Shown one piece after another: positions 1-64,000 of a DNA stretch of 64,000 nucleotides. Position 1 is the first letter of the stretch. Every line of letters starts with the position of its first letter. The stretch is from assembly GCA_003222305.1 (NCBI GenBank), contig QHVQ01000010.1, positions 369 to 64,368 of the forward strand, in the 5' to 3' direction. Both the position numbers and the translations under genes were made by a program. A model generated the notes under the pieces. That model made no database searches. It was given only the letters and a program-made list of their open reading frames with translations, and was not told the origin of the DNA. Source of the stretch: Acidobacteriota bacterium (lineage in GTDB: Bacteria > Acidobacteriota > Polarisedimenticolia > Gp22-AA2 > AA152).

Positions 1-1045
1 TCATCCTCAATTCCCGAGCGGCCTGGCGCCGGTTCCAGGCATGGCGCTCCAGAGCCTGCAGAATGGCGCGGCTCTCGGCCTGCTGCACGGCCTGACGCGC
101 CACTTCCCTGAGGGAGCGTGGCGCGGCGACCTCCTCGACGGGTTCGGCGGATACGGCTTCTGAAATCGTGGCGCTTCCTGCAGGGTCCAGAAATCCCCCC
201 TCCATCTCGTCGGGTCCACCCAGGAGAATCATCCGCTTGATAAAGTTCTGTAGCTCCCGGACGTTCCCGCGCCAGGCTCCTTCCCCCAGCGACGCAAAAA
301 ACGCGGCGGGAGGTTCGACGAGCTCCGGACGGTTGTACAGGGCGGCGTAGCGCTGGAGAAAGTGACGTGCAAGAGTCGCGAGATCTTCCTTCCTTTCCCG
401 GAGCGGAGGGACCCTCAAGGTCACCACCCCCAGGCGGTAGTAGAGGTCCTGCCGGAAAGTCCCGGCCTTGATATCTCTGGAAAGGTCCCGATTGGTGGCG
501 GCGATGACCCTCACATCAAGGTCCACCACTTGGCGGCCTCCCACCCGGAACATCTTCCGCTCTTGGATCACATGGAGCAGCTTGGCCTGCAGCCGGGGAG
601 GAATCTCGGCGATCTCGTCCAGGAACAGCGTGCCGCCGGAGGCGATTTCGAACTGGCCGGGTCGGTTCTCGGTGGCACCTGTGTAGGAGCCGCGCATGTG
701 GCCGAAAAGCTCCGACTCCAACAGGCCCTCTGAAAGCGAAGCGCAATTCAGGTGCACGAAGGGACGCTCTCGACGGGGAGAGTTGTGGTGGACCAGGAGA
801 GCTAGAAGGTCCTTTCCCACGCCTGTCTCTCCCAGGATCAGCACCGTCTCCGCCGACGGGGCCACCCTCAGGGCGCGCTGTTCCACCGCCATCATGAGCG
901 GCGAGCGGCTGGGGAGGTACTGCCAGGCTCCGGCAGCGTCCTGCCAGCGCGCCGCGTCGCGGGGCGCGAGGTCTCGATGAAGAAGGGCGCTTTTTTTCTC
1001 GGGAGTGCTACGCCGCTGCGCGGGTCTCACTTCAGCCGGATTCAT
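1..1045 (-). CDS. sigma-54-dependent transcriptional activator (bEBP): AAA+ core plus Fis-type HTH. The 3' end runs off the left edge
   Basis: My own minus-strand translation from ATG 1045 reads ...[20 protein letters not shown]...[10 protein letters not shown]...[15 protein letters not shown]...[26 protein letters not shown]...[11 protein letters not shown]...[26 protein letters not shown]...[11 protein letters not shown]...[21 protein letters not shown]-. Walker A, a GAFTGA-type loop, Walker B and the HTH are all visible. It is absent from the ORF track because no stop lies inside the window. Only about 45 aa precede the AAA+ core. The start is uncertain because GGAGG abuts the ATG. Confidence 0.85.
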
Positions 1046-1201
1046 CCTCCACGGTCCTTGCGCATGAGGCGTGACGACGAGCTAGGGGAAGTATGGTTCC
1101 AAGGCGGAGGAAAACAATGGAAAAGATCGTAGTCGGGACGCGAATGCCTTGACGGGCGGGGGTTGCGGCGCCGGGCGGGGCGCGCAGGGTCGAAAGTGAG
1201 G

Positions 1202-2323
1202 CTATTCCTCCCCGAGGGGACTCGTCAGCGGATTGACCAGATCCAGAAAAAGTGATTCCAGGGCGAGCTGCCGGTTGACGAAATGTCGGAGATCCTCGCG
1301 GGCGCGCTCGAGGCGACCCAGAAGCGCAGCAGCCTCGAGGGGAGGGAAGAGGAAACCGTCGGGAGACTCGGCAGCACCCCGGGGCTCGGTGAGCAAGGCG
1401 GCGTCGCAACCGCAACCGGCGAGCATCGAGTCGCGCAGCAAGTCTCCGAGAATCGCGAGATCCTCCTGGATCCGGTCTTGGTCGGCGGTGATCCCCGCGG
1501 CGGCGATGAGGGCGGCCGCGGCGGTCTTTTGGCGGCGCGCTTCAGAGAGGACGCGGGTCAAAGCAGCGCGCCGCTCACGGTAGGTCCCAACCTCCTCAGC
1601 CAGGGCCAGTCCGCGACCCAGCTGCCCCCCGGACAGGGAAGCGAGCAGCGTTGCCTGGTCTGGCGGGAGGCGCGGCGCGCCGGATAGAAACCGAGCGATG
1701 GTGCCGCGTGACAGGGTCCCAAAGCGATAGGATTGGCACCGGGAGCGCAGGGTGGGGAGGAGGGTGCGGGGGTTCTCGCAGAGCAACAACAGGAGAGCGC
1801 TGGGGGGTGGCTCCTCGAGCACCTTCAGCAGGGCATTCCCCGATTCCTCCTGGAGCCGTTCCGAGGCCAGGATCAGAAGTAGGCGCCTGCGCCCTCCGGC
1901 AGGGGAGAGAAAAAGCTCGCCCAGCCGCTCGCGGGCAGGCTCCGCCAGGATCTTCCAGGAGGGGTTCCTGCGCACCTCCTCTTGAATGGCGTGGAGATCG
2001 GGAGCCGTGGGGGGTGCCTCGTCCTTGGCCCGCTTCTCTTCAACGTCTCTCTTCCTCTGCGGATAGAGAAGGCCCACGTCGGGATGGAGCAGGGCGGAGG
2101 CGCTCAACCTCCGACAGGCGTCGCACTGCCGGCAGGGGCGGGGAGCGTCGCCGAGGCAGAGCAGGGAGCGCGCCAGCTCCATCCCGGCCGTCAACTTCCC
2201 CACTCCGGCGGGGCCATGGAACAGCAGAGCGGGTGAGAGGCGGTCTTCGTCGAGAGCCCGAGAGAGGGCTTCGACGACGCCGGGATGTCCCCTGAGTTCC
2301 GCGAAGCGATCCGGGCCGCTCAC
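1202..2323 (-). CDS. holB: DNA polymerase III delta-prime subunit
   Basis: ORF 1202..2692 trimmed to GTG 2323, which forms a GTGA overlap with the tmk stop at 2320-2322. Motifs: LLFHGPAGVGK, zinc module CRQCDACRR, LKVLEEPP, LRSRCQ. The upstream part of the ORF is Arg/Pro/Gly-rich junk that overlaps tmk. Confidence 0.85.
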   Translation of the reverse strand: MSGPDRFAELRGHPGVVEALSRALDEDRLSPALLFHGPAGVGKLTAGMELARSLLCLGDAPRPCRQCDACRRLSASALLHPDVGLLYPQRKRDVEEKRAKDEAPPTAPDLHAIQEEVRRNPSWKILAEPARERLGELFLSPAGGRRRLLLILASERLQEESGNALLKVLEEPPPSALLLLLCENPRTLLPTLRSRCQSYRFGTLSRGTIARFLSGAPRLPPDQATLLASLSGGQLGRGLALAEEVGTYRERRAALTRVLSEARRQKTAAAALIAAAGITADQDRIQEDLAILGDLLRDSMLAGCGCDAALLTEPRGAAESPDGFLFPPLEAAALLGRLERAREDLRHFVNRQLALESLFLDLVNPLTSPLGEE

Positions 2324-2967
2324 TTCAGTCCCAGGGATGGGAAGGCGCCACCGATCAAGGCGAGGGTACGCTGATGGACTTCGTCCACGCTGCCTGCGGC
2401 GTCCACCACGCGGATGCGCCGCGGATACGACTTCGCGAGATCCAGGTAAGCCTCCCGCACGCGCCCATGGAACTCCAGGGTCTCCTGTTCGAAGCGATTT
2501 TGGTCGCGGGAGGAGGTCCGCTCGCGTCGTTGGGCGCGGGCGAGGGCCGCCGCCGGCTCGAGATCGAAAAGCAACGTCAGGTCCGGCTCCAGGGCCAGGA
2601 GATCGAATCGATTCAGCTGCTCCACGAGATCCTCTGGGAGGTAACGTCCCCTCCCTTGGTAGGCGCGCGTAGCGTCCTTGTAACGATCGCAAAGCACCAA
2701 CTTTTCCTCCGCCAAGGCGGGGAGAATGATCCGGGCCAAGTGTTGAGCCCGCGCGGCCTGGTAGAGCAGGAGCTCGGCGAGCGGACTGAGATCCCGGTTG
2801 GCGGGATCGAGGAGGAGTCGCCGAATCTGGTTCCCCACTTCCGTGCCGCCCGGCTCGCGTGTGAGAATGTGCTCAATGCCGCCACGGTCAAGGCGAACCG
2901 AGAGGAGCTGTATCTGGGTGGTCTTTCCGGAGCCTTCGATCCCCTCGAAGGTGATGAACGAGCGCAT
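2320..2967 (-). CDS. tmk: thymidylate kinase
   Basis: FITFEGIEGSGKTTQ P-loop, LTREPGGT, DRY...AYQG. Trimmed to ATG 2967, which has GGGGGA 4 nt upstream. The ORF-track start at 3045 is a TTG with no homology-bearing sequence after it. Confidence 0.9.
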   Translation of the reverse strand: MRSFITFEGIEGSGKTTQIQLLSVRLDRGGIEHILTREPGGTEVGNQIRRLLLDPANRDLSPLAELLLYQAARAQHLARIILPALAEEKLVLCDRYKDATRAYQGRGRYLPEDLVEQLNRFDLLALEPDLTLLFDLEPAAALARAQRRERTSSRDQNRFEQETLEFHGRVREAYLDLAKSYPRRIRVVDAAGSVDEVHQRTLALIGGAFPSLGLK

Positions 2968-3126
2968 GGGTTCCCCCGGGTGAGGAAAAAGGAGGCGATG
3001 ATAGCACAGGGTCCCTCGGGGGAGAGACTTGGAAGCGGGGCGCAAGGCCCTCTGGCGGACCGAGGGAGTTGGTGCTCCGGGGCAGGCTCAGGCTCGTGCA
3101 GGAGAAAAGGGCGCAGCGGCCGCCTT

Positions 3127-3135
3127 TGGTAGAAT
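3127..3135 (+). promoter_or_regulatory. candidate extended -10 promoter element (TGgTAGAAT) facing hbd
   Basis: TGGTAGAAT at 3127-3135 lies in the 342-nt divergent gap between tmk and hbd. No good -35 is present. It would give a ~170-nt leader containing the hairpin CCCGCA-ctgc-TGCGGG. Confidence 0.3.
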
Positions 3136-3309
3136 AGCGCGCCGGGGAGCCCCGATGGGACGCTGTCAGGCGCAGCCCGGCGAGCGAGGCTCGGGAGAAA
3201 ACTGCCCGGAGGTCCGAGTGCCCAGGGGGAGGCGGGGACCCGCACTGCTGCGGGTACTGCCGGCACTTCGATGCAGCCGTCCACAACCAGTCTTGAAGGA
3301 GGGCGGAAA

Positions 3310-4154
3310 ATGACCGTCGTCGGAGCGGAGGAGGTGCGCCAAGTGGCGGTGGTGGGAAGCGGCACCATGGGCCGCGGCATCGCTCAGGTGGCGGCCATGG
3401 CGGGGTACAGGGTCCGCCTGTTCGACGCCCAGCCGGGGAGGGCCAAGTCGGCTTTGGAATCAATTCGCGAGACGCTGGAGCAAGGAGTGGCGCGGGGCAA
3501 GGTTGCCAGAGAATCGATGGGAGCGGTCCTTTCCCTGCTGGCTGTCTCGGAGACCCTGGAAGATGTCTCACAGGAGGCGGACCTGGTGGTGGAAGCCATT
3601 CCCGAGATCCTGGCGCTGAAGGAAGCTCTCTTCAAAAACCTCGGCGGGCTCTGCCGGGAGAGCGCGCTGCTGGCTTCCAACACCTCCTCCCTCAGCGTCA
3701 CGCGCCTGGCGCGGGCGGCCTCTCGTCCGGAGCGCGTCGTGGGACTCCACTTCTTCAATCCGCCGCACCTCATGAGGCTCGTGGAGGTGGTCCGCGCGGC
3801 CACGAGTTGCGATGCAGCGGTGGAGACGGCCCTGGGTGTCGTCCGGAAGATGGGCAAGGAAGCCATCGTGGTGCGGGATTCGCCGTGGGGCTGGAGGCCA
3901 TGCGGATGGTGGAGGAGGGAGTGGCTTCGCCGGAATCCATCGACAAGGCCATGGAGCTGGGATATGGGCACCCCATGGGGCCGCTCCGGGTCTCCGACCT
4001 GGTGGGGCTGGACGTGCGGCTGGCTATCGCCAAGACGCTGCACCAGGAGCTCGGCGCGGCTCACTTCGCGCCGCCGGGGATTCTCGTCGAGAAGGTTCGC
4101 GAGGGAAAGCTGGGGAAGAAGTCGGGGGAAGGGTTTTATCGCTGGGAAAAGTAG
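3310..4154 (+). pseudogene. 3-hydroxyacyl/3-hydroxybutyryl-CoA dehydrogenase, disrupted by an out-of-frame internal deletion near 3886
   Basis: ATG 3310 has GAAGGAGGG upstream. The N-terminal Rossmann domain is intact (VAVVGSGTMGRGIAQV...GLHFFNPP...EAIVVRDSP), then the frame degenerates to WGWRPCGWW. The C-terminal domain (LEAMRMVEEGVASPESIDKAMELGYGHPMGPL...GKKSGEGFYRW) continues in another frame (ORF 3807..4154). Confidence 0.7.
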
Positions 4155-4156
4155 GG

Positions 4157-5239
4157 TTACTTTCCCGGAGCCTGGCTGGCCACGACGGAAGCGTTGCGCA
4201 GGATCCCCGAAAGCGTCACGACTCCGACCAGGCGACTGTCCTCCATGACCGGCAGCAGGCTCACCCGCTCGGCGTGCATCCTGCGGAGGGCTTCCCGCAG
4301 CGGATCGGAGGGCGACACCCAGCCGTTGACGGGCTGCACCAAGCCCTGTACAAACTGCTCCCCGGTTTCCTCCTTCAGCGCTTCCAGCATCTTGCCGCGC
4401 GTCAGGACCCCCAGAAGCTTGCCCTCCCGGACCCCGGGAAAATCCTCCTGAAAGGTGTGAAAGGAGCGCCGCAGCGCCTCGGTAATCGTCTCGGCGGGAG
4501 AGAGAAGCAGGAAATCGGTAATCATCAGGTCGCGCACCGAGAGACCTTCCAGGGCGGACTGGAGGAGGGTGGCCTGCTCCTCGGCATTGGCGCCGATGTA
4601 GAGGAATGCCCCGAGGATGGGAAACCACCAATCCAGCCTGAGGATCCCGATGAGAACAAAAAGAGCGCCGAAGGCCTTGCCGATGCGGGCCGCTACGTGC
4701 GTGGCCCGGGCATAAGGCATCCGGGTGGCCAGAACCCCGCGCAGAATCCTCCCGCCGTCCATGGGATAGGCCGGGACCAGGTTGAAAAGGCCGAGGATCA
4801 GATTGGCCCAGAGGAGCGCCCAAAAAGGGCTGGTGGCGGCTAGTACCGCCGGATCCAGGCTATCCATACGGATCCGAAATCCCGCGAAGACAAAAAGACA
4901 GGCGGCGAGGAAAAAGTTGACCAGCGGTCCGGCGATCGCAATGAGGATCTCACGCGCCGGCTCGCGCGGGATGTCGGTAAGCGCCGCGATTCCCCCGAAC
5001 GGGTAGAGAGTGATGGAGGTGATGGTAACCCCGAACCGCCGCGCCACGACGCAGTGCCCCAGCTCGTGCAGAAGGACGCATCCGAACAGGAGAAGAATGA
5101 AGAGGAGGCTCATCAAGCCGGATCGGGCACCGGACTGGCTGGAGACGCTGAAGAAGAAAAACGCCAGAAGAAATAGGAAGGTGAAATGGATCCGGATGGG
5201 GATTCCCAGCACCGTTCCCAGTCGGAAGGACCAGTTCAT
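4157..5239 (-). CDS. M50 site-2 protease family metalloprotease with C-terminal CBS pair
   Basis: HELGH zinc motif, second M50 motif NLVPAYPMDGGR, several TM helices, and two CBS-like repeats at the C-terminus. Confidence 0.85.
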   Translation of the reverse strand: MNWSFRLGTVLGIPIRIHFTFLFLLAFFFFSVSSQSGARSGLMSLLFILLLFGCVLLHELGHCVVARRFGVTITSITLYPFGGIAALTDIPREPAREILIAIAGPLVNFFLAACLFVFAGFRIRMDSLDPAVLAATSPFWALLWANLILGLFNLVPAYPMDGGRILRGVLATRMPYARATHVAARIGKAFGALFVLIGILRLDWWFPILGAFLYIGANAEEQATLLQSALEGLSVRDLMITDFLLLSPAETITEALRRSFHTFQEDFPGVREGKLLGVLTRGKMLEALKEETGEQFVQGLVQPVNGWVSPSDPLREALRRMHAERVSLLPVMEDSRLVGVVTLSGILRNASVVASQAPGK

Positions 5240-5249
5240 GGGAATGCCT

Positions 5250-5927
5250 TCAGTAAAGGCCGGGGAGGATGAATCGGGTCCGCTGGCGATACGCCCGGTA
5301 ATCGGGGAACTCCCGGGCCAGCTTTTCCTCTTCGATCCGCGCCCTCACCAGCTGAAACAGGTTCACGGCGGCCCAGAACGCCAGGGCCGTGTAGGTTCCC
5401 AGAAGCAGGCAAAGCCCGAGCATCGTGCCAGCCTCCCCCAGATAAAGGGGGTGCCGGATGAGACGGTAGGGGCCCGTGCTCACGACTCGGCGAGCCTCCG
5501 CCAAGATGGAGAAAGAGCTCCTCAGGTGCCAGAGGGCCCAGAGGCTCAACGCAAGCCCGGCCACCGACAGCGCCACGGCGGTCCGGGGAGCCGCAAACCG
5601 CGCCGGCCATCCCAGCCGCTGCAGGACAAAAATCCCCAGCGGGCCTGCCAGGAAAACCATCATCGGCAGGATCTTCTCTTTGAACCCCGCCGCGGGCGCC
5701 ACGACCCGCATGCGGCTCAGGTAGGCGGCCAAGACCAGCAGAAAAAAGGCCAGGGTGAGGGTGTGGCGGGCGAACTCCATGGAAAGGTCCTGCCGCAACC
5801 CCTCTCGGGCCATCTGCGCGGACTTGCCGGCGAGCGCCAGGATCTCCGAGGCCAGCGGAATGCTCCAAAGGGCCAGTGGGATCAGCTTGCCAGTGAGCCA
5901 CTCGCGGCGCATCGCGGATTCGCCCAT
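5250..5927 (-). CDS. isoprenylcysteine carboxyl methyltransferase (ICMT)/phospholipid methyltransferase family membrane protein
   Basis: Polytopic protein with C-terminal GPYRLIRHPLYLGE...EEEKL...F..Y..Y signature. Confidence 0.7.
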   Translation of the reverse strand: MGESAMRREWLTGKLIPLALWSIPLASEILALAGKSAQMAREGLRQDLSMEFARHTLTLAFFLLVLAAYLSRMRVVAPAAGFKEKILPMMVFLAGPLGIFVLQRLGWPARFAAPRTAVALSVAGLALSLWALWHLRSSFSILAEARRVVSTGPYRLIRHPLYLGEAGTMLGLCLLLGTYTALAFWAAVNLFQLVRARIEEEKLAREFPDYRAYRQRTRFILPGLY

Positions 5928-5941
5928 GAGTCAATATCCGG

Positions 5942-6580
5942 TCAGAGCTCCACACTTTTGCCCAGAAAGCCCAGAAGATTGTTCAATCCCACCAGGAAAA
6001 GCATCCCGAAGAGAATCAGGGCCGCCACGGAGAGCCATCTCTGCGAGGTCTTGCTGACGGAAATGCCCCAGGTGATGCAGAAGGTCCAGAGCCCGTTCGC
6101 CAAGGGGTAGGCGGTACCCAGGATCCCAAGAGCGTAAACCGCGAAAGTCAGCGGCTCGTGCATCCCCGCGGACAGGTGGGCGAAGTCGATGTAGAATCCG
6201 CCCATCCACGGCTCGATCTTCGTCTTGTAGACGTGCGCCCCGACGAAGAGCAGCACGCCGATTTCCGAGAGCCGCTGCAGGGTGTAGCTCACATTCCCCA
6301 GGTTGGGATAAAGGGAAAGATTTTGCTTGCCCTGCAGCGTAATCCAGATTCCCAGGCCGGCGTGAAACAGAATAGGGAGGTAGATGAACAGGACCTCGAA
6401 GGCCTCCATGAACGGCAGCCGGTTGAGGGTGGCCAGCCGGGCGTCGAAGGCCTGCGGTCCCTTGAGTGAGAAGGAGTTTGTGTAGAGGTGCATGAGAACG
6501 AACAGCCCCACGGGAACCACCCCCGAGAGGGAATGAAGCCGCAGCCAATAGAAACGGCCCCCCGGCTTCATCAAATGCAT
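5942..6580 (-). CDS. succinate dehydrogenase/fumarate reductase cytochrome b558-type subunit paralog (SdhC-like), orphan
   Basis: Collinear with my recollection of B. subtilis SdhC: FYWLRLHSLSGVVPVGLFVLMHL, LPFMEAFEVLFIYLPILFHAGLGIW, LQRLSEIGVLLFVGAHVY, ANGLWTFCITWGISVSKTSQR. No sdhA/sdhB is adjacent. Confidence 0.7.
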   Translation of the reverse strand: MHLMKPGGRFYWLRLHSLSGVVPVGLFVLMHLYTNSFSLKGPQAFDARLATLNRLPFMEAFEVLFIYLPILFHAGLGIWITLQGKQNLSLYPNLGNVSYTLQRLSEIGVLLFVGAHVYKTKIEPWMGGFYIDFAHLSAGMHEPLTFAVYALGILGTAYPLANGLWTFCITWGISVSKTSQRWLSVAALILFGMLFLVGLNNLLGFLGKSVEL

Positions 6581-6586
6581 GTCCCC

Positions 6587-7531
6587 TCAGGGTCGCGATG
6601 GCGTTGGGAAGTCCTGGAAATACCTTCGGGCCCGCTCCACGTCGGAAGCAATCTGCCGCACGAGCTGCTCCCTGGATGCGAACCGCACTTCGGGGCGCAG
6701 CCGGGCAAGAAAGCGCACTTCCAGGGCCTGATCATAGAGGTCCTCCGATCCCTCCAGGAGGTGGGTCTCCACGGCAAAGGTGGCTTTCTCGAACGTGGGC
6801 CGGGACCCTACATTGGTGACCGAGGGGTGCTCCCGCCCCCCCGCCGATGACAGCGTCACATAGACGCCGTCCGCCGGGAGGAGCTCCGAATCAGTCCTTA
6901 AGTTGGCGGTGGGGAATCCCAGCGAGGACCCGCGGGAATCGCCGTGCACAACCCGTCCCGCGACGGAGAAAGGACGGCCCAGGAGCTCCCGGGCCAGCTC
7001 CACCTCGCCCGAGAGAATTGCTCGCCGGATTCGACTGGAGCTCACCGGGCTCCCTAGAATCAGGAAATCCGGAAGCACAGGGACAAGAAATCCCTGCTCC
7101 TTCCCGAGCTCTCGAAGCAAACTCACGCTGCCTTCGCGGCCGCGCCCGAAATTGAAATTGTTTCCCACGAACACTGCGGAGGCCCCCAAGTCGCCGCGCA
7201 GGACTTCACGAACGAAAGCTTCCGCGGAGACTTCGGCGAACTCGGGTGTGAAAGGGATGATCAGGGCATGCCCGACCCCCAGTTCTTCGATGCGGCGCAT
7301 CTTCTCTTCATGAGCCATGAGCAAGGGGGGGGCGGAGCCGGGGCGGATCACTTTCAGCGGATGGGGCCGGAAGGTGGTCAGGAGTGCCGGCCTGCCTTTG
7401 TCTCGGGCGTATTCCAGAGTTCGGGCGATGATGTACTGATGCCCCCGGTGCACGCCGTCGAAATTTCCCAGGGTCACGATGGGACGCTCCAGCGGTGGCC
7501 GGAGAGTCTTCACGGAGTCATAAATCGTCAT
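6587..7531 (-). CDS. ribF: bifunctional riboflavin kinase / FAD synthetase
   Basis: GNFDGVHRGHQ nucleotidyltransferase motif and C-terminal kinase domain (GFPTANL, PSVTNVG.RPTF, ETHLL). Confidence 0.9.
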   Translation of the reverse strand: MTIYDSVKTLRPPLERPIVTLGNFDGVHRGHQYIIARTLEYARDKGRPALLTTFRPHPLKVIRPGSAPPLLMAHEEKMRRIEELGVGHALIIPFTPEFAEVSAEAFVREVLRGDLGASAVFVGNNFNFGRGREGSVSLLRELGKEQGFLVPVLPDFLILGSPVSSSRIRRAILSGEVELARELLGRPFSVAGRVVHGDSRGSSLGFPTANLRTDSELLPADGVYVTLSSAGGREHPSVTNVGSRPTFEKATFAVETHLLEGSEDLYDQALEVRFLARLRPEVRFASREQLVRQIASDVERARRYFQDFPTPSRP

Positions 7532-7608
7532 GGCGCGTCGGCGAGCCGTAGGCTACCGGTGAGAACGATCGGATTAACAAAAATTTCCGCCCCCAATTCC
7601 TCGGCCAT
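7528..7608 (-). CDS. candidate 26-aa upstream ORF translationally coupled to ribF
   Basis: ATG 7608 is preceded by GGGAGGA (7618-7624) at 9 nt. It encodes MAEELGAEIFVNPIVLTGSLRLADAP. Its TGA overlaps the ribF ATG as ATGA. I recognise no homology. Confidence 0.25.
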   Translation of the reverse strand: MAEELGAEIFVNPIVLTGSLRLADAP

Positions 7609-7755
7609 GATACCCAATCCTCCCAGAAACTTCTCGGCCCCGAGGCCCGCTTCGGTCCTGAGACAGGGAGACGGGGCAAAGAGGTGGGGGCGGCCGCCCG
7701 GCAGGCCTGCGAGCGGGTGCGCTCCGACGGCCTCCGCAGCTTTCCTGCTGCCCGC

Positions 7756-9117
7756 TCAGGCGGAGTGGATCCGTCCCACCAAATCGTAGGGGTGGGCTTC
7801 CTCCACGAGCACCGGAACCAGATCTCCCGGCGCAGCCTTCCCGTCGGCGATGAGGACGCGGGAATCGACGTCCGGTGCCTGATACTGGGTTCGGCCCGTC
7901 AGCAGCATACGGGTTTCACTCTCGAGTCCGTCCACCCGCACCGAGAGAGACCTTCCCACCAGGGCCCGGTGCTTTTCCAGGGTGATGCGGCCCTGGATCT
8001 CCAGAACCTGGCGACGGCGCTCCTGCTTCCTGGCGGGGGCGATATCGTCCTTCAGGGCATAGGCGGCCGTCCCTTCCTCGTGGGAGTAGGTGAAGACGCC
8101 CAGGTGATCGAAGCGGGCCTCCTCCACGAAGCGGCACAGTTCCGCGAAGGAGCGCTCGGTCTCCCCGGGAAATCCCACGATGAGCGTGGTCCGCAAGGCG
8201 CAATCGGGCAGGGCGCGGCGAATCCCCGCGATCAGGCTGTTGAAAATGGGGCGGCTGGCGCCGCGCTTCATGGCCTTCAGGATGTTCGCGTCGGCGTGCT
8301 GCAGGGGAATGTCCAGATAGCGGCACACCTTGGGACTCTCGGCGATGGCTGAGAGCAGCGCGCGCGTGACCCGGTTGGGGTAGGCGTAATGGATCCGGAT
8401 CCATTCGACCCCCTCCACCTGCTCCAGGGTGCGGAGAAGCCGCGGGAGGTCGGTGCCGTCTCCAAGATCGCGGCCGTAGTCGGTGGTGTCCTGGGCGATG
8501 AGCACCAGCTCCTTGACCCCGTGGCAGGCCAGTTCCGCCGCTTCCAGCCGCAGCGACTCGAGGCTTCGCGATCGCATGGCGCCCCGCATCGAGGGAATGG
8601 CGCAGAAGGCGCAGGGATGGTCGCACCCTTCGGAAATCTTGAGATAGGCGAGGTGCGGGCGTGTGGCCAGGATGCGAGCCTGACGGTGGTCGTACAGCGC
8701 TCGGGCGGCGCCGGAGATGCCTGTACCGGGATCCGCCGCGGCGCCGTGCAGGTCGGTCTTCACCGCCTCAACGATGCGCTCCAGCTCGTCCAGGGAGAGA
8801 AAGGCGTCGATCTCCGGGATCGCATCACGGAGCTGGGCGTGATATCGCTGCACCAGGCAGCCGGTCACCACCAGCCTCCGGCAGCTGCCGTGCTTCTTGT
8901 ACTCGGCCATCTCCAAAATGGTATCGATCGACTCCTGTTTCGCGGATTCGATGAAGCCGCAGGTGTTCACCACGATCACGTCCGAGTTGCGCGGGTCCAG
9001 GCTCAAGGCAAGCCCTTCCCGCTTGAGGTGTCCGAGCATGATCTCGGTGTCCACCAGATTCTTGGGGCAGCCCAGTGAGACAAAGCCCACGCGGACGGGC
9101 GAGGAGGGGTGCGTCAC
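7756..9117 (-). CDS. rimO: ribosomal protein S12 methylthiotransferase
   Basis: VGFVSLGCPKNLVDTE, radical-SAM CDHPCAFC, C-terminal TRAM-like segment. Trimmed to GTG 9117, which forms a GTGA overlap with the asnS stop. The ORF-track start at 9261 would overlap asnS by 148 nt. Confidence 0.85.
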   Translation of the reverse strand: MTHPSSPVRVGFVSLGCPKNLVDTEIMLGHLKREGLALSLDPRNSDVIVVNTCGFIESAKQESIDTILEMAEYKKHGSCRRLVVTGCLVQRYHAQLRDAIPEIDAFLSLDELERIVEAVKTDLHGAAADPGTGISGAARALYDHRQARILATRPHLAYLKISEGCDHPCAFCAIPSMRGAMRSRSLESLRLEAAELACHGVKELVLIAQDTTDYGRDLGDGTDLPRLLRTLEQVEGVEWIRIHYAYPNRVTRALLSAIAESPKVCRYLDIPLQHADANILKAMKRGASRPIFNSLIAGIRRALPDCALRTTLIVGFPGETERSFAELCRFVEEARFDHLGVFTYSHEEGTAAYALKDDIAPARKQERRRQVLEIQGRITLEKHRALVGRSLSVRVDGLESETRMLLTGRTQYQAPDVDSRVLIADGKAAPGDLVPVLVEEAHPYDLVGRIHSA

Positions 9118-10439
9118 GGGTAAAGCCGATGGAGCATCCGGGGGTAGGGGATGGCCTCCCGGAGGTGCCGGACTCCCCCCAGCCAGGAGACGACCCGCTC
9201 GATTCCCATCCCGAAGCCGGCGTGCGGCACGCTGCCGTACTTGCGGATTTCCAGATACCACTTGAAGGCTTCCTCGGGAAGCTTGTGCTCCCGGATCCGG
9301 GAGAGAAGGAGATCGTGATCGTGGATGCGCTGGCTGCCGCCGATGATCTCGCCGTATCCTTCAGGCGCCAACACGTCCACGCAGAGGGCTCGAGCAGGGT
9401 TCCCGGGATCGGGCTGCATGTAAAACGCCTTGATGTCCGCCGGAAAGTGGGTGACCATCACCGGTCGATCCAGGCTCTCGGTGAGCACGGTCTCGTCGAA
9501 TCCGCCAAAGTCGCCCCCGGGGACGAAGGGGGGAGCTCCCTGCTCGGCGGCCCGCCTGTGGACGGCTGGGTCCTGGAGGATTCTCGCCGCTTCGTCGTAG
9601 GTCATCCGGTGGAAGGGCTTCACCACCTTCTCCAGCGAGGCGGTGTCCCGCTCCAGCACCTTGAGATCTTCGCTATTTCTTTCCAAGACCCGCCCTACCA
9701 GGTAAACGATCAGATCTTCGGCAAGCTCTAGAATCTCCGACAGCCCGGAGAAGGCCACCTCGGGCTCCACCATCCAGAACTCGGTCAGATGACGGCGGGT
9801 CTTGGATTTTTCGGCGCGAAAGGTGGGACCGAAGCAGTAGACCTTGCCGAAGGCCATACAAGCGGGCTCCAGGTAAAGCTGTCCCGACTGGGTCAGGTAG
9901 GCCTTCTCGCCGAAGTAGTCGGTCTCGAACAGAGTGGAAGTACCCTCGCAAGCGGCCGGGGTGAACATGGGAGAATCGATGAGCACAAAGCCCCGGTGGT
10001 AGAAGAAGTCGCGACATCCCTGACAGACTTCATGGCGGACCCTCAACAGCGCGTGCGGCCGGGAGGAGCGCAGCCAAAGATGGCGGTGGTCCAGGAGGAA
10101 TTCCGGGCCGTGCTCCTTGGGCGTGATGGGGTAGTCCTGCGCGGCGTGAATCACGGTCACGTCCTTGAGTCCCATCTCGTAGCCCCCGGGCGCACGGGGC
10201 TCCTTCCGCACGGTGCCCGACACTTCCAGGGCGGACTCCTGGCCGAGGGTGCCGCAGGCGGTGAAGATCTCCGGAGGGACTTCTTTGGAGAACGCTACGC
10301 ACTGGAGGTATCCGGTGCCATCCCGCACCACCAGGAAGCGAATCTTTCCCGCCTCCCGCCTGGCGTAGAGCCAACCCCGGACCAGGACCTCCTTCCCCTC
10401 GAACCCTGCCAGGTCCCGGATCGCCGTGGCCCCCTTCAT
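9114..10439 (-). CDS. asnS: asparagine--tRNA ligase
   Basis: FRAEKSKTRRHLTEFWMVEPE and GFGMGIERV class II motifs. Trimmed to ATG 10439 (MKGATAIRDL...). The upstream ORF extension overlaps the EF-G gene. Confidence 0.9.
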   Translation of the reverse strand: MKGATAIRDLAGFEGKEVLVRGWLYARREAGKIRFLVVRDGTGYLQCVAFSKEVPPEIFTACGTLGQESALEVSGTVRKEPRAPGGYEMGLKDVTVIHAAQDYPITPKEHGPEFLLDHRHLWLRSSRPHALLRVRHEVCQGCRDFFYHRGFVLIDSPMFTPAACEGTSTLFETDYFGEKAYLTQSGQLYLEPACMAFGKVYCFGPTFRAEKSKTRRHLTEFWMVEPEVAFSGLSEILELAEDLIVYLVGRVLERNSEDLKVLERDTASLEKVVKPFHRMTYDEAARILQDPAVHRRAAEQGAPPFVPGGDFGGFDETVLTESLDRPVMVTHFPADIKAFYMQPDPGNPARALCVDVLAPEGYGEIIGGSQRIHDHDLLLSRIREHKLPEEAFKWYLEIRKYGSVPHAGFGMGIERVVSWLGGVRHLREAIPYPRMLHRLYP

Positions 10440-10443
10440 CGGC

Positions 10444-12543
10444 TCAAGCCCCTTCCTCGCTCTCGGTCTTGTGGGGTTTGTGCTCGGCGATGATCTTCGC
10501 CTGGATTTGGGCGGGGACCTCCTCGTAGTGGGAGAGCTCCATGTGGTAGGAGCCCCGGCCGCCGGTGATGGACTTGAGCGTGTTGGAGTAGGCGAGCATT
10601 TCCGACATGGGGACCTGCGACCGGACGATCTGGGTGTTCCCCTGGGTGTCCATCCCCTGGACCCGGCCGCGCCGGCTGTTGAGGTCTCCCATGATGTCAC
10701 CCATGAATTCCTCGGGGGTTTCCACCGAGACGTTCATGATCGGTTCCAGTAGGGTAGGCCGGGCGTGCTCCATGGCCGCCTTGAACGCCAGGTTGCCGGC
10801 GATCTTGAAGGCGATTTCCGAGGAATCCACCGTGTGGTAAGCACCGTCGTAGAGGACCGCCCGGAAGTCCACCACGGAGAATCCCGCCAGGTACCCTCGG
10901 GCGCGGGATTCCTGGATCCCTTTCTCCACCGCGGGGCGGAAGTTCTGCGGGATTGAGCCGCCGAAGATCTCGTCCACGAACTCGAAACCGCTTCCCCGAG
11001 GCAGGGGCTCCATGCGGATCCTGCAGTCGGCGAACTGGCCGTGGCCCCCGGTCTGCTTCTTGTGCCGGCCGTGGCCCTCCGCTTTGGCCTTGATGGTCTC
11101 CAGGTAGGGAACCTTGGGAGGGTGGAGAATCGCTTCCACACCGAATTTCTTTTTCATCTTGGCCACCGCCACTTCCACGTGGAGCTCCCCGGTGCCGCTG
11201 AGGAGCATCTCATGGGTGCGGGGATCTCGACTCACCTTGATGGTGGGGTCCTCGTCGGCCAGCCGTTGCAGGGCGTTGGAGATCTTCTCCTCGTCCCCCC
11301 GGCTCTTGGGCTCGACCGCGAAGGAGATGGAGGGCTCGGGAAAAATCACCGGAGCATAGAGGATGGGATGCGCCTTGTCGGCCAGCGTATCGCCGGTGTG
11401 GGTCTCCTTCAGCTTGGGAATGGCGGCGATGTCGCCCGCCTTGACCTCGGAGACGTGGATGAGTTCTTTCCCCTGCATGAGGGAGATGGCACCGAGGCGC
11501 TCGGAGGTGTTTCGGGTTACATTGTTCACCGAAGAGTCTGATTTGATGGTGCCGCTGTAAACTCGGAAGAGCGTGATGCGCCCGGAAAAGGGGTCGGCGA
11601 TAGTCTTGAAGACCAGGGCGGAATAGGGCTCCTCGGGGGTGGGCCTCCGGGAGGTTTCCGCGTGGCTCCTGGGGTCGGTGCCCTTCTCCTCGCCGCGCTC
11701 CGTCGGGGAGGGGAGCAGATCCACCAGGGCTTCCATGAGAGGTTGGGCTCCCAGATTGAGAACAGCGGAGCCGCAGAGAACCGGGTAGATCTTGCCCGCT
11801 TTCACCGCGGTGGCCAGGCCCTCTCTCAGCTCGGCGTCGGGAAGGTCCCCGGCTTCGAAAAATCTCTCCATGAGCTTCTCCTCGGATTCTGCCACCATCT
11901 CGATGAGCTTTTCCCGGGCGGTCTTGGCTTCCTCCGCCAGATCGGCGGGAACGGGGGCAGTCTCGAATTTGCCGCTCTCGTCCCGGCTCCAGAGGAGCGC
12001 CTTCATGTCCAGAAGACCCACCACGCCTTTGAAGTCTCTCTCGGAGCCGATGGGGATCTGGATGGGAATGGCGGCGCGGCCGAACCGTGCCCGGATGGAT
12101 TCCAGGGCCCGGGCGTGGCTGGAGCGCTCCCGGTCGAGCTTGTTAATGAAGAGGAGGCGCGGAAGATTGAACTCTTCCGCAAAGGACCAGGCCTTCTCGG
12201 TCTGGACCTCGACGCCGGCCACTCCGCACACGACGGTCACGGCCGCGTCGGCCACCCGCAGGGCCCCCTTGGCGCTGGCGATGAACGTTCCATAGCCTGG
12301 GGTATCGATGAGATTGATCTTGTGCTTTTTCCACTCGAAGAAACAGAGACTCGCAGAGATGGAGACCTTGCGGTGAATTTCCTCGTCATCGTAGTCGGTG
12401 ACCGTGGTTCCCTGCTCGACCTTCCCCAGCCGGCTTACCGCTCCCGAATCGAAGAGCATCGCCGAGGCCAGGGAGGTCTTGCCTGCAGCCCCATGGCCGA
12501 TGACCCCCACGTTGCGAATTTCGGTGACGTCGTAGACTTTCAT
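10444..12543 (-). CDS. elongation factor G paralog (EF-G2 type)
   Basis: GHGAAGKTS P-loop, DTPGYGTF (Tyr in place of the canonical DxPGH His), NKLD, and EF-G domains II-V recognisable. Trimmed to ATG 12543, with GGAGG 9 nt upstream. Confidence 0.85.
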   Translation of the reverse strand: MKVYDVTEIRNVGVIGHGAAGKTSLASAMLFDSGAVSRLGKVEQGTTVTDYDDEEIHRKVSISASLCFFEWKKHKINLIDTPGYGTFIASAKGALRVADAAVTVVCGVAGVEVQTEKAWSFAEEFNLPRLLFINKLDRERSSHARALESIRARFGRAAIPIQIPIGSERDFKGVVGLLDMKALLWSRDESGKFETAPVPADLAEEAKTAREKLIEMVAESEEKLMERFFEAGDLPDAELREGLATAVKAGKIYPVLCGSAVLNLGAQPLMEALVDLLPSPTERGEEKGTDPRSHAETSRRPTPEEPYSALVFKTIADPFSGRITLFRVYSGTIKSDSSVNNVTRNTSERLGAISLMQGKELIHVSEVKAGDIAAIPKLKETHTGDTLADKAHPILYAPVIFPEPSISFAVEPKSRGDEEKISNALQRLADEDPTIKVSRDPRTHEMLLSGTGELHVEVAVAKMKKKFGVEAILHPPKVPYLETIKAKAEGHGRHKKQTGGHGQFADCRIRMEPLPRGSGFEFVDEIFGGSIPQNFRPAVEKGIQESRARGYLAGFSVVDFRAVLYDGAYHTVDSSEIAFKIAGNLAFKAAMEHARPTLLEPIMNVSVETPEEFMGDIMGDLNSRRGRVQGMDTQGNTQIVRSQVPMSEMLAYSNTLKSITGGRGSYHMELSHYEEVPAQIQAKIIAEHKPHKTESEEGA

Positions 12544-12666
12544 GCCCGGGTCCCTCCGGTGGTCGCGGGCGACCCCCCCCTCTCCGCACCCCAGGGCGGT
12601 CCGCGGAGAGGCTGCCCGGGAGGCGAGTCCGCGAAAAGGAAGCTGTCTAGGTTGAAAAAACGGGCC

Positions 12667-12696
12667 AATATAGCACAGCGCCGACCGCCGCCTCAA
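12667..12696 (-). promoter_or_regulatory. candidate sigma-70 promoter for the EF-G2 operon (TTGAGG-18-TATATT)
   Basis: On the minus strand, TTGAGG sits at 12696-12691 and TATATT at 12672-12667. The ~115-nt leader holds an 8-bp stem, CTCTCCGC...GCGGAGAG. Confidence 0.35.
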
Positions 12697-12720
12697 CGGC
12701 GCTCTCCGGGCGCCGGAGCA

Positions 12721-13143
12721 CTACTTTCCGGCCTTTACTTCGCTCAAGACCTTCTCCGCCAGCCCCCGCACACTCGGACACTTGGGATCGTTGACCAGGC
12801 ACCGGGCAATGGTGTCATTGGGGCATCCACACGTGCAGACTTCCTTGTTCACGCGGTCCAGGAAACGCTGCTTTTGCTTCGGCGTCAAAGCGGTCAGATC
12901 CATGCCCGGGAGATCCATGAAGTAGTTCTCCTGGACGGTGACCCCTTCCTTGCTCTGGCTAGGTTGGTTTTCGGAAGCTGGCGCGGTTTGAGTCTGGGAA
13001 GTCTGCGTGGATCCGATCTTGGCGGGACGGCTCTGCGTTTTCTTGGGGACGGGCTTGGTCTCGGATGCGGCGGGACCGAAGGCCAGCGCCGCTGCGGCCA
13101 AGCCTGCCAGCGCCGCGCGGACCAGGGAGCAGCGAAATCTCAC
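12721..13143 (-). CDS. small secreted Cys-rich protein, function unknown
   Basis: GTG 13143 has AAGGAG upstream. Signal peptide VRFRCSLVRAALAGLAAAALAFG, then a low-complexity T/Q/S linker, then C-terminal LTPKQKQRFLDRVNKEVCTCGCPNDTIARCLVNDPKC. Confidence 0.5.
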   Translation of the reverse strand: MRFRCSLVRAALAGLAAAALAFGPAASETKPVPKKTQSRPAKIGSTQTSQTQTAPASENQPSQSKEGVTVQENYFMDLPGMDLTALTPKQKQRFLDRVNKEVCTCGCPNDTIARCLVNDPKCPSVRGLAEKVLSEVKAGK

Positions 13144-13343
13144 GTTGGAGTCTCCTTCGGAGCAAAGAGTTCGCCACGGGAGTGCGCAGACAACCATGGC
13201 GCAAACATGGCACAATAGCCCAGAACTCCTGTCCGGTCAAGGAATCCGGGACTGTGGAGCCGTGGATCCTGCGCCGCTTTCTTAGGTTGGAGGACGCAGG
13301 AGTAGGCCCCCTCGGCCCGCGGCGCACGGGACGACAGGTCCGT

Positions 13344-13372
13344 TTGACAGGGCCTATCTGATGGGCTGTACT
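13344..13372 (+). promoter_or_regulatory. candidate sigma-70 promoter (TTGACA-17-TGTACT)
   Basis: Perfect -35 at 13344-13349 and a weak -10 at 13367-13372, about 25 nt upstream of the methyltransferase start. Confidence 0.3.
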
Positions 13373-13395
13373 TCCATCGTTCGAAGGGAGTGCGA

Positions 13396-14337
13396 GTGGA
13401 TTGGAGATTCAAGGCCTGCCTCCAAGGGGTGTTCTCGCTTCTTCCCTGGGGCGAGCGGCTGAACCATGTTTTTCAGCGCTACGTCACGCACACTCTGCCG
13501 CTCGACGAGAACCGGTTTCAGGGGATGCTATCGACCTCGAAGCAGCACGTCGAGAACCTCCGAATGCACGTATCGAAACCGTTGGAGCAGGCGGTTTTCT
13601 ACGAATTCGGCACGGGATGGGACCTGCTGATTCCGCTGGCCTACTGGGCGCTGGGCATCGAGAAGCAGATTCTGGTGGACATCCGGCCGTTGGTAAGGCC
13701 AGCCCTGGTCAACGACGCGATCGAACGGTTCAGCAGAATCCCAACCCCCTTTCCGCTTCGACGAAAACCGGCAGCGACTCTCCCGACGGATGCCGAATAT
13801 GTTCAGGAATTGAGGAAGCGCTACGGAATCGACTACCGCGCCCCCTGCGACGCTCGAGCCACCGGGATGGCGCAGGATTCCGTCGACTGCATCAGCTCAA
13901 CCAATGCTCTCAATCACATTCCGGTGGGGGATGTCCGAGGCATTCTGCGGGAGTGTCATCGCCTGCTCGGCCACGGGGGCGCGGCGAGTTTTCTCATTGA
14001 CTACAAGGACAATTACTCCTATTTCGACCCGAGGATTTCAGCCTACAACTTCCTGCGGTACTCCGAGGAGCGCTGGCGATTCTTCAGCCCCGCCCTGCAC
14101 TATCAGAACCGGCTCAGGCATCGAGATTTCATGATCCTGTGCGAGGAGGCAGGCTTCGAGGTCGTGGAGGCAAGAACCATGGGAGGGACGTCCGAGGATC
14201 TCAGACTCCTCCAGGCACTGGACCTGGATGAACAATTCAAGCGTTATCGGATCGAGGATCTGGCCGTGCGTTCCTGCTGGATGACCCTACGGAAGCGCGG
14301 AGAGGCTTCAGGGGTCTCCCGAGTCACTGGAACTTAG
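13396..14337 (+). CDS. class I SAM-dependent methyltransferase, substrate unknown
   Basis: YEFGTGWD (motif I-like), later CISSTNALNHIP and HRLLGHGGAASFLI. I prefer the GTG 13396 start (GGGAG 5 nt upstream) over GTG 13390. Visibly lower G+C than its neighbours. Confidence 0.6.
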   Translation: MDWRFKACLQGVFSLLPWGERLNHVFQRYVTHTLPLDENRFQGMLSTSKQHVENLRMHVSKPLEQAVFYEFGTGWDLLIPLAYWALGIEKQILVDIRPLVRPALVNDAIERFSRIPTPFPLRRKPAATLPTDAEYVQELRKRYGIDYRAPCDARATGMAQDSVDCISSTNALNHIPVGDVRGILRECHRLLGHGGAASFLIDYKDNYSYFDPRISAYNFLRYSEERWRFFSPALHYQNRLRHRDFMILCEEAGFEVVEARTMGGTSEDLRLLQALDLDEQFKRYRIEDLAVRSCWMTLRKRGEASGVSRVTGT

Positions 14338-14434
14338 GAAGGGCGACTGTTACGCTCCCTTTCGGCACCGTTTCAGGCGCCAGGATGCGACGCTGCGTGG
14401 GATTCTGAACTCTCGGGTGGACCGGGCGTCTGGG

Positions 14435-15328
14435 ATGAAAGCCTCAGCGAAGAAACCCTCCGAGGAAAACGCTCCACCCCGCGTTCGGCTCGGTGCGCAC
14501 ATCTCCATTGCCGGGGGCGTCGACCGGTCGGTGCTCACCGCACAGGAGGTGGGGTGCGAGGCGCTGCAGATCTTCGTCAAGAGCAGTAACCAGTGGCGGG
14601 CGGCTCCCTTCAGGGACGGTGAGCTGGATCGATTCAGGGCCAATCTGGCTTCCACCGGGATCGGGCCCGTAATGGCCCACGATTCCTACCTCATCAATCT
14701 CTGCTCGCCGCAGGACGGGCTCTGGAAGAAGTCCCTCGAGGCCCTCCTGGTGGAGCTGGATCGATGCGAGGCGTTGGGGGTTCCTTGCCTGGTCACCCAC
14801 CCGGGAGCCCATACCGGTGCGGGAGAGGAGGCGGGCCTCTCCCAGCTTGCGCGGGCTATCGATCGAGTCCATGGCCGCCGTCCTGACCAGAAGGTGAGTA
14901 TCCTCCTGGAAACCACGGCGGGGCAGGGAACGGGCCTGGGACACCGCTTCGAACACTTCGAGAAGGTGTTCAAGCTGGTCAACGAGCCACAGCGGGTGGG
15001 AATCTGTTTGGACACCTGCCATGTCTTCGCCGCGGGTTACGATTTGCGGACTGCGGCAGCCTACCGGCAGACCATGGAGCGGCTCGACGGGACGGTGGGG
15101 TTGAAGAAGCTGCTGGCGATCCATCTCAACGATTCCAGGCGCGAACTCGGGAGCCGCGTGGATCGCCACGAGCAGATCGGGAAAGGACACCTGGGGGTCG
15201 AGGCGTTTCGCCTGCTGGTCAACGACTCGAGACTCACCGGGGTGCCCATGGTTCTGGAGACTCCCAAAGGGCCCGACTATGCCGAAGACAGAAGCAACCT
15301 CGCGCTGCTGCGTAGTCTGATCGCATGA
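14435..15328 (+). CDS. nfo: endonuclease IV (AP endonuclease 2 family)
   Basis: LGAHISIAGG, LVTHPGAH, LLETTAGQG, CLDTCH, HLNDS, DRHE.IG.G. The start is ATG 14435 or GTG 14417. Confidence 0.85.
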   Translation: MKASAKKPSEENAPPRVRLGAHISIAGGVDRSVLTAQEVGCEALQIFVKSSNQWRAAPFRDGELDRFRANLASTGIGPVMAHDSYLINLCSPQDGLWKKSLEALLVELDRCEALGVPCLVTHPGAHTGAGEEAGLSQLARAIDRVHGRRPDQKVSILLETTAGQGTGLGHRFEHFEKVFKLVNEPQRVGICLDTCHVFAAGYDLRTAAAYRQTMERLDGTVGLKKLLAIHLNDSRRELGSRVDRHEQIGKGHLGVEAFRLLVNDSRLTGVPMVLETPKGPDYAEDRSNLALLRSLIA

Positions 15329-15981
15329 AGACCGACGATGTCACTCTGAGGGTCACCGAGATCTTCCACAGCATCCAGGGTGAGTCCACGCAGATCGGGC
15401 GCCGCTGCTCGTTCGTGCGGCTCACTGGGTGCAACCTGCGCTGTGTCTGGTGCGACACCTCCTATGCCTTCGAAGGGGGGAAGGAGATGTCCGTGGCCGA
15501 AATCGTCCGGGAGGTGGAAGCCCACGCCGCGCCGCTGGTATTGGTGACGGGGGGAGAGCCTCTGGCTCAGAGCAGGGTTGGCGACTTGATGCGTGCACTC
15601 GCCGACAAGGGGATGGAGGTGATGATCGAGACCGGTGGGAGCCTCGACATCTCCGGGATTGATGCGCGTGTGCGCATCATCATGGACTTGAAGTGCCCGG
15701 GAAGCGGAATGGAAGGGAGGAACCGCTGGGAGAATCTGGAGTTTCTCAAGATCACCGACGAGATCAAATTCGTGGTCAACGACCGCCGGGACTACGAGTG
15801 GGCCCGGGAGGTGATCCGAAGACGTCGACTTTGGGAGCGGTCTGTGGTGCTCCTCTCACCGGTTTTCGACGTGATGGACCCTCGAAGGCTGGCGGAATGG
15901 ATCCTGGAGGATCGGCTCCATGTCCGGATGCAGATGCAGCTCCACAAGCTGATCTGGCCGCCCCAGATGCGGGGGGTGTGA
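15325..15981 (+). CDS. queE: 7-carboxy-7-deazaguanine synthase
   Basis: EIFHSIQGEST, radical-SAM CNLRCVWCDT, VTGGEPL. Its ATG overlaps the nfo stop as ATGA. Confidence 0.9.
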   Translation: MKTDDVTLRVTEIFHSIQGESTQIGRRCSFVRLTGCNLRCVWCDTSYAFEGGKEMSVAEIVREVEAHAAPLVLVTGGEPLAQSRVGDLMRALADKGMEVMIETGGSLDISGIDARVRIIMDLKCPGSGMEGRNRWENLEFLKITDEIKFVVNDRRDYEWAREVIRRRRLWERSVVLLSPVFDVMDPRRLAEWILEDRLHVRMQMQLHKLIWPPQMRGV

Positions 15982-16664
15982 TGGGCCCTGCCCGGGACCT
16001 GGCCATCGTCCTGGTGAGCGGTGGCATGGATTCCGCGGTGGTGGCAACTCGGGTCTGCCAGAATCACGAGCCGGCATTCCTGCATCTTGACTATGGCCAA
16101 CGTACCGAGGCCAGGGAGAGGCGCTCTTTCGAAGCGCTGACCCAGTATTTCGGTGTGGGGCGCCGGCTCGTGGCACGGGTGGACCCTTTGGGGAGAATCG
16201 GGGGATCGAGCCTCACCGATCTCTCCCTCGCGCTGACCGATACCCATCGAAAGGATTCGAACATCCCCCTGACCTATGTTCCGTTTCGAAACACCCACTT
16301 CCTGGCGGCGGCGGTCTCATGGGGGGAAGTGATCGGAGCCCGTTGGATCTATTACGGCGCGGTGGAGGAGGACAGCTCGGGGTATCCCGACTGTCGCGAG
16401 CGTTATGTCGAGGCATTCAACCGCCTGATCGCGGAGGGGACCAGGCCCGAGACACGCCTGGCGGTGGTGGCCCCCCTTCTCCACAAGAGGAAGTGGGAAA
16501 TCGTGCGGGAGGGGGCGCGGCTGGGCACCCCCTTTCAGCTGACCTGGTCCTGCTACGGCGGGAGTGAGCAGGCGTGCGGCGAATGCGAGTCGTGCCGGTT
16601 AAGACTGAAAGGATTCCGGGAAGCAGGGCTGGAGGATCCGCTACCTTATCGAGAGCGGAGCTGA
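15981..16664 (+). CDS. queC: 7-cyano-7-deazaguanine synthase
   Basis: VLVSGGMDS PP-loop, YVPFRN, C-terminal zinc Cys cluster SCYGG...CGECESC. TGATG overlap with queE. Confidence 0.9.
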   Translation: MGPARDLAIVLVSGGMDSAVVATRVCQNHEPAFLHLDYGQRTEARERRSFEALTQYFGVGRRLVARVDPLGRIGGSSLTDLSLALTDTHRKDSNIPLTYVPFRNTHFLAAAVSWGEVIGARWIYYGAVEEDSSGYPDCRERYVEAFNRLIAEGTRPETRLAVVAPLLHKRKWEIVREGARLGTPFQLTWSCYGGSEQACGECESCRLRLKGFREAGLEDPLPYRERS

Positions 16665-17707
16665 TGCGCGACGTCCCGGTTCCCCTGGCGGATTTCGATT
16701 ATCGGCTCCCCGAGGAGCGCATCGCCCAAGAGCCCTGCTTCCCCCGGGACGCGTCGCGGCTTTTCGTCTTGGATCGCAGGAGCGGTCGCCGAGCGCACCG
16801 GATCTTCCGCGACCTTCCCGATCTTCTCACGCCCGCCGATCTTCTGGTGCTGAATGACACCCGGGTCCTCCCGGCGCGGGTAAGGGGGCGCAAGCTCACG
16901 GGTGGGACGCTCGAGTTCCTCTTTGTGCGTCCCCTGGGCGACTCCTGGGAAGCGTTGTGCAACGGGGCCCGGGAATTACGGGATGGAATGGAAATCCATT
17001 TCGGAGGGGAGGCGACGGGAAAGGTGGCGGGGCGAAAGGACGAGGGGGTGATTCTGAAGTTCCCCCCGGGGACGGATGTCGAAGAGATGTTGAATCTTCG
17101 GGGCGAGGTCCCGCTTCCCCCTTACATCAGGCGGGTACGCGGGGATCCGCGCGGGGAACGGGACCCGGAGCAATACCAGACGGTCTACGCGCGCGCCCGC
17201 GGAGCGGTGGCGGCCCCCACGGCAGGCCTCCATTTTACCGCGGAGCTCTTCCGGCGCCTGGAACAGCGGGGAATCCGGTGGACCTCGCTCACGCTCCACG
17301 TGGGACCGGGCACTTTCCTGCCGGTAAGGACGCCGGACGCGCGCCATCATCGGCTGCATTCCGAACGATTCGCCTTGCCCCCGGAGACGGCCCGTCGCGT
17401 GGCAGAGACCAAGCGCGGCGGAGGGCGGGTGGTTGCCGTGGGGACCACCGTGGCTCGGGTGCTGGAGCATGTGGCCCGGCAGGGCGAGCTGAAAGCCTCG
17501 GAGGGAGAGTGCGACCTCTACGTCCTTCCGGGCCACGTCTTTCGCTGCGTGGATTCTCTGATCACGAATTTTCACCTTCCGCAATCCACTCTGCTGCTCT
17601 TCACGGCGGCGTTCGCCGGGCGGGAGGGGATCCTCGACGCGTATCGAGAGGCGATGGAGCGGGGATACCGCTTCACCAGTTACGGCGATGCCATGCTCCT
17701 CCTGTGA
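16664..17707 (+). CDS. queA: S-adenosylmethionine:tRNA ribosyltransferase-isomerase
   Basis: DFDYRLPEERIAQEP, LLVLNDTRVLPAR, PLPPYI, YQTVYA, GTT..R. TGATG overlap with queC. Confidence 0.9.
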   Translation: MRDVPVPLADFDYRLPEERIAQEPCFPRDASRLFVLDRRSGRRAHRIFRDLPDLLTPADLLVLNDTRVLPARVRGRKLTGGTLEFLFVRPLGDSWEALCNGARELRDGMEIHFGGEATGKVAGRKDEGVILKFPPGTDVEEMLNLRGEVPLPPYIRRVRGDPRGERDPEQYQTVYARARGAVAAPTAGLHFTAELFRRLEQRGIRWTSLTLHVGPGTFLPVRTPDARHHRLHSERFALPPETARRVAETKRGGGRVVAVGTTVARVLEHVARQGELKASEGECDLYVLPGHVFRCVDSLITNFHLPQSTLLLFTAAFAGREGILDAYREAMERGYRFTSYGDAMLLL

Positions 17708-17726
17708 GACTGCCAGAGAATTGTCC

Positions 17727-18854
17727 GTGTTCTTCCAGGTGACCGCACGGGACCCGGGAAGCCGCGCTCGCCGCGGACTGCTCCAGACGCGCCACGGCAG
17801 CGTACTCACCCCCGCGTTCATGCCCGTGGGGACCCAGGCCAGCGTGAAGGCCGTGGAGCCCAGGGATTTGCGGGATCTAGGCTACCGGCTGATTCTGGCC
17901 AACGCCTATCATCTATTATTACGTCCCGGAAACAAGACCATCGCGAAGCTCGGAGGGCTCCACCGGTTCATGGGATGGGACGGCCCGATCCTGACTGATA
18001 GTGGGGGATTCCAGGTGTTCAGCCTCGCCGATCTACGCAACCTGGACGACGACGGCGTGGACTTCGCCAGCCATCTGGATGGCAGCCGCTGGCGGCTGAC
18101 CCCCGAGCTGAGCGTCGAGATCCAGCGGGACCTTGGCTCGGATCTGGTCATGCCTCTGGACGACTGTCCCCCGTACCCGGCCGAGCGGCAACGTATCGAG
18201 GAGTCCGTGCGGCGCACAAGTGCCTGGGCGCGTCGCAGCCTGGAGGTGCCGCTGGGCGAGGGGCAGCGCCGCTTCGGCATCCTCCAGGGAGGCGTGCACC
18301 CGGACCTGCGAGCCCGCAGCGCCTCCGAAATCGCGTCCCTCCCGTTCGACGGTTATGCCCTAGGGGGCCTCGGAGTGGGCGAACCGCCCTCTCTGGCCGT
18401 GGCGATGAGCCATGCCGTGGTCCCTTCGCTTCCCCCCGACGCGCCCCGTTACGTGATGGGCATCGGCGTGCCTCGGCAGATGCTTGACCTCATCACTGAA
18501 GGGATCGACCTGTTCGACTGCGTGTTGCCCACCCGGAACGCCCGCAACGGCACGCTCTTCACCTCGCGCGGGAAGATGAACATCAAGCGCAACGAATACC
18601 GCGAGGACTCCCGGCCCGTGGATTTGGATTGCGCCTGCGACGCCTGCCGGAATTTCTCCCGCGCCTACCTGAGGCACCTCTACATGAGCCGTGAAATCCT
18701 CGCCGCACGCCTGAACACTCTGCACAATCTGACCTACTTTGCCTCCCTGATGCGCCGTGCCCGAGAGGCCATCTCCGACGGTAAGCTGGAGGAACTCCGA
18801 AGGCGGCCGGAATTTGATGACCAGGCAGCGTCTTCAGTCGTACCGACCGATTGA
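17727..18854 (+). CDS. tgt: tRNA-guanine(34) transglycosylase
   Basis: RARRG...TPAFMPVGT, LTDSGGFQVFS, YALGGL.VGE, zinc site CACDAC...H. I prefer GTG 17727 because it aligns with the E. coli Tgt N-terminus. ATG 17688 (20-nt overlap with queA) is the alternative. Confidence 0.85.
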   Translation: MFFQVTARDPGSRARRGLLQTRHGSVLTPAFMPVGTQASVKAVEPRDLRDLGYRLILANAYHLLLRPGNKTIAKLGGLHRFMGWDGPILTDSGGFQVFSLADLRNLDDDGVDFASHLDGSRWRLTPELSVEIQRDLGSDLVMPLDDCPPYPAERQRIEESVRRTSAWARRSLEVPLGEGQRRFGILQGGVHPDLRARSASEIASLPFDGYALGGLGVGEPPSLAVAMSHAVVPSLPPDAPRYVMGIGVPRQMLDLITEGIDLFDCVLPTRNARNGTLFTSRGKMNIKRNEYREDSRPVDLDCACDACRNFSRAYLRHLYMSREILAARLNTLHNLTYFASLMRRAREAISDGKLEELRRRPEFDDQAASSVVPTD

Positions 18855-18934
18855 AGCGCCGAAATCGGCCATGCTACGATGGCGGGGCCGCGCGGGTTCC
18901 GCGCCGCCACGTTTCGTCCATCCTCGAGGATCCC

Positions 18935-19978
18935 ATGCGCGCACAATCGGGTCATTTCCCTGTTCTGGTTCTCCTGCTGCTTTCCACAGTCAGCGGAGGC
19001 TGTTCGGCTTCGGAGGGGAAGCGTGCGGCCGCCGAAGGGGCGCGGCTGTATGACCAGGGGAACTACGATGCGGCCCTCCCGCTCCTGGAAAAGGCCGTGG
19101 AGAGCGTGCGGGACGACGGCCAGCTCTATTACCAGCTGGCCTACATCCACGAACTGAAGGGCGACTCCGAGAAGGCCAAGGCGTTGCGGGAGAAGGCGGA
19201 GCCTCTGCTGGTCCGGCTCGCGGCGTCGACCAAGGGCAGCCTGGAAGACTCCTACTACCTGACGGCCCTCTACCGAAGCCAGCAGCGCACGGAGGAGATG
19301 AAACAGGCTGCCGAAGCGGGCTTGAGAAAATTCGCTCAGAGGATCGTTCTCTCCGGGGAGGATTTGTTCCGTCTGGGACGGCTCTATGAGTTCGCAGGAA
19401 ACGGGCCGCTCAGCGCCACCACCTACCGGCAGGCGGTGGGGCTGATGGAGAAGGAGAAAAGCCCCAATCCTATTCTGTTCGCACTGGCGCTGAGCTCCGA
19501 CGCCGACACGGACCTCCAGTCTCGCCGCTTTGAGGACGCGGCGGGTAAATTGGAGAGAGCCGAATCGCTCAACCCGAAGAGCCCGCCGGCCGCTTTTCGG
19601 TTGGCCCTGGTGGAGCTGGCGGCGGCGCGGTACCCCCAGGCCCGTAGTAGATTCGGCCAAGTGCAGGACGAGGCCACCATTTCGGAAGCGCAATACGGCG
19701 CCGACGTGGCCCGCCATCTGGAGAGTTGCGGCGGAAGAGTGGAGAAGACCCCGGAGGGGAAGCTTTTCGCGGAGTTGGACAAGACCGCGCTGGAGGCATC
19801 GCTCGCGGACGCCGCCCGGTCTTACCGCGAGGCGAAGGACAAGGAGGCGGGAGGCTCCGAAAAGCTCAGGGAAGCGGAGCGGACCTTCTTCAGCCTGTCG
19901 GCGGAATGGATGCTGAGGGGGAATTCCCTGCGGGACACCTCCCTGGGTGGGAATTACGCCGATCTCATCCGTCGATGA
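18935..19978 (+). CDS. TPR-like repeat lipoprotein, function unknown
   Basis: ATG 18935 has GAGGA upstream. Lipobox LLLLSTVSGG-C, followed by helical-repeat sequence. Confidence 0.6.
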   Translation: MRAQSGHFPVLVLLLLSTVSGGCSASEGKRAAAEGARLYDQGNYDAALPLLEKAVESVRDDGQLYYQLAYIHELKGDSEKAKALREKAEPLLVRLAASTKGSLEDSYYLTALYRSQQRTEEMKQAAEAGLRKFAQRIVLSGEDLFRLGRLYEFAGNGPLSATTYRQAVGLMEKEKSPNPILFALALSSDADTDLQSRRFEDAAGKLERAESLNPKSPPAAFRLALVELAAARYPQARSRFGQVQDEATISEAQYGADVARHLESCGGRVEKTPEGKLFAELDKTALEASLADAARSYREAKDKEAGGSEKLREAERTFFSLSAEWMLRGNSLRDTSLGGNYADLIRR

Positions 19979-20718
19979 CCTCGATTCTCTTTCTGGGAGA
20001 CGCCCACCTGCGGGAAAACGATCCCGAGCTCGAGTCCTTCCTCCGCTTTCTCAGGGCTCTTCCTTCCGGGGCCTCCGCCCTCTACCTGCTGGGGGATCTC
20101 TTCGACCTCTGGATCGGCTCCCCGGCGTTTCTATCGGAGTGTCACCACCGCGTGCTTGCGGCACTGCGGGCGCTGAAAGCCTCCGGAGTGGCGCTGAAGT
20201 ACGTGGAAGGGAACCGGGACTACCGCCTAAAAAGCCTTTACGAGTCAGACCCGTTCCAGGAAGTGGCTGAGGAGGGGACGGACGTGGCGTTCGGCGGCCG
20301 GAGCATCCACCTGGTCCACGGAGACCTGGTGAACCCGGAGGACCGTCCTTATCGCTTTTGGAGGCGGGTGGCGAAGAGCCCCGTCCTCCTGGGAGCTACA
20401 CGAATCCTTCCCGGGAGGACCGCGAGATCCCTGGCGCGTTGGATGGAGCGGGGCATTGCCCGGACCAACCTTCGCCATCGGGCGCGATTCCCTGAGGAGC
20501 ATTGTCGGCGCTTGGCTCTGGCGCGTCTCTCCCAGGGGAACGACACGCTGGTTTTGGGTCACTTCCACGAGGAGTCGCGCCGCGAATACCAGGGGCCTTC
20601 AGGAAAAATCGAGGTCTTTGTCCTTCCCGCCTGGAGGATCCAGGGGCGGTATCTTCGAATCCACGAGGACGGCCAGGCGGAATTCGAGGGCTACACCCAG
20701 GAAGGGGCTTCCACGTGA
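19975..20718 (+). CDS. lpxH: UDP-2,3-diacylglucosamine diphosphatase
   Basis: Collinear with E. coli LpxH: ILFLGDAHL, LYLLGDLFDLWIG, VEGNRDY, LVHGD, VLGHFH. ATGA overlap with the upstream gene. Confidence 0.8.
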   Translation: MTSILFLGDAHLRENDPELESFLRFLRALPSGASALYLLGDLFDLWIGSPAFLSECHHRVLAALRALKASGVALKYVEGNRDYRLKSLYESDPFQEVAEEGTDVAFGGRSIHLVHGDLVNPEDRPYRFWRRVAKSPVLLGATRILPGRTARSLARWMERGIARTNLRHRARFPEEHCRRLALARLSQGNDTLVLGHFHEESRREYQGPSGKIEVFVLPAWRIQGRYLRIHEDGQAEFEGYTQEGAST

Positions 20719-21116
20719 TCCTGGGCCTCGGAATGGATCTTTGCGAAATCGATCGGATCCAACGGCTCCTGGAGAACGACCGGGACAGGTTTGTACGCCG
20801 GATCTACACGCAAGGGGAAGCTGCCTACTGCGCGGCGCGACGGAAACCGCCAGCCCACTTTGCGGCGCGCTTTGCGGCCAAGGAAGCCTTTCTCAAGGCG
20901 CTGGGAAAGGGATGGCGTCTGGGATGGACCCAGGTGGAAGTGGTTCGGGGTTCCTCGGGGAAGCCGGATCTCTTCCTGACCGGCAAGGCAGCCGAGGCCG
21001 CCGCGCGAAGGGGAGTCCGCCGGATCCACCTCGCCCTCACGCACACCCGCGAAACGGCGGCGGCGGTGGTGGTGTTGGAAGGGGAGTCCGACGGCGAAGG
21101 GGAGAGAGGCGATTGA
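20715..21116 (+). CDS. acpS: holo-[acyl-carrier-protein] synthase
   Basis: ILGLGMDLCEIDRI, FAAKEAFLKALG, SLTHT-like LALTHTRE. GTG start in a GTGA overlap with lpxH. Confidence 0.85.
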   Translation: MILGLGMDLCEIDRIQRLLENDRDRFVRRIYTQGEAAYCAARRKPPAHFAARFAAKEAFLKALGKGWRLGWTQVEVVRGSSGKPDLFLTGKAAEAAARRGVRRIHLALTHTRETAAAVVVLEGESDGEGERGD

Positions 21117-22033
21117 CGCACGAGCACCAACACGGGGGAGCCTGCTTGCAGGAGAAGGACCGCAAGCGGCTTCGGTGGGCCGCCGTCCTGACCGGGATAT
21201 TTCTGGTAGTGGAGGCGCTGGGAGGATACCTGTCCCACAGCCTCTCTCTGCTCTCCGATTCGGGCCACATGATGACCGACCTGCTGGCGATGCTTTTGAG
21301 CCTGCTCGCCGTGACGGTGGCGTCCCGGCCGGCCACCGATCGGAAGACTTATGGCTTTTACCGGTTGGAGATTCTCACGGCCCTGGTCAACGGGACCGTT
21401 CTGGTTCTGGTTTCCCTCTACCTTCTTTACGAGGCGGCGCGGCGCCTCTTCCATCCCGAGCCGGTGGCCGCCGACCTGATGCTCTCGGTAGCGGTGCTGG
21501 GATTGCTGGCGAACTTGGCGGGAATCGCGCTCCTCTCTCCCTCTCGGAGGAATCTGAACGTGCGCGGCGTTCTGCTGCACGTGCTGGGCGATGCCTTCTC
21601 TTCCTTGGGGGTCATCGCGGGAGCGGTCGTCATGAAGCTCACCGGCTGGTTTCAGGCCGACGGAATCATCTCCCTGGTGATCGGCTTCGTAATTCTCTTG
21701 GGAGCGGTCCGCCTCATGCGGGAGGCTTGCGACATCCTCCTGGAAGCCGCTCCCTCGGGCATCGTCCTGCCGGACCTTAGCCAGGCCATGCAGTCCGTGG
21801 AAGGAGTCGTGGACATCCATGATCTCCACGTCTGGAGCATCACCAGCGGCATGCCGGCTCTGAGCGGCCACGTCGTGGTGAAAGACGGGTTTCTCTCAAA
21901 TTCCGACCATCTGCTCAACGGGATTAAGCGAGTCCTGGAGGAGCGCTTCGGAATCTTTCACACCACGCTGCAGCTGGAGTCGGAGCGCTATGTGGAGGTA
22001 GGGGATATCCACCTGTCGGGCAAGGATTCTTGA
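21113..22033 (+). CDS. cation diffusion facilitator (CzcD/ZitB-type) metal efflux transporter
   Basis: His-rich N-terminus, HSLSLLSDSGHMMTD and LHVLGDAFSS (HxxxD pairs), C-terminal HDLHVW domain. TTG 21113 start (TTGA overlap with acpS, GGAGAGAGG upstream). No in-frame ATG occurs before TM2. Confidence 0.8.
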   Translation: MTHEHQHGGACLQEKDRKRLRWAAVLTGIFLVVEALGGYLSHSLSLLSDSGHMMTDLLAMLLSLLAVTVASRPATDRKTYGFYRLEILTALVNGTVLVLVSLYLLYEAARRLFHPEPVAADLMLSVAVLGLLANLAGIALLSPSRRNLNVRGVLLHVLGDAFSSLGVIAGAVVMKLTGWFQADGIISLVIGFVILLGAVRLMREACDILLEAAPSGIVLPDLSQAMQSVEGVVDIHDLHVWSITSGMPALSGHVVVKDGFLSNSDHLLNGIKRVLEERFGIFHTTLQLESERYVEVGDIHLSGKDS

Positions 22034-22037
22034 GGTG

Positions 22038-23228
22038 CTAGGCTCCCTTCAGGACGATGATGCCGCGATCCTTCAAGCGCTTCAGGACTCGGAGGGCATC
22101 CACCTCCCGCAGGGGAGAGATGCTGACAATGGACTTCAAATCCCAGCTGCCGTTGACGCGGCTCACCAGAAACACCTCCTCGGGGGTGAGGGTCTCGTCG
22201 GTGAGCTGTTCCAGGGGACGCTTCAGATAGGGAATCTGCTTCGGGGGTAGGACGCTCCGGTAGAGGCGGTCGATGAGATTCACCTCGGCCACCTTCATCA
22301 GATCCCCGACTTCCGAAGGCTGGGGCGCCGATCCGACCAGCTGCTCCAGCAGCGCCAGCGCCTCCTCCAGAGCCCCTGCCCGTACCAGGTCTTTGGCGGC
22401 CCTCAGGGCGTCCGCGGAAGGGGGCCGGGCCACCGCCGTGGCCGCCTTCTCCTGCACGGGGGCCAGGACGTGGATGAACCCCCGCTCCAGCGCCGAGAGG
22501 AGGAAATAGCACACGGTGAATTCGGGGGCATGCAGCTCCAGGCAAAGCTCCTGCAGCGTTCGCTTCCCGTCCACCAGATCGAGAGCCTTGCGGGCGAAGG
22601 CGTTGGCCATCAATTCCGCCGGCGGGGCGAGGCCGGTGCGCTCCAAGACCACCAGCTTGTGGGGAAAGGCCCGCCTTATTTTCTGCGCGAGGTCGTAACG
22701 CCGCAGGCCTTCCAGGAGGACTTCTTCGACCTTCAGGTGAAGAGAGATCGCCCCGTCGGCTTGGCTGTCCCCTTCGTGAAACTCGAAGTCTCCCTCGGCC
22801 CAGAGGAACAGGCTGTAAACGGTCTCTTCGGTCTTCCGCTTGAGGACCTGCGCTACCACCTCCTCGGGCACCAGCTTCTTCTCCACCAGAACGCGTCCCA
22901 ACATGACGTGGGTCTTCTCCTGAGTGTCAAAGGCCTCCTTGAGCTGCGCCTCCGTGACGAGCTGCTGGCTCACCATGAACTGGCCCAGAAACTCCCGGGG
23001 GTCGTTGGAGGCGGAGGACACAACGACCCCTTCGCGCAGAAAGAGCCGCTTCACCAGAGTGTCGTGTCGCAAACTCAGGGTCCCGGTCTTCCGCGCCTGG
23101 CTCACCCACTGGAGCAGGTCGGGAAAGGCCATGGAGACGAGAGTGCCGGAAAGTCCGGGCTTGGGGGGCAATGGGTCTCCGGGAACTGGAAATGAGCCAA
23201 GCGCTGGCTTGCGGAGGGAATATAGCAT
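22038..23228 (-). CDS. DUF4388 (PatA-N-like) domain protein
   Basis: GTLVSMAFPDLLQWVSQARKTGTLSL...LFLWAEGDFEF matches the DUF4388 pattern. Trimmed to ATG 23228. The rest of the 691-aa ORF overlaps the divergent methyltransferase and carries no homology. Confidence 0.65.
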   Translation of the reverse strand: MLYSLRKPALGSFPVPGDPLPPKPGLSGTLVSMAFPDLLQWVSQARKTGTLSLRHDTLVKRLFLREGVVVSSASNDPREFLGQFMVSQQLVTEAQLKEAFDTQEKTHVMLGRVLVEKKLVPEEVVAQVLKRKTEETVYSLFLWAEGDFEFHEGDSQADGAISLHLKVEEVLLEGLRRYDLAQKIRRAFPHKLVVLERTGLAPPAELMANAFARKALDLVDGKRTLQELCLELHAPEFTVCYFLLSALERGFIHVLAPVQEKAATAVARPPSADALRAAKDLVRAGALEEALALLEQLVGSAPQPSEVGDLMKVAEVNLIDRLYRSVLPPKQIPYLKRPLEQLTDETLTPEEVFLVSRVNGSWDLKSIVSISPLREVDALRVLKRLKDRGIIVLKGA

Positions 23229-23426
23229 TGGGATCCGAGACCTTTCAACCCTTCCGGCGGGCGAATCGGACTGCAAGAGTAGAGATCGCCTCGCGCTCCG
23301 GCAGAACCCCCGGCTCTGTCCTTCAGGCTGCGGCACGCGCTTCCCGGAGGGGCGCTTCTCTTCTATAATCTCGCGCCTCTCGTGCCGGGATGAAGATTCC
23401 CATACCGAGGGCTCAGGGAGACGAAG

Positions 23427-24359
23427 GTGAAGGAGAAGGCCCAGGATTTTCTTGTCTGTCCGGCGTGCTCCGGCCCCCTCCGCCTGGTTACCCGCGGGGC
23501 GCCGGAGAACGAAGTGATGGAGGGTGAGTATTCGTGTGAATGCGGAAAGCGCTATCCCGTGCACAACGGAATTGGGCAGTTCGTTCCGGAGGGGTACACT
23601 GCTAGTTTCTCGTTTCAGTGGCTGGCGTCGCCGGGCACTCCTGAAAGCGAGGCACTGGCTCGAACGGTCAAGCAGGATTTCCTGGACAGGATCGGCCTGG
23701 ATCCGGAGAGTCTGAGGGGGCGGACAGTACTCGACGCAGGGTGCGGCCGGGGAACGCTGACGCTCCTCTTGGCCGAGCATGGCGCCGAAGTGATCGGGAT
23801 AGATCTGAGTGATGGGGTAGAAGTGGCGGCGCGGAGTGCCCGCGGGAAGCCCGGGATCAACATCATCCGCGCGGACATCCTGAATCCTCCCTTGGCCACG
23901 GAAAGCTTCGATGCCATTCTCAGCTTGGGAGTGCTCCACCATACCCGGGACTGCAAAGCCGCCTTTCTGAGGCTTGCGGGCCTGCTCCGTCCCGGCGGCG
24001 TCATTGCCATCTGGGTCTACTCGGCCTACAGCACCTACAGAAACAAAGCATCCGACCTTCTCCGGCGATTCACGACGCGGATGCCGCCCCGCCTGCTCTA
24101 TGGGCTCTGCCACGCGGCGATTCCTTTGAACGCCCTTCAGAGCATTCCCGTGCTCGGTCTCCCGTTCCGAATCATTCCCGTGGCGGGGGAGGGCCCCTGG
24201 CGCTGGAAAGTTCTGGGTACCTTCGACTGGTATTCACCCACCTACCAGTCCAAGCATACCTTTCCGGAGGTGTTCGGTTGGTTCGAGGAAGCGGGGCTGG
24301 AGCAGATCCGGGTCCATGACTGGAACATCTGCGTCAGCGGAAAGCGTCCTGTTCGCTGA
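23427..24359 (+). CDS. class I SAM-dependent methyltransferase with N-terminal Trm112-like zinc ribbon
   Basis: LVCPACSG...YSCECG...PV.NGI..F, then VLDAGCGRGT motif I, ILSLGVLHH, LRPGG. GTG start with GGAG upstream. Confidence 0.75.
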   Translation: MKEKAQDFLVCPACSGPLRLVTRGAPENEVMEGEYSCECGKRYPVHNGIGQFVPEGYTASFSFQWLASPGTPESEALARTVKQDFLDRIGLDPESLRGRTVLDAGCGRGTLTLLLAEHGAEVIGIDLSDGVEVAARSARGKPGINIIRADILNPPLATESFDAILSLGVLHHTRDCKAAFLRLAGLLRPGGVIAIWVYSAYSTYRNKASDLLRRFTTRMPPRLLYGLCHAAIPLNALQSIPVLGLPFRIIPVAGEGPWRWKVLGTFDWYSPTYQSKHTFPEVFGWFEEAGLEQIRVHDWNICVSGKRPVR

Positions 24360-24520
24360 CCGCACTTCTCCGGGAAGCGTGGATTTGCAAACCGGTAGCC
24401 GGGCTCCTCGGCTCCTCCCCCCTGCCGGCCTCTGCGCCGATCCCGACCCTAGGCGCAAGCACGACCAGCGGTTCGACCGCAGCGCCCGGCAGGGGAATGG
24501 CGGGGAGCCCGCGGACTGCT

Positions 24521-25540
24521 TCAGAGCCCCGAGGATTGCCCGGCAGTGTGAGCAGAGAGAAGCGGGCGTCGGGCTCTGGCAACCACACCGTTCTCGCCGT
24601 ACTCGCACCAGATGGCCTCCGCTCCCAGCCGCTGCAGCGCCGCGCGTACGGCTCGGCGCGAACGCGCGTGGCAGTACCAGCAGGTGAGGGAGTCGTGGGT
24701 GTCCAGGAGGGCCCATTCCCGTTGCAGGTCGTCGCTGAGCTGTGGAAGGGCATGGTAGTAGCAAAGCACCGGAGACACCCGGCTCAGGACTATCTGGGCC
24801 GGTCGGAAGCGGCGCACCTTTTCGTGCAGGGGGAGCCATCGGTCGACTAACCTCTCGATGGCGGGCAATCCCTTCGCCGGCGGCAGGCGCCGGTAGTAGT
24901 AGCGGAGAAGGAACGCGGATTTCGTGTACCAGCTCAGGCTGTGGGCGTAATGGTCCACCACGAGCGCTCCCCCCGGGCGGACTTGGCTGTAGAGGCTCGC
25001 AAGGGTGGTCTCCGGAGAGGGGGTGTGCTGGATCACCCCCAGACAGAAGACCAGATCGAAGGACTCGGGCAGGAACGGCAGCTGAAGGATATCGGCCTGG
25101 GCGATGCGATGGGTCCGGCTCTGAGGAAGGTTTTCCTGATTGGCCTCGACGGCCTCGCTCAGGTCCACGGAAGTCACTCGTGCGCCTTGCTGCAGGAGGA
25201 CCTCGGTGAAACGGCCGGCACCGCACCCGCACTCGAGGAGATCGAGTCCCGCCAGCCGGGACCAGAGCTCCTCCCCGATGGCGCGGCGCGCGCGGTCTCT
25301 CGAGAGAGGATGGCCGGTGTACGAATCGAGCTGCGTGCGGCGGTAGCGTTTCCACTGGGCGCCAAAGGCAGTGGCATAGTGACCCGGGGAGACGAAGCGC
25401 GGAATGCCGAGGTGGAATGAGAAGGACTCCCCCTGGGCACAAGCCAGGCTCTCGGATGCCGGTTGGAGAGGAAGCTGGTGGCGCGGACAGTGCCAGGGAG
25501 GCCAGGGGGTTTCGAGCGCGCTCGCTCTGTTCATGACCAT
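24521..25540 (-). CDS. class I SAM-dependent methyltransferase, paralog of 23427..24359 with a degenerate zinc ribbon
   Basis: LLECGCGAGR motif I, VFCLGVIQHT, VRPGG. The N-terminal ribbon keeps only HCPRH...ACAQG...LGIPRFV. Trimmed to ATG 25540. Confidence 0.75.
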   Translation of the reverse strand: MVMNRASALETPWPPWHCPRHQLPLQPASESLACAQGESFSFHLGIPRFVSPGHYATAFGAQWKRYRRTQLDSYTGHPLSRDRARRAIGEELWSRLAGLDLLECGCGAGRFTEVLLQQGARVTSVDLSEAVEANQENLPQSRTHRIAQADILQLPFLPESFDLVFCLGVIQHTPSPETTLASLYSQVRPGGALVVDHYAHSLSWYTKSAFLLRYYYRRLPPAKGLPAIERLVDRWLPLHEKVRRFRPAQIVLSRVSPVLCYYHALPQLSDDLQREWALLDTHDSLTCWYCHARSRRAVRAALQRLGAEAIWCEYGENGVVARARRPLLSAHTAGQSSGL

Positions 25541-25568
25541 GCTACTTATATCCCGCGGACGGTCCGGC

Positions 25569-26735
25569 CTATGAATAGGCCGCGATTCCCGTAAGGTCCT
25601 GGCCCACGATGAGGGTGTGGACATCGTGGGTTCCCTCGTAGGTGTAAACCGATTCAATGTTGCACAGGTGCCGTCCCACCTGGTACTCGTCGGTGATGCC
25701 GTTGGCGCCCAGAATTTCTCTCCCCAGCTTGGCGCATTCGCGAGCCACGTAGCAATTGTTCATCTTGGCCATGGAGACCTGCTGAGGCGTGGCCTTGGCG
25801 GCCTCCTTCAGCCGTCCCAACTGGAGGCACAGCAGCTGGCCCTTGGTAATCTCAGTGGCCATCCAGACGAGCTTGCGCTGCTGGAGCTGGAATCCCGCCA
25901 CCGGCTTGCCGAAGACGATCCGTGTCTTGGCGTACTCCAGTGCCTCGTCGAAAACCGCCAAGGCGGATCCCATCACTCCCCAGGCGATCCCGTAGCGGGC
26001 CTGGTTCAGGCACGCGAGGGCGGCTTTGAGGCCTTCGGCCTTGGGGAGACGGTTCGAGACGGGAATGGCGCAGTCCTGGAAGAACAGCTCCGAAGTGACC
26101 GAAGCGCGCAAGGAGAACTTTCCCTCATGATCCTTGGAGCCGAATCCCGGCGTCCCCTTTTCCACCAGGAATCCCTGGACTTCGCCGTCCAGCTTCGCCC
26201 AGACCACCGCCAAGTCGGCGAGAGTGCCGTTGGTGATCCAGGCCTTGGTGCCGTTCAGAACGTACTTGTCTCCCTTCTTGACGACGTGCGTCAGCATCCC
26301 CGCGGGATTGGAACCGAAGTCGGGCTCGGTGAGGCCGAAGCAGCCGATCACTTCGCCGCGGGCCATGGCCGGCAGCCACTTCTCCTTCTGTTCCTCGGAG
26401 CCGAAAGCGTGGATCGGATACATGACGAGCCCGCCCTGAACCGAGACGAAGCTCCGCAGCCCCGAGTCACCCCGCTCCAGCTCTTGCATGATGAGTCCGT
26501 ACGCGACAGGACCCAACCCCGCGCAGCCGTACCCCTGCAAGGAGGAGCCCAGAGTCCCCAGTTCCGCCAGCGGGGGAATAAGTTCCTTGGGGAAGGTCCC
26601 CTCCCGGAAGTGCTTTTCGATGCGGGGCAGGACTTGCTCGGAGACGAACGCCCGGATTGTGTCACGGATGAGACGTTCCTCCTCGCTCAGCAGGCCGTCA
26701 ATCGCGTAGTAATCAAGGGCTTTGAAAGGCTTCAT
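25569..26735 (-). CDS. gcdH: glutaryl-CoA dehydrogenase-like acyl-CoA dehydrogenase
   Basis: Full ACAD fold: GCFGLTEPDFGSNP, WITNG, YTYEGTHDVHTLIVG. The overall pattern is typical of GCDH. Confidence 0.8.
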   Translation of the reverse strand: MKPFKALDYYAIDGLLSEEERLIRDTIRAFVSEQVLPRIEKHFREGTFPKELIPPLAELGTLGSSLQGYGCAGLGPVAYGLIMQELERGDSGLRSFVSVQGGLVMYPIHAFGSEEQKEKWLPAMARGEVIGCFGLTEPDFGSNPAGMLTHVVKKGDKYVLNGTKAWITNGTLADLAVVWAKLDGEVQGFLVEKGTPGFGSKDHEGKFSLRASVTSELFFQDCAIPVSNRLPKAEGLKAALACLNQARYGIAWGVMGSALAVFDEALEYAKTRIVFGKPVAGFQLQQRKLVWMATEITKGQLLCLQLGRLKEAAKATPQQVSMAKMNNCYVARECAKLGREILGANGITDEYQVGRHLCNIESVYTYEGTHDVHTLIVGQDLTGIAAYS

Positions 26736-26769
26736 GGATCTCCTGTGAGAAGAGGTTCCGGAGTGAAGT

Positions 26770-27954
26770 TCAGCCGGCCGACTCCAGCAGCGCGGCCACG
26801 CCCATGCCGCCGCTCACGCACAGGGCGGCGATGCCGTAGCGGGCCTCACGGCGGGCCATTTCATGCATGAGCGTCACCACGATCCGAGCACCGGAGCAGC
26901 CGATGGGATGTCCCAGAGCAATGGCGCCGCCGTTGGGATTGAGCTTCGCAGGATCGATATGCAATTCCCTCTGACACGCCAGGACCTGCGCGGCGAAGGC
27001 TTCGTTGATCTCCACCAAGTCGATCTGCTCCAGAGAAATTCCGCTGTTCGAGACGAGCTTCCGGATGGCGGGCACCGGCCCGATGCCCATGCGGGAGGGG
27101 TCCACACCGACGCTGGTCCACGCCACGAGCCTGGCCAGGGGTCCCCGCGACGCCCGAGGTCTGACGGCTGAGACCAGGACCGCAGCGCCGCCATCCGTGA
27201 TCCCCGAGGCCGAGCCGGCAGTGATAGTTCCTTCCGCGCCGAAGACCGGAGCGAGCTTGCCAAGAGAGTCAGCCGTCACGCCATCTCGAGGGTGTTCGTC
27301 TTCCTCCACACGCCGAATCGAGCCCTTCGGCCCCGCAACCTCCACTGCGACAATTTCCTCCCGAAACAGCCCCCGCTCCCGGGCTCGCTCAACCCGCTGC
27401 TGGCTCTCGGCGGCATAGCGATCCTGCTCGGCCCGTGAAATTCGATATTCGCGCGCTAGATTTTCCGCCGTCTCTCCCATCATCTGTCCACAGAGCCGAC
27501 AGAGAAAGCCGTCCCGGAGCATCCCATCGGTCAGTTCTTCGTGACCCATCCTCGCCCCAAAGCGCGCCGAGTCCAAGAGATACGGGACTCGACTCATATT
27601 CTCGGCGCCTCCAGCGAGGATCGGACTCGATTCCCCCGAGGCGACTTCCCGGGCCGCCAGGAGGATCGCCTTGAGTCCCGAGGCGCAGGCTTGGTTCACG
27701 GTGTACGCTGGCACTCGGTCGGGGATTCCCGCCAGATGGGATACCTGCCGGGCCGGATTGGGGCCCACACCCGCCTGGCGAGCGCATCCGAAGACCGTCT
27801 CCTGAACTTCCTCGGAAGCGAAGCCAGAGCGGGCTACAGCTTCCCGGGCTGCCGCTGCGCCTAATTCTGGAGCAGGAAGTCCGTAAAAGCCCCCCCCAAA
27901 ACGTCCGATGGGGGTGCGCACAGCACCTGAAAGATACACAACTCCACGGCTCAT
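26770..27954 (-). CDS. acetyl-CoA C-acetyltransferase (thiolase II)
   Basis: VRTPIGRFGG, active-site NQACASGL, NGGAIALGHPIGCSGARI, CVSGGMG. Trimmed to ATG 27954. Confidence 0.9.
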   Translation of the reverse strand: MSRGVVYLSGAVRTPIGRFGGGFYGLPAPELGAAAAREAVARSGFASEEVQETVFGCARQAGVGPNPARQVSHLAGIPDRVPAYTVNQACASGLKAILLAAREVASGESSPILAGGAENMSRVPYLLDSARFGARMGHEELTDGMLRDGFLCRLCGQMMGETAENLAREYRISRAEQDRYAAESQQRVERARERGLFREEIVAVEVAGPKGSIRRVEEDEHPRDGVTADSLGKLAPVFGAEGTITAGSASGITDGGAAVLVSAVRPRASRGPLARLVAWTSVGVDPSRMGIGPVPAIRKLVSNSGISLEQIDLVEINEAFAAQVLACQRELHIDPAKLNPNGGAIALGHPIGCSGARIVVTLMHEMARREARYGIAALCVSGGMGVAALLESAG

Positions 27955-28176
27955 GGGCGGCCCCGCGACACCGCTAAATGGTGGAAGACGGCGGGATTCT
28001 AACGCAATTGCTTGACAAGCGAAAGCCGCATCCCTACGCTCCCCGCGCCTTCCGAGGCGAGAGCTCCCGGCGACCCGAAGGGAGCGATCGAGGTGAAAAC
28101 CGATTTTCCGACGCGCGGATATCCGCGGGCCTTTCCGGCGGGATTCGCAACGCAAGACCCACCTGGAAGGCGGGAC

Positions 28177-28851
28177 TCACCAGTCCAGGATCGTCCATCC
28201 GAATTGGAGCGCGCGGCGCCTGAGGGAGGAAGCCGGACGAACCGCCACCGGATGACCGCATCGCTTGAGAAGCGGCAGGTCGGCAAGGCTGTCGCCATAA
28301 GCCCAGGACTCCTCCCACCGGATGGCACTCGAAAACGGCTCCTGGAGCAGCCGCCGGACTTTTTCGTCCCCCCGACAATTCAGGCCGTCCAGGTGGGGTG
28401 AAGGATCCAGAATCACGCGTGTGCAGACCAGGTGGTCGAAGCCCAGGCGGGTGGATACCGGACGCAGGTAATGGTCGATGCTGGCCGAGACCAAGACCAG
28501 CAGGTGCCGCTGCTCCCGGTGCCATTCGATTCGCCGAAGCCCCTGGGGTCGGAGTCGCGGGGCGAGAGACCGGCGGCAAAAATCAGCGAAGAAGTCCTCG
28601 CGGTGCCCGGTAGGAACGTGGCGGAGGACTCCCAAGGCGGACTCCTTAAGGGCATCCCGGCTGATTCGGCCCGCGATGAAGGCCGGCACGGCGGCCGCCA
28701 GGGGGCCCAAGCTTCCCAAGGCACGGGGAAAGCGCCGACAGGTGTGGCCGAGCAGGACCAGCAACGAATCGCAGCCGATCAGCGTTCCGTCGAAATCGAA
28801 CAGGGCAGCAGGTTTCAGGATTGGAGAGGGGAGAATCGGTGCGTCGGGCAT
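28177..28851 (-). CDS. HAD-IB family hydrolase
   Basis: ALFDFDGTL motif I, VLVSAS motif II, AYGDSLADLPLL motif IV. The start is ATG 28851 or ATG 28923. Confidence 0.65.
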   Translation of the reverse strand: MPDAPILPSPILKPAALFDFDGTLIGCDSLLVLLGHTCRRFPRALGSLGPLAAAVPAFIAGRISRDALKESALGVLRHVPTGHREDFFADFCRRSLAPRLRPQGLRRIEWHREQRHLLVLVSASIDHYLRPVSTRLGFDHLVCTRVILDPSPHLDGLNCRGDEKVRRLLQEPFSSAIRWEESWAYGDSLADLPLLKRCGHPVAVRPASSLRRRALQFGWTILDW

Positions 28852-29119
28852 AGGGAGCGCACCCCGGGACCAGTTCGGGCCGGTGGGGCCGGGCGAAAGC
28901 GAGCGGGCGCCGGAGGAAGGCATCTTAGCATGGAGTCATCGAACAACCGGGGAGCTCCCCCAAGGGGCTGCTGGCTCTCGGGAACCAAGACTCGACACTA
29001 AGTGTGGTTCCGATACGCCGACCCTCTCCCCGTCGCCGATTTGATGCGTCGGTACGAGGATCGCGTGGAATCCGGCCTTGCACACTCCACGATTCTCGCG
29101 GCTCGACGTTCAAGCAACC

Positions 29120-29148
29120 TTGATGCTTCACCGCCCCCGCGACATAAT
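29120..29148 (+). promoter_or_regulatory. candidate sigma-70 promoter (TTGATG-17-CATAAT)
   Basis: The hexamers at 29120-29125 and 29143-29148 lie in the most AT-rich patch of this gap. They fit a start at TTG 29203 for the downstream gene. Confidence 0.4.
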
Positions 29149-29202
29149 AAAACTCCCTGCGATCGAACCATAGGGGTGCATCGAGAGAGCCCGGAGGTCC
29201 CA

Positions 29203-30858
29203 TTGAGTCACCCAAGTCGGCGAAGGCAACGCCTTCTGCTGTGGCTTCCGATCCTTCTCGCGCTTCCCCTCATCATATTCTTTCTCCTGCCGGTAGACCG
29301 GATCGTCGCCACAGGAATGGTCGAGGACGACGCATTCTACTACCTGAAGGTGGCGTCCCATGTGGCCGCCGGCCACGGGTCCACCTTCGACGGGATCGAT
29401 CGCACCAACGGCTACCACCCGCTATGGCTCACGTTGCTCGTTCCGATCTATTTTCTTCTCGGTGCCCGACTCGATCTGGCTTTCCGGATTGCTTGCCTCC
29501 TGGGAGTGACCCTTTTTCTGGCGGCAGATTGGGTCGCACTCGGCCTGTTGAGACGCATCTTCCATGAGCTGGCGCCCACCGCCCTTGGAGTGGTGTTCTT
29601 TGCGTTCTTGACCTTCTTTTCTTCCTCCCAGGCCATGGAAACCGCCCCGGTTCTCTTTCTAACGAATCTAATCTTGCTCATGCTGGCCTCCAGGGATTCT
29701 CTCGGAATCGATGCCGATGCGAGGAGCGAGTGGGGTCTGGGGGCTCTTCTCTCGCTGGTGTTCTTGGCTCGTCTGGACATGGTGTTCCTGGGAGTCGCGG
29801 TGGGCATAGCGCTCGTGGCGCGGTGGCTCCGGGAGCGCTGGTCCGTGAAGCGTTTCTTCACCAAGACCACTCGACTGTTTCTTCCCTGCCTGCTCCTCCC
29901 GGCTCCCTACCTAGCGTGGAATTGGATGTGCTTTGGCCACTTGGTTCCGATCAGCGGAACTCTGAAGAGCTCTTTCCCCCAGGTGGGGCCCCACCTCTAT
30001 GTGCTGAAAAGTATCGGTCCTCATGTAATCTTTTCGCTTGGGGTTGGAGCTGTCGTGCTCATCGCGCAGGGATGCAGGGCGGTGGGAGTTGGGAATGCGC
30101 ACTCCGGCTCGACCCGGGAGCGGGCATTTTCGGCGCTGGCGATCCTCGCGCTCTCGGTCTTCCTGCAGCTGACCTATGCCGTCCTATTTGAGAAATGGGG
30201 TTTCGCTCACTGGCAGGTCGCCCCGTCTTTCATACTGGGAGCAGTGGGGGTCGGATGGATCCAGGAGAGGTTCGCTTGGACTTTCTTGCCCCGAATCTCT
30301 GCGGAGAGACTTCGGAGCTTCTCGGGCTTGTTCATCGTCCTGGCAACTGCGGTTGCGCTCGGCTGGGGTTCATGGAAGCGGCTGGGAGCCTACGATCCCA
30401 ATTCTTTCTATCTGGGCGAATGGAGAGCGGCACGCTGGGCCAAGGAGCGGCTTCCCAACGACGCAGTGCTCGCGGCGAAGTCGGATGCGGGCCTTTTTTC
30501 ATATTTCAGCGGCCTGAAAGTTCTCAACATCAATGACGGTCTTGTCAATGACTTTGACTATCAAGCGGCGGTGTCGCGAAAATTGCTCGGGAGGCATTTG
30601 ATTTCGAAGGGAGTGCGTTGGATTCTGCTGTCGGTGGATCCTGACAACGTTTATCAAGGCAAGCTCCGGTTTCGCGCCAGGGCGTACCTCTACGACTCGG
30701 AGTCCGAAGACGTTGAGGTGAATCTCCAGGAGGCTATTTATCGGTCGGATTCCTTCTCGGTGGGATGGGGTAGCGGCCGGATGTTTCTAGCCATCGTTCC
30801 CTTCGTGAGCCGCGGAGGTCCGGACACGGCAGAGTCGGGATTGCCGCTGAAGAATTGA
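29203..30858 (+). CDS. polytopic GT-C-fold-like membrane glycosyltransferase candidate
   Basis: About 10 TM helices. First-loop signature VEDDAFYYLKVA...GHGSTFDG...TNGYHPLW, plus a soluble C-terminal domain. I prefer the TTG 29203 start (GGAGG 5 nt upstream) to the ORF-track start at 29002. Lower G+C than surroundings. Confidence 0.55.
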   Translation: MSHPSRRRQRLLLWLPILLALPLIIFFLLPVDRIVATGMVEDDAFYYLKVASHVAAGHGSTFDGIDRTNGYHPLWLTLLVPIYFLLGARLDLAFRIACLLGVTLFLAADWVALGLLRRIFHELAPTALGVVFFAFLTFFSSSQAMETAPVLFLTNLILLMLASRDSLGIDADARSEWGLGALLSLVFLARLDMVFLGVAVGIALVARWLRERWSVKRFFTKTTRLFLPCLLLPAPYLAWNWMCFGHLVPISGTLKSSFPQVGPHLYVLKSIGPHVIFSLGVGAVVLIAQGCRAVGVGNAHSGSTRERAFSALAILALSVFLQLTYAVLFEKWGFAHWQVAPSFILGAVGVGWIQERFAWTFLPRISAERLRSFSGLFIVLATAVALGWGSWKRLGAYDPNSFYLGEWRAARWAKERLPNDAVLAAKSDAGLFSYFSGLKVLNINDGLVNDFDYQAAVSRKLLGRHLISKGVRWILLSVDPDNVYQGKLRFRARAYLYDSESEDVEVNLQEAIYRSDSFSVGWGSGRMFLAIVPFVSRGGPDTAESGLPLKN

Positions 30859-30944
30859 GGTGTCCGGGCGGCGGCACGTCGACTTCTCACTGGCGGCAGC
30901 CAACGGAAAGGCCAACCAGCGATCGCCAGAACGTCAGCAGGTTT

Positions 30945-32681
30945 TCACATGGCGGCAGAGTGCACGAAAGCCGCCCCATGTGTGGAAGGGGGCTTCCCGG
31001 GCGACTCCGGCCCGGACGCGCGGGACTGCCGGCGGCACTCGGGCAGCTCGCTCCGCAGTCGGGTGGCTCGCCACGCCTCCATGTCCTGATCCGGGTAGAA
31101 GTGCTTCCAGATCTCGGCGAAGCCGCTGCGCAGCGCGTCGCGATAGGGGCTGTCGCGGCGAATCGCGAAGCCGTAGTTCAACGCATCGGGCCAGACCTCG
31201 TATTCCTGCCACAGGCGCGGTTCCGTGATCAGTCCGTGCCAGAGCGGGACATAGAAGTAGTGTGGCATCCAGATCGCGTCGGGCCGGCGCGCGAGCTCGA
31301 CCGCCGGGTCGAAACCATGGTGGGCGAACTGCGGGTCGTGCAGTGCGATGAGATCGTCGAGCGTGATCTGCGGAGCGGCCGCGCCGATTCGGCCGTGCTC
31401 CGACAGGGCGATGCGCACCCCGGGGGGAAGCGTCCGCGCGAGGCGCGACAGGTCCGCGACGGTGGACTCGTAGTCAACCTTCGACAGCAGCCCCTGCACG
31501 GGGCGCTCGTAGCAGACTGCGGGGAAGGTCGGATCGTGGGTCGCTGGAGCAGGGCGGTAGGCGGTCTCGGCGTCGCGCAAGACAGTCGGAGCGGCGGCCA
31601 CGAGCAAAAGCGCCAGCGGCCAGCGGGTGCTTATCGCGCGCAAGAGCTCGCTGGCACGGTCGCGCGCGGCCCAAAGATCGTCGATCACGATTACCGCGGC
31701 GAGGACGGCGAACGGCGTGGCCGGCACGTAGTACCGGGCGTCGTTGCCCATGATCTGGACCACGCTGAAGTAGTATGCGAACGTGAGCGCGACGGGCACC
31801 AGTAGCGCAACCAGCTGGGGAGCGGTGCGCCGGTTCAGGCCGAAGGTGATCACCAGCAGCATCGGCATCCACATCGTGAAGATCTGTCCCAGATACTCGA
31901 AAGGGTTCCACGCGTGCGCGGCCGAGTACTCGGTGAAGTAGCCGAAGCTCTTGGCGTAGAACGGCAGCGGGAGGGGATCCCCGAAGACCGCCGTCCCAAG
32001 CACCGCGTAGCCAGCGAGCGCGAGCCCGAGTCCTCCCGCCAGCTTCGCCAGCAGAGGGAGCCGCGGCCTCGGCCCCGCGAGAGCCACGGCGAGGAGTGGG
32101 GTGAGCACGGCGTACAGCCCGTCGTCGGGACGCGCGAAGATCGCCAACAGTGCCGCCCCGACGGACGCGAGGAGCGCGCGCCGGCTGCCGCTGCGCGCGA
32201 GCCAGAGAGCGGCGCCGCCGACCAGGCAGTTGGCGAACAGCGCCGACATCGCGTCCATGCCGTTCAAGGCCTGGGTGATGAAGAGGCGCTGGGGAAGGAC
32301 GAAGAGCCAGACCCCGAGCGCGACCAACCAGGGATCCTCGCGAAGCGGGCTGCGCAGCATGGACAGGGAGACCCGCGCGAGCGCGGCGAGCGCGAGCGCC
32401 GTGAACGCGAGGGAAGCGAGCGCCAGCACCCTCGCGTCGGAGAGCGGCAGGAGCGCCTCGAGCAGGGTGACGATCGCCAGATGCAGGCTGCCGGTCACCC
32501 CGAAGACCTGCTGGCCGTCGGGATTCCAGGAGTGACCGTGCCCCGCGAGGATCTGCTTCGCGTAGCGCAGGAACATGTAGGCGTCGTCGATCGAGATCGG
32601 CTGGCGCGCCCGGCGGAGCGCGTGGGCCAGCAGGGGCGCGGCGGCCGCCAGAACAGCGCCGATCGCTCGCTTGCTCCTCAT
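30945..32681 (-). CDS. polytopic GT-C-fold-like membrane protein, distant paralog of 29203..30858
   Basis: Same N-terminal signature (IDDAYMFLRYA...GHGHSWNPDG...VTGSLH), many TM helices and a soluble C-terminal domain. Markedly higher G+C than neighbours. Confidence 0.5.
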   Translation of the reverse strand: MRSKRAIGAVLAAAAPLLAHALRRARQPISIDDAYMFLRYAKQILAGHGHSWNPDGQQVFGVTGSLHLAIVTLLEALLPLSDARVLALASLAFTALALAALARVSLSMLRSPLREDPWLVALGVWLFVLPQRLFITQALNGMDAMSALFANCLVGGAALWLARSGSRRALLASVGAALLAIFARPDDGLYAVLTPLLAVALAGPRPRLPLLAKLAGGLGLALAGYAVLGTAVFGDPLPLPFYAKSFGYFTEYSAAHAWNPFEYLGQIFTMWMPMLLVITFGLNRRTAPQLVALLVPVALTFAYYFSVVQIMGNDARYYVPATPFAVLAAVIVIDDLWAARDRASELLRAISTRWPLALLLVAAAPTVLRDAETAYRPAPATHDPTFPAVCYERPVQGLLSKVDYESTVADLSRLARTLPPGVRIALSEHGRIGAAAPQITLDDLIALHDPQFAHHGFDPAVELARRPDAIWMPHYFYVPLWHGLITEPRLWQEYEVWPDALNYGFAIRRDSPYRDALRSGFAEIWKHFYPDQDMEAWRATRLRSELPECRRQSRASGPESPGKPPSTHGAAFVHSAAM

Positions 32682-32828
32682 CGTTCGCCTCTAGCGTCGG
32701 AGGAGCGCAGCGCCCTCGGCCGACTCCGCGTCGCGGAGCGGCCCGCTTCTCCGGCGGTTTCCATGGGGCAGCGCATAGATTCTTACCTCTGTGACTTCCG
32801 TGCATATTGCGGAGAAGTTGCTCGGGGG

Positions 32829-33068
32829 TCAAGCGACGGCAGCGTAGACGCTCGGGAAATTCCGCTGTCTCAGCTTCACCGCCGTGACCATCACGCTGTA
32901 ACCAAAGGCGGTGACCCGCCAGCGGCGTGAATGTGGGATCTTGGTGATGTGGCCATGGACGTGGATACGGTGCAAGAGCTTCTTATCTGGGCGAAAATGC
33001 CCCTCAGCCGAAATCCCCGCACCCGCGAGGTTGACACAATAAGCCTTGCCTGTGAGTGGCCGGCGCAA
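32829..33068 (-). mobile_element. C-terminal remnant of a DDE transposase (about 80 codons, no catalytic domain)
   Basis: ...KKLLHRIHVHGHITKIPHSRRWRVTAFGYSVMVTAVKLRQ fits the ...L(R/H)x(L/I)RxHG(L/H)IxKIPxSxR(Y/W)xVTxxG... winged-helix tail that I recall at the C-terminus of one family of DDE transposases. The frame is closed immediately upstream by the stop of the neighbouring gene. Confidence 0.35.
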
Positions 33069-33074
33069 GGGGGT

Positions 33075-33893
33075 TCACGAGAGAGTGAGGGTGGCCGCCG
33101 ATCCCGCCGCGCATCGCAGGGCGGCTGCCGCGGAGCCTCCGCGGACGGCAACTTCCAGGTATCCGGAGCTGTTGAAGAGGGCAAAGGGCTCTCCCTCTGA
33201 TCCCTGGGCGTAGGTTTCCAGAAGGCGTAGGAGAGACCGCCCGCCAATCTCCAGGGCAAACCGTTGTGTCGCAGACCCGCCGGTCAGCTCCCTGTACTTT
33301 GGCTCCCTCAGGTTGAGGACGAGATTGCCGAAGCGATCCGCGGTGATGACCTCAAGGCGAAGCCGTCCGTCGCTCAGGCGCGTGGGAGCGGGCAGGGGCG
33401 AGGGAACGAACTCAGTCACCGGATCACCGAAACAGGAGGCGGCGGTGCCACGAGCCAGCTGGGCAGCCACCGGCGCCAGGATGTCCCGCCCCTGGAAGGT
33501 GGCGCTGACGCGCGGACGAAAGTAGCGGGCCGCGGTGATCCGGAACAATTCCCGAGGCGGCTCGGTCTCGAACACCAGGCCCAGGGCGCCGTTGTCGGGA
33601 GCTAGAAAATAGTGATTCTCGGTCCGGGCGAGAAGCAAGGGACGGGTCGAGCCGACTCCGGGATCCACCACCAGAATATGGATGGTTCCGGGCGGAAAAT
33701 GCGGGAACGCGCAGGCCAGCGTGAATCCCCCTTCCACGATTCCCTGGGGGGGGATCGCGTGGGAGATGTCGATGATTCGCACTTCGGGGGCGAGGGAGAA
33801 GATGACGCCCTTCAGGGAGGCGACGTAGGCGTCCTGGAGTCCGAAATCGGTGGTCAGCGTGATGAACTGGGCGCGGGTCTGTGAGGGTTCCAA
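33075..33893 (-). CDS. SAM hydroxide adenosyltransferase (DUF62; fluorinase/chlorinase-like family)
   Basis: ITLTTDFGLQDAYVA.LKGVI, VVDPGVGS, APDNG, D.FGN. TTG 33893 start with GGGAGGG 7 nt upstream. Confidence 0.8.
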   Translation of the reverse strand: MEPSQTRAQFITLTTDFGLQDAYVASLKGVIFSLAPEVRIIDISHAIPPQGIVEGGFTLACAFPHFPPGTIHILVVDPGVGSTRPLLLARTENHYFLAPDNGALGLVFETEPPRELFRITAARYFRPRVSATFQGRDILAPVAAQLARGTAASCFGDPVTEFVPSPLPAPTRLSDGRLRLEVITADRFGNLVLNLREPKYRELTGGSATQRFALEIGGRSLLRLLETYAQGSEGEPFALFNSSGYLEVAVRGGSAAAALRCAAGSAATLTLS

Positions 33894-33991
33894 CGCTCAG
33901 CCCTCCCGGGAGAACTCCTCGCAGCGAACTATAGGAACGCCAGAAAGTCCCGTCAAGGGCCCCTCGGAATTTGGGCCCCGCACCCCTGCGG

Positions 33992-34019
33992 TTGACCGAG
34001 GGGATCCCCTCTGTTAACG
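33992..34019 (+). promoter_or_regulatory. candidate promoter (TTGACC-16-TTAACG) with an embedded perfect 14-bp palindrome GAGGGGATCCCCTC (33998-34011)
   Basis: Read directly from the sequence. The palindrome fills the spacer between the two hexamers, about 45 nt upstream of GTG 34062. Confidence 0.3.
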
Positions 34020-34061
34020 TTCGGCGTCGTTCACCTCGCTTCGGGAGGACTGTCGATTCCT

Positions 34062-37000
34062 GTGCGCCCCGCCCAACCCAGCCATTCGCACCTGCCGATT
34101 CTTTGCCTGGCCCTTCTCGTCCTCTCTTTCTCACCCCTGAAAGCTCAGGGCGATATCCCAACCTGGCAACCGCCCAAGACCGGCCTCGGTTTCGACGTGG
34201 ATCTGGACCGGCCCCCCGCCGAGCGCCCCGGGCCGATTCTCTCCCGTGAAGTCCAGTCGCGCGGTGCGCAGCCCCTCTACGTTCGACTCCTTTTCTCCTG
34301 GAGGGCCTTGGAGACTGAGCGAGGAACGATACGGTTCGAGGAGCTGGAAAGCGAAGTGACCCGTTTTCGGGACGCGGGCTTTGAAGTCATTCTGGTCCCG
34401 AGAGGAGGGAACGAGCTCTACGGCTCTTCCCGGCTGCCGGCACCTGGGGAGGCGGAGCCCTTGGCTGCGTGGCGCATTTTTCTGCGCCGTCTGGCGGAGC
34501 GGTTCAAGGGGAGGGTAAGGTTTTATGAGATCGGCGATGCCATGGACGCCCCGGACGCCCTGCCGGAGGGGGCCGGAGCACGAGAGTACGCTTTCCTCCT
34601 GAAGAACGCTGCCGTGGAGCTGCGTGGTGCCGATCCCGACGTGCTGATCGTCACAGGATCCGTTGCGGCTCGGGCCCTCGATTTTCTCGAGAAGGTGTTT
34701 CAAGAGGACGTGGCCGCCTACATCGATGCGGTGGCCCTCAGAGGTGAAGCCGGGATCGACCCCGGTGACACCGCCGATCGTGCCGTGAGTCTCGTGCTGC
34801 AGCATGATCCGTCGGCGTCGGTCTGGATCGTCGGCCAGCCGCTCCCGGCGCTTCCCGTCCCGGCAAGTTTGCCTCAGACCGCTGCGACGGAGGTCACGCC
34901 CCCCCCGCCGGATACGTCTCAACCGGCTGGGGCCATGATCCGGACCACGGCCTCTGTCCTGTCGGCGGGTGCCCACTTGGTGCTATTCGATCTCCCGCCG
35001 GATCCCTCCGGCGCTCCAGCCCTGGGAAACGTCTTGGTCTTGCTCCGTCGGCTCTTTCTCCCGAGCCTGGGACCGTCACCGGAGGGGGTGGCACGGTTGC
35101 GTTTGCTCTCCCGCCCGGGTGGCACCGAGCTCCCCTTCGCGGCCTGGCGATTCTTCGATGCCTCCACTTTCCAAGTGCTTCTGGTATACGCGTCCCCGCC
35201 CGGATCCTCGGAGACGGCCGATCTGGTTCTGGACACCTCCGACGTGACCGGCGCCGTGGTGGACGACCTTCTGGCCAACACCGAGAAGAAGGTCGCGTCC
35301 CTGGCTCCCGACGCTTCCGCCGGCATGACCCGGGTGGAGGTGCCGCTGGCAGAGTCTCCTTTGATCCTTCGGTACCAACGCTTTGCCACCCCTGGATACC
35401 TGAAGGGTCCGGAGTCAGCGCACGTGAAGGGAGCACGGGAGCTCTCGGCCGAGGAGATCATCGCACGCCACCAGGAATTCCAGGCGGACCAGGACCAGCG
35501 GCTGAAAACCGTAATGGCCGCCGGCCGCATCAGCTACCACTACACGGTGGCGACCGCGCGCATCAGCGTCGACGTGACGACGCTCAATAATTTCTACTGG
35601 GACCGGGCCGTGGGTGCCGAGTGGGAGGAGAAGGAATTCTACTTCAACGGAGTGCGCTGGACGGGGAAGAAGCCCCCTGATCTGCCTCTCATCCAGCCCG
35701 AGAAGGTCGTGGTCCTGCCGCTGAACATCAACCTGAACAAGGATTACACCTACAGGCTTTTGGGGCGGGACAGCGTGGAAGGACGGGACTGCTACCTGCT
35801 GGAATTCAGCCCGGTGGCCGGCAAGGAACGTCTCTACCACGGAAAAGTGTGGATTGATCGAAAGAGCTTCGCGCGAGTCCGGATCTCTTCGGTGCAGACC
35901 GGGTTGACGCCCCCCGTCACCAGTAACGACGAACGGGACACCTACGGCCCGGCTCCCGGAGCGGGAGAGAGTCCGCTGTGGGTGCTCCAGCGTATCGATG
36001 GGCAGCAGCGCCACACGCTCGGGGGAGTGAACCTGATCGTCATGCGGGAAGTGGAATTCACCGATTTCGTCCTCAACTCGCCCGATTTCGAGGAGAAGCG
36101 CCGTGCAGCGTACGCCTCCGACCATGCCATGCTCCGCGACACCGACAAGGGGTTTCGCTATCTGGACCGCACCCCCGATGGGAGCAGGACGGTACGGGAG
36201 GGTGTGACTCGCAGCACCACGCTGGGCGCGGCCGGGGTCTTCTATGAACAAAACCTGGATTCCCCGGTGCCGCTGGCGGGGATCGACTACTTCAATTTCA
36301 ACTTCAAGAACACCCGAAGTCAGGTCAACCTCTTCTTCGCGGGAGCCCTGCTGCAGGGCACTTTCCAGGATCCGCAGGTGGCCGGCACGAAGCTCGATGC
36401 CGGGGTCAGCGTTCTGGGCGTGGCCTTCAGCACCACGGACCGGTATTACCTGAGCGACCAAAAGCTCGAGGAGGTCGACACCCGGCAGCGAGCTCAGGAA
36501 ATCTCGGCGAATATCGGGTATCCCCTCGGGAATTTCTTCAAAGTCAAGGGGCTGGCCTCGCTGGATTACGTGCAGTTTGGACACGCTGAGAAAGCCGCCG
36601 ACTCGTTCCGGGCACCCTCGGATACCACGGAGCTCACGCTGGGAGCGCTGGGGCAGTTCGATCGCCGGGGATGGACCCTCCAGGCTCGCGCGGAACAGAC
36701 GAAGCGAGGCACGTGGGAGCCCTGGGGAGACACGGACCCGCTCTCACCGGCCCTGGGAAGCCGCCTCGTGGACTTTGATCCTGAGGATCGGCAGTACCGC
36801 CACTACCGGGGACAGGTGTCCAAACAGATCATCCTTCCCTATTTTCAAAAGGTGATTCTCCAAGGTCAGTACCTGACCGGGAGCCACCTGGACCGCTTCA
36901 GCAAATTCCAGTTCGGTTTCTTCGATACGAGGGTACACGGATTCTCCGGGAGCGGCGTCCGATTCGATCGCGGCTATACCGCCTCCGCGTCTTACAACTT

Positions 37001-37247
37001 CAACCTGGCCAGCGTCGTCCGCTTCGATGCAACGCTGGATTGGGCCAGGATTCGAAACGACGATCTGGGTAGCCTGGACCCGAGCTTGGCGGGCTATCAG
37101 GGTTTCGCCGGCGTCGGGCTGGCCGGCAACTTCATGGGGCCGTGGAACACGGTCATCCAATTCGACTACGGTATCGCAGTGCAGTCGGACATTCCGGGGT
37201 TGAAGGGAGACCAGGAGATCGAGTTCGTCCTGCTGAAATTCTTCTAG
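34062..37247 (+). CDS. 1061-aa outer-membrane chimera: signal peptide, glycoside-hydrolase-like TIM-barrel region, LolA-like domain, C-terminal beta-barrel
   Basis: GTG start with GGGAGGA upstream. Signal LPILCLALLVLSFSPLKAQG, then a clan-A GH-like stretch (WRALE...FYEIGDAMD...LIVTGS). The middle LolA-like domain reads YHYTV...YRLLGRDSVEGRDCYLLEFSP...HGKVWIDRKSFARV. The C-terminus has alternating beta-strand sequence ending EFVLLKFF. Confidence 0.6.
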   Translation: MRPAQPSHSHLPILCLALLVLSFSPLKAQGDIPTWQPPKTGLGFDVDLDRPPAERPGPILSREVQSRGAQPLYVRLLFSWRALETERGTIRFEELESEVTRFRDAGFEVILVPRGGNELYGSSRLPAPGEAEPLAAWRIFLRRLAERFKGRVRFYEIGDAMDAPDALPEGAGAREYAFLLKNAAVELRGADPDVLIVTGSVAARALDFLEKVFQEDVAAYIDAVALRGEAGIDPGDTADRAVSLVLQHDPSASVWIVGQPLPALPVPASLPQTAATEVTPPPPDTSQPAGAMIRTTASVLSAGAHLVLFDLPPDPSGAPALGNVLVLLRRLFLPSLGPSPEGVARLRLLSRPGGTELPFAAWRFFDASTFQVLLVYASPPGSSETADLVLDTSDVTGAVVDDLLANTEKKVASLAPDASAGMTRVEVPLAESPLILRYQRFATPGYLKGPESAHVKGARELSAEEIIARHQEFQADQDQRLKTVMAAGRISYHYTVATARISVDVTTLNNFYWDRAVGAEWEEKEFYFNGVRWTGKKPPDLPLIQPEKVVVLPLNINLNKDYTYRLLGRDSVEGRDCYLLEFSPVAGKERLYHGKVWIDRKSFARVRISSVQTGLTPPVTSNDERDTYGPAPGAGESPLWVLQRIDGQQRHTLGGVNLIVMREVEFTDFVLNSPDFEEKRRAAYASDHAMLRDTDKGFRYLDRTPDGSRTVREGVTRSTTLGAAGVFYEQNLDSPVPLAGIDYFNFNFKNTRSQVNLFFAGALLQGTFQDPQVAGTKLDAGVSVLGVAFSTTDRYYLSDQKLEEVDTRQRAQEISANIGYPLGNFFKVKGLASLDYVQFGHAEKAADSFRAPSDTTELTLGALGQFDRRGWTLQARAEQTKRGTWEPWGDTDPLSPALGSRLVDFDPEDRQYRHYRGQVSKQIILPYFQKVILQGQYLTGSHLDRFSKFQFGFFDTRVHGFSGSGVRFDRGYTASASYNFNLASVVRFDATLDWARIRNDDLGSLDPSLAGYQGFAGVGLAGNFMGPWNTVIQFDYGIAVQSDIPGLKGDQEIEFVLLKFF

Positions 37248-37252
37248 ACGGC

Positions 37253-37951
37253 TCACCCGCCCAACTGCCGTTCCATTGCCGTGCGCACTTTTTCCATCAA
37301 TTCTCCCTTGGTCTCAGCCGTGTAACGGCCGGGGTCGATGGGATCGCCCACCGACAGGATGATGGTTCCGCTCCGGATACGCAGACTCCCCTTGGGGAGA
37401 ACCTGCCGACTTCCCCGGATGACGATGGGCACCACGGGCACCCCCGCCTGGATGGCCAGCACGAACCCACCTTTCTTGAAGGGAAGCAGTGAGCCGTCGG
37501 GAGAACGAGTGCCCTCTGCGTAAATGAGTAGGGACGTCCCACCGCGCAGCCGCTCGGCGGCTCGATCGAGGCTGCGGATGGCCTTTTCACGGTTTCCGCG
37601 ATCGATCCCAACAAAGCCCGAGAGCTTCAGCACCCAGCCGAAAACAGGAATGTAGAACAACTCCTGCTTCGCGAGAATACGAAACTGGAGAGGAATGGCC
37701 AGAACCACCGCCAGAATGTCGAATTGACTCTGGTGATTGGAGAGAAACAGAAAAGGACCCGGGGGTCCGATTTTCTCACCCCCCTCCACCCTCAGGCGGA
37801 CGTGGCACAGAGCCAGGATTGTCCGGGCCCAGATTCGGGCCAGGGGAAGCACGGCGTTGCCGTTGGGCATCACCAGACAGGACAGGATGCCCGCCGTTCC
37901 CAGCACGGTGGTAAGAAGGGCGATGGCGGCGAGTCGAAGCAGATTGGCCAT
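37253..37951 (-). CDS. plsC: 1-acyl-sn-glycerol-3-phosphate acyltransferase
   Basis: LSNHQSQFD (HX4D), IYAEGTRS, VPVVPIVI. Trimmed to ATG 37951. Confidence 0.8.
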   Translation of the reverse strand: MANLLRLAAIALLTTVLGTAGILSCLVMPNGNAVLPLARIWARTILALCHVRLRVEGGEKIGPPGPFLFLSNHQSQFDILAVVLAIPLQFRILAKQELFYIPVFGWVLKLSGFVGIDRGNREKAIRSLDRAAERLRGGTSLLIYAEGTRSPDGSLLPFKKGGFVLAIQAGVPVVPIVIRGSRQVLPKGSLRIRSGTIILSVGDPIDPGRYTAETKGELMEKVRTAMERQLGG

Positions 37952-38012
37952 AGATCCCGCTAAGCGAGGCACACGAGTGAGCTAGTATAGGAAAGTCCTT
38001 TCGGGGAGATCA

Positions 38013-40022
38013 ATGAGGGCGAGGCCGTCGGAGGCTGTGCGGATTGGCGTGGACACCGGTGGAACCTTCACCGACCTGGTAGTACTCGGACCCGGGAGCG
38101 TGCTGGCGAGGACCAAGGTGCGCTCCACTCCCGAGAATCCTGCACGGGCGGTGCTGCAGGGCTTGCGGCGACTCGGGCTCCTGAACTCCGCCTCACTCGT
38201 CATTCACGGGACGACCGTGGCCACGAACGCGTTTCTCCAACGGCGGGGAGGCAAGACGGCGCTCGTGACCACCCGAGGCTTCGAGGACGTGCTGGCATTG
38301 GGCCGCCAAGCCCGGCAGTTTCTCTACAGGCTGGATCCTCCCTCCCCCCCCCAGTTCGTCCCGACGAAAATGCGCTTGGGCCTTGAGGAGCGCTTGGGTC
38401 CGGCGGGCGAGGTCATCGTGCCGCTTCGCAGAGGCTCTCTGGTGCGCCTGCTGCGCCGGTTGCGCCGGTTGCGTCCCGACGCGGTGGCCATCTGCCTGCT
38501 TCATTCCTATGTGAACCCGGCGCATGAGAAACAAGCGGCGTCCCTCCTGCGGCAGGAAGGCTGGCATCTTTCCCTGTCGCATCGAGTCGCGGGGGAGTTC
38601 CGAGAATTCGAGAGGACTTCTACCACCGTGGCCAATGCTACCCTGGCGAAACCTGTCGAGGAGTACCTCGCCACGCTCCGGCGCAGGCTGGGAGAGCGGC
38701 GCCTGAAAATCATGGGCAGCAGCGGAGGCTGGATGACGGCTCGCCGCGCCGTGGAACTGCCCGTTCGGACCCTTCTCTCCGGTCCGGCGGGCGGAGTCGC
38801 CGCGGCTTCCCTCCTGGGCAAGCTCGTTGCGGAGCGCGGGCTCATCTCCCTGGACGTGGGAGGGACTTCCACCGACGTCGCTCTCTGCCTCGGCGACGTC
38901 CCCCGCGTGGCCCGTACCTCGCTGGACGGGGTTCCACTTCTGATGTCCACCCTGGATATCCGGAGCCTGGGCGCGGGCGGAGGCTCCATCGCCCGTCGAG
39001 ACGCCGGGGGAGCCCTCCGCGTCGGTCCCGAGAGCGCCGGCGCGGAGCCGGGCCCTGCATGCTATGCGCACGGAGGCCGGAGGGCGACACTCACCGATGC
39101 CCATCTGGCGCTGGGGCGGTTGCCTGCCAATGGGCTGCTGGACGGCGAGATGCCCCTGGACGAGAAGGCGGCACGAGCGGCTCTGGCAAGACTGGGAAGG
39201 AGCCTGGGAATGAGCGTGGAGGAGACGGCTCGGGGGATTCTGCGGGTGATGGAATCGTCTCTGGAAAGCTCGATCCGGATTCTGGTGGCTGGAAAGGGTT
39301 TCACTCCTTCTTCTCTGACTCTCTGCGTGTTCGGTGGCGCGGGTGGCCTCCACGCGTGCGCCCTGGCGCGAACGCTAGGACTGAAGCGCATCCTGGTGCC
39401 GCCCGATCCGGGCACGTTTTCGGCGCTGGGGTTGGCCTCCTCCGCTGCAACCTGGGAGGCGTCCCGCACGGTGCTGCGCCGGTTCCGGCACCTCGACGAG
39501 CGCGGCCTGGGAGCACTGACGCAAGGGATGGAAAGGGAGGGGAAGGCAGTCCTCGCGAAGGAAGGGCACGAGGCGTCCGCGCTGCGCGTCATCCGGGAGG
39601 CTGATCTTCGATACGCCGGGCAATCCCACGAACTGACCTTGCCCATGGGGGCTCGACTTCTGGAACGGTTCCATCGGATCCACGCCCGCGCGTTCGGTTA
39701 TGCACGGCCGGCAGAAGAGGTGGACTTGGTCACGGTCAGGGTGCGGGTGGTCGCGGCCCCACCCCAATTCTCCCTGGCCCGGCACCACTTCCGACGTCAC
39801 CGGGCGGTGACCTCCGAGTATCGCAAGACGTGGCTGGAAACCGGCCTTCCCCGGCGTCTGGCGATTTTCGCACGAACATCGCTCTCTCCCGGTGCGATGA
39901 TCCTCGGTCCCGCGCTGATCACGGAATACAGCGCTACCACTTATCTGGCGTTGGGATTCCGTCTGGAGGTCGGAGGCTTCGGTGAGATGGTTCTGACCCG
40001 CGCGAAGACCGGCCTCTCGTGA
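38013..40022 (+). CDS. hyuA: hydantoinase/oxoprolinase family, A subunit
   Basis: RIGVDTGGTFTDLV, HGTTVATNA, LDVGGTSTDV, and full-length collinearity with the HyuA family. Confidence 0.85.
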   Translation: MRARPSEAVRIGVDTGGTFTDLVVLGPGSVLARTKVRSTPENPARAVLQGLRRLGLLNSASLVIHGTTVATNAFLQRRGGKTALVTTRGFEDVLALGRQARQFLYRLDPPSPPQFVPTKMRLGLEERLGPAGEVIVPLRRGSLVRLLRRLRRLRPDAVAICLLHSYVNPAHEKQAASLLRQEGWHLSLSHRVAGEFREFERTSTTVANATLAKPVEEYLATLRRRLGERRLKIMGSSGGWMTARRAVELPVRTLLSGPAGGVAAASLLGKLVAERGLISLDVGGTSTDVALCLGDVPRVARTSLDGVPLLMSTLDIRSLGAGGGSIARRDAGGALRVGPESAGAEPGPACYAHGGRRATLTDAHLALGRLPANGLLDGEMPLDEKAARAALARLGRSLGMSVEETARGILRVMESSLESSIRILVAGKGFTPSSLTLCVFGGAGGLHACALARTLGLKRILVPPDPGTFSALGLASSAATWEASRTVLRRFRHLDERGLGALTQGMEREGKAVLAKEGHEASALRVIREADLRYAGQSHELTLPMGARLLERFHRIHARAFGYARPAEEVDLVTVRVRVVAAPPQFSLARHHFRRHRAVTSEYRKTWLETGLPRRLAIFARTSLSPGAMILGPALITEYSATTYLALGFRLEVGGFGEMVLTRAKTGLS

Positions 40023-41614
40023 AGTCAGTGCGAAGGAAGGTGGATCCCGTCTCGCTGGAGCTGGCGCGCCACCTCTTCGGCTCGGTGGTGGAAGCCATGG
40101 GCCAGGTGCTCATGCGCAGTGCCTTCTCGCCCAACATCAAAGAGAGGCGAGACTATTCCTGCGCCCTGTTCGACTCTCAGGGAAGGGCGGTGGCCCTGGG
40201 GGACCACATGCCGGTCCATCTGGGCTCGATGCCCGCAACGGTCGCGCGGGTACTTGAATCGCTTCCGCCGCGAGGCGGAGAGATGGTGGCGATCAATGAT
40301 CCCTTCGCAGGCGGCACGCACCTGCCCGACATCACGTTGGTGGCTCCCTATCCCCGCTGGTCGGATCGGCCCCGATTCTACCTGGCGAACCGGGCGCATC
40401 ACAGCGACGTGGGGGGAGCGTATCCGGGCTCCATGGCACCGGGCGCTCAAGAGATTTACCAGGAAGGAATCGTCCTGCCCCCCGTTCGGTTGGTGCGCAA
40501 AGGCAAGCCCGATCCGGACCTGTTAAGGTTGTTCCTCGCAAACGTCCGCACCCCCGGGGAGAGGGAAGCCGACCTGAGAGCCCAAATTGCCGCGAACCTC
40601 GCCGGGGCGCACCGTCTGGAAGAAATGGACCACCGGATCGGCAAGTCCAAGCTGTCGATTTGGGCGTCCGCTCAGGTCGACTACGCTTTGCGAATTGTCC
40701 GCACCTACTTGCGGGAGATCCCGGACGGTAGGTATGTAGCCGAGGAATTCTTGGAGGGAGACGGGCTGACGGAGGATTCCATCCGCCTCCGAGTCTCGAT
40801 CCGGGTCCGGAAAGGGCGCGTGACGGTAGACTTCACCGGCACCGATCCGATGTCGCGGGGAAACATCAACGCCGTGGAGTCCATCACTCGATCGGCGGTC
40901 TACTTCGCCTTCAGATGCCTGGTGCAGGAGGAGATTCCCTACAATGACGGATGCTTCCGGCCCCTGGACATCCGAATTCCCTGCGGCACGATCCTCTCGG
41001 CACGGCGACCCGCGGCAGTAGCCGGGGGAAACGTGGAGACGTCCCAGCGCGTTGTGGACGTCGTGCTGGCCGCGCTCCGGGAGGCGCTCCCCGATCGGAT
41101 TCCCGCTCAGAGCTGCGGCACCATGACCAATGTGACGCTCGGGGGCCGGGATCCTCGCTCGGGAGCCGCTTTCACTTACTATGAGACGGTGGGGGGAGGG
41201 ATGGGCGCCTCGGCCTTCGGACCCGGGCTTTCAGGTGTGCACACGGCCATGACCAACTCACAGAACACCCCGGTGGAGGCGCTGGAGCAGGCGTACCCTT
41301 TGCGCGTGACCCGTTATGCATTGCGGCGGGGCTCCGGAGGCAAGGGACGGCATGCGGGGGGAGAGGGGATTCTCCGGGAGATCGGGGTGCTTTCCGAGAC
41401 GGAAGCGGCCCTGCTCACCGATCGGCACCTGCGCCCACCCCAAGGGACCCGAGGAGGAGGTCCCGGGAAAACGGGGCAGGCCTGGAAGATCGTGGGGCGC
41501 TCGGTGCGACGGCTGGGTTCCAAGGTGCGATTTTCCCTCTCCCCGGGACAGTCAGTTCGGATTGCTACCCCGGGGGGAGGAGGCTGGGGTAAGCCTCGTC
41601 GCACCGTGCCTTGA
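40019..41614 (+). CDS. hyuB: hydantoinase/oxoprolinase family, B subunit
   Basis: DPVSLEL....L..V.EAMG..L.RSAFSPNIKERRDYSCALFD, NDPF.GGTHLPD. GTGA overlap with hyuA. Confidence 0.85.
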   Translation: MKSVRRKVDPVSLELARHLFGSVVEAMGQVLMRSAFSPNIKERRDYSCALFDSQGRAVALGDHMPVHLGSMPATVARVLESLPPRGGEMVAINDPFAGGTHLPDITLVAPYPRWSDRPRFYLANRAHHSDVGGAYPGSMAPGAQEIYQEGIVLPPVRLVRKGKPDPDLLRLFLANVRTPGEREADLRAQIAANLAGAHRLEEMDHRIGKSKLSIWASAQVDYALRIVRTYLREIPDGRYVAEEFLEGDGLTEDSIRLRVSIRVRKGRVTVDFTGTDPMSRGNINAVESITRSAVYFAFRCLVQEEIPYNDGCFRPLDIRIPCGTILSARRPAAVAGGNVETSQRVVDVVLAALREALPDRIPAQSCGTMTNVTLGGRDPRSGAAFTYYETVGGGMGASAFGPGLSGVHTAMTNSQNTPVEALEQAYPLRVTRYALRRGSGGKGRHAGGEGILREIGVLSETEAALLTDRHLRPPQGTRGGGPGKTGQAWKIVGRSVRRLGSKVRFSLSPGQSVRIATPGGGGWGKPRRTVP

Positions 41615-41697
41615 CGGGAGCGCCGCGGCTTGTTTACACTAGCGCGATTCTTAAGTTGTTGCCCTAAAACCACCTAGGGACGCCGCCGGGGAGGCGG

Positions 41698-42450
41698 ATG
41701 CTCGATTTCCTGAGTATCACCCTGGAACACCTGGGAGGACTGGGGATTCTGGTCAGGGATACTTTCCGCCAGGGTCTGCGCCGTCCCCGAGAGTGGCGGA
41801 TCCTCATGGAGCAGTTGCATCACCTGGGAGTCGGCTCTGCTCCCATTGTCCTGACCACTGCGCTATTCACCGGCATGGTCCTCGCCCTGCAAACGGCGGC
41901 TTCGTGGGAGGCTTTCGGCAAACTGCTGATCGGTGACGTGGTTTCGCTCTCCATCGTGCGGGAGCTGGGACCCGTCCTGTCGGCCCTGATGATCGGCGGC
42001 CGCGTGGGGGCCGGAATCACCGCCGAGATCGGTACCATGAAGGTGACCGAACAGGTGGACGCCATCCGGGCCCTGGCAGCGGACCCGGTGAAAAAGCTGG
42101 TGTTTCCGAAGGTCCTGGCCACGACGGTGATGCTGCCAATCCTCACCATCCTCGCCAATTTCGTGGGCATCCTCGGAGGATGGATGATCGCTTGCTCGGA
42201 GCTGGACCAGACCTCGGAGTTCTATTTGAAGCATGTGCGCTCGGCCCTGGCAGTCCACGACGTCTTCAGCGGCATCGGGAAGACGGTTTTTTTCGCCCTC
42301 TTTATTTCCATCATCGCCTGCTACAACGGGCTGAGAGCTTCCGGGGGGGCCGACGGCGTGGGAAGGGCCACGACCCAGACGGTGGTGGCCGCGTCGATCT
42401 CGGTGCTGATCTCCGACTTCTTTCTGACCAAGCTCTTCCTGATCTTCTAG
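41698..42450 (+). CDS. mlaE: MlaE-family ABC transporter permease
   Basis: L.Q....GV.S.PIV..TALFTGMVLALQ, REL.PVL.A.M..GRVG..I.AEIGTMKVTEQ.DA. Confidence 0.85.
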   Translation: MLDFLSITLEHLGGLGILVRDTFRQGLRRPREWRILMEQLHHLGVGSAPIVLTTALFTGMVLALQTAASWEAFGKLLIGDVVSLSIVRELGPVLSALMIGGRVGAGITAEIGTMKVTEQVDAIRALAADPVKKLVFPKVLATTVMLPILTILANFVGILGGWMIACSELDQTSEFYLKHVRSALAVHDVFSGIGKTVFFALFISIIACYNGLRASGGADGVGRATTQTVVAASISVLISDFFLTKLFLIF

Positions 42451-42453
42451 TCC

Positions 42454-43209
42454 ATGGATGCGACGTTCATCCGCTACGAAGACTTGCACAAGAGCTTTGG
42501 GGCAAACAGAGTCCTCAGGGGCATCAGCCTCGATGTCAGGCGCGGAGAAACCCTGGTGATCCTGGGAGGCAGCGGTAGCGGCAAGTCGGTCCTGCTGCGG
42601 CACACGATCGGCCTGATGGTGCCGGATCGGGGTCGCGTGACGGTGGACGGAACCGATCTCACCGGGCTCTCGGAGGAGGATCTGATGCCCGTCCGGAAGA
42701 AAGTGGGAATGCTCTTCCAGGGGAGCGCGTTGTTCGACTCCATGGATGTCTACGAGAACGTCGCCTACGCGCTGCGGGAGCACACCCCCTTGAGCGCAGA
42801 GGAAATCGCGGCCAGAGTGAGACAAAAGCTTGCCCTCGTGGAGCTGGACGAGGAGGTGGAGCGCCGCATGCCCGCGGACCTCTCGGGCGGAATGCGCAAG
42901 CGAGTGGCGCTGGCACGGGCCATCGCGCTGGAGCCGGAGGGAATCCTCTACGACGAGCCCACCACCGGTCTGGATCCCATCACCGCCAGAGCGATCAATT
43001 CTCTCATCCGCAATTTACAGCGCACCCTGAGCGTAACTTCGGTGGTGGTGACTCACGACATCGCCAGCGCCTTCAGGGTGGGAAATCGGATCGCGTTCCT
43101 GTACCAGGGTGAGATGGTCTTCGTGGGGACGGTGGGGGAGGCGCGGGAAAGTTCCGACGAGCGGCTGCGGGCTTTTCTCGCCGACGACCACGGAGGCGGC
43201 CTTGCTTAG
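42454..43209 (+). CDS. mlaF: MlaF-family ABC transporter ATP-binding protein
   Basis: GGSGSGKS Walker A, LSGGMRKRVALARA signature, LYDEPTTGLD Walker B. Confidence 0.85.
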   Translation: MDATFIRYEDLHKSFGANRVLRGISLDVRRGETLVILGGSGSGKSVLLRHTIGLMVPDRGRVTVDGTDLTGLSEEDLMPVRKKVGMLFQGSALFDSMDVYENVAYALREHTPLSAEEIAARVRQKLALVELDEEVERRMPADLSGGMRKRVALARAIALEPEGILYDEPTTGLDPITARAINSLIRNLQRTLSVTSVVVTHDIASAFRVGNRIAFLYQGEMVFVGTVGEARESSDERLRAFLADDHGGGLA

Positions 43210-44341
43210 ATCCCGGGAAGCCAGTGTGGGTCTCGTCATCTTCCTGGCGGGATTGGTGTTGATGGTGGGAATTCTGGCCGTGGGAAAGGAGTCCCACCTG
43301 TTCTCCCGAAAAGCAGAGTATTGGACATCCTTCCCCAATGTCTCAGGTCTGGCGGAGGGCTCGCCGGTGAAGCTGGTGGGGGTCCAGGTGGGGACGGTGA
43401 GTGAAGTGGCGTTTTCCTCCAGCCTGGGGGAGAGGGAAATCCGGGTCACTCTCCAGGTGGATCGAGCCTATGCCACGCGCATCCGGGAAGGAACGCAGGC
43501 TCAGCTCAAGTCCCTCTCCTACGTCTCCCAGGAGCGCTACATCGAGCTCACACCGGGGGATCCGGAGCGGCCCCAGCTGACTCCCGGAAGCCGAATCGAG
43601 CCGGGGGTCTCTGGCCTAGCGGAGCTGACCGAGATGGGGCGGGGCATCGCCGATGACGTGAAAGACATCACCAGCCAGCTCCGGGAGCTCCTGATTGCAC
43701 TGAACCAGGGCGGGGGAGTGCTTTCGGAGATGATCAAGAACCCCGAATTCGGGCGCGACAGCCTCGAAGGGGTGCAGAGGACCCTCGCCTCCGTGCAGCG
43801 CATCGCACAGCACGTGGAAAAGGGAGACGGGCTCGCCGGGGCGCTGCTCACCGACAAGGCCTACGCCCACCGCCAACTCGCCACCCTCCAGGACTCCCTG
43901 GATCGCGTCCGTAACATCCTGGAGAAAATCGAGTCGGGACAAGGTGCTTTGGGCGAGCTGCTCGCTTCGGGCGGCAAAGGGGATCGCCTGGTAGACAATC
44001 TCGTGGAGGCCACCCAGGATCTCAAATCGGTGGCGGCGCAGCTGAAATCTGGCAAGGGGCTTGCCGGGCGTCTCCTCGGAGAGGATGATGCCGCCAAGAA
44101 GATCCTCGGAAACCTCGAAAAGACCACGCAGCATCTGGAGTCGATCACGGGCAAGATTGACCGGGGTCAAGGGACCGTGGGGGCCCTGATCAACGACCCC
44201 GAAGTGTACCAGGGTCTCCGGGACGTGGTGGCCGGTGTCGGCAAGAGCCGAATGGGGAAAGGACTGATTCACCACTACCAGAAGAAGGGAAGCAAGAGCC
44301 AGACACAGCCGAGGGAAGCTCCCCCGGAGGACAACCCTTGA
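43202..44341 (+). CDS. mlaD: MlaD/MCE-domain protein
   Basis: N-terminal TM (VGLVIFLAGLVLMVGILAV), MCE core GLAEGSPVKLVGVQVGTV, long coiled C-terminus. TTG 43202 start (GGAGG 5 nt upstream), overlapping the mlaF end by 8 nt. Confidence 0.75.
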   Translation: MLRSREASVGLVIFLAGLVLMVGILAVGKESHLFSRKAEYWTSFPNVSGLAEGSPVKLVGVQVGTVSEVAFSSSLGEREIRVTLQVDRAYATRIREGTQAQLKSLSYVSQERYIELTPGDPERPQLTPGSRIEPGVSGLAELTEMGRGIADDVKDITSQLRELLIALNQGGGVLSEMIKNPEFGRDSLEGVQRTLASVQRIAQHVEKGDGLAGALLTDKAYAHRQLATLQDSLDRVRNILEKIESGQGALGELLASGGKGDRLVDNLVEATQDLKSVAAQLKSGKGLAGRLLGEDDAAKKILGNLEKTTQHLESITGKIDRGQGTVGALINDPEVYQGLRDVVAGVGKSRMGKGLIHHYQKKGSKSQTQPREAPPEDNP

Positions 44342-44354
44342 CGAGGAGAGCGGC

Positions 44355-45656
44355 GTGGGACTGAAGGAGAGGATCGAATCGCTCCAGGCCCGAGTCGGGA
44401 TCATAGGCCTCGGGTACGTGGGGCTGCCGCTGGCCTGCGAATTCGTCAGGGCCGGCTTTGCGGTGATCGGGATCGACAAGGATCGAGCGAAGGTGGACGG
44501 GGTCAACCGGGGCTCGTCGCATGTGCAGGATGTGCCGGATGCACTTTTGACGTCTCGCGTCGGAGAAAAAGGACTGAGGGCCACCACCGAAGTGGAGTGC
44601 CTTGGGGAGTGCGACGCCGTCATCATCTGCGTTCCCACCCCCCTGAGGAAGACCCGAGACCCGGACATCTCCTACATCGTTTCGGCGGTGGACGGAATCG
44701 TCAGGACGCTGCACCGGGACATGCTCGTGGTCTTGGAGAGCACCACCTATCCAGGAACCACCGAGGAGGTGATCCTACCCAAGCTGGAGGCCACGGGCCT
44801 CGTAGCCGGGAAGGACATCTATCTGGCCTTCTCCCCCGAGCGCGTGGATCCGGGCAATCCGCGGTTCAACACGAGGAACACACCCAAGATTCTCGGGGGG
44901 ATCACCGCACGGTGCACGGAAATGGCTGCTTCCCTGTACCGCCGAGCGGTGGATACCGTCATTCCGGTCTCCTCCACCCAGTGTGCCGAAATGATCAAAT
45001 TGTTGGAGAACACCTTCCGCAGCGTGAACATCGGTCTGGTCAACGAGATTGCCCTGATGTGCGACCGACTGCAATTGGACGTTTGGGAGGTGATCGATGC
45101 GGCGGCCACGAAGCCTTTCGGTTTCATGCCCTTCTATCCTGGGCCGGGACTGGGAGGACACTGCATCCCCATCGATCCTCACTACCTCTCCTGGAAGCTA
45201 AAGACTCTCAACTACTATGCCAAGTTCATCGAGTTGGCGAGCGAGATCAACAGCAACATGCCTCACTACGTCGTGACGAAAATCGTAGATGCCCTCAATT
45301 CTCGGAAGAAGGCGGTGAACGGCTCCCGGGTCCTGGTGTTGGGCGTGGCCTACAAGAAGGACATCTCCGACGTGCGCGAGTCGCCTGCTCTGGACGTGAT
45401 CAAGCTTCTCCAGGATCGTGGCGCCCAAGTGCTCTACACCGATCCGCACGCACCGGAGGTCCACCTGGACCACGGAGTTCTTCAGTCGGTGCCCTTGACC
45501 GATGAGCTGCTGGAGGGCTGCGATTGTGTCGTCATTGTGACCAACCACTCGGCCTTCGACTACCCCCGTATCGTGGAAAAGGCGAGCGTGCTAGTGGATA
45601 CACGCAATGCCACGCGCGGCGTCCAAGCGCCCCGTGGCAAGATCTATAAGATCTAG
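44355..45656 (+). CDS. UDP-N-acetyl-hexosamine 6-dehydrogenase (WbpO/TviB/WecC-like nucleotide-sugar dehydrogenase)
   Basis: VGIIGLGYVGLPLA, central catalytic GLGGHCIP, C-terminal UDP-binding domain. It is distinct from the Ugd at 46660. The exact substrate cannot be read from the sequence. Confidence 0.7.
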   Translation: MGLKERIESLQARVGIIGLGYVGLPLACEFVRAGFAVIGIDKDRAKVDGVNRGSSHVQDVPDALLTSRVGEKGLRATTEVECLGECDAVIICVPTPLRKTRDPDISYIVSAVDGIVRTLHRDMLVVLESTTYPGTTEEVILPKLEATGLVAGKDIYLAFSPERVDPGNPRFNTRNTPKILGGITARCTEMAASLYRRAVDTVIPVSSTQCAEMIKLLENTFRSVNIGLVNEIALMCDRLQLDVWEVIDAAATKPFGFMPFYPGPGLGGHCIPIDPHYLSWKLKTLNYYAKFIELASEINSNMPHYVVTKIVDALNSRKKAVNGSRVLVLGVAYKKDISDVRESPALDVIKLLQDRGAQVLYTDPHAPEVHLDHGVLQSVPLTDELLEGCDCVVIVTNHSAFDYPRIVEKASVLVDTRNATRGVQAPRGKIYKI

Positions 45657-45669
45657 GAGAGGAGGGTGC

Positions 45670-46626
45670 GTGGGAACCATTCTGGTCACCGGAGGGGCCG
45701 GTTTCATCGGCTCCCACCTCTGCGAGCGGCTCGTGCGAGAGGGGCAAGAGGTGATCTGCCTGGACGTTTTCGACAGCTTCTACTCCAAGCAAGCGAAGCT
45801 CAGGAACATCGCATCCATGAAGGAGGCGGAAGCGTTTCACCTCTACGAAGGAGACATCCGTGACCCGGCGTTGTTGGAGGACCTGTTCGGTCACCATGCG
45901 GTGGACGCGGTGGTGCACTTGGCGGCGAAGGCCGGGGTTCGTCCCTCGCTGGAGGTGCCGCGGCTTTACACCGATGTGAACGTGACGGGGACGGCCACGC
46001 TGCTCGAGCATGCGCGGCTCTTCAAGGTCAAGCGCTTCGTCTTCGGATCTTCTTCCTCGGTGTACGGGAACAGCGACGAGGTGCCGCTTCCCGAGACCGC
46101 TTCGACCAATCAGCCGGTTTCTCCCTATGCCGCCTCCAAGCGGGCGGGGGAGCTCCTCGCCTACACCTATCATCACCTTTACGGCATGGACGTGGCCTGT
46201 CTCAGGTTCTTCACGGTGTACGGCCCCCGCCAGCGGCCCGAGATGGCTATCCACAAGTTCACTCGTCTTATCGACCAGGGGGAGGGAGTCTCCTTGTTCG
46301 GTGACGGAAGCTCGTCCCGGGACTACACCTACGTGGACGACATCGTCTCGGGGATTCTTGCGTCGCTGGATCGCACCCGCGGCTATCAGGTGTTCAACCT
46401 GGGGCGCAGTGAGGTCGTGAGGTTGAAGGACCTGGTGGCGCATATCGAGGCAGCCCTGGGCAAGCAGGCCAAGATGGTTTATCAGTCGGAGCAGCCCGGC
46501 GATGTCCGCCGAACCTGTGCCGACCTCACCCACTCCCGAAGGACGCTGGGCTACGAGCCGAAGATCGGCATCCAGGAAGGTATCCGGCGCTTCGTGGAGT
46601 GGTATAGGACGCAGGCCAGGGTCTGA
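45670..46626 (+). CDS. UDP-glucuronate 4-epimerase-like SDR
   Basis: ILVTGGAGFIGSHL, SSSSVYG, YAASK, RFFTVYGPRQRPEMAIHKF, RDYTYVDDIV. GTG 45670 start with AGGAGAGGAGGG upstream. Confidence 0.7.
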   Translation: MGTILVTGGAGFIGSHLCERLVREGQEVICLDVFDSFYSKQAKLRNIASMKEAEAFHLYEGDIRDPALLEDLFGHHAVDAVVHLAAKAGVRPSLEVPRLYTDVNVTGTATLLEHARLFKVKRFVFGSSSSVYGNSDEVPLPETASTNQPVSPYAASKRAGELLAYTYHHLYGMDVACLRFFTVYGPRQRPEMAIHKFTRLIDQGEGVSLFGDGSSSRDYTYVDDIVSGILASLDRTRGYQVFNLGRSEVVRLKDLVAHIEAALGKQAKMVYQSEQPGDVRRTCADLTHSRRTLGYEPKIGIQEGIRRFVEWYRTQARV

Positions 46627-46659
46627 AGGAGGCCCTTTCGCCGGGGAGCAGGGAGTTCC

Positions 46660-47958
46660 ATGAGAATCGCTGTGGTGGGTACGGGATACGTGGGGCTGGT
46701 CACGGGAACCTGTTTCGCCGAGTTCGGCGTCAACGTCACCTGCGTGGACGTGGACGTCGAAAAGATCGGCCAGCTCCAACAGGGAAAGGTCCCCATCTTC
46801 GAGCCGGGGCTGGAGGAGATGGTGCGGCGCAACATGGCTGAGGGCAGGCTTTCCTTTTCCACGGACCTCCAATCCGCGGTTCACAAATCCCTGGTGAGCT
46901 TCATCGCCGTGGGGACCCCTCAGGGAGAGGACGGCTCTGCCGACCTCACCTCCGTACGCGACGTGGCACGGGGCATCGGCAGGGCCATGGAGGATTACCA
47001 GGTTGTGGTCACCAAGAGCACGGTCCCCATGGGCACCGGAGCCATGATCCGGAAGATCATCGAGAATGAGCTGACCCGTCCGGTGGAATTCTCGGTGGCT
47101 TCCAACCCGGAGTTTCTCCGAGAGGGCTCTGCGATTGAAGACTTCATGCGACCCAACCGCGTGGTGATCGGCGCGGACGAGCCGCGGGCCGTGTCCGTAC
47201 TGAAGGAGCTTTACAATCCCCTCTACCTCATCGAGGCCCCCATTCTCATCACCAACGTAATCAGTGCGGAGATGATCAAGTACGCCAGCAACGCTTTTCT
47301 AGCCACGAAGATTTCCTTCATCAACGAGATTGCTCTCCTCTGTGAAAAGGTGGGCGCCGACGTGCACCTGGTAGCCAAGGGGATGGGACTGGACCACCGA
47401 ATCGGGCGCCTGTTCCTCCACCCGGGGCCCGGCTATGGGGGGTCCTGTTTTCCCAAGGATACCCGGGCTATCCAGAAAATAGGCCACAACTATGGCCTGG
47501 ACATGAAGGTCATCGCGGCGGTGGTGGAGGTGAACGAGGCCCAGATCAGTTACATGTTGCAAAAAATTCGCAGCCTGACGGGAGAATTGAAAGGGAAGAG
47601 AGTCGGAGTGCTAGGCCTCTCGTTCAAGCCCAATACCAGCGACATCCGCGAGTCCCCGGCGATCCGCATCATCCAGGATCTGTTGAAAGAGGGAGCGCAC
47701 GTCCGCGCCTTCGACCCCGTGGCCATTCCCGACGCCAGCCGCGTCCTGCAGGGAGTGGAGTACGGCTCCGACGAATACGACACCGCCGCCGGCTGCGACG
47801 TGCTGGTCCTGGCCACCGAATGGAACCAGTTCCGAAACCTGGATCTGCCGCGGATCAGAGCGATCATGAACAACCCCACGATGGTGGATCTGCGGAACGT
47901 CTACGAGCCGGAGGACCTGTTACGCCAAGGCTTCCGGTACGCCGGGGTCGGGCGGTAG
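46660..47958 (+). CDS. ugd: UDP-glucose 6-dehydrogenase
   Basis: IAVVGTGYVGLVTG, NPEFLREG, GYGGSCFPKD, GLSFKPNTSDIRESP. Confidence 0.85.
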   Translation: MRIAVVGTGYVGLVTGTCFAEFGVNVTCVDVDVEKIGQLQQGKVPIFEPGLEEMVRRNMAEGRLSFSTDLQSAVHKSLVSFIAVGTPQGEDGSADLTSVRDVARGIGRAMEDYQVVVTKSTVPMGTGAMIRKIIENELTRPVEFSVASNPEFLREGSAIEDFMRPNRVVIGADEPRAVSVLKELYNPLYLIEAPILITNVISAEMIKYASNAFLATKISFINEIALLCEKVGADVHLVAKGMGLDHRIGRLFLHPGPGYGGSCFPKDTRAIQKIGHNYGLDMKVIAAVVEVNEAQISYMLQKIRSLTGELKGKRVGVLGLSFKPNTSDIRESPAIRIIQDLLKEGAHVRAFDPVAIPDASRVLQGVEYGSDEYDTAAGCDVLVLATEWNQFRNLDLPRIRAIMNNPTMVDLRNVYEPEDLLRQGFRYAGVGR

Positions 47959-47967
47959 CGGGCCGGG

Positions 47968-48912
47968 ATGTCGACCTATCTGGTCACGGGCGGTGCGGGA
48001 TTCATCGGTGCCCACCTGGTGCGGGAGCTGCTCGCCCGAGGCGAAGAGGTGCGGGTCATCGACAGCTTCGTCACCGGCACGCGAGAAGACCTGCGCCCGT
48101 TCCTTGAAAAGGTGAAGCTCTTCGAGGGGAGCATCGAAAATCAGGTCCTCGTGGAAGCTGCCATGCAGGGCGTGGACTTCGTCCTGCACCAGGCCGCTCT
48201 CGGTTCGGTGCCGCGGTCGGTGGAGGATCCTTTGGCCTCCCACGCCGCCAACCTGACCGGCACTCTGGTGCTGCTGGAGGCCGCCCGGCGGGGGAGAGTC
48301 CGCCGGTTCGTCTACGCTTCCTCATCCTCGGTGTACGGAGATACCCCCGATCTCCCCAAGGTGGAGAGTATGGCCGCAGCCCCTCTTTCTCCCTACGCGG
48401 TCACGAAACGCGCTGGAGAGCTCTACTGCCGAGTCTTCCACCGCATCTATGGTCTCGAGACGGTTTCCCTCCGCTACTTCAACGTCTTCGGGCCGGGGCA
48501 GCGGCCGGACTCCAAGTACGCAGCGGTGGTCCCGCGATTCATGGCGGCCGTGAGCCGCTCCGAGCCCCCGGTCATCTTCGGCGACGGGCAGCAGTCCCGG
48601 GATTTCACCTTCATTGAAAACGTGGTCCAGGCCAATCTTCTGTCTTGCACCGCTCCTTCCACAGCTGCGGGGGAAGCCTTCAACATCGCCGGCGGTGAGA
48701 GCTTTACCCTATTGGATCTCCTGCGGGAGATGGAATCGCTCACCGGAAAATCAATCCGACCTCGCTTCGAGGCCTCCCGGAAAGGCGATGTGCGCGACTC
48801 CCTGGCCAGCATTCAAAAGGCAGCGGACCTTCTGGGTTATCGTCCGGTGGTTTCCTTTCGGGAGGGCCTGCGTCGAACGCTCCAGACCGCCGGGCTGACC
48901 CCGACCCCATGA
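47968..48912 (+). CDS. UDP-GlcNAc/UDP-glucose 4-epimerase (WbpP/TviC-like SDR)
   Basis: LVTGGAGFIGAHL, QAALGSVPRS, SSSSVYG, YAVTK, LRYFNVFGPGQ, SRDFTFI.NVV.AN. Confidence 0.7.
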   Translation: MSTYLVTGGAGFIGAHLVRELLARGEEVRVIDSFVTGTREDLRPFLEKVKLFEGSIENQVLVEAAMQGVDFVLHQAALGSVPRSVEDPLASHAANLTGTLVLLEAARRGRVRRFVYASSSSVYGDTPDLPKVESMAAAPLSPYAVTKRAGELYCRVFHRIYGLETVSLRYFNVFGPGQRPDSKYAAVVPRFMAAVSRSEPPVIFGDGQQSRDFTFIENVVQANLLSCTAPSTAAGEAFNIAGGESFTLLDLLREMESLTGKSIRPRFEASRKGDVRDSLASIQKAADLLGYRPVVSFREGLRRTLQTAGLTPTP

Positions 48913-49589
48913 AACTCTCCGTGGTGATGCCCGTCTACGACGAGGCCAAGACGGTCGAAGCCATCCTGGGGCGCGTCCTCAGGACTCCCGATCTTTTTGA
49001 AATCGTTGTGGTTGACGATGCATCCACCGACGGAACCGCCGCCGCTCTGGGGCGTGTCTCGGATCCTCGGGTGCGGGTGGTGCGACATCCCAAGAATCGC
49101 GGCAAGGGAGCCGCCTTGAGGACGGCCTTCGCCGAAGTGACGGGAGAGGTGGTGGTGATTCAGGACGCGGATCTTGAGTACGATCCCGGGGACTATCCGA
49201 AGCTGCTGGAGCCTATCGAGGCGGGTCTGGCCGATGTGGTGTACGGCTCCCGATTTACGGGGGAGACGCATCGCGTCCTCTTCTTCTGGCACTACGTGGG
49301 AAACCGGTTCCTCACCACCCTCTCCAACATGTTCACCAACCTGAATCTCACGGACATGGAGACCTGCTTCAAGGCATTTCGGGCGGAGGTGCTCAAGGGG
49401 CTGAATCTGCGCTCCGAGCGGTTCGGGATCGAGCCGGAGATCACGGCGAAGATCGCTCGGAAAGGATGGCGTATCTACGAGACCTCCATCTCCTACCATG
49501 GACGAAATTACGCCGAGGGGAAAAAGATCACCTGGCGGGACGGCTTGGCGGCGGTCGTGGCCATCGTGCGTTACGGCCTGTTGGATTAG
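48909..49589 (+). CDS. GT2 glycosyltransferase (polyprenol-phosphate sugar transferase-like)
   Basis: LSVVMPVYDE, VVVDDASTDGT, NRGKGAALR, QDADLEYDP. ATGA overlap with the upstream gene. Confidence 0.8.
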   Translation: MKLSVVMPVYDEAKTVEAILGRVLRTPDLFEIVVVDDASTDGTAAALGRVSDPRVRVVRHPKNRGKGAALRTAFAEVTGEVVVIQDADLEYDPGDYPKLLEPIEAGLADVVYGSRFTGETHRVLFFWHYVGNRFLTTLSNMFTNLNLTDMETCFKAFRAEVLKGLNLRSERFGIEPEITAKIARKGWRIYETSISYHGRNYAEGKKITWRDGLAAVVAIVRYGLLD

Positions 49590-49642
49590 CCAGGCTCATC
49601 GAGGGCGGATGCGGCGTGTCAGGAGGGGGGAGGGAATCGCGG

Positions 49643-50701
49643 GTGGGTGCGAAGTTCTGGGCCATGATCCTGGCGGGGGGGAAGGGAGAGCGATTTTGGC
49701 CGCTCTCTCGGGAGAAGCGCCCGAAGCCGCTACTCGACCTGGGATCGGGCCGCTCGCTCTTATGGGAAACTCTCCGGCGCGCACGGCGCGTCGTCGGAGC
49801 ATCGCGCATTCGGGTAGTCGCCGGCGGCCATCTGGCAGGCGCCATCCGAGGCGAGATGGGCCGCGTTGGACGTGCCGCGGTCCTGGTGGAGCCCGCCCCG
49901 CGGAACACCGGGCCGGCCGCCCTGCTCGCATCACGCTGGGTCTGGGAGCGGGATCCGGACGGAACGGTGCTGCTCCTCCCTTCCGATCATCGGGTGGTTG
50001 GGGATGACGCTTTTCGGCGCGCCGTAGAAGGCGCTCGGCGGCTTTCCGAGAAGGGTTTCCTGGTGACTTTCGGGGTCCGACCCGCAGGGCCAGCACCCGA
50101 CTACGGATACATCGTGCGCGGCGAGCGAATCGGCTTAGCCAGCCATCGCGTGGCACGATTCGTTGAGAAGCCCTTGCCCTCCACTGCGCGCTCGCTGATT
50201 GGTCGGCACCGGGCGCTGTGGAATTCCGGGATGTTCGTCTGGAGGGCGGATTGCTTCCTGGAAGAGGCGGCTCGTTGCGAACCCGCTTTCCGGCGATGGC
50301 TGCGGGCCTGCGACAAGGGTGGCAGCGCCGGAACATTGGCCCGGCGAGCCTTCACTCGCCTGCCCAGCACGCCTGTAGACCGGGCCGTACTGGAGCGATC
50401 GGACAGGGTGGCAGTGGTGGAGGCGAGATTCAAATGGTCGGATCTTGGGACCTGGTCGGCGCTCTACGATATGGGTCGAAGGGACCGTGCGGGTAATGTG
50501 GGATGGGGGAGGTGGGTGTGCGTAAGTTCCCGGGGCAATCTGACATTTTCCCCGGACGGACTGACCGTGCTATTCGGAGTGAGCAATTTTCTGGTGGCGC
50601 GGGTCGGGGAGGTGGTACTGGTTTGTCCACGGCCTGAGGCAGCTTCCCTGCGTGACCTGCTGGCGGAGCTGCGCCGGAGAGGCTTGGGTGGGTACCTCTG
50701 A
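49643..50701 (+). CDS. mannose-1-phosphate guanylyltransferase-like nucleotidyltransferase
   Basis: ILAGGKGERFWPLSR...PK, EP..RNT.PA, PSDH, FG..P..P...YGYI, WNSGMF.W, W.DLG.W. The start is GTG 49643 or ATG 49664. Confidence 0.75.
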   Translation: MGAKFWAMILAGGKGERFWPLSREKRPKPLLDLGSGRSLLWETLRRARRVVGASRIRVVAGGHLAGAIRGEMGRVGRAAVLVEPAPRNTGPAALLASRWVWERDPDGTVLLLPSDHRVVGDDAFRRAVEGARRLSEKGFLVTFGVRPAGPAPDYGYIVRGERIGLASHRVARFVEKPLPSTARSLIGRHRALWNSGMFVWRADCFLEEAARCEPAFRRWLRACDKGGSAGTLARRAFTRLPSTPVDRAVLERSDRVAVVEARFKWSDLGTWSALYDMGRRDRAGNVGWGRWVCVSSRGNLTFSPDGLTVLFGVSNFLVARVGEVVLVCPRPEAASLRDLLAELRRRGLGGYL

Positions 50702-52310
50702 GGCCGTTTCTTTATCCGGCGATTCCCCCACCCGATCCCATCCGGCGGAAGCGGTTCAGCGCGTGGCAGCGCGGGTGGTGGAGGGAGGAGTCTGGGCCCT
50801 CTTGCTCTTCACCCCTCTGGTGCTGGGAGCGGTCTCTGAGAGGGACACCGCGATCATGGAAGGCGGGTGCTTCACCCTCCTCATCGTGGCGTGGTGGGCG
50901 CGGCTCAGGCGGCAAGGCTCGCGTCTCCCAAGGTGGGTGAGCTGGCCCGCCGGCTTCTTTTGTCTTTGGACACTCTTCCAAATGGTGCCTCTGCCCACGT
51001 CGGTGTTGCGCGTTTTGAGTCCGGGAACGCATGCGGCCTATTCCCGGTTTCTACCCGGATACGCCTCCCACGGGGGAGGGACGGACCTGCAGGCGTGGCT
51101 CCTCATGAGGAAGGGAGCCCGTTCTGGGGGACTGTCTCCTCGGGAGGGCCAGGTCACGGGGCTTGAAGGGGAGATTCTTGTTCGACCCGCCGCGCGATCT
51201 ATCTCCTGGTACCCCTGGAGAACGCTGCGATGGCTCTGCCGCTTTCTCGCCTATTGGGCCTGCTTTCACGTGGTGGTCCGCCACCTACCGGAAAGGGCGT
51301 TGGAAAAGAGGTTACCTTGGTTGGTCCTGGTGCTGGGATTCGGTATTGCTCTTCTGGGAATCGTCCAGCGCTACACCTGGAACGGAAAGATTCTCTGGTT
51401 CATCCCCGTTTATCAAGGGTACCCCTTCGGCCCCTGGGTGAACCGCAACCATTTCTCGGGGTATCTCGAGATGGCCTTACCTCAGGCATGTTCGGTGCTG
51501 ACTCGCGAAGCGGGTCTGCACTCCGGGCACCGCCGCCGGCGCCGTTCGGTGCGGACCACTACGCCGCGCTTGGCCCTGATCGCTTTCCTGCTGGTGCCGA
51601 TGGTCGCCGCCCTGTTCATGGCTGGCTCGAGGGGTGGCCTCTTTTCGCTGGCCTTGACCGCGTGCCTTTACGCCTTTCTGCAAGGCTACCGTGGGCTTGC
51701 ACGGCGCTCCAGCCGCTGGGTCCGGGTGGTTCTCCCTCTGGTCCCCTTGCTCTGCTGTGTGGTTGCAATCGGCCTTTACATCCACTTCGCCGGGGGTGCG
51801 TCCCCGCAGGAGTCGAGAGTTGAGCCGTCGTTGGGGACGCGGCTGCGAGCCTGGAAGGGGGTCTTGGACATGATCGCAGCCAATCCCCTTACGGGCACGG
51901 GGCTGGGCACGTTCTCGCTGGCTTATCCCTTCTATAAAACTTATGGCGAGACGGACATTTGGGCTCAGGCGCACAATGACTATCTCCAGCTCTTTGCCGA
52001 GACAGGGCTGGTGGGGTTTTCACTCTTCCTCGGGGGTCTCATCTTTCTGCTTCGCCGAAGAGTTCTGCCCTGCCTTTCCGAGCCCTGGCGACGGCAGACT
52101 CCCGTGGCTCTCGGGGCCTGCCTTGGCCTCGTGACTCTCCTGCTCCATGCCTTGGTAGATTTCAACTTCCAGATTCCTTCCAACGGACTGCTCTTTGTCC
52201 TTTTGGGTGGACTGCTCGTGGCCCGGGGGCCCAGCAGCGGACAGCCGACGGGGATCTCGGGCCGACATCCCGGGCGAGAGCTGTCGAGATCCGCTGAAGT
52301 CCTTGAATGA
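50652..52310 (+). CDS. O-antigen ligase/polymerase family (Wzy_C domain) membrane protein
   Basis: At least 10 TM helices. Signature loop GSRGG...TGTGLGTF...AHNDYLQLFAETGLVGF. The start is uncertain (GTG 50652 or GTG 50688). Confidence 0.7.
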   Translation: MTCWRSCAGEAWVGTSEAVSLSGDSPTRSHPAEAVQRVAARVVEGGVWALLLFTPLVLGAVSERDTAIMEGGCFTLLIVAWWARLRRQGSRLPRWVSWPAGFFCLWTLFQMVPLPTSVLRVLSPGTHAAYSRFLPGYASHGGGTDLQAWLLMRKGARSGGLSPREGQVTGLEGEILVRPAARSISWYPWRTLRWLCRFLAYWACFHVVVRHLPERALEKRLPWLVLVLGFGIALLGIVQRYTWNGKILWFIPVYQGYPFGPWVNRNHFSGYLEMALPQACSVLTREAGLHSGHRRRRRSVRTTTPRLALIAFLLVPMVAALFMAGSRGGLFSLALTACLYAFLQGYRGLARRSSRWVRVVLPLVPLLCCVVAIGLYIHFAGGASPQESRVEPSLGTRLRAWKGVLDMIAANPLTGTGLGTFSLAYPFYKTYGETDIWAQAHNDYLQLFAETGLVGFSLFLGGLIFLLRRRVLPCLSEPWRRQTPVALGACLGLVTLLLHALVDFNFQIPSNGLLFVLLGGLLVARGPSSGQPTGISGRHPGRELSRSAEVLE

Positions 52311-52323
52311 CGCTGCTTTGACA

Positions 52324-52352
52324 TTGCGGCACGATCTCGATTCCCGTATATT
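52324..52352 (+). promoter_or_regulatory. candidate internal promoter of the polysaccharide locus (TTGCGG-17-TATATT)
   Basis: This is the only non-coupled, AT-rich gap (77 nt) in the locus. TATATT is at 52347-52352. A perfect TTGACA (52318-52323) also lies just upstream, but at a 23-nt spacing. Confidence 0.3.
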
Positions 52353-52387
52353 AATGTCTCCAGCCAGCTAGACTTAGGGGCCAGAAA

Positions 52388-53713
52388 GTGCCTGAAAGTC
52401 CACCGCTCCCAGGGAGATTCTTGTCCCCCCTAGCGTGGGTCCGAAGCTTGCTGGCGGTGGCGTTTCTCTCCACGGCCTGGTACTGGACTTCCATGAGGCT
52501 GACAGGATTCGAAGTGAGGGCGGCGGCGGAGGGCGCCTTCTGGAAAGCCAATCTTGGCGCCTCGCTCGCAGGTTACCGCAGACTGTTAGGATGGGGCCCG
52601 ACCTCCGCAGAGGCTCTGAGTGGTCTGCGCGACGTGTATCTTATGGCGTTGGAAAGCCCAAAGCTCCGGGAAACCCATCTGCGGCTAAGTCAGGAGGAAG
52701 TTGCCAGGCGCTGCGGCGAGGTGATCGCCCGTCAGGTGCAGGAGTCACCCCTAAGCTTGGAAACCTGGTCGGGAGTCGCCGATTTCTTTGAAGTGCTCAA
52801 ACCTGAGAACCAGCGACACCGGGTGTACTCGCTGGAGAATCTGTCGGTCGGAGCTTCGAAGAATCTTGAGGTTGAGGACCTGCTGGAGATCCGAGGACTA
52901 GAAACCTCTCTGGAGGTGGACCCCAACGCCGCCTACCAGCGGGAGGCACTCGGGAGCCTCGCCTGGGGGCTGGGGCTCAAAGACCTCGCGATGCAGCAAT
53001 ACCTCGAAGTGATGACCTTGCTTCCCGATTTGGGCCGGCACCCGTTCCTCAATGAGGGGAAGGTGAATAAAGAGATTGCTGACCTGGTGGTCGAAGGGAT
53101 GAAGCGGGCCGTTCAGCCGCCGCGCAACGCGGACCCGGAGACGGTTTACTTCAATTTGGGGATTTTCTTGGCGGACCAGGAACGATTCGCCGAGGCGCGT
53201 CTCGCGTTCGAGCAGGCGCAAGGCGCCTCGGGGCGGGGATATTTCAAGTGGCAGGCCTATACGGAGTCCCGTCAGGGACACCTGGATGAAGCCATCGTTC
53301 TTTATCGCAAAGCCCTGCTTGCGGATCCGTTGGAGCCGCCGGATCGGGTCCATGTTCTCCTCAGCCTGGGACAGCTCCTGGAGGAAAAGGGGCGGTCCCG
53401 GGAAGCGGCTGAGGCCGTGCGATCCGCTCTGGTCCTCGAACCCCGGAATCCGCGGGGGATTCTGTTGCTGGCCCAGGTAAGCGAAGCGATGGGCCTTTGG
53501 GGGGAAGCGGAGGAACTGTATGTCAGGTCTTCGGAGATCGGTCCCGACCGATTGCAGACGCTGGCGGATCTGGTGGCATTCTATCGGAGGACGGGGAGAC
53601 TCAGTCTTGCCCTAATCCCCGCTCGCAAGCTCCTGGAGCTGCAGCCCGAGGATCCGCTCTACCGCAAGCAGCTCGATGACCTCCAGGAAGAAGTCGAAGG
53701 TAGGCAACCCTGA
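52388..53713 (+). CDS. membrane-anchored TPR-repeat protein
   Basis: GTG start, one N-terminal TM (LLAVAFLSTAWYW), and TPR-like repeats through the C-terminal half (YFNLGIFL...A...FEQA, A..LY.KAL..DP). Confidence 0.6.
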   Translation: MPESPPLPGRFLSPLAWVRSLLAVAFLSTAWYWTSMRLTGFEVRAAAEGAFWKANLGASLAGYRRLLGWGPTSAEALSGLRDVYLMALESPKLRETHLRLSQEEVARRCGEVIARQVQESPLSLETWSGVADFFEVLKPENQRHRVYSLENLSVGASKNLEVEDLLEIRGLETSLEVDPNAAYQREALGSLAWGLGLKDLAMQQYLEVMTLLPDLGRHPFLNEGKVNKEIADLVVEGMKRAVQPPRNADPETVYFNLGIFLADQERFAEARLAFEQAQGASGRGYFKWQAYTESRQGHLDEAIVLYRKALLADPLEPPDRVHVLLSLGQLLEEKGRSREAAEAVRSALVLEPRNPRGILLLAQVSEAMGLWGEAEELYVRSSEIGPDRLQTLADLVAFYRRTGRLSLALIPARKLLELQPEDPLYRKQLDDLQEEVEGRQP

Positions 53714-53736
53714 AGGAAGGGTCTCGAGGGGGGCGA

Positions 53737-55356
53737 ATGATCGTTTTGGGAATCAGCGGCGGCATCCGGTCGGGACACCACGACGCGGCCGCGGTGTTGT
53801 ACCGTGACGGCAATCTGGTCGCCGCCGCCGAAGAGGAGCGCTTCACCCGAATCAAGCACTCCGAAGGAAGACTCCCGGAGAGCGCGGTCCGGTTCTGCCT
53901 GAGCCAGGCCCGCATCGACATCCGGGACGTGGACGCACTGGCGTACGGCTATGCTACCGTGCCGGGGATGGACAGGCGATTGAAGGATTATTTCAATCTG
54001 CGATTCGGACACTGTCCTGAGGTCCATCTCATTCGCCACTACCTGGCCCACGCTGCTAGCGCTTACCGGGTGTCGGGGTTTGCCGACGCCATGATCCTGA
54101 GCGCGGACGTCTCGGGGGACTCGATCTCGACACTCCTCTCCCACGGGAAGGGATCCGAGATCCGTATAGTGAAGTCCATACCCCGACCGAACTCCCTCGG
54201 AATCTTTTACTCTATGCTCACCCAAATCCTGGGATTTCAACGCGACAATGACGAGTACAAGGTCATGGGACTCGCTTCCTACGGAAGGAACGAGGTGGAC
54301 CTCTCCTGGCTCCTGCAATACGGAGGGGGAGAGTACCGTCTCAACTACGAGGAATACATGGTCCCCGTGGGGCCCGCTCAACCCTTTCCTTCGAAGCAGG
54401 AGGGGATTTACTCTCAGCGGCTCGTGGAGCGATTGGGTCGGCCGAGACTCAAAGACGAGCCCCTTACGCAGAGGCACATGGATCTGGCTCACAGCGTCCA
54501 GAAGACCCTCGAGCGGGCCGTCACCGATCTGGTGACCTGGCTGCACGGGGAGACCGGGAGCCGGAATCTCTGTATCGCGGGAGGGGTGGGCCTGAACTGC
54601 GTCATGAACCAGAGGCTGCTGGCGCTGCCGTTCGTGGATCAGGTCTACGTACAGCCCGCTGCCAGTGACGCGGGAACCGCTATCGGCGCCTCGCTGGAGG
54701 TGTTGGCGGAAAGGGGAGTGCAGCCGGAGGTGATGGAGCATGTCTATACGGGGCCCGCCTTCGCGAACGAGGAGATCCAGACGGCGCTGGACAGCTACAA
54801 GGTGCCCTACCGGAAGGAGGAGGACGTCTGCCGTTTCGCTGCGGAAAAGCTCGCGGAGGGCGCCATCGTGGCCTGGTTCCAGGGGGCCATGGAATTCGGG
54901 CCGCGGGCCCTCGGAAATCGCTCCATCCTGGGGGATCCCCGAGACCCCGCCATGAAGGATCGCATCAATGCGACCATAAAGTTCCGCGAGGATTTCCGCC
55001 CCTTTGCGCCGGCGGTGCTTGAAGAGCGCGTGGAAGAATACTTCTACGACGGTGTGAAGTCCCCCTTCATGACCCTCACCTTCGACGTTCGGAAGGAGAA
55101 ACAGCGCGAGATCGCCAGCATTACCCACGTGGACGGCACGGCCCGAATCCAGACCGTGGGGCATAAGACCAATCCCCGATTCCATCGACTCATCTCGGAG
55201 TTCGCCCGGATTACGGGCATCCCCATGGTGATTAACACCAGCTTCAACGTGAAGGGCCAGCCCATCGTCTGCACGCCTCGAGAAGCGGTCTCCACCTTTT
55301 TCATGACCGGGATGGATTACCTGGTCCTCGGGGACTATGTCCTCTCTAAGCGCTGA
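53737..55356 (+). CDS. carbamoyltransferase (NodU/CmcH family)
   Basis: ILGISGG...HDAAA.L..DG.LVAAAEEERFTR.KH, GGVGLNCV.N, F.G.MEFGPRALGNRSILGDPR, FRPFAP, HVDGTAR.QTV, P.V.NTSFN..G.PIV. Confidence 0.85.
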   Translation: MIVLGISGGIRSGHHDAAAVLYRDGNLVAAAEEERFTRIKHSEGRLPESAVRFCLSQARIDIRDVDALAYGYATVPGMDRRLKDYFNLRFGHCPEVHLIRHYLAHAASAYRVSGFADAMILSADVSGDSISTLLSHGKGSEIRIVKSIPRPNSLGIFYSMLTQILGFQRDNDEYKVMGLASYGRNEVDLSWLLQYGGGEYRLNYEEYMVPVGPAQPFPSKQEGIYSQRLVERLGRPRLKDEPLTQRHMDLAHSVQKTLERAVTDLVTWLHGETGSRNLCIAGGVGLNCVMNQRLLALPFVDQVYVQPAASDAGTAIGASLEVLAERGVQPEVMEHVYTGPAFANEEIQTALDSYKVPYRKEEDVCRFAAEKLAEGAIVAWFQGAMEFGPRALGNRSILGDPRDPAMKDRINATIKFREDFRPFAPAVLEERVEEYFYDGVKSPFMTLTFDVRKEKQREIASITHVDGTARIQTVGHKTNPRFHRLISEFARITGIPMVINTSFNVKGQPIVCTPREAVSTFFMTGMDYLVLGDYVLSKR

Positions 55357-55924
55357 GGAGCGCGATCGAACGGCGTGGGAGGAGCTCTTTCAGGATGCCG
55401 GGAGGGTCTTGGGGACATCGCAACCCGCCGCCCGACATCTCCTGGTCGGGCTCGTCAGGGAACCAGCGATTGGAGCCGCATTCCTCTTCCGCCTCTCCTC
55501 GCGATTCCATCGGAGAGGGTGGCCTTTTCTGAGCACCCTCGCAACTCGATTGAATCTGGCGTTCCACGGCTGCCAGATCCACTGTCGGGCCCGCATCGGT
55601 CCCGGTCTTCTGCTTCCCCATCCCTGTGGTGTCGTCGTGGGTTCGGGGGTCGAGGTGGGTTCGGAGGCGACCCTTTTTCAAAACGTCACCCTGGGGACCC
55701 GGAGCTTTCTAGGGGGGGATTACCCCCGCCTCGGAAACCAGGTGATGGTTTTCCCCAATTCCGTGGTGATCGGTTCCGTGCGCCTTGGTGACGGATGTCG
55801 GGTGGGCGCCGGGTCGGTGGTCCTCCATGATGTCCCCGAGGGAGTCACAGTGGCGGGGGCGCCGGCATCGCCTCTCGGGCGCTCCGCGGGCCAGACCTTG
55901 AGCGAGTTCTCTCGAGGACAGTGA
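55337..55924 (+). CDS. hexapeptide-repeat O-acetyltransferase (CysE-like)
   Basis: IGPGLLLPHPCGVVVG, then left-handed beta-helix repeats to VTVAGAPA. 20-nt overlap with the carbamoyltransferase gene. Confidence 0.7.
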   Translation: MSSLSAEERDRTAWEELFQDAGRVLGTSQPAARHLLVGLVREPAIGAAFLFRLSSRFHRRGWPFLSTLATRLNLAFHGCQIHCRARIGPGLLLPHPCGVVVGSGVEVGSEATLFQNVTLGTRSFLGGDYPRLGNQVMVFPNSVVIGSVRLGDGCRVGAGSVVLHDVPEGVTVAGAPASPLGRSAGQTLSEFSRGQ

Positions 55925-57057
55925 TCATGCTTGAAGAACGCCGCCCGCTGAGCATCCTTTTCTACGTCGAAGGGCTCGACATCGGGGGCGCCAATCAGAC
56001 CACCGTGACCACGGCCGTCGCCATGAGCAAGCGGGGTCACGCGGTCTGCTTCGCGGCCCAGGATGGTCCGTTGAGGGAACGGCTCGAAGCCGCAGGAATT
56101 CCTCACTTCGCAGTGGATACGGATGTCAGACATCCGAATCTCGCGGTGGCCCGCCGACTCGGGGGAATCCTCGATCGGGAACGCGTCGAGATCGCTTGTG
56201 CGAATGGATGGGATTGTTTCGCGGACATGCTCTTGGCCACCATCCCCCGGGGGATTCCGTGCGTGCCCACGTTTCCCTCCATCTACCCCGAGTACCACCA
56301 TCCCCGGGTCGAGAAGGCCATCGTGTTCAGTGGAGAGTACCGGGAGGCTCTGATCCGCGATTACGGGTGGAAGCCCGAGTCGTTGGAGATGCTGGTCAGC
56401 CGTATCGACACCCAGAGATTTCGCCCTAACCTGGACGGAAGCGAGCTGCGAGCGCGCTGGGGCCTGGCGCCGGACTCTCCGATGGTCTTCATGGGGTGCC
56501 GCCAGGATGCGATGAAGATCGAGGGAATCCGATTCCTGCTGGACGCCGTCCCTTCGATGGCCGACCGGTGCCCCCGGGCCCGCGTCGTCCTGGCGGGAGA
56601 CGGGGCGCTCGCCGGCGAAGTGGCGGAGCGGGCGGCGGCTCTCAACGAAACCATCGGACATCCTTATATCGTCCTGGCTGGAAAGGTTCTGGAAATGCAG
56701 AAGGCTTTCGCCGCCGCCGACGTGGTGGTGGGCAACGGGGCGCGGTCCGGCATGGAGGGGCTGGCCTGCGGCCGTCCGGTGGCCTCGGTGGGTCCGTCGG
56801 GATTCGCCGGAATCATGACCCCTGTGAACATAGAGGACTTCGCCTATTACAACTTCGACAAGGGGAGAGTCTATGACGGGACGACCCGGAAGGATCCGGT
56901 CGCGCTGGCGGACGCCGTCGCGGGGCTCCTGGCCGACCCAGAGCTTCGCAAGTCTCTTGGGGAATTCGGCCGCAAGTTTTCCCAGGAGCGACTGTCGGTG
57001 GACGCCGGCGCCGCCCGGCTCGAGGAGATCCTACGTTCCCAGCAGCCGCTGGGCTGG
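55921..57057 (+). other. GT4 glycosyltransferase module (codons 1-378 of the fused ORF)
   Basis: ILFYVEGLDIGGANQTTV, VLAGDG, VVGNGARSGMEGLACGRPV, LGEFGRKFSQERLSVD. Confidence 0.6.
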
Positions 57058-60000
57058 ATGAAAAAACTTGGGCTGGCCAAAGAGCTGGCCGCAGGAGTCA
57101 TTTCCTTCGGCTGGTTCTCCGGGCGCCGGAAGGTCAGGAAGATCCTCCTGGGTTCCGCTGGCCCTTCCCGTGCGGTGTTCGACAGTCCGTCGAAGGGGCC
57201 GGGGTTCCTGAGGAACAGCGCCACCACCTTTCTCACGGCAGTGTTTGGTCTTGGCGTAGGGGTCGTCCAGGCAGCCGTGACGGCGCGCATTCTCCGCCCC
57301 GAAGGGAAGGGAGAGCTGGCCGCTGTTCTCATCCTCCCGCAGCTGCTCGCTACGCTGGCGCCCCTGGGCATCAATTGGGCCTCCACCTACCACCTCGGGC
57401 GGAAAACCTTCGATCGGGAAGTGCTGATTCGTACCGTCATCACGGCCCTCATCCTGCTGAGCGCCACCGGCATGCTGGGCTGCCTGGTGGCAGGCCATTT
57501 CCTCCGCGACAGCATCCTCCAGGGAGTCTCCAGGACCGCTTTTTTCATGGCGGTTCTGACCATTCCCACCCAGATCTGCCTCCTCTTCCTTACCGGAATT
57601 TTCCGAGGTGAGATGCGGATCGCTGAAGCCAACCTGATGGATGTCTGCCGCACGGTCCTGATGTTCGCTTTGATCCTTGGGGGACTCGTGGTCCTGAAGC
57701 TGGGGGTAAGGGGTGTGGTGCTGGGGCAGCTCTTGGGTGAAGGGCTGGTGGCCATCCTGGCCTTTCGGCGGCTCGGGGGGATCCCGGCCGTGCCCTTGCT
57801 TCGCTGGGACGTTTTGCGACGCCTCATGGGATTCGGAGTCCAGATCTACAGCTTCTCCATCCTGCTTTATCTGAACTATCGGTTCGACCTGTTCCTGGTG
57901 CGCAGCCGACTGGACCTTGTCCAGACGGGTCTCTATGCTACCGCCGTGAGCCTCGCGGAAATCCTCTGGCTCTTACCCAATGCCATGGGAAGCGTGCTCT
58001 TCCCCAGCGTGGCCCAAACCTCGGGAGGAGACAGGGACCAGCTGACCCTGGCCGTCTGCCGGAGGAGTTTTTGGATAATGTTGATCTTGTGCGCCCTGTT
58101 GGCTGCCGGGCGCCAGCTGGCGCTGAAGATCTTTTTCGGTGCAAGCTTCGTGGCGGCGTCACCTGCCCTGCTGGCTCTCCTGCCGGGCATCTTGGCCATG
58201 TCGATCCAGCTGGTGCTCGGCTCCGCACTGTCGGGACGCGGGCGCCCACTTCCCGTGACCGTGGGTGCCGCGCTTGCGTTCGTGGTCAACGTCGTCCTGA
58301 ATCTCCTCTGGATTCCTCGTTACGGAATCGTCGGTGCTTCGCTCGCTTCCAGCGTTTCCTATGCCCTGGTGACCTTGGTCGTGATCGTGGCCTGCGGCGG
58401 GAGGACCTTGCAAAGCTGGCGGGATTGCTGGGCCGTTTTCGGGAGGCGCTGGCATGAGGGGATGGGGAAAGCCAGGCTTCCGTGGCCATTTCATGGACAG
58501 GAGCTGAGTGTGTGCGGCATCGCGGGAATCCTCTCTCTTACGGGCCCCCTCCCCCCCGGCGCCCAGCATCGACTCCGGAACGCCGCGGCTTCCCTGCACC
58601 ATCGCGGTCCCGACGACGAAGGGTTCTATCTTCAAGGAGAAATGGGGCTAGCTTTCCGCCGTCTTTCCATCCTGGACCTCGCGGGAGGCCACCAGCCCAT
58701 GGGTAATGAGGACGGATCGATCCAGGTGATTTTCAATGGCGAGATTTACAACTACCGGGAACTGACGCGGGATCTGATAAGCCGCGGGCACCAGTTCCGG
58801 ACTCGCTCCGACACCGAGGTGTTAGTCCACCTCTACGAAGAAAAGGGGCCGGACCTCGTGCACGAACTGAGGGGAATGTTTGCCTTCGCTCTGTGGGATC
58901 TTCGAAAGCGCTCCCTGCTGCTGGCGCGGGATCGACTGGGAATCAAGCCCCTTTTCTACCGAAAGCACGCCGAGGAGCTGATTTTCGCCTCGGAGATCAA
59001 GGGCATTCTGGCGACCTTGCCCGCCTCCGCAAGGGAAATGAACGCCTCGAGTCTGGGGCGGTACCTGGTCTTCGGCTACCTGTCGGGTGATCGCAGCTTC
59101 TTTCGAGGAATCCAGAAGCTCCCGCCCGGACACGTGCTGGTGTGCCGGGACGGAGTGGTGGTCCTGCGAAGGTACTGGTCACTTCCGCCTGTGGATCCAG
59201 CGCCCCCCTTCTCACGCGAGGGGGCGGTGTGCACTCTCAGGGATCTTCTCGAGGAGTCGGTCCGGCTTCGCTTGATCAGCGACGTGCCCCTGGGAGCCTT
59301 CCTGAGCGGCGGCATCGATTCGAGCTGTGTGGTGTCTATGATGCGGCGCGTCTCACACGATCCCGTCCGGACCTTCTCCATCGGCTTCGGAGGTGAATCG
59401 TCCAGTGAGCTGCCGGTGTCGCGGAGGGTCGCATCGACGCTGCGAACCGACCATCATGAGCTGGTGGCCAACCCCGATGCCGTCTCCCTAGTGGATCAAG
59501 TGGTCGCTTCGTTCGACGAGCCCTTTGGAGATTCTTCGGCCATCCCCACTTTCCTCGTGTCGCGGCTGGCCCGATCCGAAGTTACGGTCGCCCTCTCGGG
59601 GGACGGAGGGGACGAATTGTTCTGCGGCTACACACGCTACAGGAACTTGAGGCGACTGGAATCTTTGCGTCCGCTGCCGGCATTCTTCCGGAGGGGAATT
59701 CGCGGGGCTCTGCTGCGATGGGGCCCGCAGTCCTTTTGGGCGCTGCGGGCTGCGGCGGCCCTGCGGCGCAGCCTGAAGTCTTTTCCCCGGGACTACCTCG
59801 ATTCGCTCAATCTTCTCCTGGACCCCCGAGTGGCGCCGGCGCTCGCACCGGAGGTTCTCCCCTCGGAAGACGCGGTGGACTGGGAGATTTCTGTGGACGG
59901 TGGCGGAGCGGATCCGGTGGAGGGTGCCCAGCGACTGGATCTGTACCATTATTTGCCGGAGGACATCCTGGCCAAAGTAGATCGGATGAGCATGGCGTGC

Positions 60001-60465
60001 TCGCTCGAAGCCAGGGTGCCTCTCCTGGACCATCGGCTGGTAGAGTTCGTGACCTCCCTGCCCCCCGCCTGGAAGCAGAAGGGTGGAAGGCCGAAGTCGC
60101 TTCTGCTGGAGGCCGCCGGACAGGAGCTTCCCCATCAAGTTTGGAACAGGCCGAAACAAGGGTTCTCCATGCCGCTTGGCAACTGGTTCAGGGGGGAGCT
60201 CGGAGATTACTTGCGGGACGTGCTGCTCGGGACTAAGGCGAGACAGCGCGGAATCTGGAACTCGGCCGGCCTGGAATCCATGATGGAGGCCCATCAGCGC
60301 GGAATCTGGGATCTCTCCGAACAGCTTTGGAGCTTCCTGATCCTCGAGCTGTGGAACCGGCGCTACCTGGATGGCGCTCAATCCCTGCCAGCGGTCTCGC
60401 CGGGGGGCCGTGGGGATGCCGGGTGGCCGCTTCGCGACCCCGTAGGCGAAGGGACGGTGCGGTGA
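55921..60465 (+). CDS. uninterrupted 1514-codon ORF encoding three modules: GT4 glycosyltransferase, MOP/Wzx-type polysaccharide flippase, AsnB-type glutamine amidotransferase
   Basis: The ORF track gives one open frame. The GTG 55921 start forms a GTGA overlap with the upstream stop (ATG 55927 is the alternative). All three modules are recognisable in this one frame, and no in-frame stop occurs at either junction. Confidence 0.6.
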   Translation: MIMLEERRPLSILFYVEGLDIGGANQTTVTTAVAMSKRGHAVCFAAQDGPLRERLEAAGIPHFAVDTDVRHPNLAVARRLGGILDRERVEIACANGWDCFADMLLATIPRGIPCVPTFPSIYPEYHHPRVEKAIVFSGEYREALIRDYGWKPESLEMLVSRIDTQRFRPNLDGSELRARWGLAPDSPMVFMGCRQDAMKIEGIRFLLDAVPSMADRCPRARVVLAGDGALAGEVAERAAALNETIGHPYIVLAGKVLEMQKAFAAADVVVGNGARSGMEGLACGRPVASVGPSGFAGIMTPVNIEDFAYYNFDKGRVYDGTTRKDPVALADAVAGLLADPELRKSLGEFGRKFSQERLSVDAGAARLEEILRSQQPLGWMKKLGLAKELAAGVISFGWFSGRRKVRKILLGSAGPSRAVFDSPSKGPGFLRNSATTFLTAVFGLGVGVVQAAVTARILRPEGKGELAAVLILPQLLATLAPLGINWASTYHLGRKTFDREVLIRTVITALILLSATGMLGCLVAGHFLRDSILQGVSRTAFFMAVLTIPTQICLLFLTGIFRGEMRIAEANLMDVCRTVLMFALILGGLVVLKLGVRGVVLGQLLGEGLVAILAFRRLGGIPAVPLLRWDVLRRLMGFGVQIYSFSILLYLNYRFDLFLVRSRLDLVQTGLYATAVSLAEILWLLPNAMGSVLFPSVAQTSGGDRDQLTLAVCRRSFWIMLILCALLAAGRQLALKIFFGASFVAASPALLALLPGILAMSIQLVLGSALSGRGRPLPVTVGAALAFVVNVVLNLLWIPRYGIVGASLASSVSYALVTLVVIVACGGRTLQSWRDCWAVFGRRWHEGMGKARLPWPFHGQELSVCGIAGILSLTGPLPPGAQHRLRNAAASLHHRGPDDEGFYLQGEMGLAFRRLSILDLAGGHQPMGNEDGSIQVIFNGEIYNYRELTRDLISRGHQFRTRSDTEVLVHLYEEKGPDLVHELRGMFAFALWDLRKRSLLLARDRLGIKPLFYRKHAEELIFASEIKGILATLPASAREMNASSLGRYLVFGYLSGDRSFFRGIQKLPPGHVLVCRDGVVVLRRYWSLPPVDPAPPFSREGAVCTLRDLLEESVRLRLISDVPLGAFLSGGIDSSCVVSMMRRVSHDPVRTFSIGFGGESSSELPVSRRVASTLRTDHHELVANPDAVSLVDQVVASFDEPFGDSSAIPTFLVSRLARSEVTVALSGDGGDELFCGYTRYRNLRRLESLRPLPAFFRRGIRGALLRWGPQSFWALRAAAALRRSLKSFPRDYLDSLNLLLDPRVAPALAPEVLPSEDAVDWEISVDGGGADPVEGAQRLDLYHYLPEDILAKVDRMSMACSLEARVPLLDHRLVEFVTSLPPAWKQKGGRPKSLLLEAAGQELPHQVWNRPKQGFSMPLGNWFRGELGDYLRDVLLGTKARQRGIWNSAGLESMMEAHQRGIWDLSEQLWSFLILELWNRRYLDGAQSLPAVSPGGRGDAGWPLRDPVGEGTVR
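57058..58509 (+). other. MOP-superfamily flippase module (codons 379-863), beginning at an in-frame ATG
   Basis: FLRNSATTFLTAVFGLGVGVVQAAVTARILRPEGKGELAAV, followed by about 12 TM helices to GIVGASLASSVSYALVTLVVIV. Confidence 0.6.
58510..60465 (+). CDS. asparagine synthase (glutamine-hydrolysing) family amidotransferase, candidate independent translation unit inside the fused ORF
   Basis: AGGAG (58499-58503) lies 6 nt before GTG 58510, followed by CGIAGIL (M-C-G-I-A-G Ntn nucleophile context). Motifs: HRGPDDEG, RLSILD, NGEIYNY, SDTEVL, FLSGGIDSS PP-loop. At 651 aa it is a normal AsnB length. Confidence 0.6.
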   Translation: MCGIAGILSLTGPLPPGAQHRLRNAAASLHHRGPDDEGFYLQGEMGLAFRRLSILDLAGGHQPMGNEDGSIQVIFNGEIYNYRELTRDLISRGHQFRTRSDTEVLVHLYEEKGPDLVHELRGMFAFALWDLRKRSLLLARDRLGIKPLFYRKHAEELIFASEIKGILATLPASAREMNASSLGRYLVFGYLSGDRSFFRGIQKLPPGHVLVCRDGVVVLRRYWSLPPVDPAPPFSREGAVCTLRDLLEESVRLRLISDVPLGAFLSGGIDSSCVVSMMRRVSHDPVRTFSIGFGGESSSELPVSRRVASTLRTDHHELVANPDAVSLVDQVVASFDEPFGDSSAIPTFLVSRLARSEVTVALSGDGGDELFCGYTRYRNLRRLESLRPLPAFFRRGIRGALLRWGPQSFWALRAAAALRRSLKSFPRDYLDSLNLLLDPRVAPALAPEVLPSEDAVDWEISVDGGGADPVEGAQRLDLYHYLPEDILAKVDRMSMACSLEARVPLLDHRLVEFVTSLPPAWKQKGGRPKSLLLEAAGQELPHQVWNRPKQGFSMPLGNWFRGELGDYLRDVLLGTKARQRGIWNSAGLESMMEAHQRGIWDLSEQLWSFLILELWNRRYLDGAQSLPAVSPGGRGDAGWPLRDPVGEGTVR

Positions 60466-61886
60466 GACGCCAAGTGCGAGCGCTGGTGGACATCCGACGG
60501 TGGAGCTGGGAGACCCGGGTCTCGACAGCGGCGGTGTCCGCCCTCACGCTCCTGGTGGCGCTATGGCTTTACCTGGGTATCCCAATGTTGTGGTTGCCGG
60601 CACTCGCGGCGGCGAGCGCGCTGACGATCTTCACGCTCCACCAACCGGTCTTCGGGGTGCTGGCGGTGGTGGCCGCGCAATACTTGCCCATTGCCGTGGG
60701 GCAGCTCACCCTATTCCAATTGCTCGGCGGAATGGTGACGATTCTCTGTCTCATCTTCTACGCAGTCAATCGTCGTGGGCTCGTGCTGTCCAATATGATT
60801 CCCCCCATCCTGGCCTTCACTCTTCTGGCGCTGCAGTCCCTTTCCTTCACGCACGATGCTGATTTGACGCAATACCTGATCAGGAAGTTGATCTTCAACG
60901 CACTCTTCTGCCTGCTTCTGGTCAACGTCATCGACGACCTTCAGAAGTTCCGGTGGCTCTTGTGGGTCGTCGTCGGCTTAGGGATGATCAACTCTCTGGT
61001 CGCGACGGTTCAGTTCTGGCTGGGGCATGCCAGAATAGAAGAGTTCAGCGGAGTCTTCAGGGCCAAGGGGCTGTTGGAGAACGAAAACCAGCTGGGGGAG
61101 ATCACGGCGCTTTGCCTGATGGTCCCCCTCCAGCTCTTTCTGGCCGGAGACCGGCGCTGGAAGAGAGGCGCGGGACTGCTGATCTGCGTGTTGCTCTCCT
61201 TCGGCCTCGTCACCTCCATTTCGCGGGGTGCCGTTTTAGCGGTCCTTGCCGGGCTCGGCTACGTGGCCCTGCGCGCCAGTCATCACCGAAGGCGACTGCT
61301 GGTCTTCGCAGTCCTCGTCGCCGCAGCCTTTCCGTTCCTTCCGGAGGCGTTTTTCGCCCGCTTCAGAAACCTTAATCAGGAGATGCGGGGGACTGTCGCC
61401 CTCTCGCGACGCGTGGGTCTGACCGAACGAGGGTACTTCAACAAGGCCGGGATTAGAATTTGGAAGGCGCATCCCATCCTCGGCGTCGGGCTGGGGAACT
61501 ACGGCTTCTATTACATCCTTCCCGAATTCAACCCGGGGCGGCGGGGAAGCACGAAACTACCTCCCCACAACCTCTATGTCCAAGCGCTGGCGGAGACGGG
61601 GATCGTCGGCTTCCTTGTCCTTTGCTGGTGGATTTTCCTGGCGGGATTGAACTACTGGAATGCACAGAGGAACTGGGAGGGAAGCCGCATGGATCTGGCC
61701 TATATTCGGGCCTGCGAGGCCCTGACCATCGTGGCCCTGGTGATGTATTTTTCTGGGGGAGCTATCATGTACACGAACTTCGCTATGGTGCTGACGCTGA
61801 GCTATGTCTGCAGGCGCTGCGCCGGGAGGGTTCAGGCCGCTGCCGCCCTTCCCGGACCTGCCCCGGGAACGGTGGTCCCCGCGTGA
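60462..61886 (+). CDS. second O-antigen ligase/polymerase family (Wzy_C domain) membrane protein
   Basis: GTG 60462 start in a GTGA overlap with the previous stop. Many TM helices. SISRGA...GVGLGNY...PHNLYVQALAETGIVGF. Confidence 0.7.
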   Translation: MRRQVRALVDIRRWSWETRVSTAAVSALTLLVALWLYLGIPMLWLPALAAASALTIFTLHQPVFGVLAVVAAQYLPIAVGQLTLFQLLGGMVTILCLIFYAVNRRGLVLSNMIPPILAFTLLALQSLSFTHDADLTQYLIRKLIFNALFCLLLVNVIDDLQKFRWLLWVVVGLGMINSLVATVQFWLGHARIEEFSGVFRAKGLLENENQLGEITALCLMVPLQLFLAGDRRWKRGAGLLICVLLSFGLVTSISRGAVLAVLAGLGYVALRASHHRRRLLVFAVLVAAAFPFLPEAFFARFRNLNQEMRGTVALSRRVGLTERGYFNKAGIRIWKAHPILGVGLGNYGFYYILPEFNPGRRGSTKLPPHNLYVQALAETGIVGFLVLCWWIFLAGLNYWNAQRNWEGSRMDLAYIRACEALTIVALVMYFSGGAIMYTNFAMVLTLSYVCRRCAGRVQAAAALPGPAPGTVVPA

Positions 61887-62062
61887 TCGAGTTTCCGGCT
61901 CTGGGCAAGATCGAGAAAGGCGCCTGGAACAGCCGAATGGCGCCAGCGCCACTTTCGAAAGTCCACTCGTTCACCGCCGGGATGCTTTCCCGTGTGGGTG
62001 GAGTCCTTTTTCCGAGCCCGGGGGACTCGCTCGGGACAGCGGTACCGGGGCCCACCCGATGA
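61883..62062 (+). CDS. candidate 59-aa bridging ORF between the Wzy-like gene and the deacetylase gene
   Basis: GTG 61883 overlaps the upstream stop as GTGA, and its TGA overlaps the downstream ATG 62059 as ATGA. It encodes VIEFPALGKIEKGAWNSRMAPAPLSKVHSFTAGMLSRVGGVLFPSPGDSLGTAVPGPTR. By my count, 42 of 59 codons end in G or C. I recognise no homology. Confidence 0.3.
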   Translation: MIEFPALGKIEKGAWNSRMAPAPLSKVHSFTAGMLSRVGGVLFPSPGDSLGTAVPGPTR

Positions 62063-62832
62063 GTTTTCAGATCCTGCTCTATCACGGCCTCTACCGCGAG
62101 AGAGAGGAGATTCGTGGGAAGCCCGCTCGTGAGTACGTGTCAGAGCGAGATTTTAGGGGGCAAGTACGTTGGCTGAGAGAGAACGGGTATTCGTTGCTGA
62201 CGCTGGGGGAATGCCTGAGCCGTTCGGAGCGCGGAGAGCTTCCACGCCGGACCGTCTGCCTGAGCTTCGACGACGGGAAGCGGAGCGATCTGGAGCTGGC
62301 GGCTCCCGTCCTCGCGGAGGAAGGTGTCCGGGGAACGTTCTTTGTCATTCCCGGCTGGTTGGGAAATCCAAACATCATGGTACCTGAGGAAGTCAGGCGG
62401 CTCGCCGGGATGGGGATGGAGATCGGCTCCCATTCCATGACTCACCCCTTCATGAGCACGCTGAGTCAGGCCGAAATGGATCGGGAGGCTGCGGACTCAA
62501 AGCGGTTTCTCGAGAACCTCGTCGGCACCTCGGTGGAAAACTTCTCCTATCCCTTCGGAGATGTGGACCGGCGCTCCCGTGACGCCGTGGTCCGGGCTGG
62601 TTACCGCACGGCCTGTGGGACGCGCCGAGGGGCCAACACTCCGCCCTGGGACTGGCTCCTGCTGAGACGATGGGGGATGCACGAGACCACGGGACTAGAG
62701 GGCCTGCGCCGGATTCTCGATCGGGGAACACCCACCCTGCTGGAGCGTGGCGCCGACTGGGTCAAGCGCAGCGTAGGGACCGATCGCTACGTTCGCTGGA
62801 GGGAGCGGATCCTGCGGCGCGCAGGGGAGTGA
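62059..62832 (+). CDS. polysaccharide deacetylase (NodB/CE4 family)
   Basis: ILLYHG, CLSFDDG, TFFVI, EIGSHSMTH, FSYPFG. Trimmed to ATG 62059. Confidence 0.8.
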   Translation: MSFQILLYHGLYREREEIRGKPAREYVSERDFRGQVRWLRENGYSLLTLGECLSRSERGELPRRTVCLSFDDGKRSDLELAAPVLAEEGVRGTFFVIPGWLGNPNIMVPEEVRRLAGMGMEIGSHSMTHPFMSTLSQAEMDREAADSKRFLENLVGTSVENFSYPFGDVDRRSRDAVVRAGYRTACGTRRGANTPPWDWLLLRRWGMHETTGLEGLRRILDRGTPTLLERGADWVKRSVGTDRYVRWRERILRRAGE

Positions 62833-62947
62833 ACCGTGCTCCGGATGGCAGCCTGCTCGTTCCACCGGAACGCCGTCGCGCTGCTGGCTCACGTCGATCT
62901 CGACTTTCCCATGCTCCTGACTTTCCCGTGAGAGCCGGTGAAAGACG

Positions 62948-64000
62948 ATGAGTTTCTCGGATCTGGTTTTTTGGAGTTGCGCAACACTGACGCTGTACAC
63001 CTACGTCGGCTATCCGCTCCTTCTCGCCGCATCGACCGCAGGGCGGTACCGGAAAGGCGACGGCGAGTCCGTAGACCCGGGTTGGGAATCGCCTCCTGTC
63101 TCCATGATCATTCCCGCCTACAACGAGGAACAGGTCATCGCCCGGAAGATTCAGAACAGCCTCGAACTGGACTATCCAGCGGCGAAGCTGGAGATCGTCG
63201 TGGTCTCCGACGGGTCCATCGATGCGACCGAGAAGATGGCGCGGGAAGCCGCCGGCCAGCGGGTCCGGTTGGTGTTTCGTGCGGACCATCAAGGAAAAAC
63301 CGCCTGCATCAACGCCGTGCTTCCGGGGCTTTCCGGAGAGATTGTCGTGTTCACCGATGCCAACGCCCTGTTCTTTCCTGACGCCATGCGCCGGCTGGCC
63401 GCGCCGTTTTGCGATTCCAGCATCGGATGCGTCATGGGTGAACTCCAGTACCGACGTGAGGACTCACTGAATTCCTCGCTCGGGGAAGGCTTGTACTGGA
63501 GATACGAGAATTTCATCAAGGAGCGGGAGAGCCGCCTGGGCTCCACCATCGTGGGGAACGGCGCCATTTATGCGATGCGCCGAAGTCTCTGCCGCTCGTT
63601 GCCGCTCCAGGTCGAAGCCGACGTGGCCAACCCTCTGCTGGCCCTCCGCGCCGGATCCCGGGTCGTCTTCGAGCGCCGAGCGCGCTGCTGGGAGCGGGCC
63701 GCAGGGACCGTGCGGGAGGAGTTCGGCCGCAAGACCCGCATCATCACCAACCAGATCGTCACCTATCTTTGCGGCTCGCGGGATTGGGCCCCGCTCTCGG
63801 TCGGAGCAGCATTTCAAATCACCTCCCACAAGGTGCTACGCTGGCTTGTGCCGCTGTTCCTGGTGGGGATGTTCCTCGCCAGCGCCGTCGAGGCGGAAGC
63901 GTCAGCGACCTTTCGATGGCTTCTGGCCTTCCAAGGAGCGTTCTACCTCCTGGCGGTGGGGGGCTGGCTCTGGGAGAGCCTGGGGGGCCAGGTGCCCCGG
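62948..64000 (+). CDS. membrane-bound GT2 glycosyltransferase (CESA-like); the 3' end runs off the right edge
   Basis: My own translation from ATG 62948: MSFSDLVFWSCATLTLYTYVGYPLLL...VSMIIPAYNEE...VVVSDGSIDAT...VVFTDANALF...GNGAIYAMRR...FGRKTRI..., followed by C-terminal TM helices. It is absent from the ORF track because no stop lies in the window. Confidence 0.8.
   Translation, partial: MSFSDLVFWSCATLTLYTYVGYPLLLAASTAGRYRKGDGESVDPGWESPPVSMIIPAYNEEQVIARKIQNSLELDYPAAKLEIVVVSDGSIDATEKMAREAAGQRVRLVFRADHQGKTACINAVLPGLSGEIVVFTDANALFFPDAMRRLAAPFCDSSIGCVMGELQYRREDSLNSSLGEGLYWRYENFIKERESRLGSTIVGNGAIYAMRRSLCRSLPLQVEADVANPLLALRAGSRVVFERRARCWERAAGTVREEFGRKTRIITNQIVTYLCGSRDWAPLSVGAAFQITSHKVLRWLVPLFLVGMFLASAVEAEASATFRWLLAFQGAFYLLAVGGWLWESLGGQVPR

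Follow-up and report, generated by a model that had tools for sequence, protein, structure and literature searches.

Our analysis indicates that the 1514-codon reading frame running through glycosyltransferase, flippase and amidotransferase modules in the 64,000-nt stretch of DNA analysed here (the window) very probably represents not an evolved three-enzyme machine but two genes, one for an 857-aa GT4-Wzx protein and the other a separate asnB, joined by a private 43-nt frameshifting deletion. The triple fusion is private and unselected, regardless of whether the deletion is a real allele or an artefact. The frame itself, reported in a preceding sequence-only reading, does exist (plus strand, 55921–60465, no internal stop), and the modules assigned to it are confirmed by Pfam domains in all three: GT4 domains at aa 21–352, Polysacc_synt/Polysacc_synt_3 at aa 430–747, and GATase_7/GATase_6 with Asn_synthase at aa 897–1479 of the 1514-aa ORF. 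The GTG at 55921 is only the mechanical start of the ORF; the gene starts at ATG 55927, as called in near-identical contigs, and the read-through product from this codon is 1512 aa long. The segment 55927–58392 (plus strand, as are all features below) is the in-frame part of the GT4-Wzx fusion gene and encodes residues 1–822 of the 857-aa protein.

The surrounding genes form an ordinary Wzx/Wzy-type cluster for surface polysaccharide in a soil bacterium; among named relatives, Acidobacteriota MAGs (Ca. Polarisedimenticolia) are the nearest. Upstream lies the gene for a 195-aa hexapeptide-repeat acyltransferase (55337–55924; Pfam Hexapep), whose stop is located 2 nt before ATG 55927, the same gene order being found in the related loci L001 and L005–L007. 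Downstream, a 474-aa Wzy_C-family membrane protein (60462–61886; Pfam Wzy_C and gene calls in L005 and L010) is encoded by a gene whose start overlaps the asnB stop (GTGA).

The cytoplasmic GT4-type (GT-B fold) glycosyltransferase domain (55981–56976) scores above the Pfam cut-offs of Glyco_trans_1_4 (34.2 bits; cut-off 27) and Glyco_transf_4 (29.9 bits; cut-off 28.5) and under that of Glycos_transf_1 (18.2 bits; cut-off 26.4). In the AlphaFold model of the homologue P0001 (mean pLDDT 81.5), the GT-B half matches PimB', MshA, HepE, BshA and PglA, with E about 1e-12 for PimB', MshA, HepE and PglA. The motif GNGARSGxE, invariant in the GT4-Wzx family, contains the second Glu of EX7E and has Gly/Asn at the position of the first, as placed by eye, without structural superposition. 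The adjoining Wzx-type MOP flippase domain (57208–58392), recognised by Pfam, hydropathy and fold match, is above the cut-offs of Polysacc_synt_3 (PF13440; 50.5 bits, cut-off 23) and Polysacc_synt (PF01943; 42.9 bits, cut-off 28.2). Hydropathy analysis delineates about 12 hydrophobic segments, the last transmembrane helix ending at 58392, and, together with the P0001 model, reveals a two-lobed MOP fold with 12 transmembrane helices; the membrane half of the model superimposes on WzxE (9g9p_A) with a TM-score of 0.83 (target-normalised) and an rmsd of 3.5. Judging by the family match and the location in a locus with Wzy_C genes, this domain would translocate lipid-linked oligosaccharide.

Both internal junctions of the frame had been taken for former gene boundaries, an interpretation that stands for junction 2 and fails for junction 1 (~57058), where the two domains are connected by a conserved K/R-rich linker (57037–57207; 11 K/R; motif WELGRxVxSFLWFAGRRKxRRxLLGSPG in 15 homologues), modelled in P0001 as a long helix followed by a disordered stretch. 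The 15 homologues found by homology search (GT4-Wzx clusters drawn from JGI, ENA, NCBI and Logan; 59–69% identity) are each a single GT4-flippase protein of 850–868 aa; without exception, they carry GT4 and Polysacc_synt, cover only 53–56% of the 1514-aa query, and align unbroken through junction 1. Two distant Acidobacteriota MAGs share the fusion, as do L005 and L006, contigs near-identical to the window; the near-identical alleles came to light through exact-protein look-ups, the full-length homology search having missed the 857-aa protein on record. The layout with an N-terminal GT4 is rare, amounting to one 50%-identity cluster among 1.84 billion representatives, and a full-text literature search found no account of natural Wzx-glycosyltransferase fusions, which is limited evidence of absence. 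The ATG at 57058, within the ATGA previously pointed out, is present; however, it was rejected as a former start because conservation in the 15 fused homologues extends to the linker around it but not to the Met. Junction 1 carries no lesion and is the seam of an ancient in-frame GT4-flippase fusion that has been conserved, at odds with the suggestion of assembly errors at both junctions.

At junction 2, an error or lesion was rightly considered a live option. In DNA alignments with L005, L006, L007, L010 and L011, a deletion junction maps to 58391–58393, where 43 nt of the intact allele are absent; the missing segment, TATCTACGAATCACCGGCTCCAGGCTCCGCGACGCCCTGGTCC, encodes YLRITGSRLRDALV plus 1 nt, its breakpoint is ambiguous within a 3-nt microhomology (CCT), and the site precedes the asnB start by 117 nt (58393 versus 58510). 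The window lacks these 43 nt (3n+1), and the reading frame is therefore shifted. Among contigs 99.1–99.8% identical to the window, L006, L010 and L011 carry the 43 extra nt at 58392/58393, followed by a stop, a 52-nt spacer and a 651-aa asnB; the 857-aa GT4-flippase of L006 shares 820 of 822 residues with the window product, the alignment stopping exactly at A822 (58392). The closest contig, L005, is 99.84% identical over 14,001 nt and, substitutions aside, differs by a single indel, at the junction-2 site, where it has a distinct, in-frame 42-nt deletion that yields an 843-aa product. Contig L007 terminates exactly at 58392, one base short of the clean graph branch expected between intact and 43-nt-deleted alleles, which is no more than suggestive of polymorphism. 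More broadly, related loci always have asnB next to the flippase gene, and asnB is a separate gene in L001–L006 and L010–L012, with syntenic spacers of 19 nt (L001), 31 nt (L003) and 70 nt each (L002, L004 and L012). Thus, the orthologue comparison proposed as a check on the fusion finds what would speak against it, namely, a stop, a spacer and 43 extra nt in relatives at junction 2, and because orthologues show this indel and stop, the three-enzyme polyprotein is not an evolved architecture; indeed, no homologue displays the three-domain layout. In L011, other frameshifting deletions affect the neighbouring Wzy gene, so that loss-of-function alleles occur elsewhere in the polysaccharide locus.

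Translation of the +2 frame uncovers the relic of the native flippase tail, LRREDLAKLAGLLGRFREALA, with its stop (58392–58457), which matches the homologue tails LRKEDLxRLAGAFGRLKEAVA, likewise followed by a stop; the native TGA (58455–58457) is still there, unmutated and out of frame. The 39 codons read instead (58393–58509), CGGRTLQSWRDCWAVFGRRWHEGMGKARLPWPFHGQELS, translate out-of-frame tail and spacer and are without a homologue. By a chance estimate, 24–74% of 39-codon off-frame windows in the ORF are open, and it is therefore not unlikely that the frame would stay open from 58393 to 58509 after the shift. A point-mutated stop at junction 2, inferred from an apparent RD...W...G tail match, was rejected on three-frame translation, the true tail being in the +2 frame, and so was the +1-frame TGA at 58505–58507, present as reported earlier, as a former stop, the native one being at 58455–58457. 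The search for repeats or hairpins that would explain the deletion yielded nothing beyond the 3-nt microhomology, imperfect 6–7-nt repeats (GTGGCC-T / CTGGTCC-T) and a small hairpin beside the right breakpoint. The exact 43-nt-deletion junction has no match in JGI metagenome contigs, among which a shared downstream 31-mer occurs only in the contig of L006; the exact 1512-aa product is not on record in a protein look-up; and a homology search found no protein with the out-of-frame junction peptide in the collection, retrieving instead further intact-tail fragments (P0172 and P0174).

The native 52-nt intergenic spacer (58458–58509) contains the AGGAG Shine-Dalgarno sequence noted before (58499–58503), 6 nt upstream of GTG 58510, a real gene start. 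Spacer DNA is identical in L006, L010, L011 and the compared part of L005, with gene calls ending 52 nt before asnB; a scan of the spacer for promoters and terminators found none. The asnB-like gene for a glutamine-dependent amidotransferase (58510–60465; 651 aa) is supported by TIGR01536 (475.7 bits; cut-off 267.1) and by PF13537 (158.5 bits) and PF00733 (340.2 bits), both above cut-off; gene calls in L010 and L011 give an identical 651-aa protein its own gene, and L006 has a separate 651-aa asnB. AsnB requires a free N-terminal Cys. The product from GTG 58510 begins M-C-G-I-A-G, with the catalytic Cys as residue 2, and aligns from M1-C2 with PDB 7ylz, a start shared by all relatives; in the read-through product, by contrast, this Cys would be residue 865 (from GTG 55921) or 863 (from ATG 55927, 1512 aa). 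In the natural fusion P0016, AsnB stays N-terminal; in P0017, it is C-terminal and the GATase match is only partial. The best NCBIfam match, eps_aminotran_1 (TIGR03108), reaches 596.9 bits, below its cut-off of 816.9, so the protein, for all its resemblance to this XrtA/PEP-CTERM amidotransferase family of the WbpS/WbqG type, is not an equivalog and is not filed as a member. The enzyme probably amidates a uronic acid; the locus also encodes two UDP-sugar dehydrogenases.

We propose the following scenario. A cytoplasmic GT-B glycosyltransferase is joined by the basic linker to a 12-helix MOP flippase, fused throughout the clade, and the GT4 domain probably transfers a late sugar onto the lipid-linked repeat unit, which it then passes to its own flippase. 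The 43-nt deletion, right after the last transmembrane helix, puts the native tail and TGA 58455–58457 out of frame, such that ribosomes would translate 39 codons without meaning and continue in frame into asnB, which produces the 1514-codon ORF. If the allele exists in cells, the flippase would lack its conserved C-terminal tail and carry a tethered AsnB domain, the glutaminase of which would be dead, its nucleophile Cys lying inside the chain. Synthesis of free AsnB should continue, since its own AGGAG and GTG 58510 are intact. A 12-helix Wzx has its C-terminus in the cytoplasm, and the fused topology is thus feasible. AsnB synthetase domains are in principle able to work with free ammonia, and some Ntn amidotransferases, such as B. 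subtilis PurF, self-remove a propeptide; the fused product may be stable or partly active.

An evolved, selected polyprotein that couples sugar addition, amidation and flipping is nevertheless very improbable. The openness of all 1514 codons, a topology that allows a cytoplasmic C-terminal domain and the constant proximity of flippase and asnB would suit it, but the layout is missing from all homologues found, every relative, including the contigs 99.1–99.8% identical, has a stop and a spacer, the joining segment is made of out-of-frame tail and intergenic spacer, and the amidotransferase catalytic Cys would be internal. The merger of three genes through two point-mutated stops (e.g., a TGA-to-TGG change at 57055 together with the loss of a stop near 58505), one of the options raised originally, has a next to negligible probability: a TGG does precede ATG 57058 and a +1-frame TGA is found at 58505, yet no stop is mutated at either junction, the GT4-flippase being in frame, with the linker conserved, in 15/15 homologues and the near-identical contigs, and the native second stop surviving intact.

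A much more serious contender, although of somewhat less than even probability, is that the missing 43 nt reflect an artefact of assembly, consensus calling or polishing where strains vary, the organism itself having either the intact allele or the one with the in-frame 42-nt deletion. The 43-nt-deleted allele is confined to the window assembly, as opposed to three intact contigs at the DNA level, further intact protein fragments and one 42-nt allele; it is missing from the JGI contigs and the protein collection; it disrupts a conserved tail; and the site is heterogeneous among co-occurring strains, with one contig breaking there. However, k-mer assemblers do not normally make a 43-nt deletion with only 3-nt microhomology, and the window otherwise differs from L005 by substitutions alone over 14 kb. 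Furthermore, the second, distinct deletion at the same imperfect repeats indicates that the segment is truly deletion-prone, and the frameshifting deletions in the Wzy gene of L011 likewise speak against an artefact. We lean towards a real strain-level allele, generated by microhomology-mediated deletion at a deletion-prone site. The three alleles at one site (intact, 42-nt-deleted and 43-nt-deleted), together with the L011 Wzy frameshifts, illustrate strain-level decay or variation in the surface-polysaccharide genes of a soil population.

In annotation, we recommend recording 55927–60465 as a GT4-wzx gene broken by a frameshift and, after it, a normal asnB-like gene. It is unlikely that the allele is real in a natural soil population and, in addition, gives a stable 1512-aa product, that is, a newborn gene fusion. 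If it does, a glycosyltransferase-fused flippase would hold an amidotransferase to the membrane, with the internal start continuing to supply the free enzyme, and, along with the GT4-Wzx and reverse-order Wzx-GT4 fusions, this would suggest that late cytoplasmic steps are physically coupled to flipping. The recognition of completed repeat units by Wzx and the existence of Wzx complexes with cytoplasmic glycosyltransferases are debated, and it is in the natural covalent glycosyltransferase-flippase pair, a tractable construct with which structure and specificity could be studied, that modest interest remains.

Compared with known systems, the GT4 domain shares the GT-B fold and Pfam GT4 models with retaining glycosyltransferases (PimB', MshA, HepE, BshA, PglA and WaaG); unlike these, it is divergent and fused to a flippase, and the usual first Glu of EX7E appears to be replaced in its family, with the motif read by eye. 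The flippase domain resembles MOP-superfamily Wzx flippases (E. coli WzxE, PDB 9g9p; MurJ, 7wax) in the shared Polysacc_synt models, about 12 helices and location in a Wzx/Wzy-type locus with two Wzy_C genes, but the family adds a covalent N-terminal GT4 domain and a conserved basic linker, and the window copy has lost the conserved C-terminal tail through the frameshift. The 819-aa protein P0136 unites the same two domain families in one polypeptide, with the flippase N-terminal and GT4 C-terminal; given the opposite order and the flippase-part identity of only 31%, it represents an independent fusion event. Finally, AsnB-like amidotransferases of the WbpS/WbqG type turn surface-glycan uronic acids into uronamides (PMC7468200). 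Like these, the window AsnB combines GATase class II and Asn_synthase domains with a Met-Cys N-terminus and belongs to a polysaccharide locus with two UDP-sugar dehydrogenases, whereas in this assembly its gene follows on from an open reading frame, with no stop ahead of it.

The sequence-only reading described a stop-free ORF joining three modules, and this observation is correct: the ORF listing contains a single plus-strand ORF at 55921-60465 (1514 aa), its translation is free of internal stops, and Pfam places GT4 domains at aa 21-352, a MOP flippase (Polysacc_synt/Polysacc_synt_3) at aa 430-747, and GATase_7/GATase_6 with Asn_synthase at aa 897-1479. The local details, namely, the ATG at 57058, the AGGAG and GTG at 58499-58512, and the +1-frame TGA at 58505, are all present as well.

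At the flippase-AsnB boundary, the fused ORF results from a 3n+1 deletion, which carries the reading frame past a stop codon that is itself unmutated. All related loci encode AsnB in a gene of its own, set off by a short spacer (19 nt in L001, 31 nt in L003, and 70 nt in L002, L004 and L012). The ORF frame agrees with the homologues only as far as ...VTLVVIVA, ending at 58392; in three-frame translation, the +2 frame reads LRREDLAKLAGLLGRFREALA from this position to the stop TGA at 58455-58457, in agreement with the homologue tails LRKEDLxRLAGAFGRLKEAVA, likewise followed by a stop. Exact look-up of the carbamoyltransferase and AsnB proteins of the window recovered six independent metagenome contigs, 98.2-99.8% identical where aligned. 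In the related contigs L006, L010 and L011, 43 additional bases, TATCTACGAATCACCGGCTCCAGGCTCCGCGACGCCCTGGTCC, are present between 58392 and 58393, and past this insertion L006 continues in the order 857-aa GT4-flippase, TGA stop, 52-nt spacer, and 651-aa asnB. The window and L006 proteins are identical at 820 of 822 positions, with the alignment ending at A822. In the fused product, the joins read VIVACGGR and HGQELSVCGIAGILSLTGPLPPGAQHR. Contrary to one of the earlier proposals, no stop codon was lost here: the TGA at 58455-58457 is unmutated, and the frame was shifted by the deletion. By the criterion that the sequence-only reading itself set, the indel and stop in the orthologues refute an evolved three-enzyme polyprotein.

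The closest contig, L005, is 99.84% identical to the window over 14,001 nt, and its sole indel relative to the window lies at the deletion site. Here (L005 9250-9300, equivalent to window 58387-58393), it carries a different, in-frame deletion of 42 nt, which shortens the conserved flippase tail by 14 residues, involves the same imperfect repeats as the deletion in the window, and yields an 843-aa product. Another contig, L007, terminates exactly at 58392. Three alleles, intact, 42-nt deleted and 43-nt deleted, co-exist among strains that match the window at 99.1-99.8% identity. On either side of the deleted segment lie the imperfect repeats GTGGCC-T and CTGGTCC-T; retention of the left copy would produce the frameshifting 43-nt deletion seen in the window, and retention of the right copy the 42-nt in-frame deletion of L005. 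That 39 off-frame codons stayed open is not unlikely in such G+C-rich DNA, where 24-74% of 39-codon off-frame windows are open.

The 43-nt deletion is probably, albeit not confidently, a real strain allele. An assembly artefact is a substantial possibility, given that this allele is private to the assembly of the window, that its exact junction was not found in JGI metagenome contigs, that the 1512-aa product has no database record, and that a junction-peptide search returned further intact-tail fragments (P0172 and P0174), none containing the out-of-frame peptide. However, it is rare for an assembler to generate a spurious 43-nt deletion where the microhomology is 3 nt, there is no further indel relative to L005 across 14 kb of the window, the site has a second deletion allele, and in L011 the adjacent Wzy gene is broken by deletions of 20 nt and 1 nt. 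In L011 (ENA ERZ28573600, 2744-3921), the missing bases correspond to window 60809-60828 and 61274 within the downstream Wzy_C gene, which is called as three fragments of 122, 172 and 96+ aa; this adds a second instance of deletions that shift the reading frame in the polysaccharide locus of the same population. Both deletion sites (window 58388-58393, or L006 5205-5212, and window 60806-60813) have a breakpoint beside CCTGG (CCWGG), which may be due to chance.

If the deletion is real, the flippase would keep every helix, lose its conserved cytoplasmic tail, and acquire in its place, likewise on the cytoplasmic side, 39 meaningless residues and a 651-aa AsnB domain. In class II amidotransferases, the nucleophile is an N-terminal cysteine exposed by removal of the initiator methionine. 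The alignment of the AsnB module of the window with homologues of known structure begins at Met1-Cys2, and the same methionine is the start in all relatives; in the fusion, this cysteine is internal, at residue 865, so that, barring processing, the tethered glutaminase is expected to be inactive. Two other AsnB fusions are consistent with this: P0016 retains AsnB at the N-terminus, and in P0017, with AsnB at the C-terminus, the GATase match is only partial. Because the AGGAG and the GTG at 58510 are untouched, free AsnB should still be made. In L005 (9303-11306), AsnB is called as 667 aa, with a start 48 nt upstream within the spacer; conservation of the Met-Cys start favours the 651-aa call.

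The GT4-flippase boundary, interpreted earlier as a former gene junction, is an old, conserved fusion. With the entire ORF as query, homology search identified 15 proteins of 850-868 aa (59-69% identity); all 15 contain both GT4 and Polysacc_synt domains, cover only 53-56% of the query, and align unbroken across the boundary. Within the linker, the motif WELGRxVxSFLWFAGRRKxRRxLLGSPG is conserved and the methionine encoded at 57058 is not, and the same single gene is called in near-identical contigs. The word-indexed search with the 1514-aa query missed the 99%-identical 857-aa protein found on record by exact look-up; with long multi-domain queries, this search tool can lose near-identical partial matches. 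The membrane part contains ~12 hydrophobic segments preceded by the K/R-rich linker. An AlphaFold model of the homologue P0001 (mean pLDDT 81.5) comprises a GT-B domain, a long linker helix, a disordered stretch and a helical bundle; in Foldseek, its N-terminal half matches the GT4 enzymes PimB', MshA, HepE, BshA and PglA, and its C-terminal half the lipid III flippase WzxE (9g9p_A, TM-score 0.83) and MurJ.

The GT4-Wzx fusion occurs rarely: of 1.84 billion representatives, both halves are covered by a single 50%-identity cluster, P0012, and, P0136 excepted, the remaining top matches are stand-alone flippases or GT4 proteins. P0136 (819 aa), an independent fusion from an unrelated lineage, has the reverse order, with the Polysacc_synt flippase N-terminal and GT4 C-terminal, so that flippase-GT4 fusions arose at least twice. 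The syntenic locus L012 (JGI 3300009147, 4001-7427) encodes Wzy_C, TPR, carbamoyltransferase, flippase and AsnB proteins; its flippase is stand-alone (469 aa, 62% identical), and neither a GT4 domain nor the hexapeptide transferase is present, so that the GT4 module is gained or lost as a unit. A literature search found no published description of a GT4-Wzx fusion, and this clade-restricted fusion is the residual novelty. The named relatives are Acidobacteriota MAGs, including Ca. Polarisedimenticolia.

The surrounding genes, encoding two UDP-sugar dehydrogenases, two epimerases/dehydratases, a GT2 glycosyltransferase, a nucleotidyltransferase, two Wzy_C proteins, a TPR protein, a carbamoyltransferase, a hexapeptide acyltransferase and a polysaccharide deacetylase, form a set characteristic of Wzx/Wzy-dependent polysaccharide loci. 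The two Wzy_C-family genes (50652-52310 and 60462-61886), each kept in related loci, may represent a polymerase and a ligase or two polymerases. Elsewhere in the window, long ORFs at 29002-31805 and 34062-37247, of 618 and 316 aa without a Pfam match and of 1061 aa with a weak LolA_like match below the cut-off, are located upstream of genes for a hydantoinase A/B pair and an MlaE/MlaF/MlaD-like transporter. Among NCBIfam models, the AsnB module matches TIGR03108 (XrtA/PEP-CTERM amidotransferase) best, with 596.9 bits, below the cut-off of 816.9; the module passes the cut-off of TIGR01536 (glutamine-hydrolysing asparagine synthase). Although it scores below the cut-off of the WbpS/WbqG family, the AsnB-like enzyme most closely resembles this group, whose members convert uronic acids into uronamides (PMC7468200).
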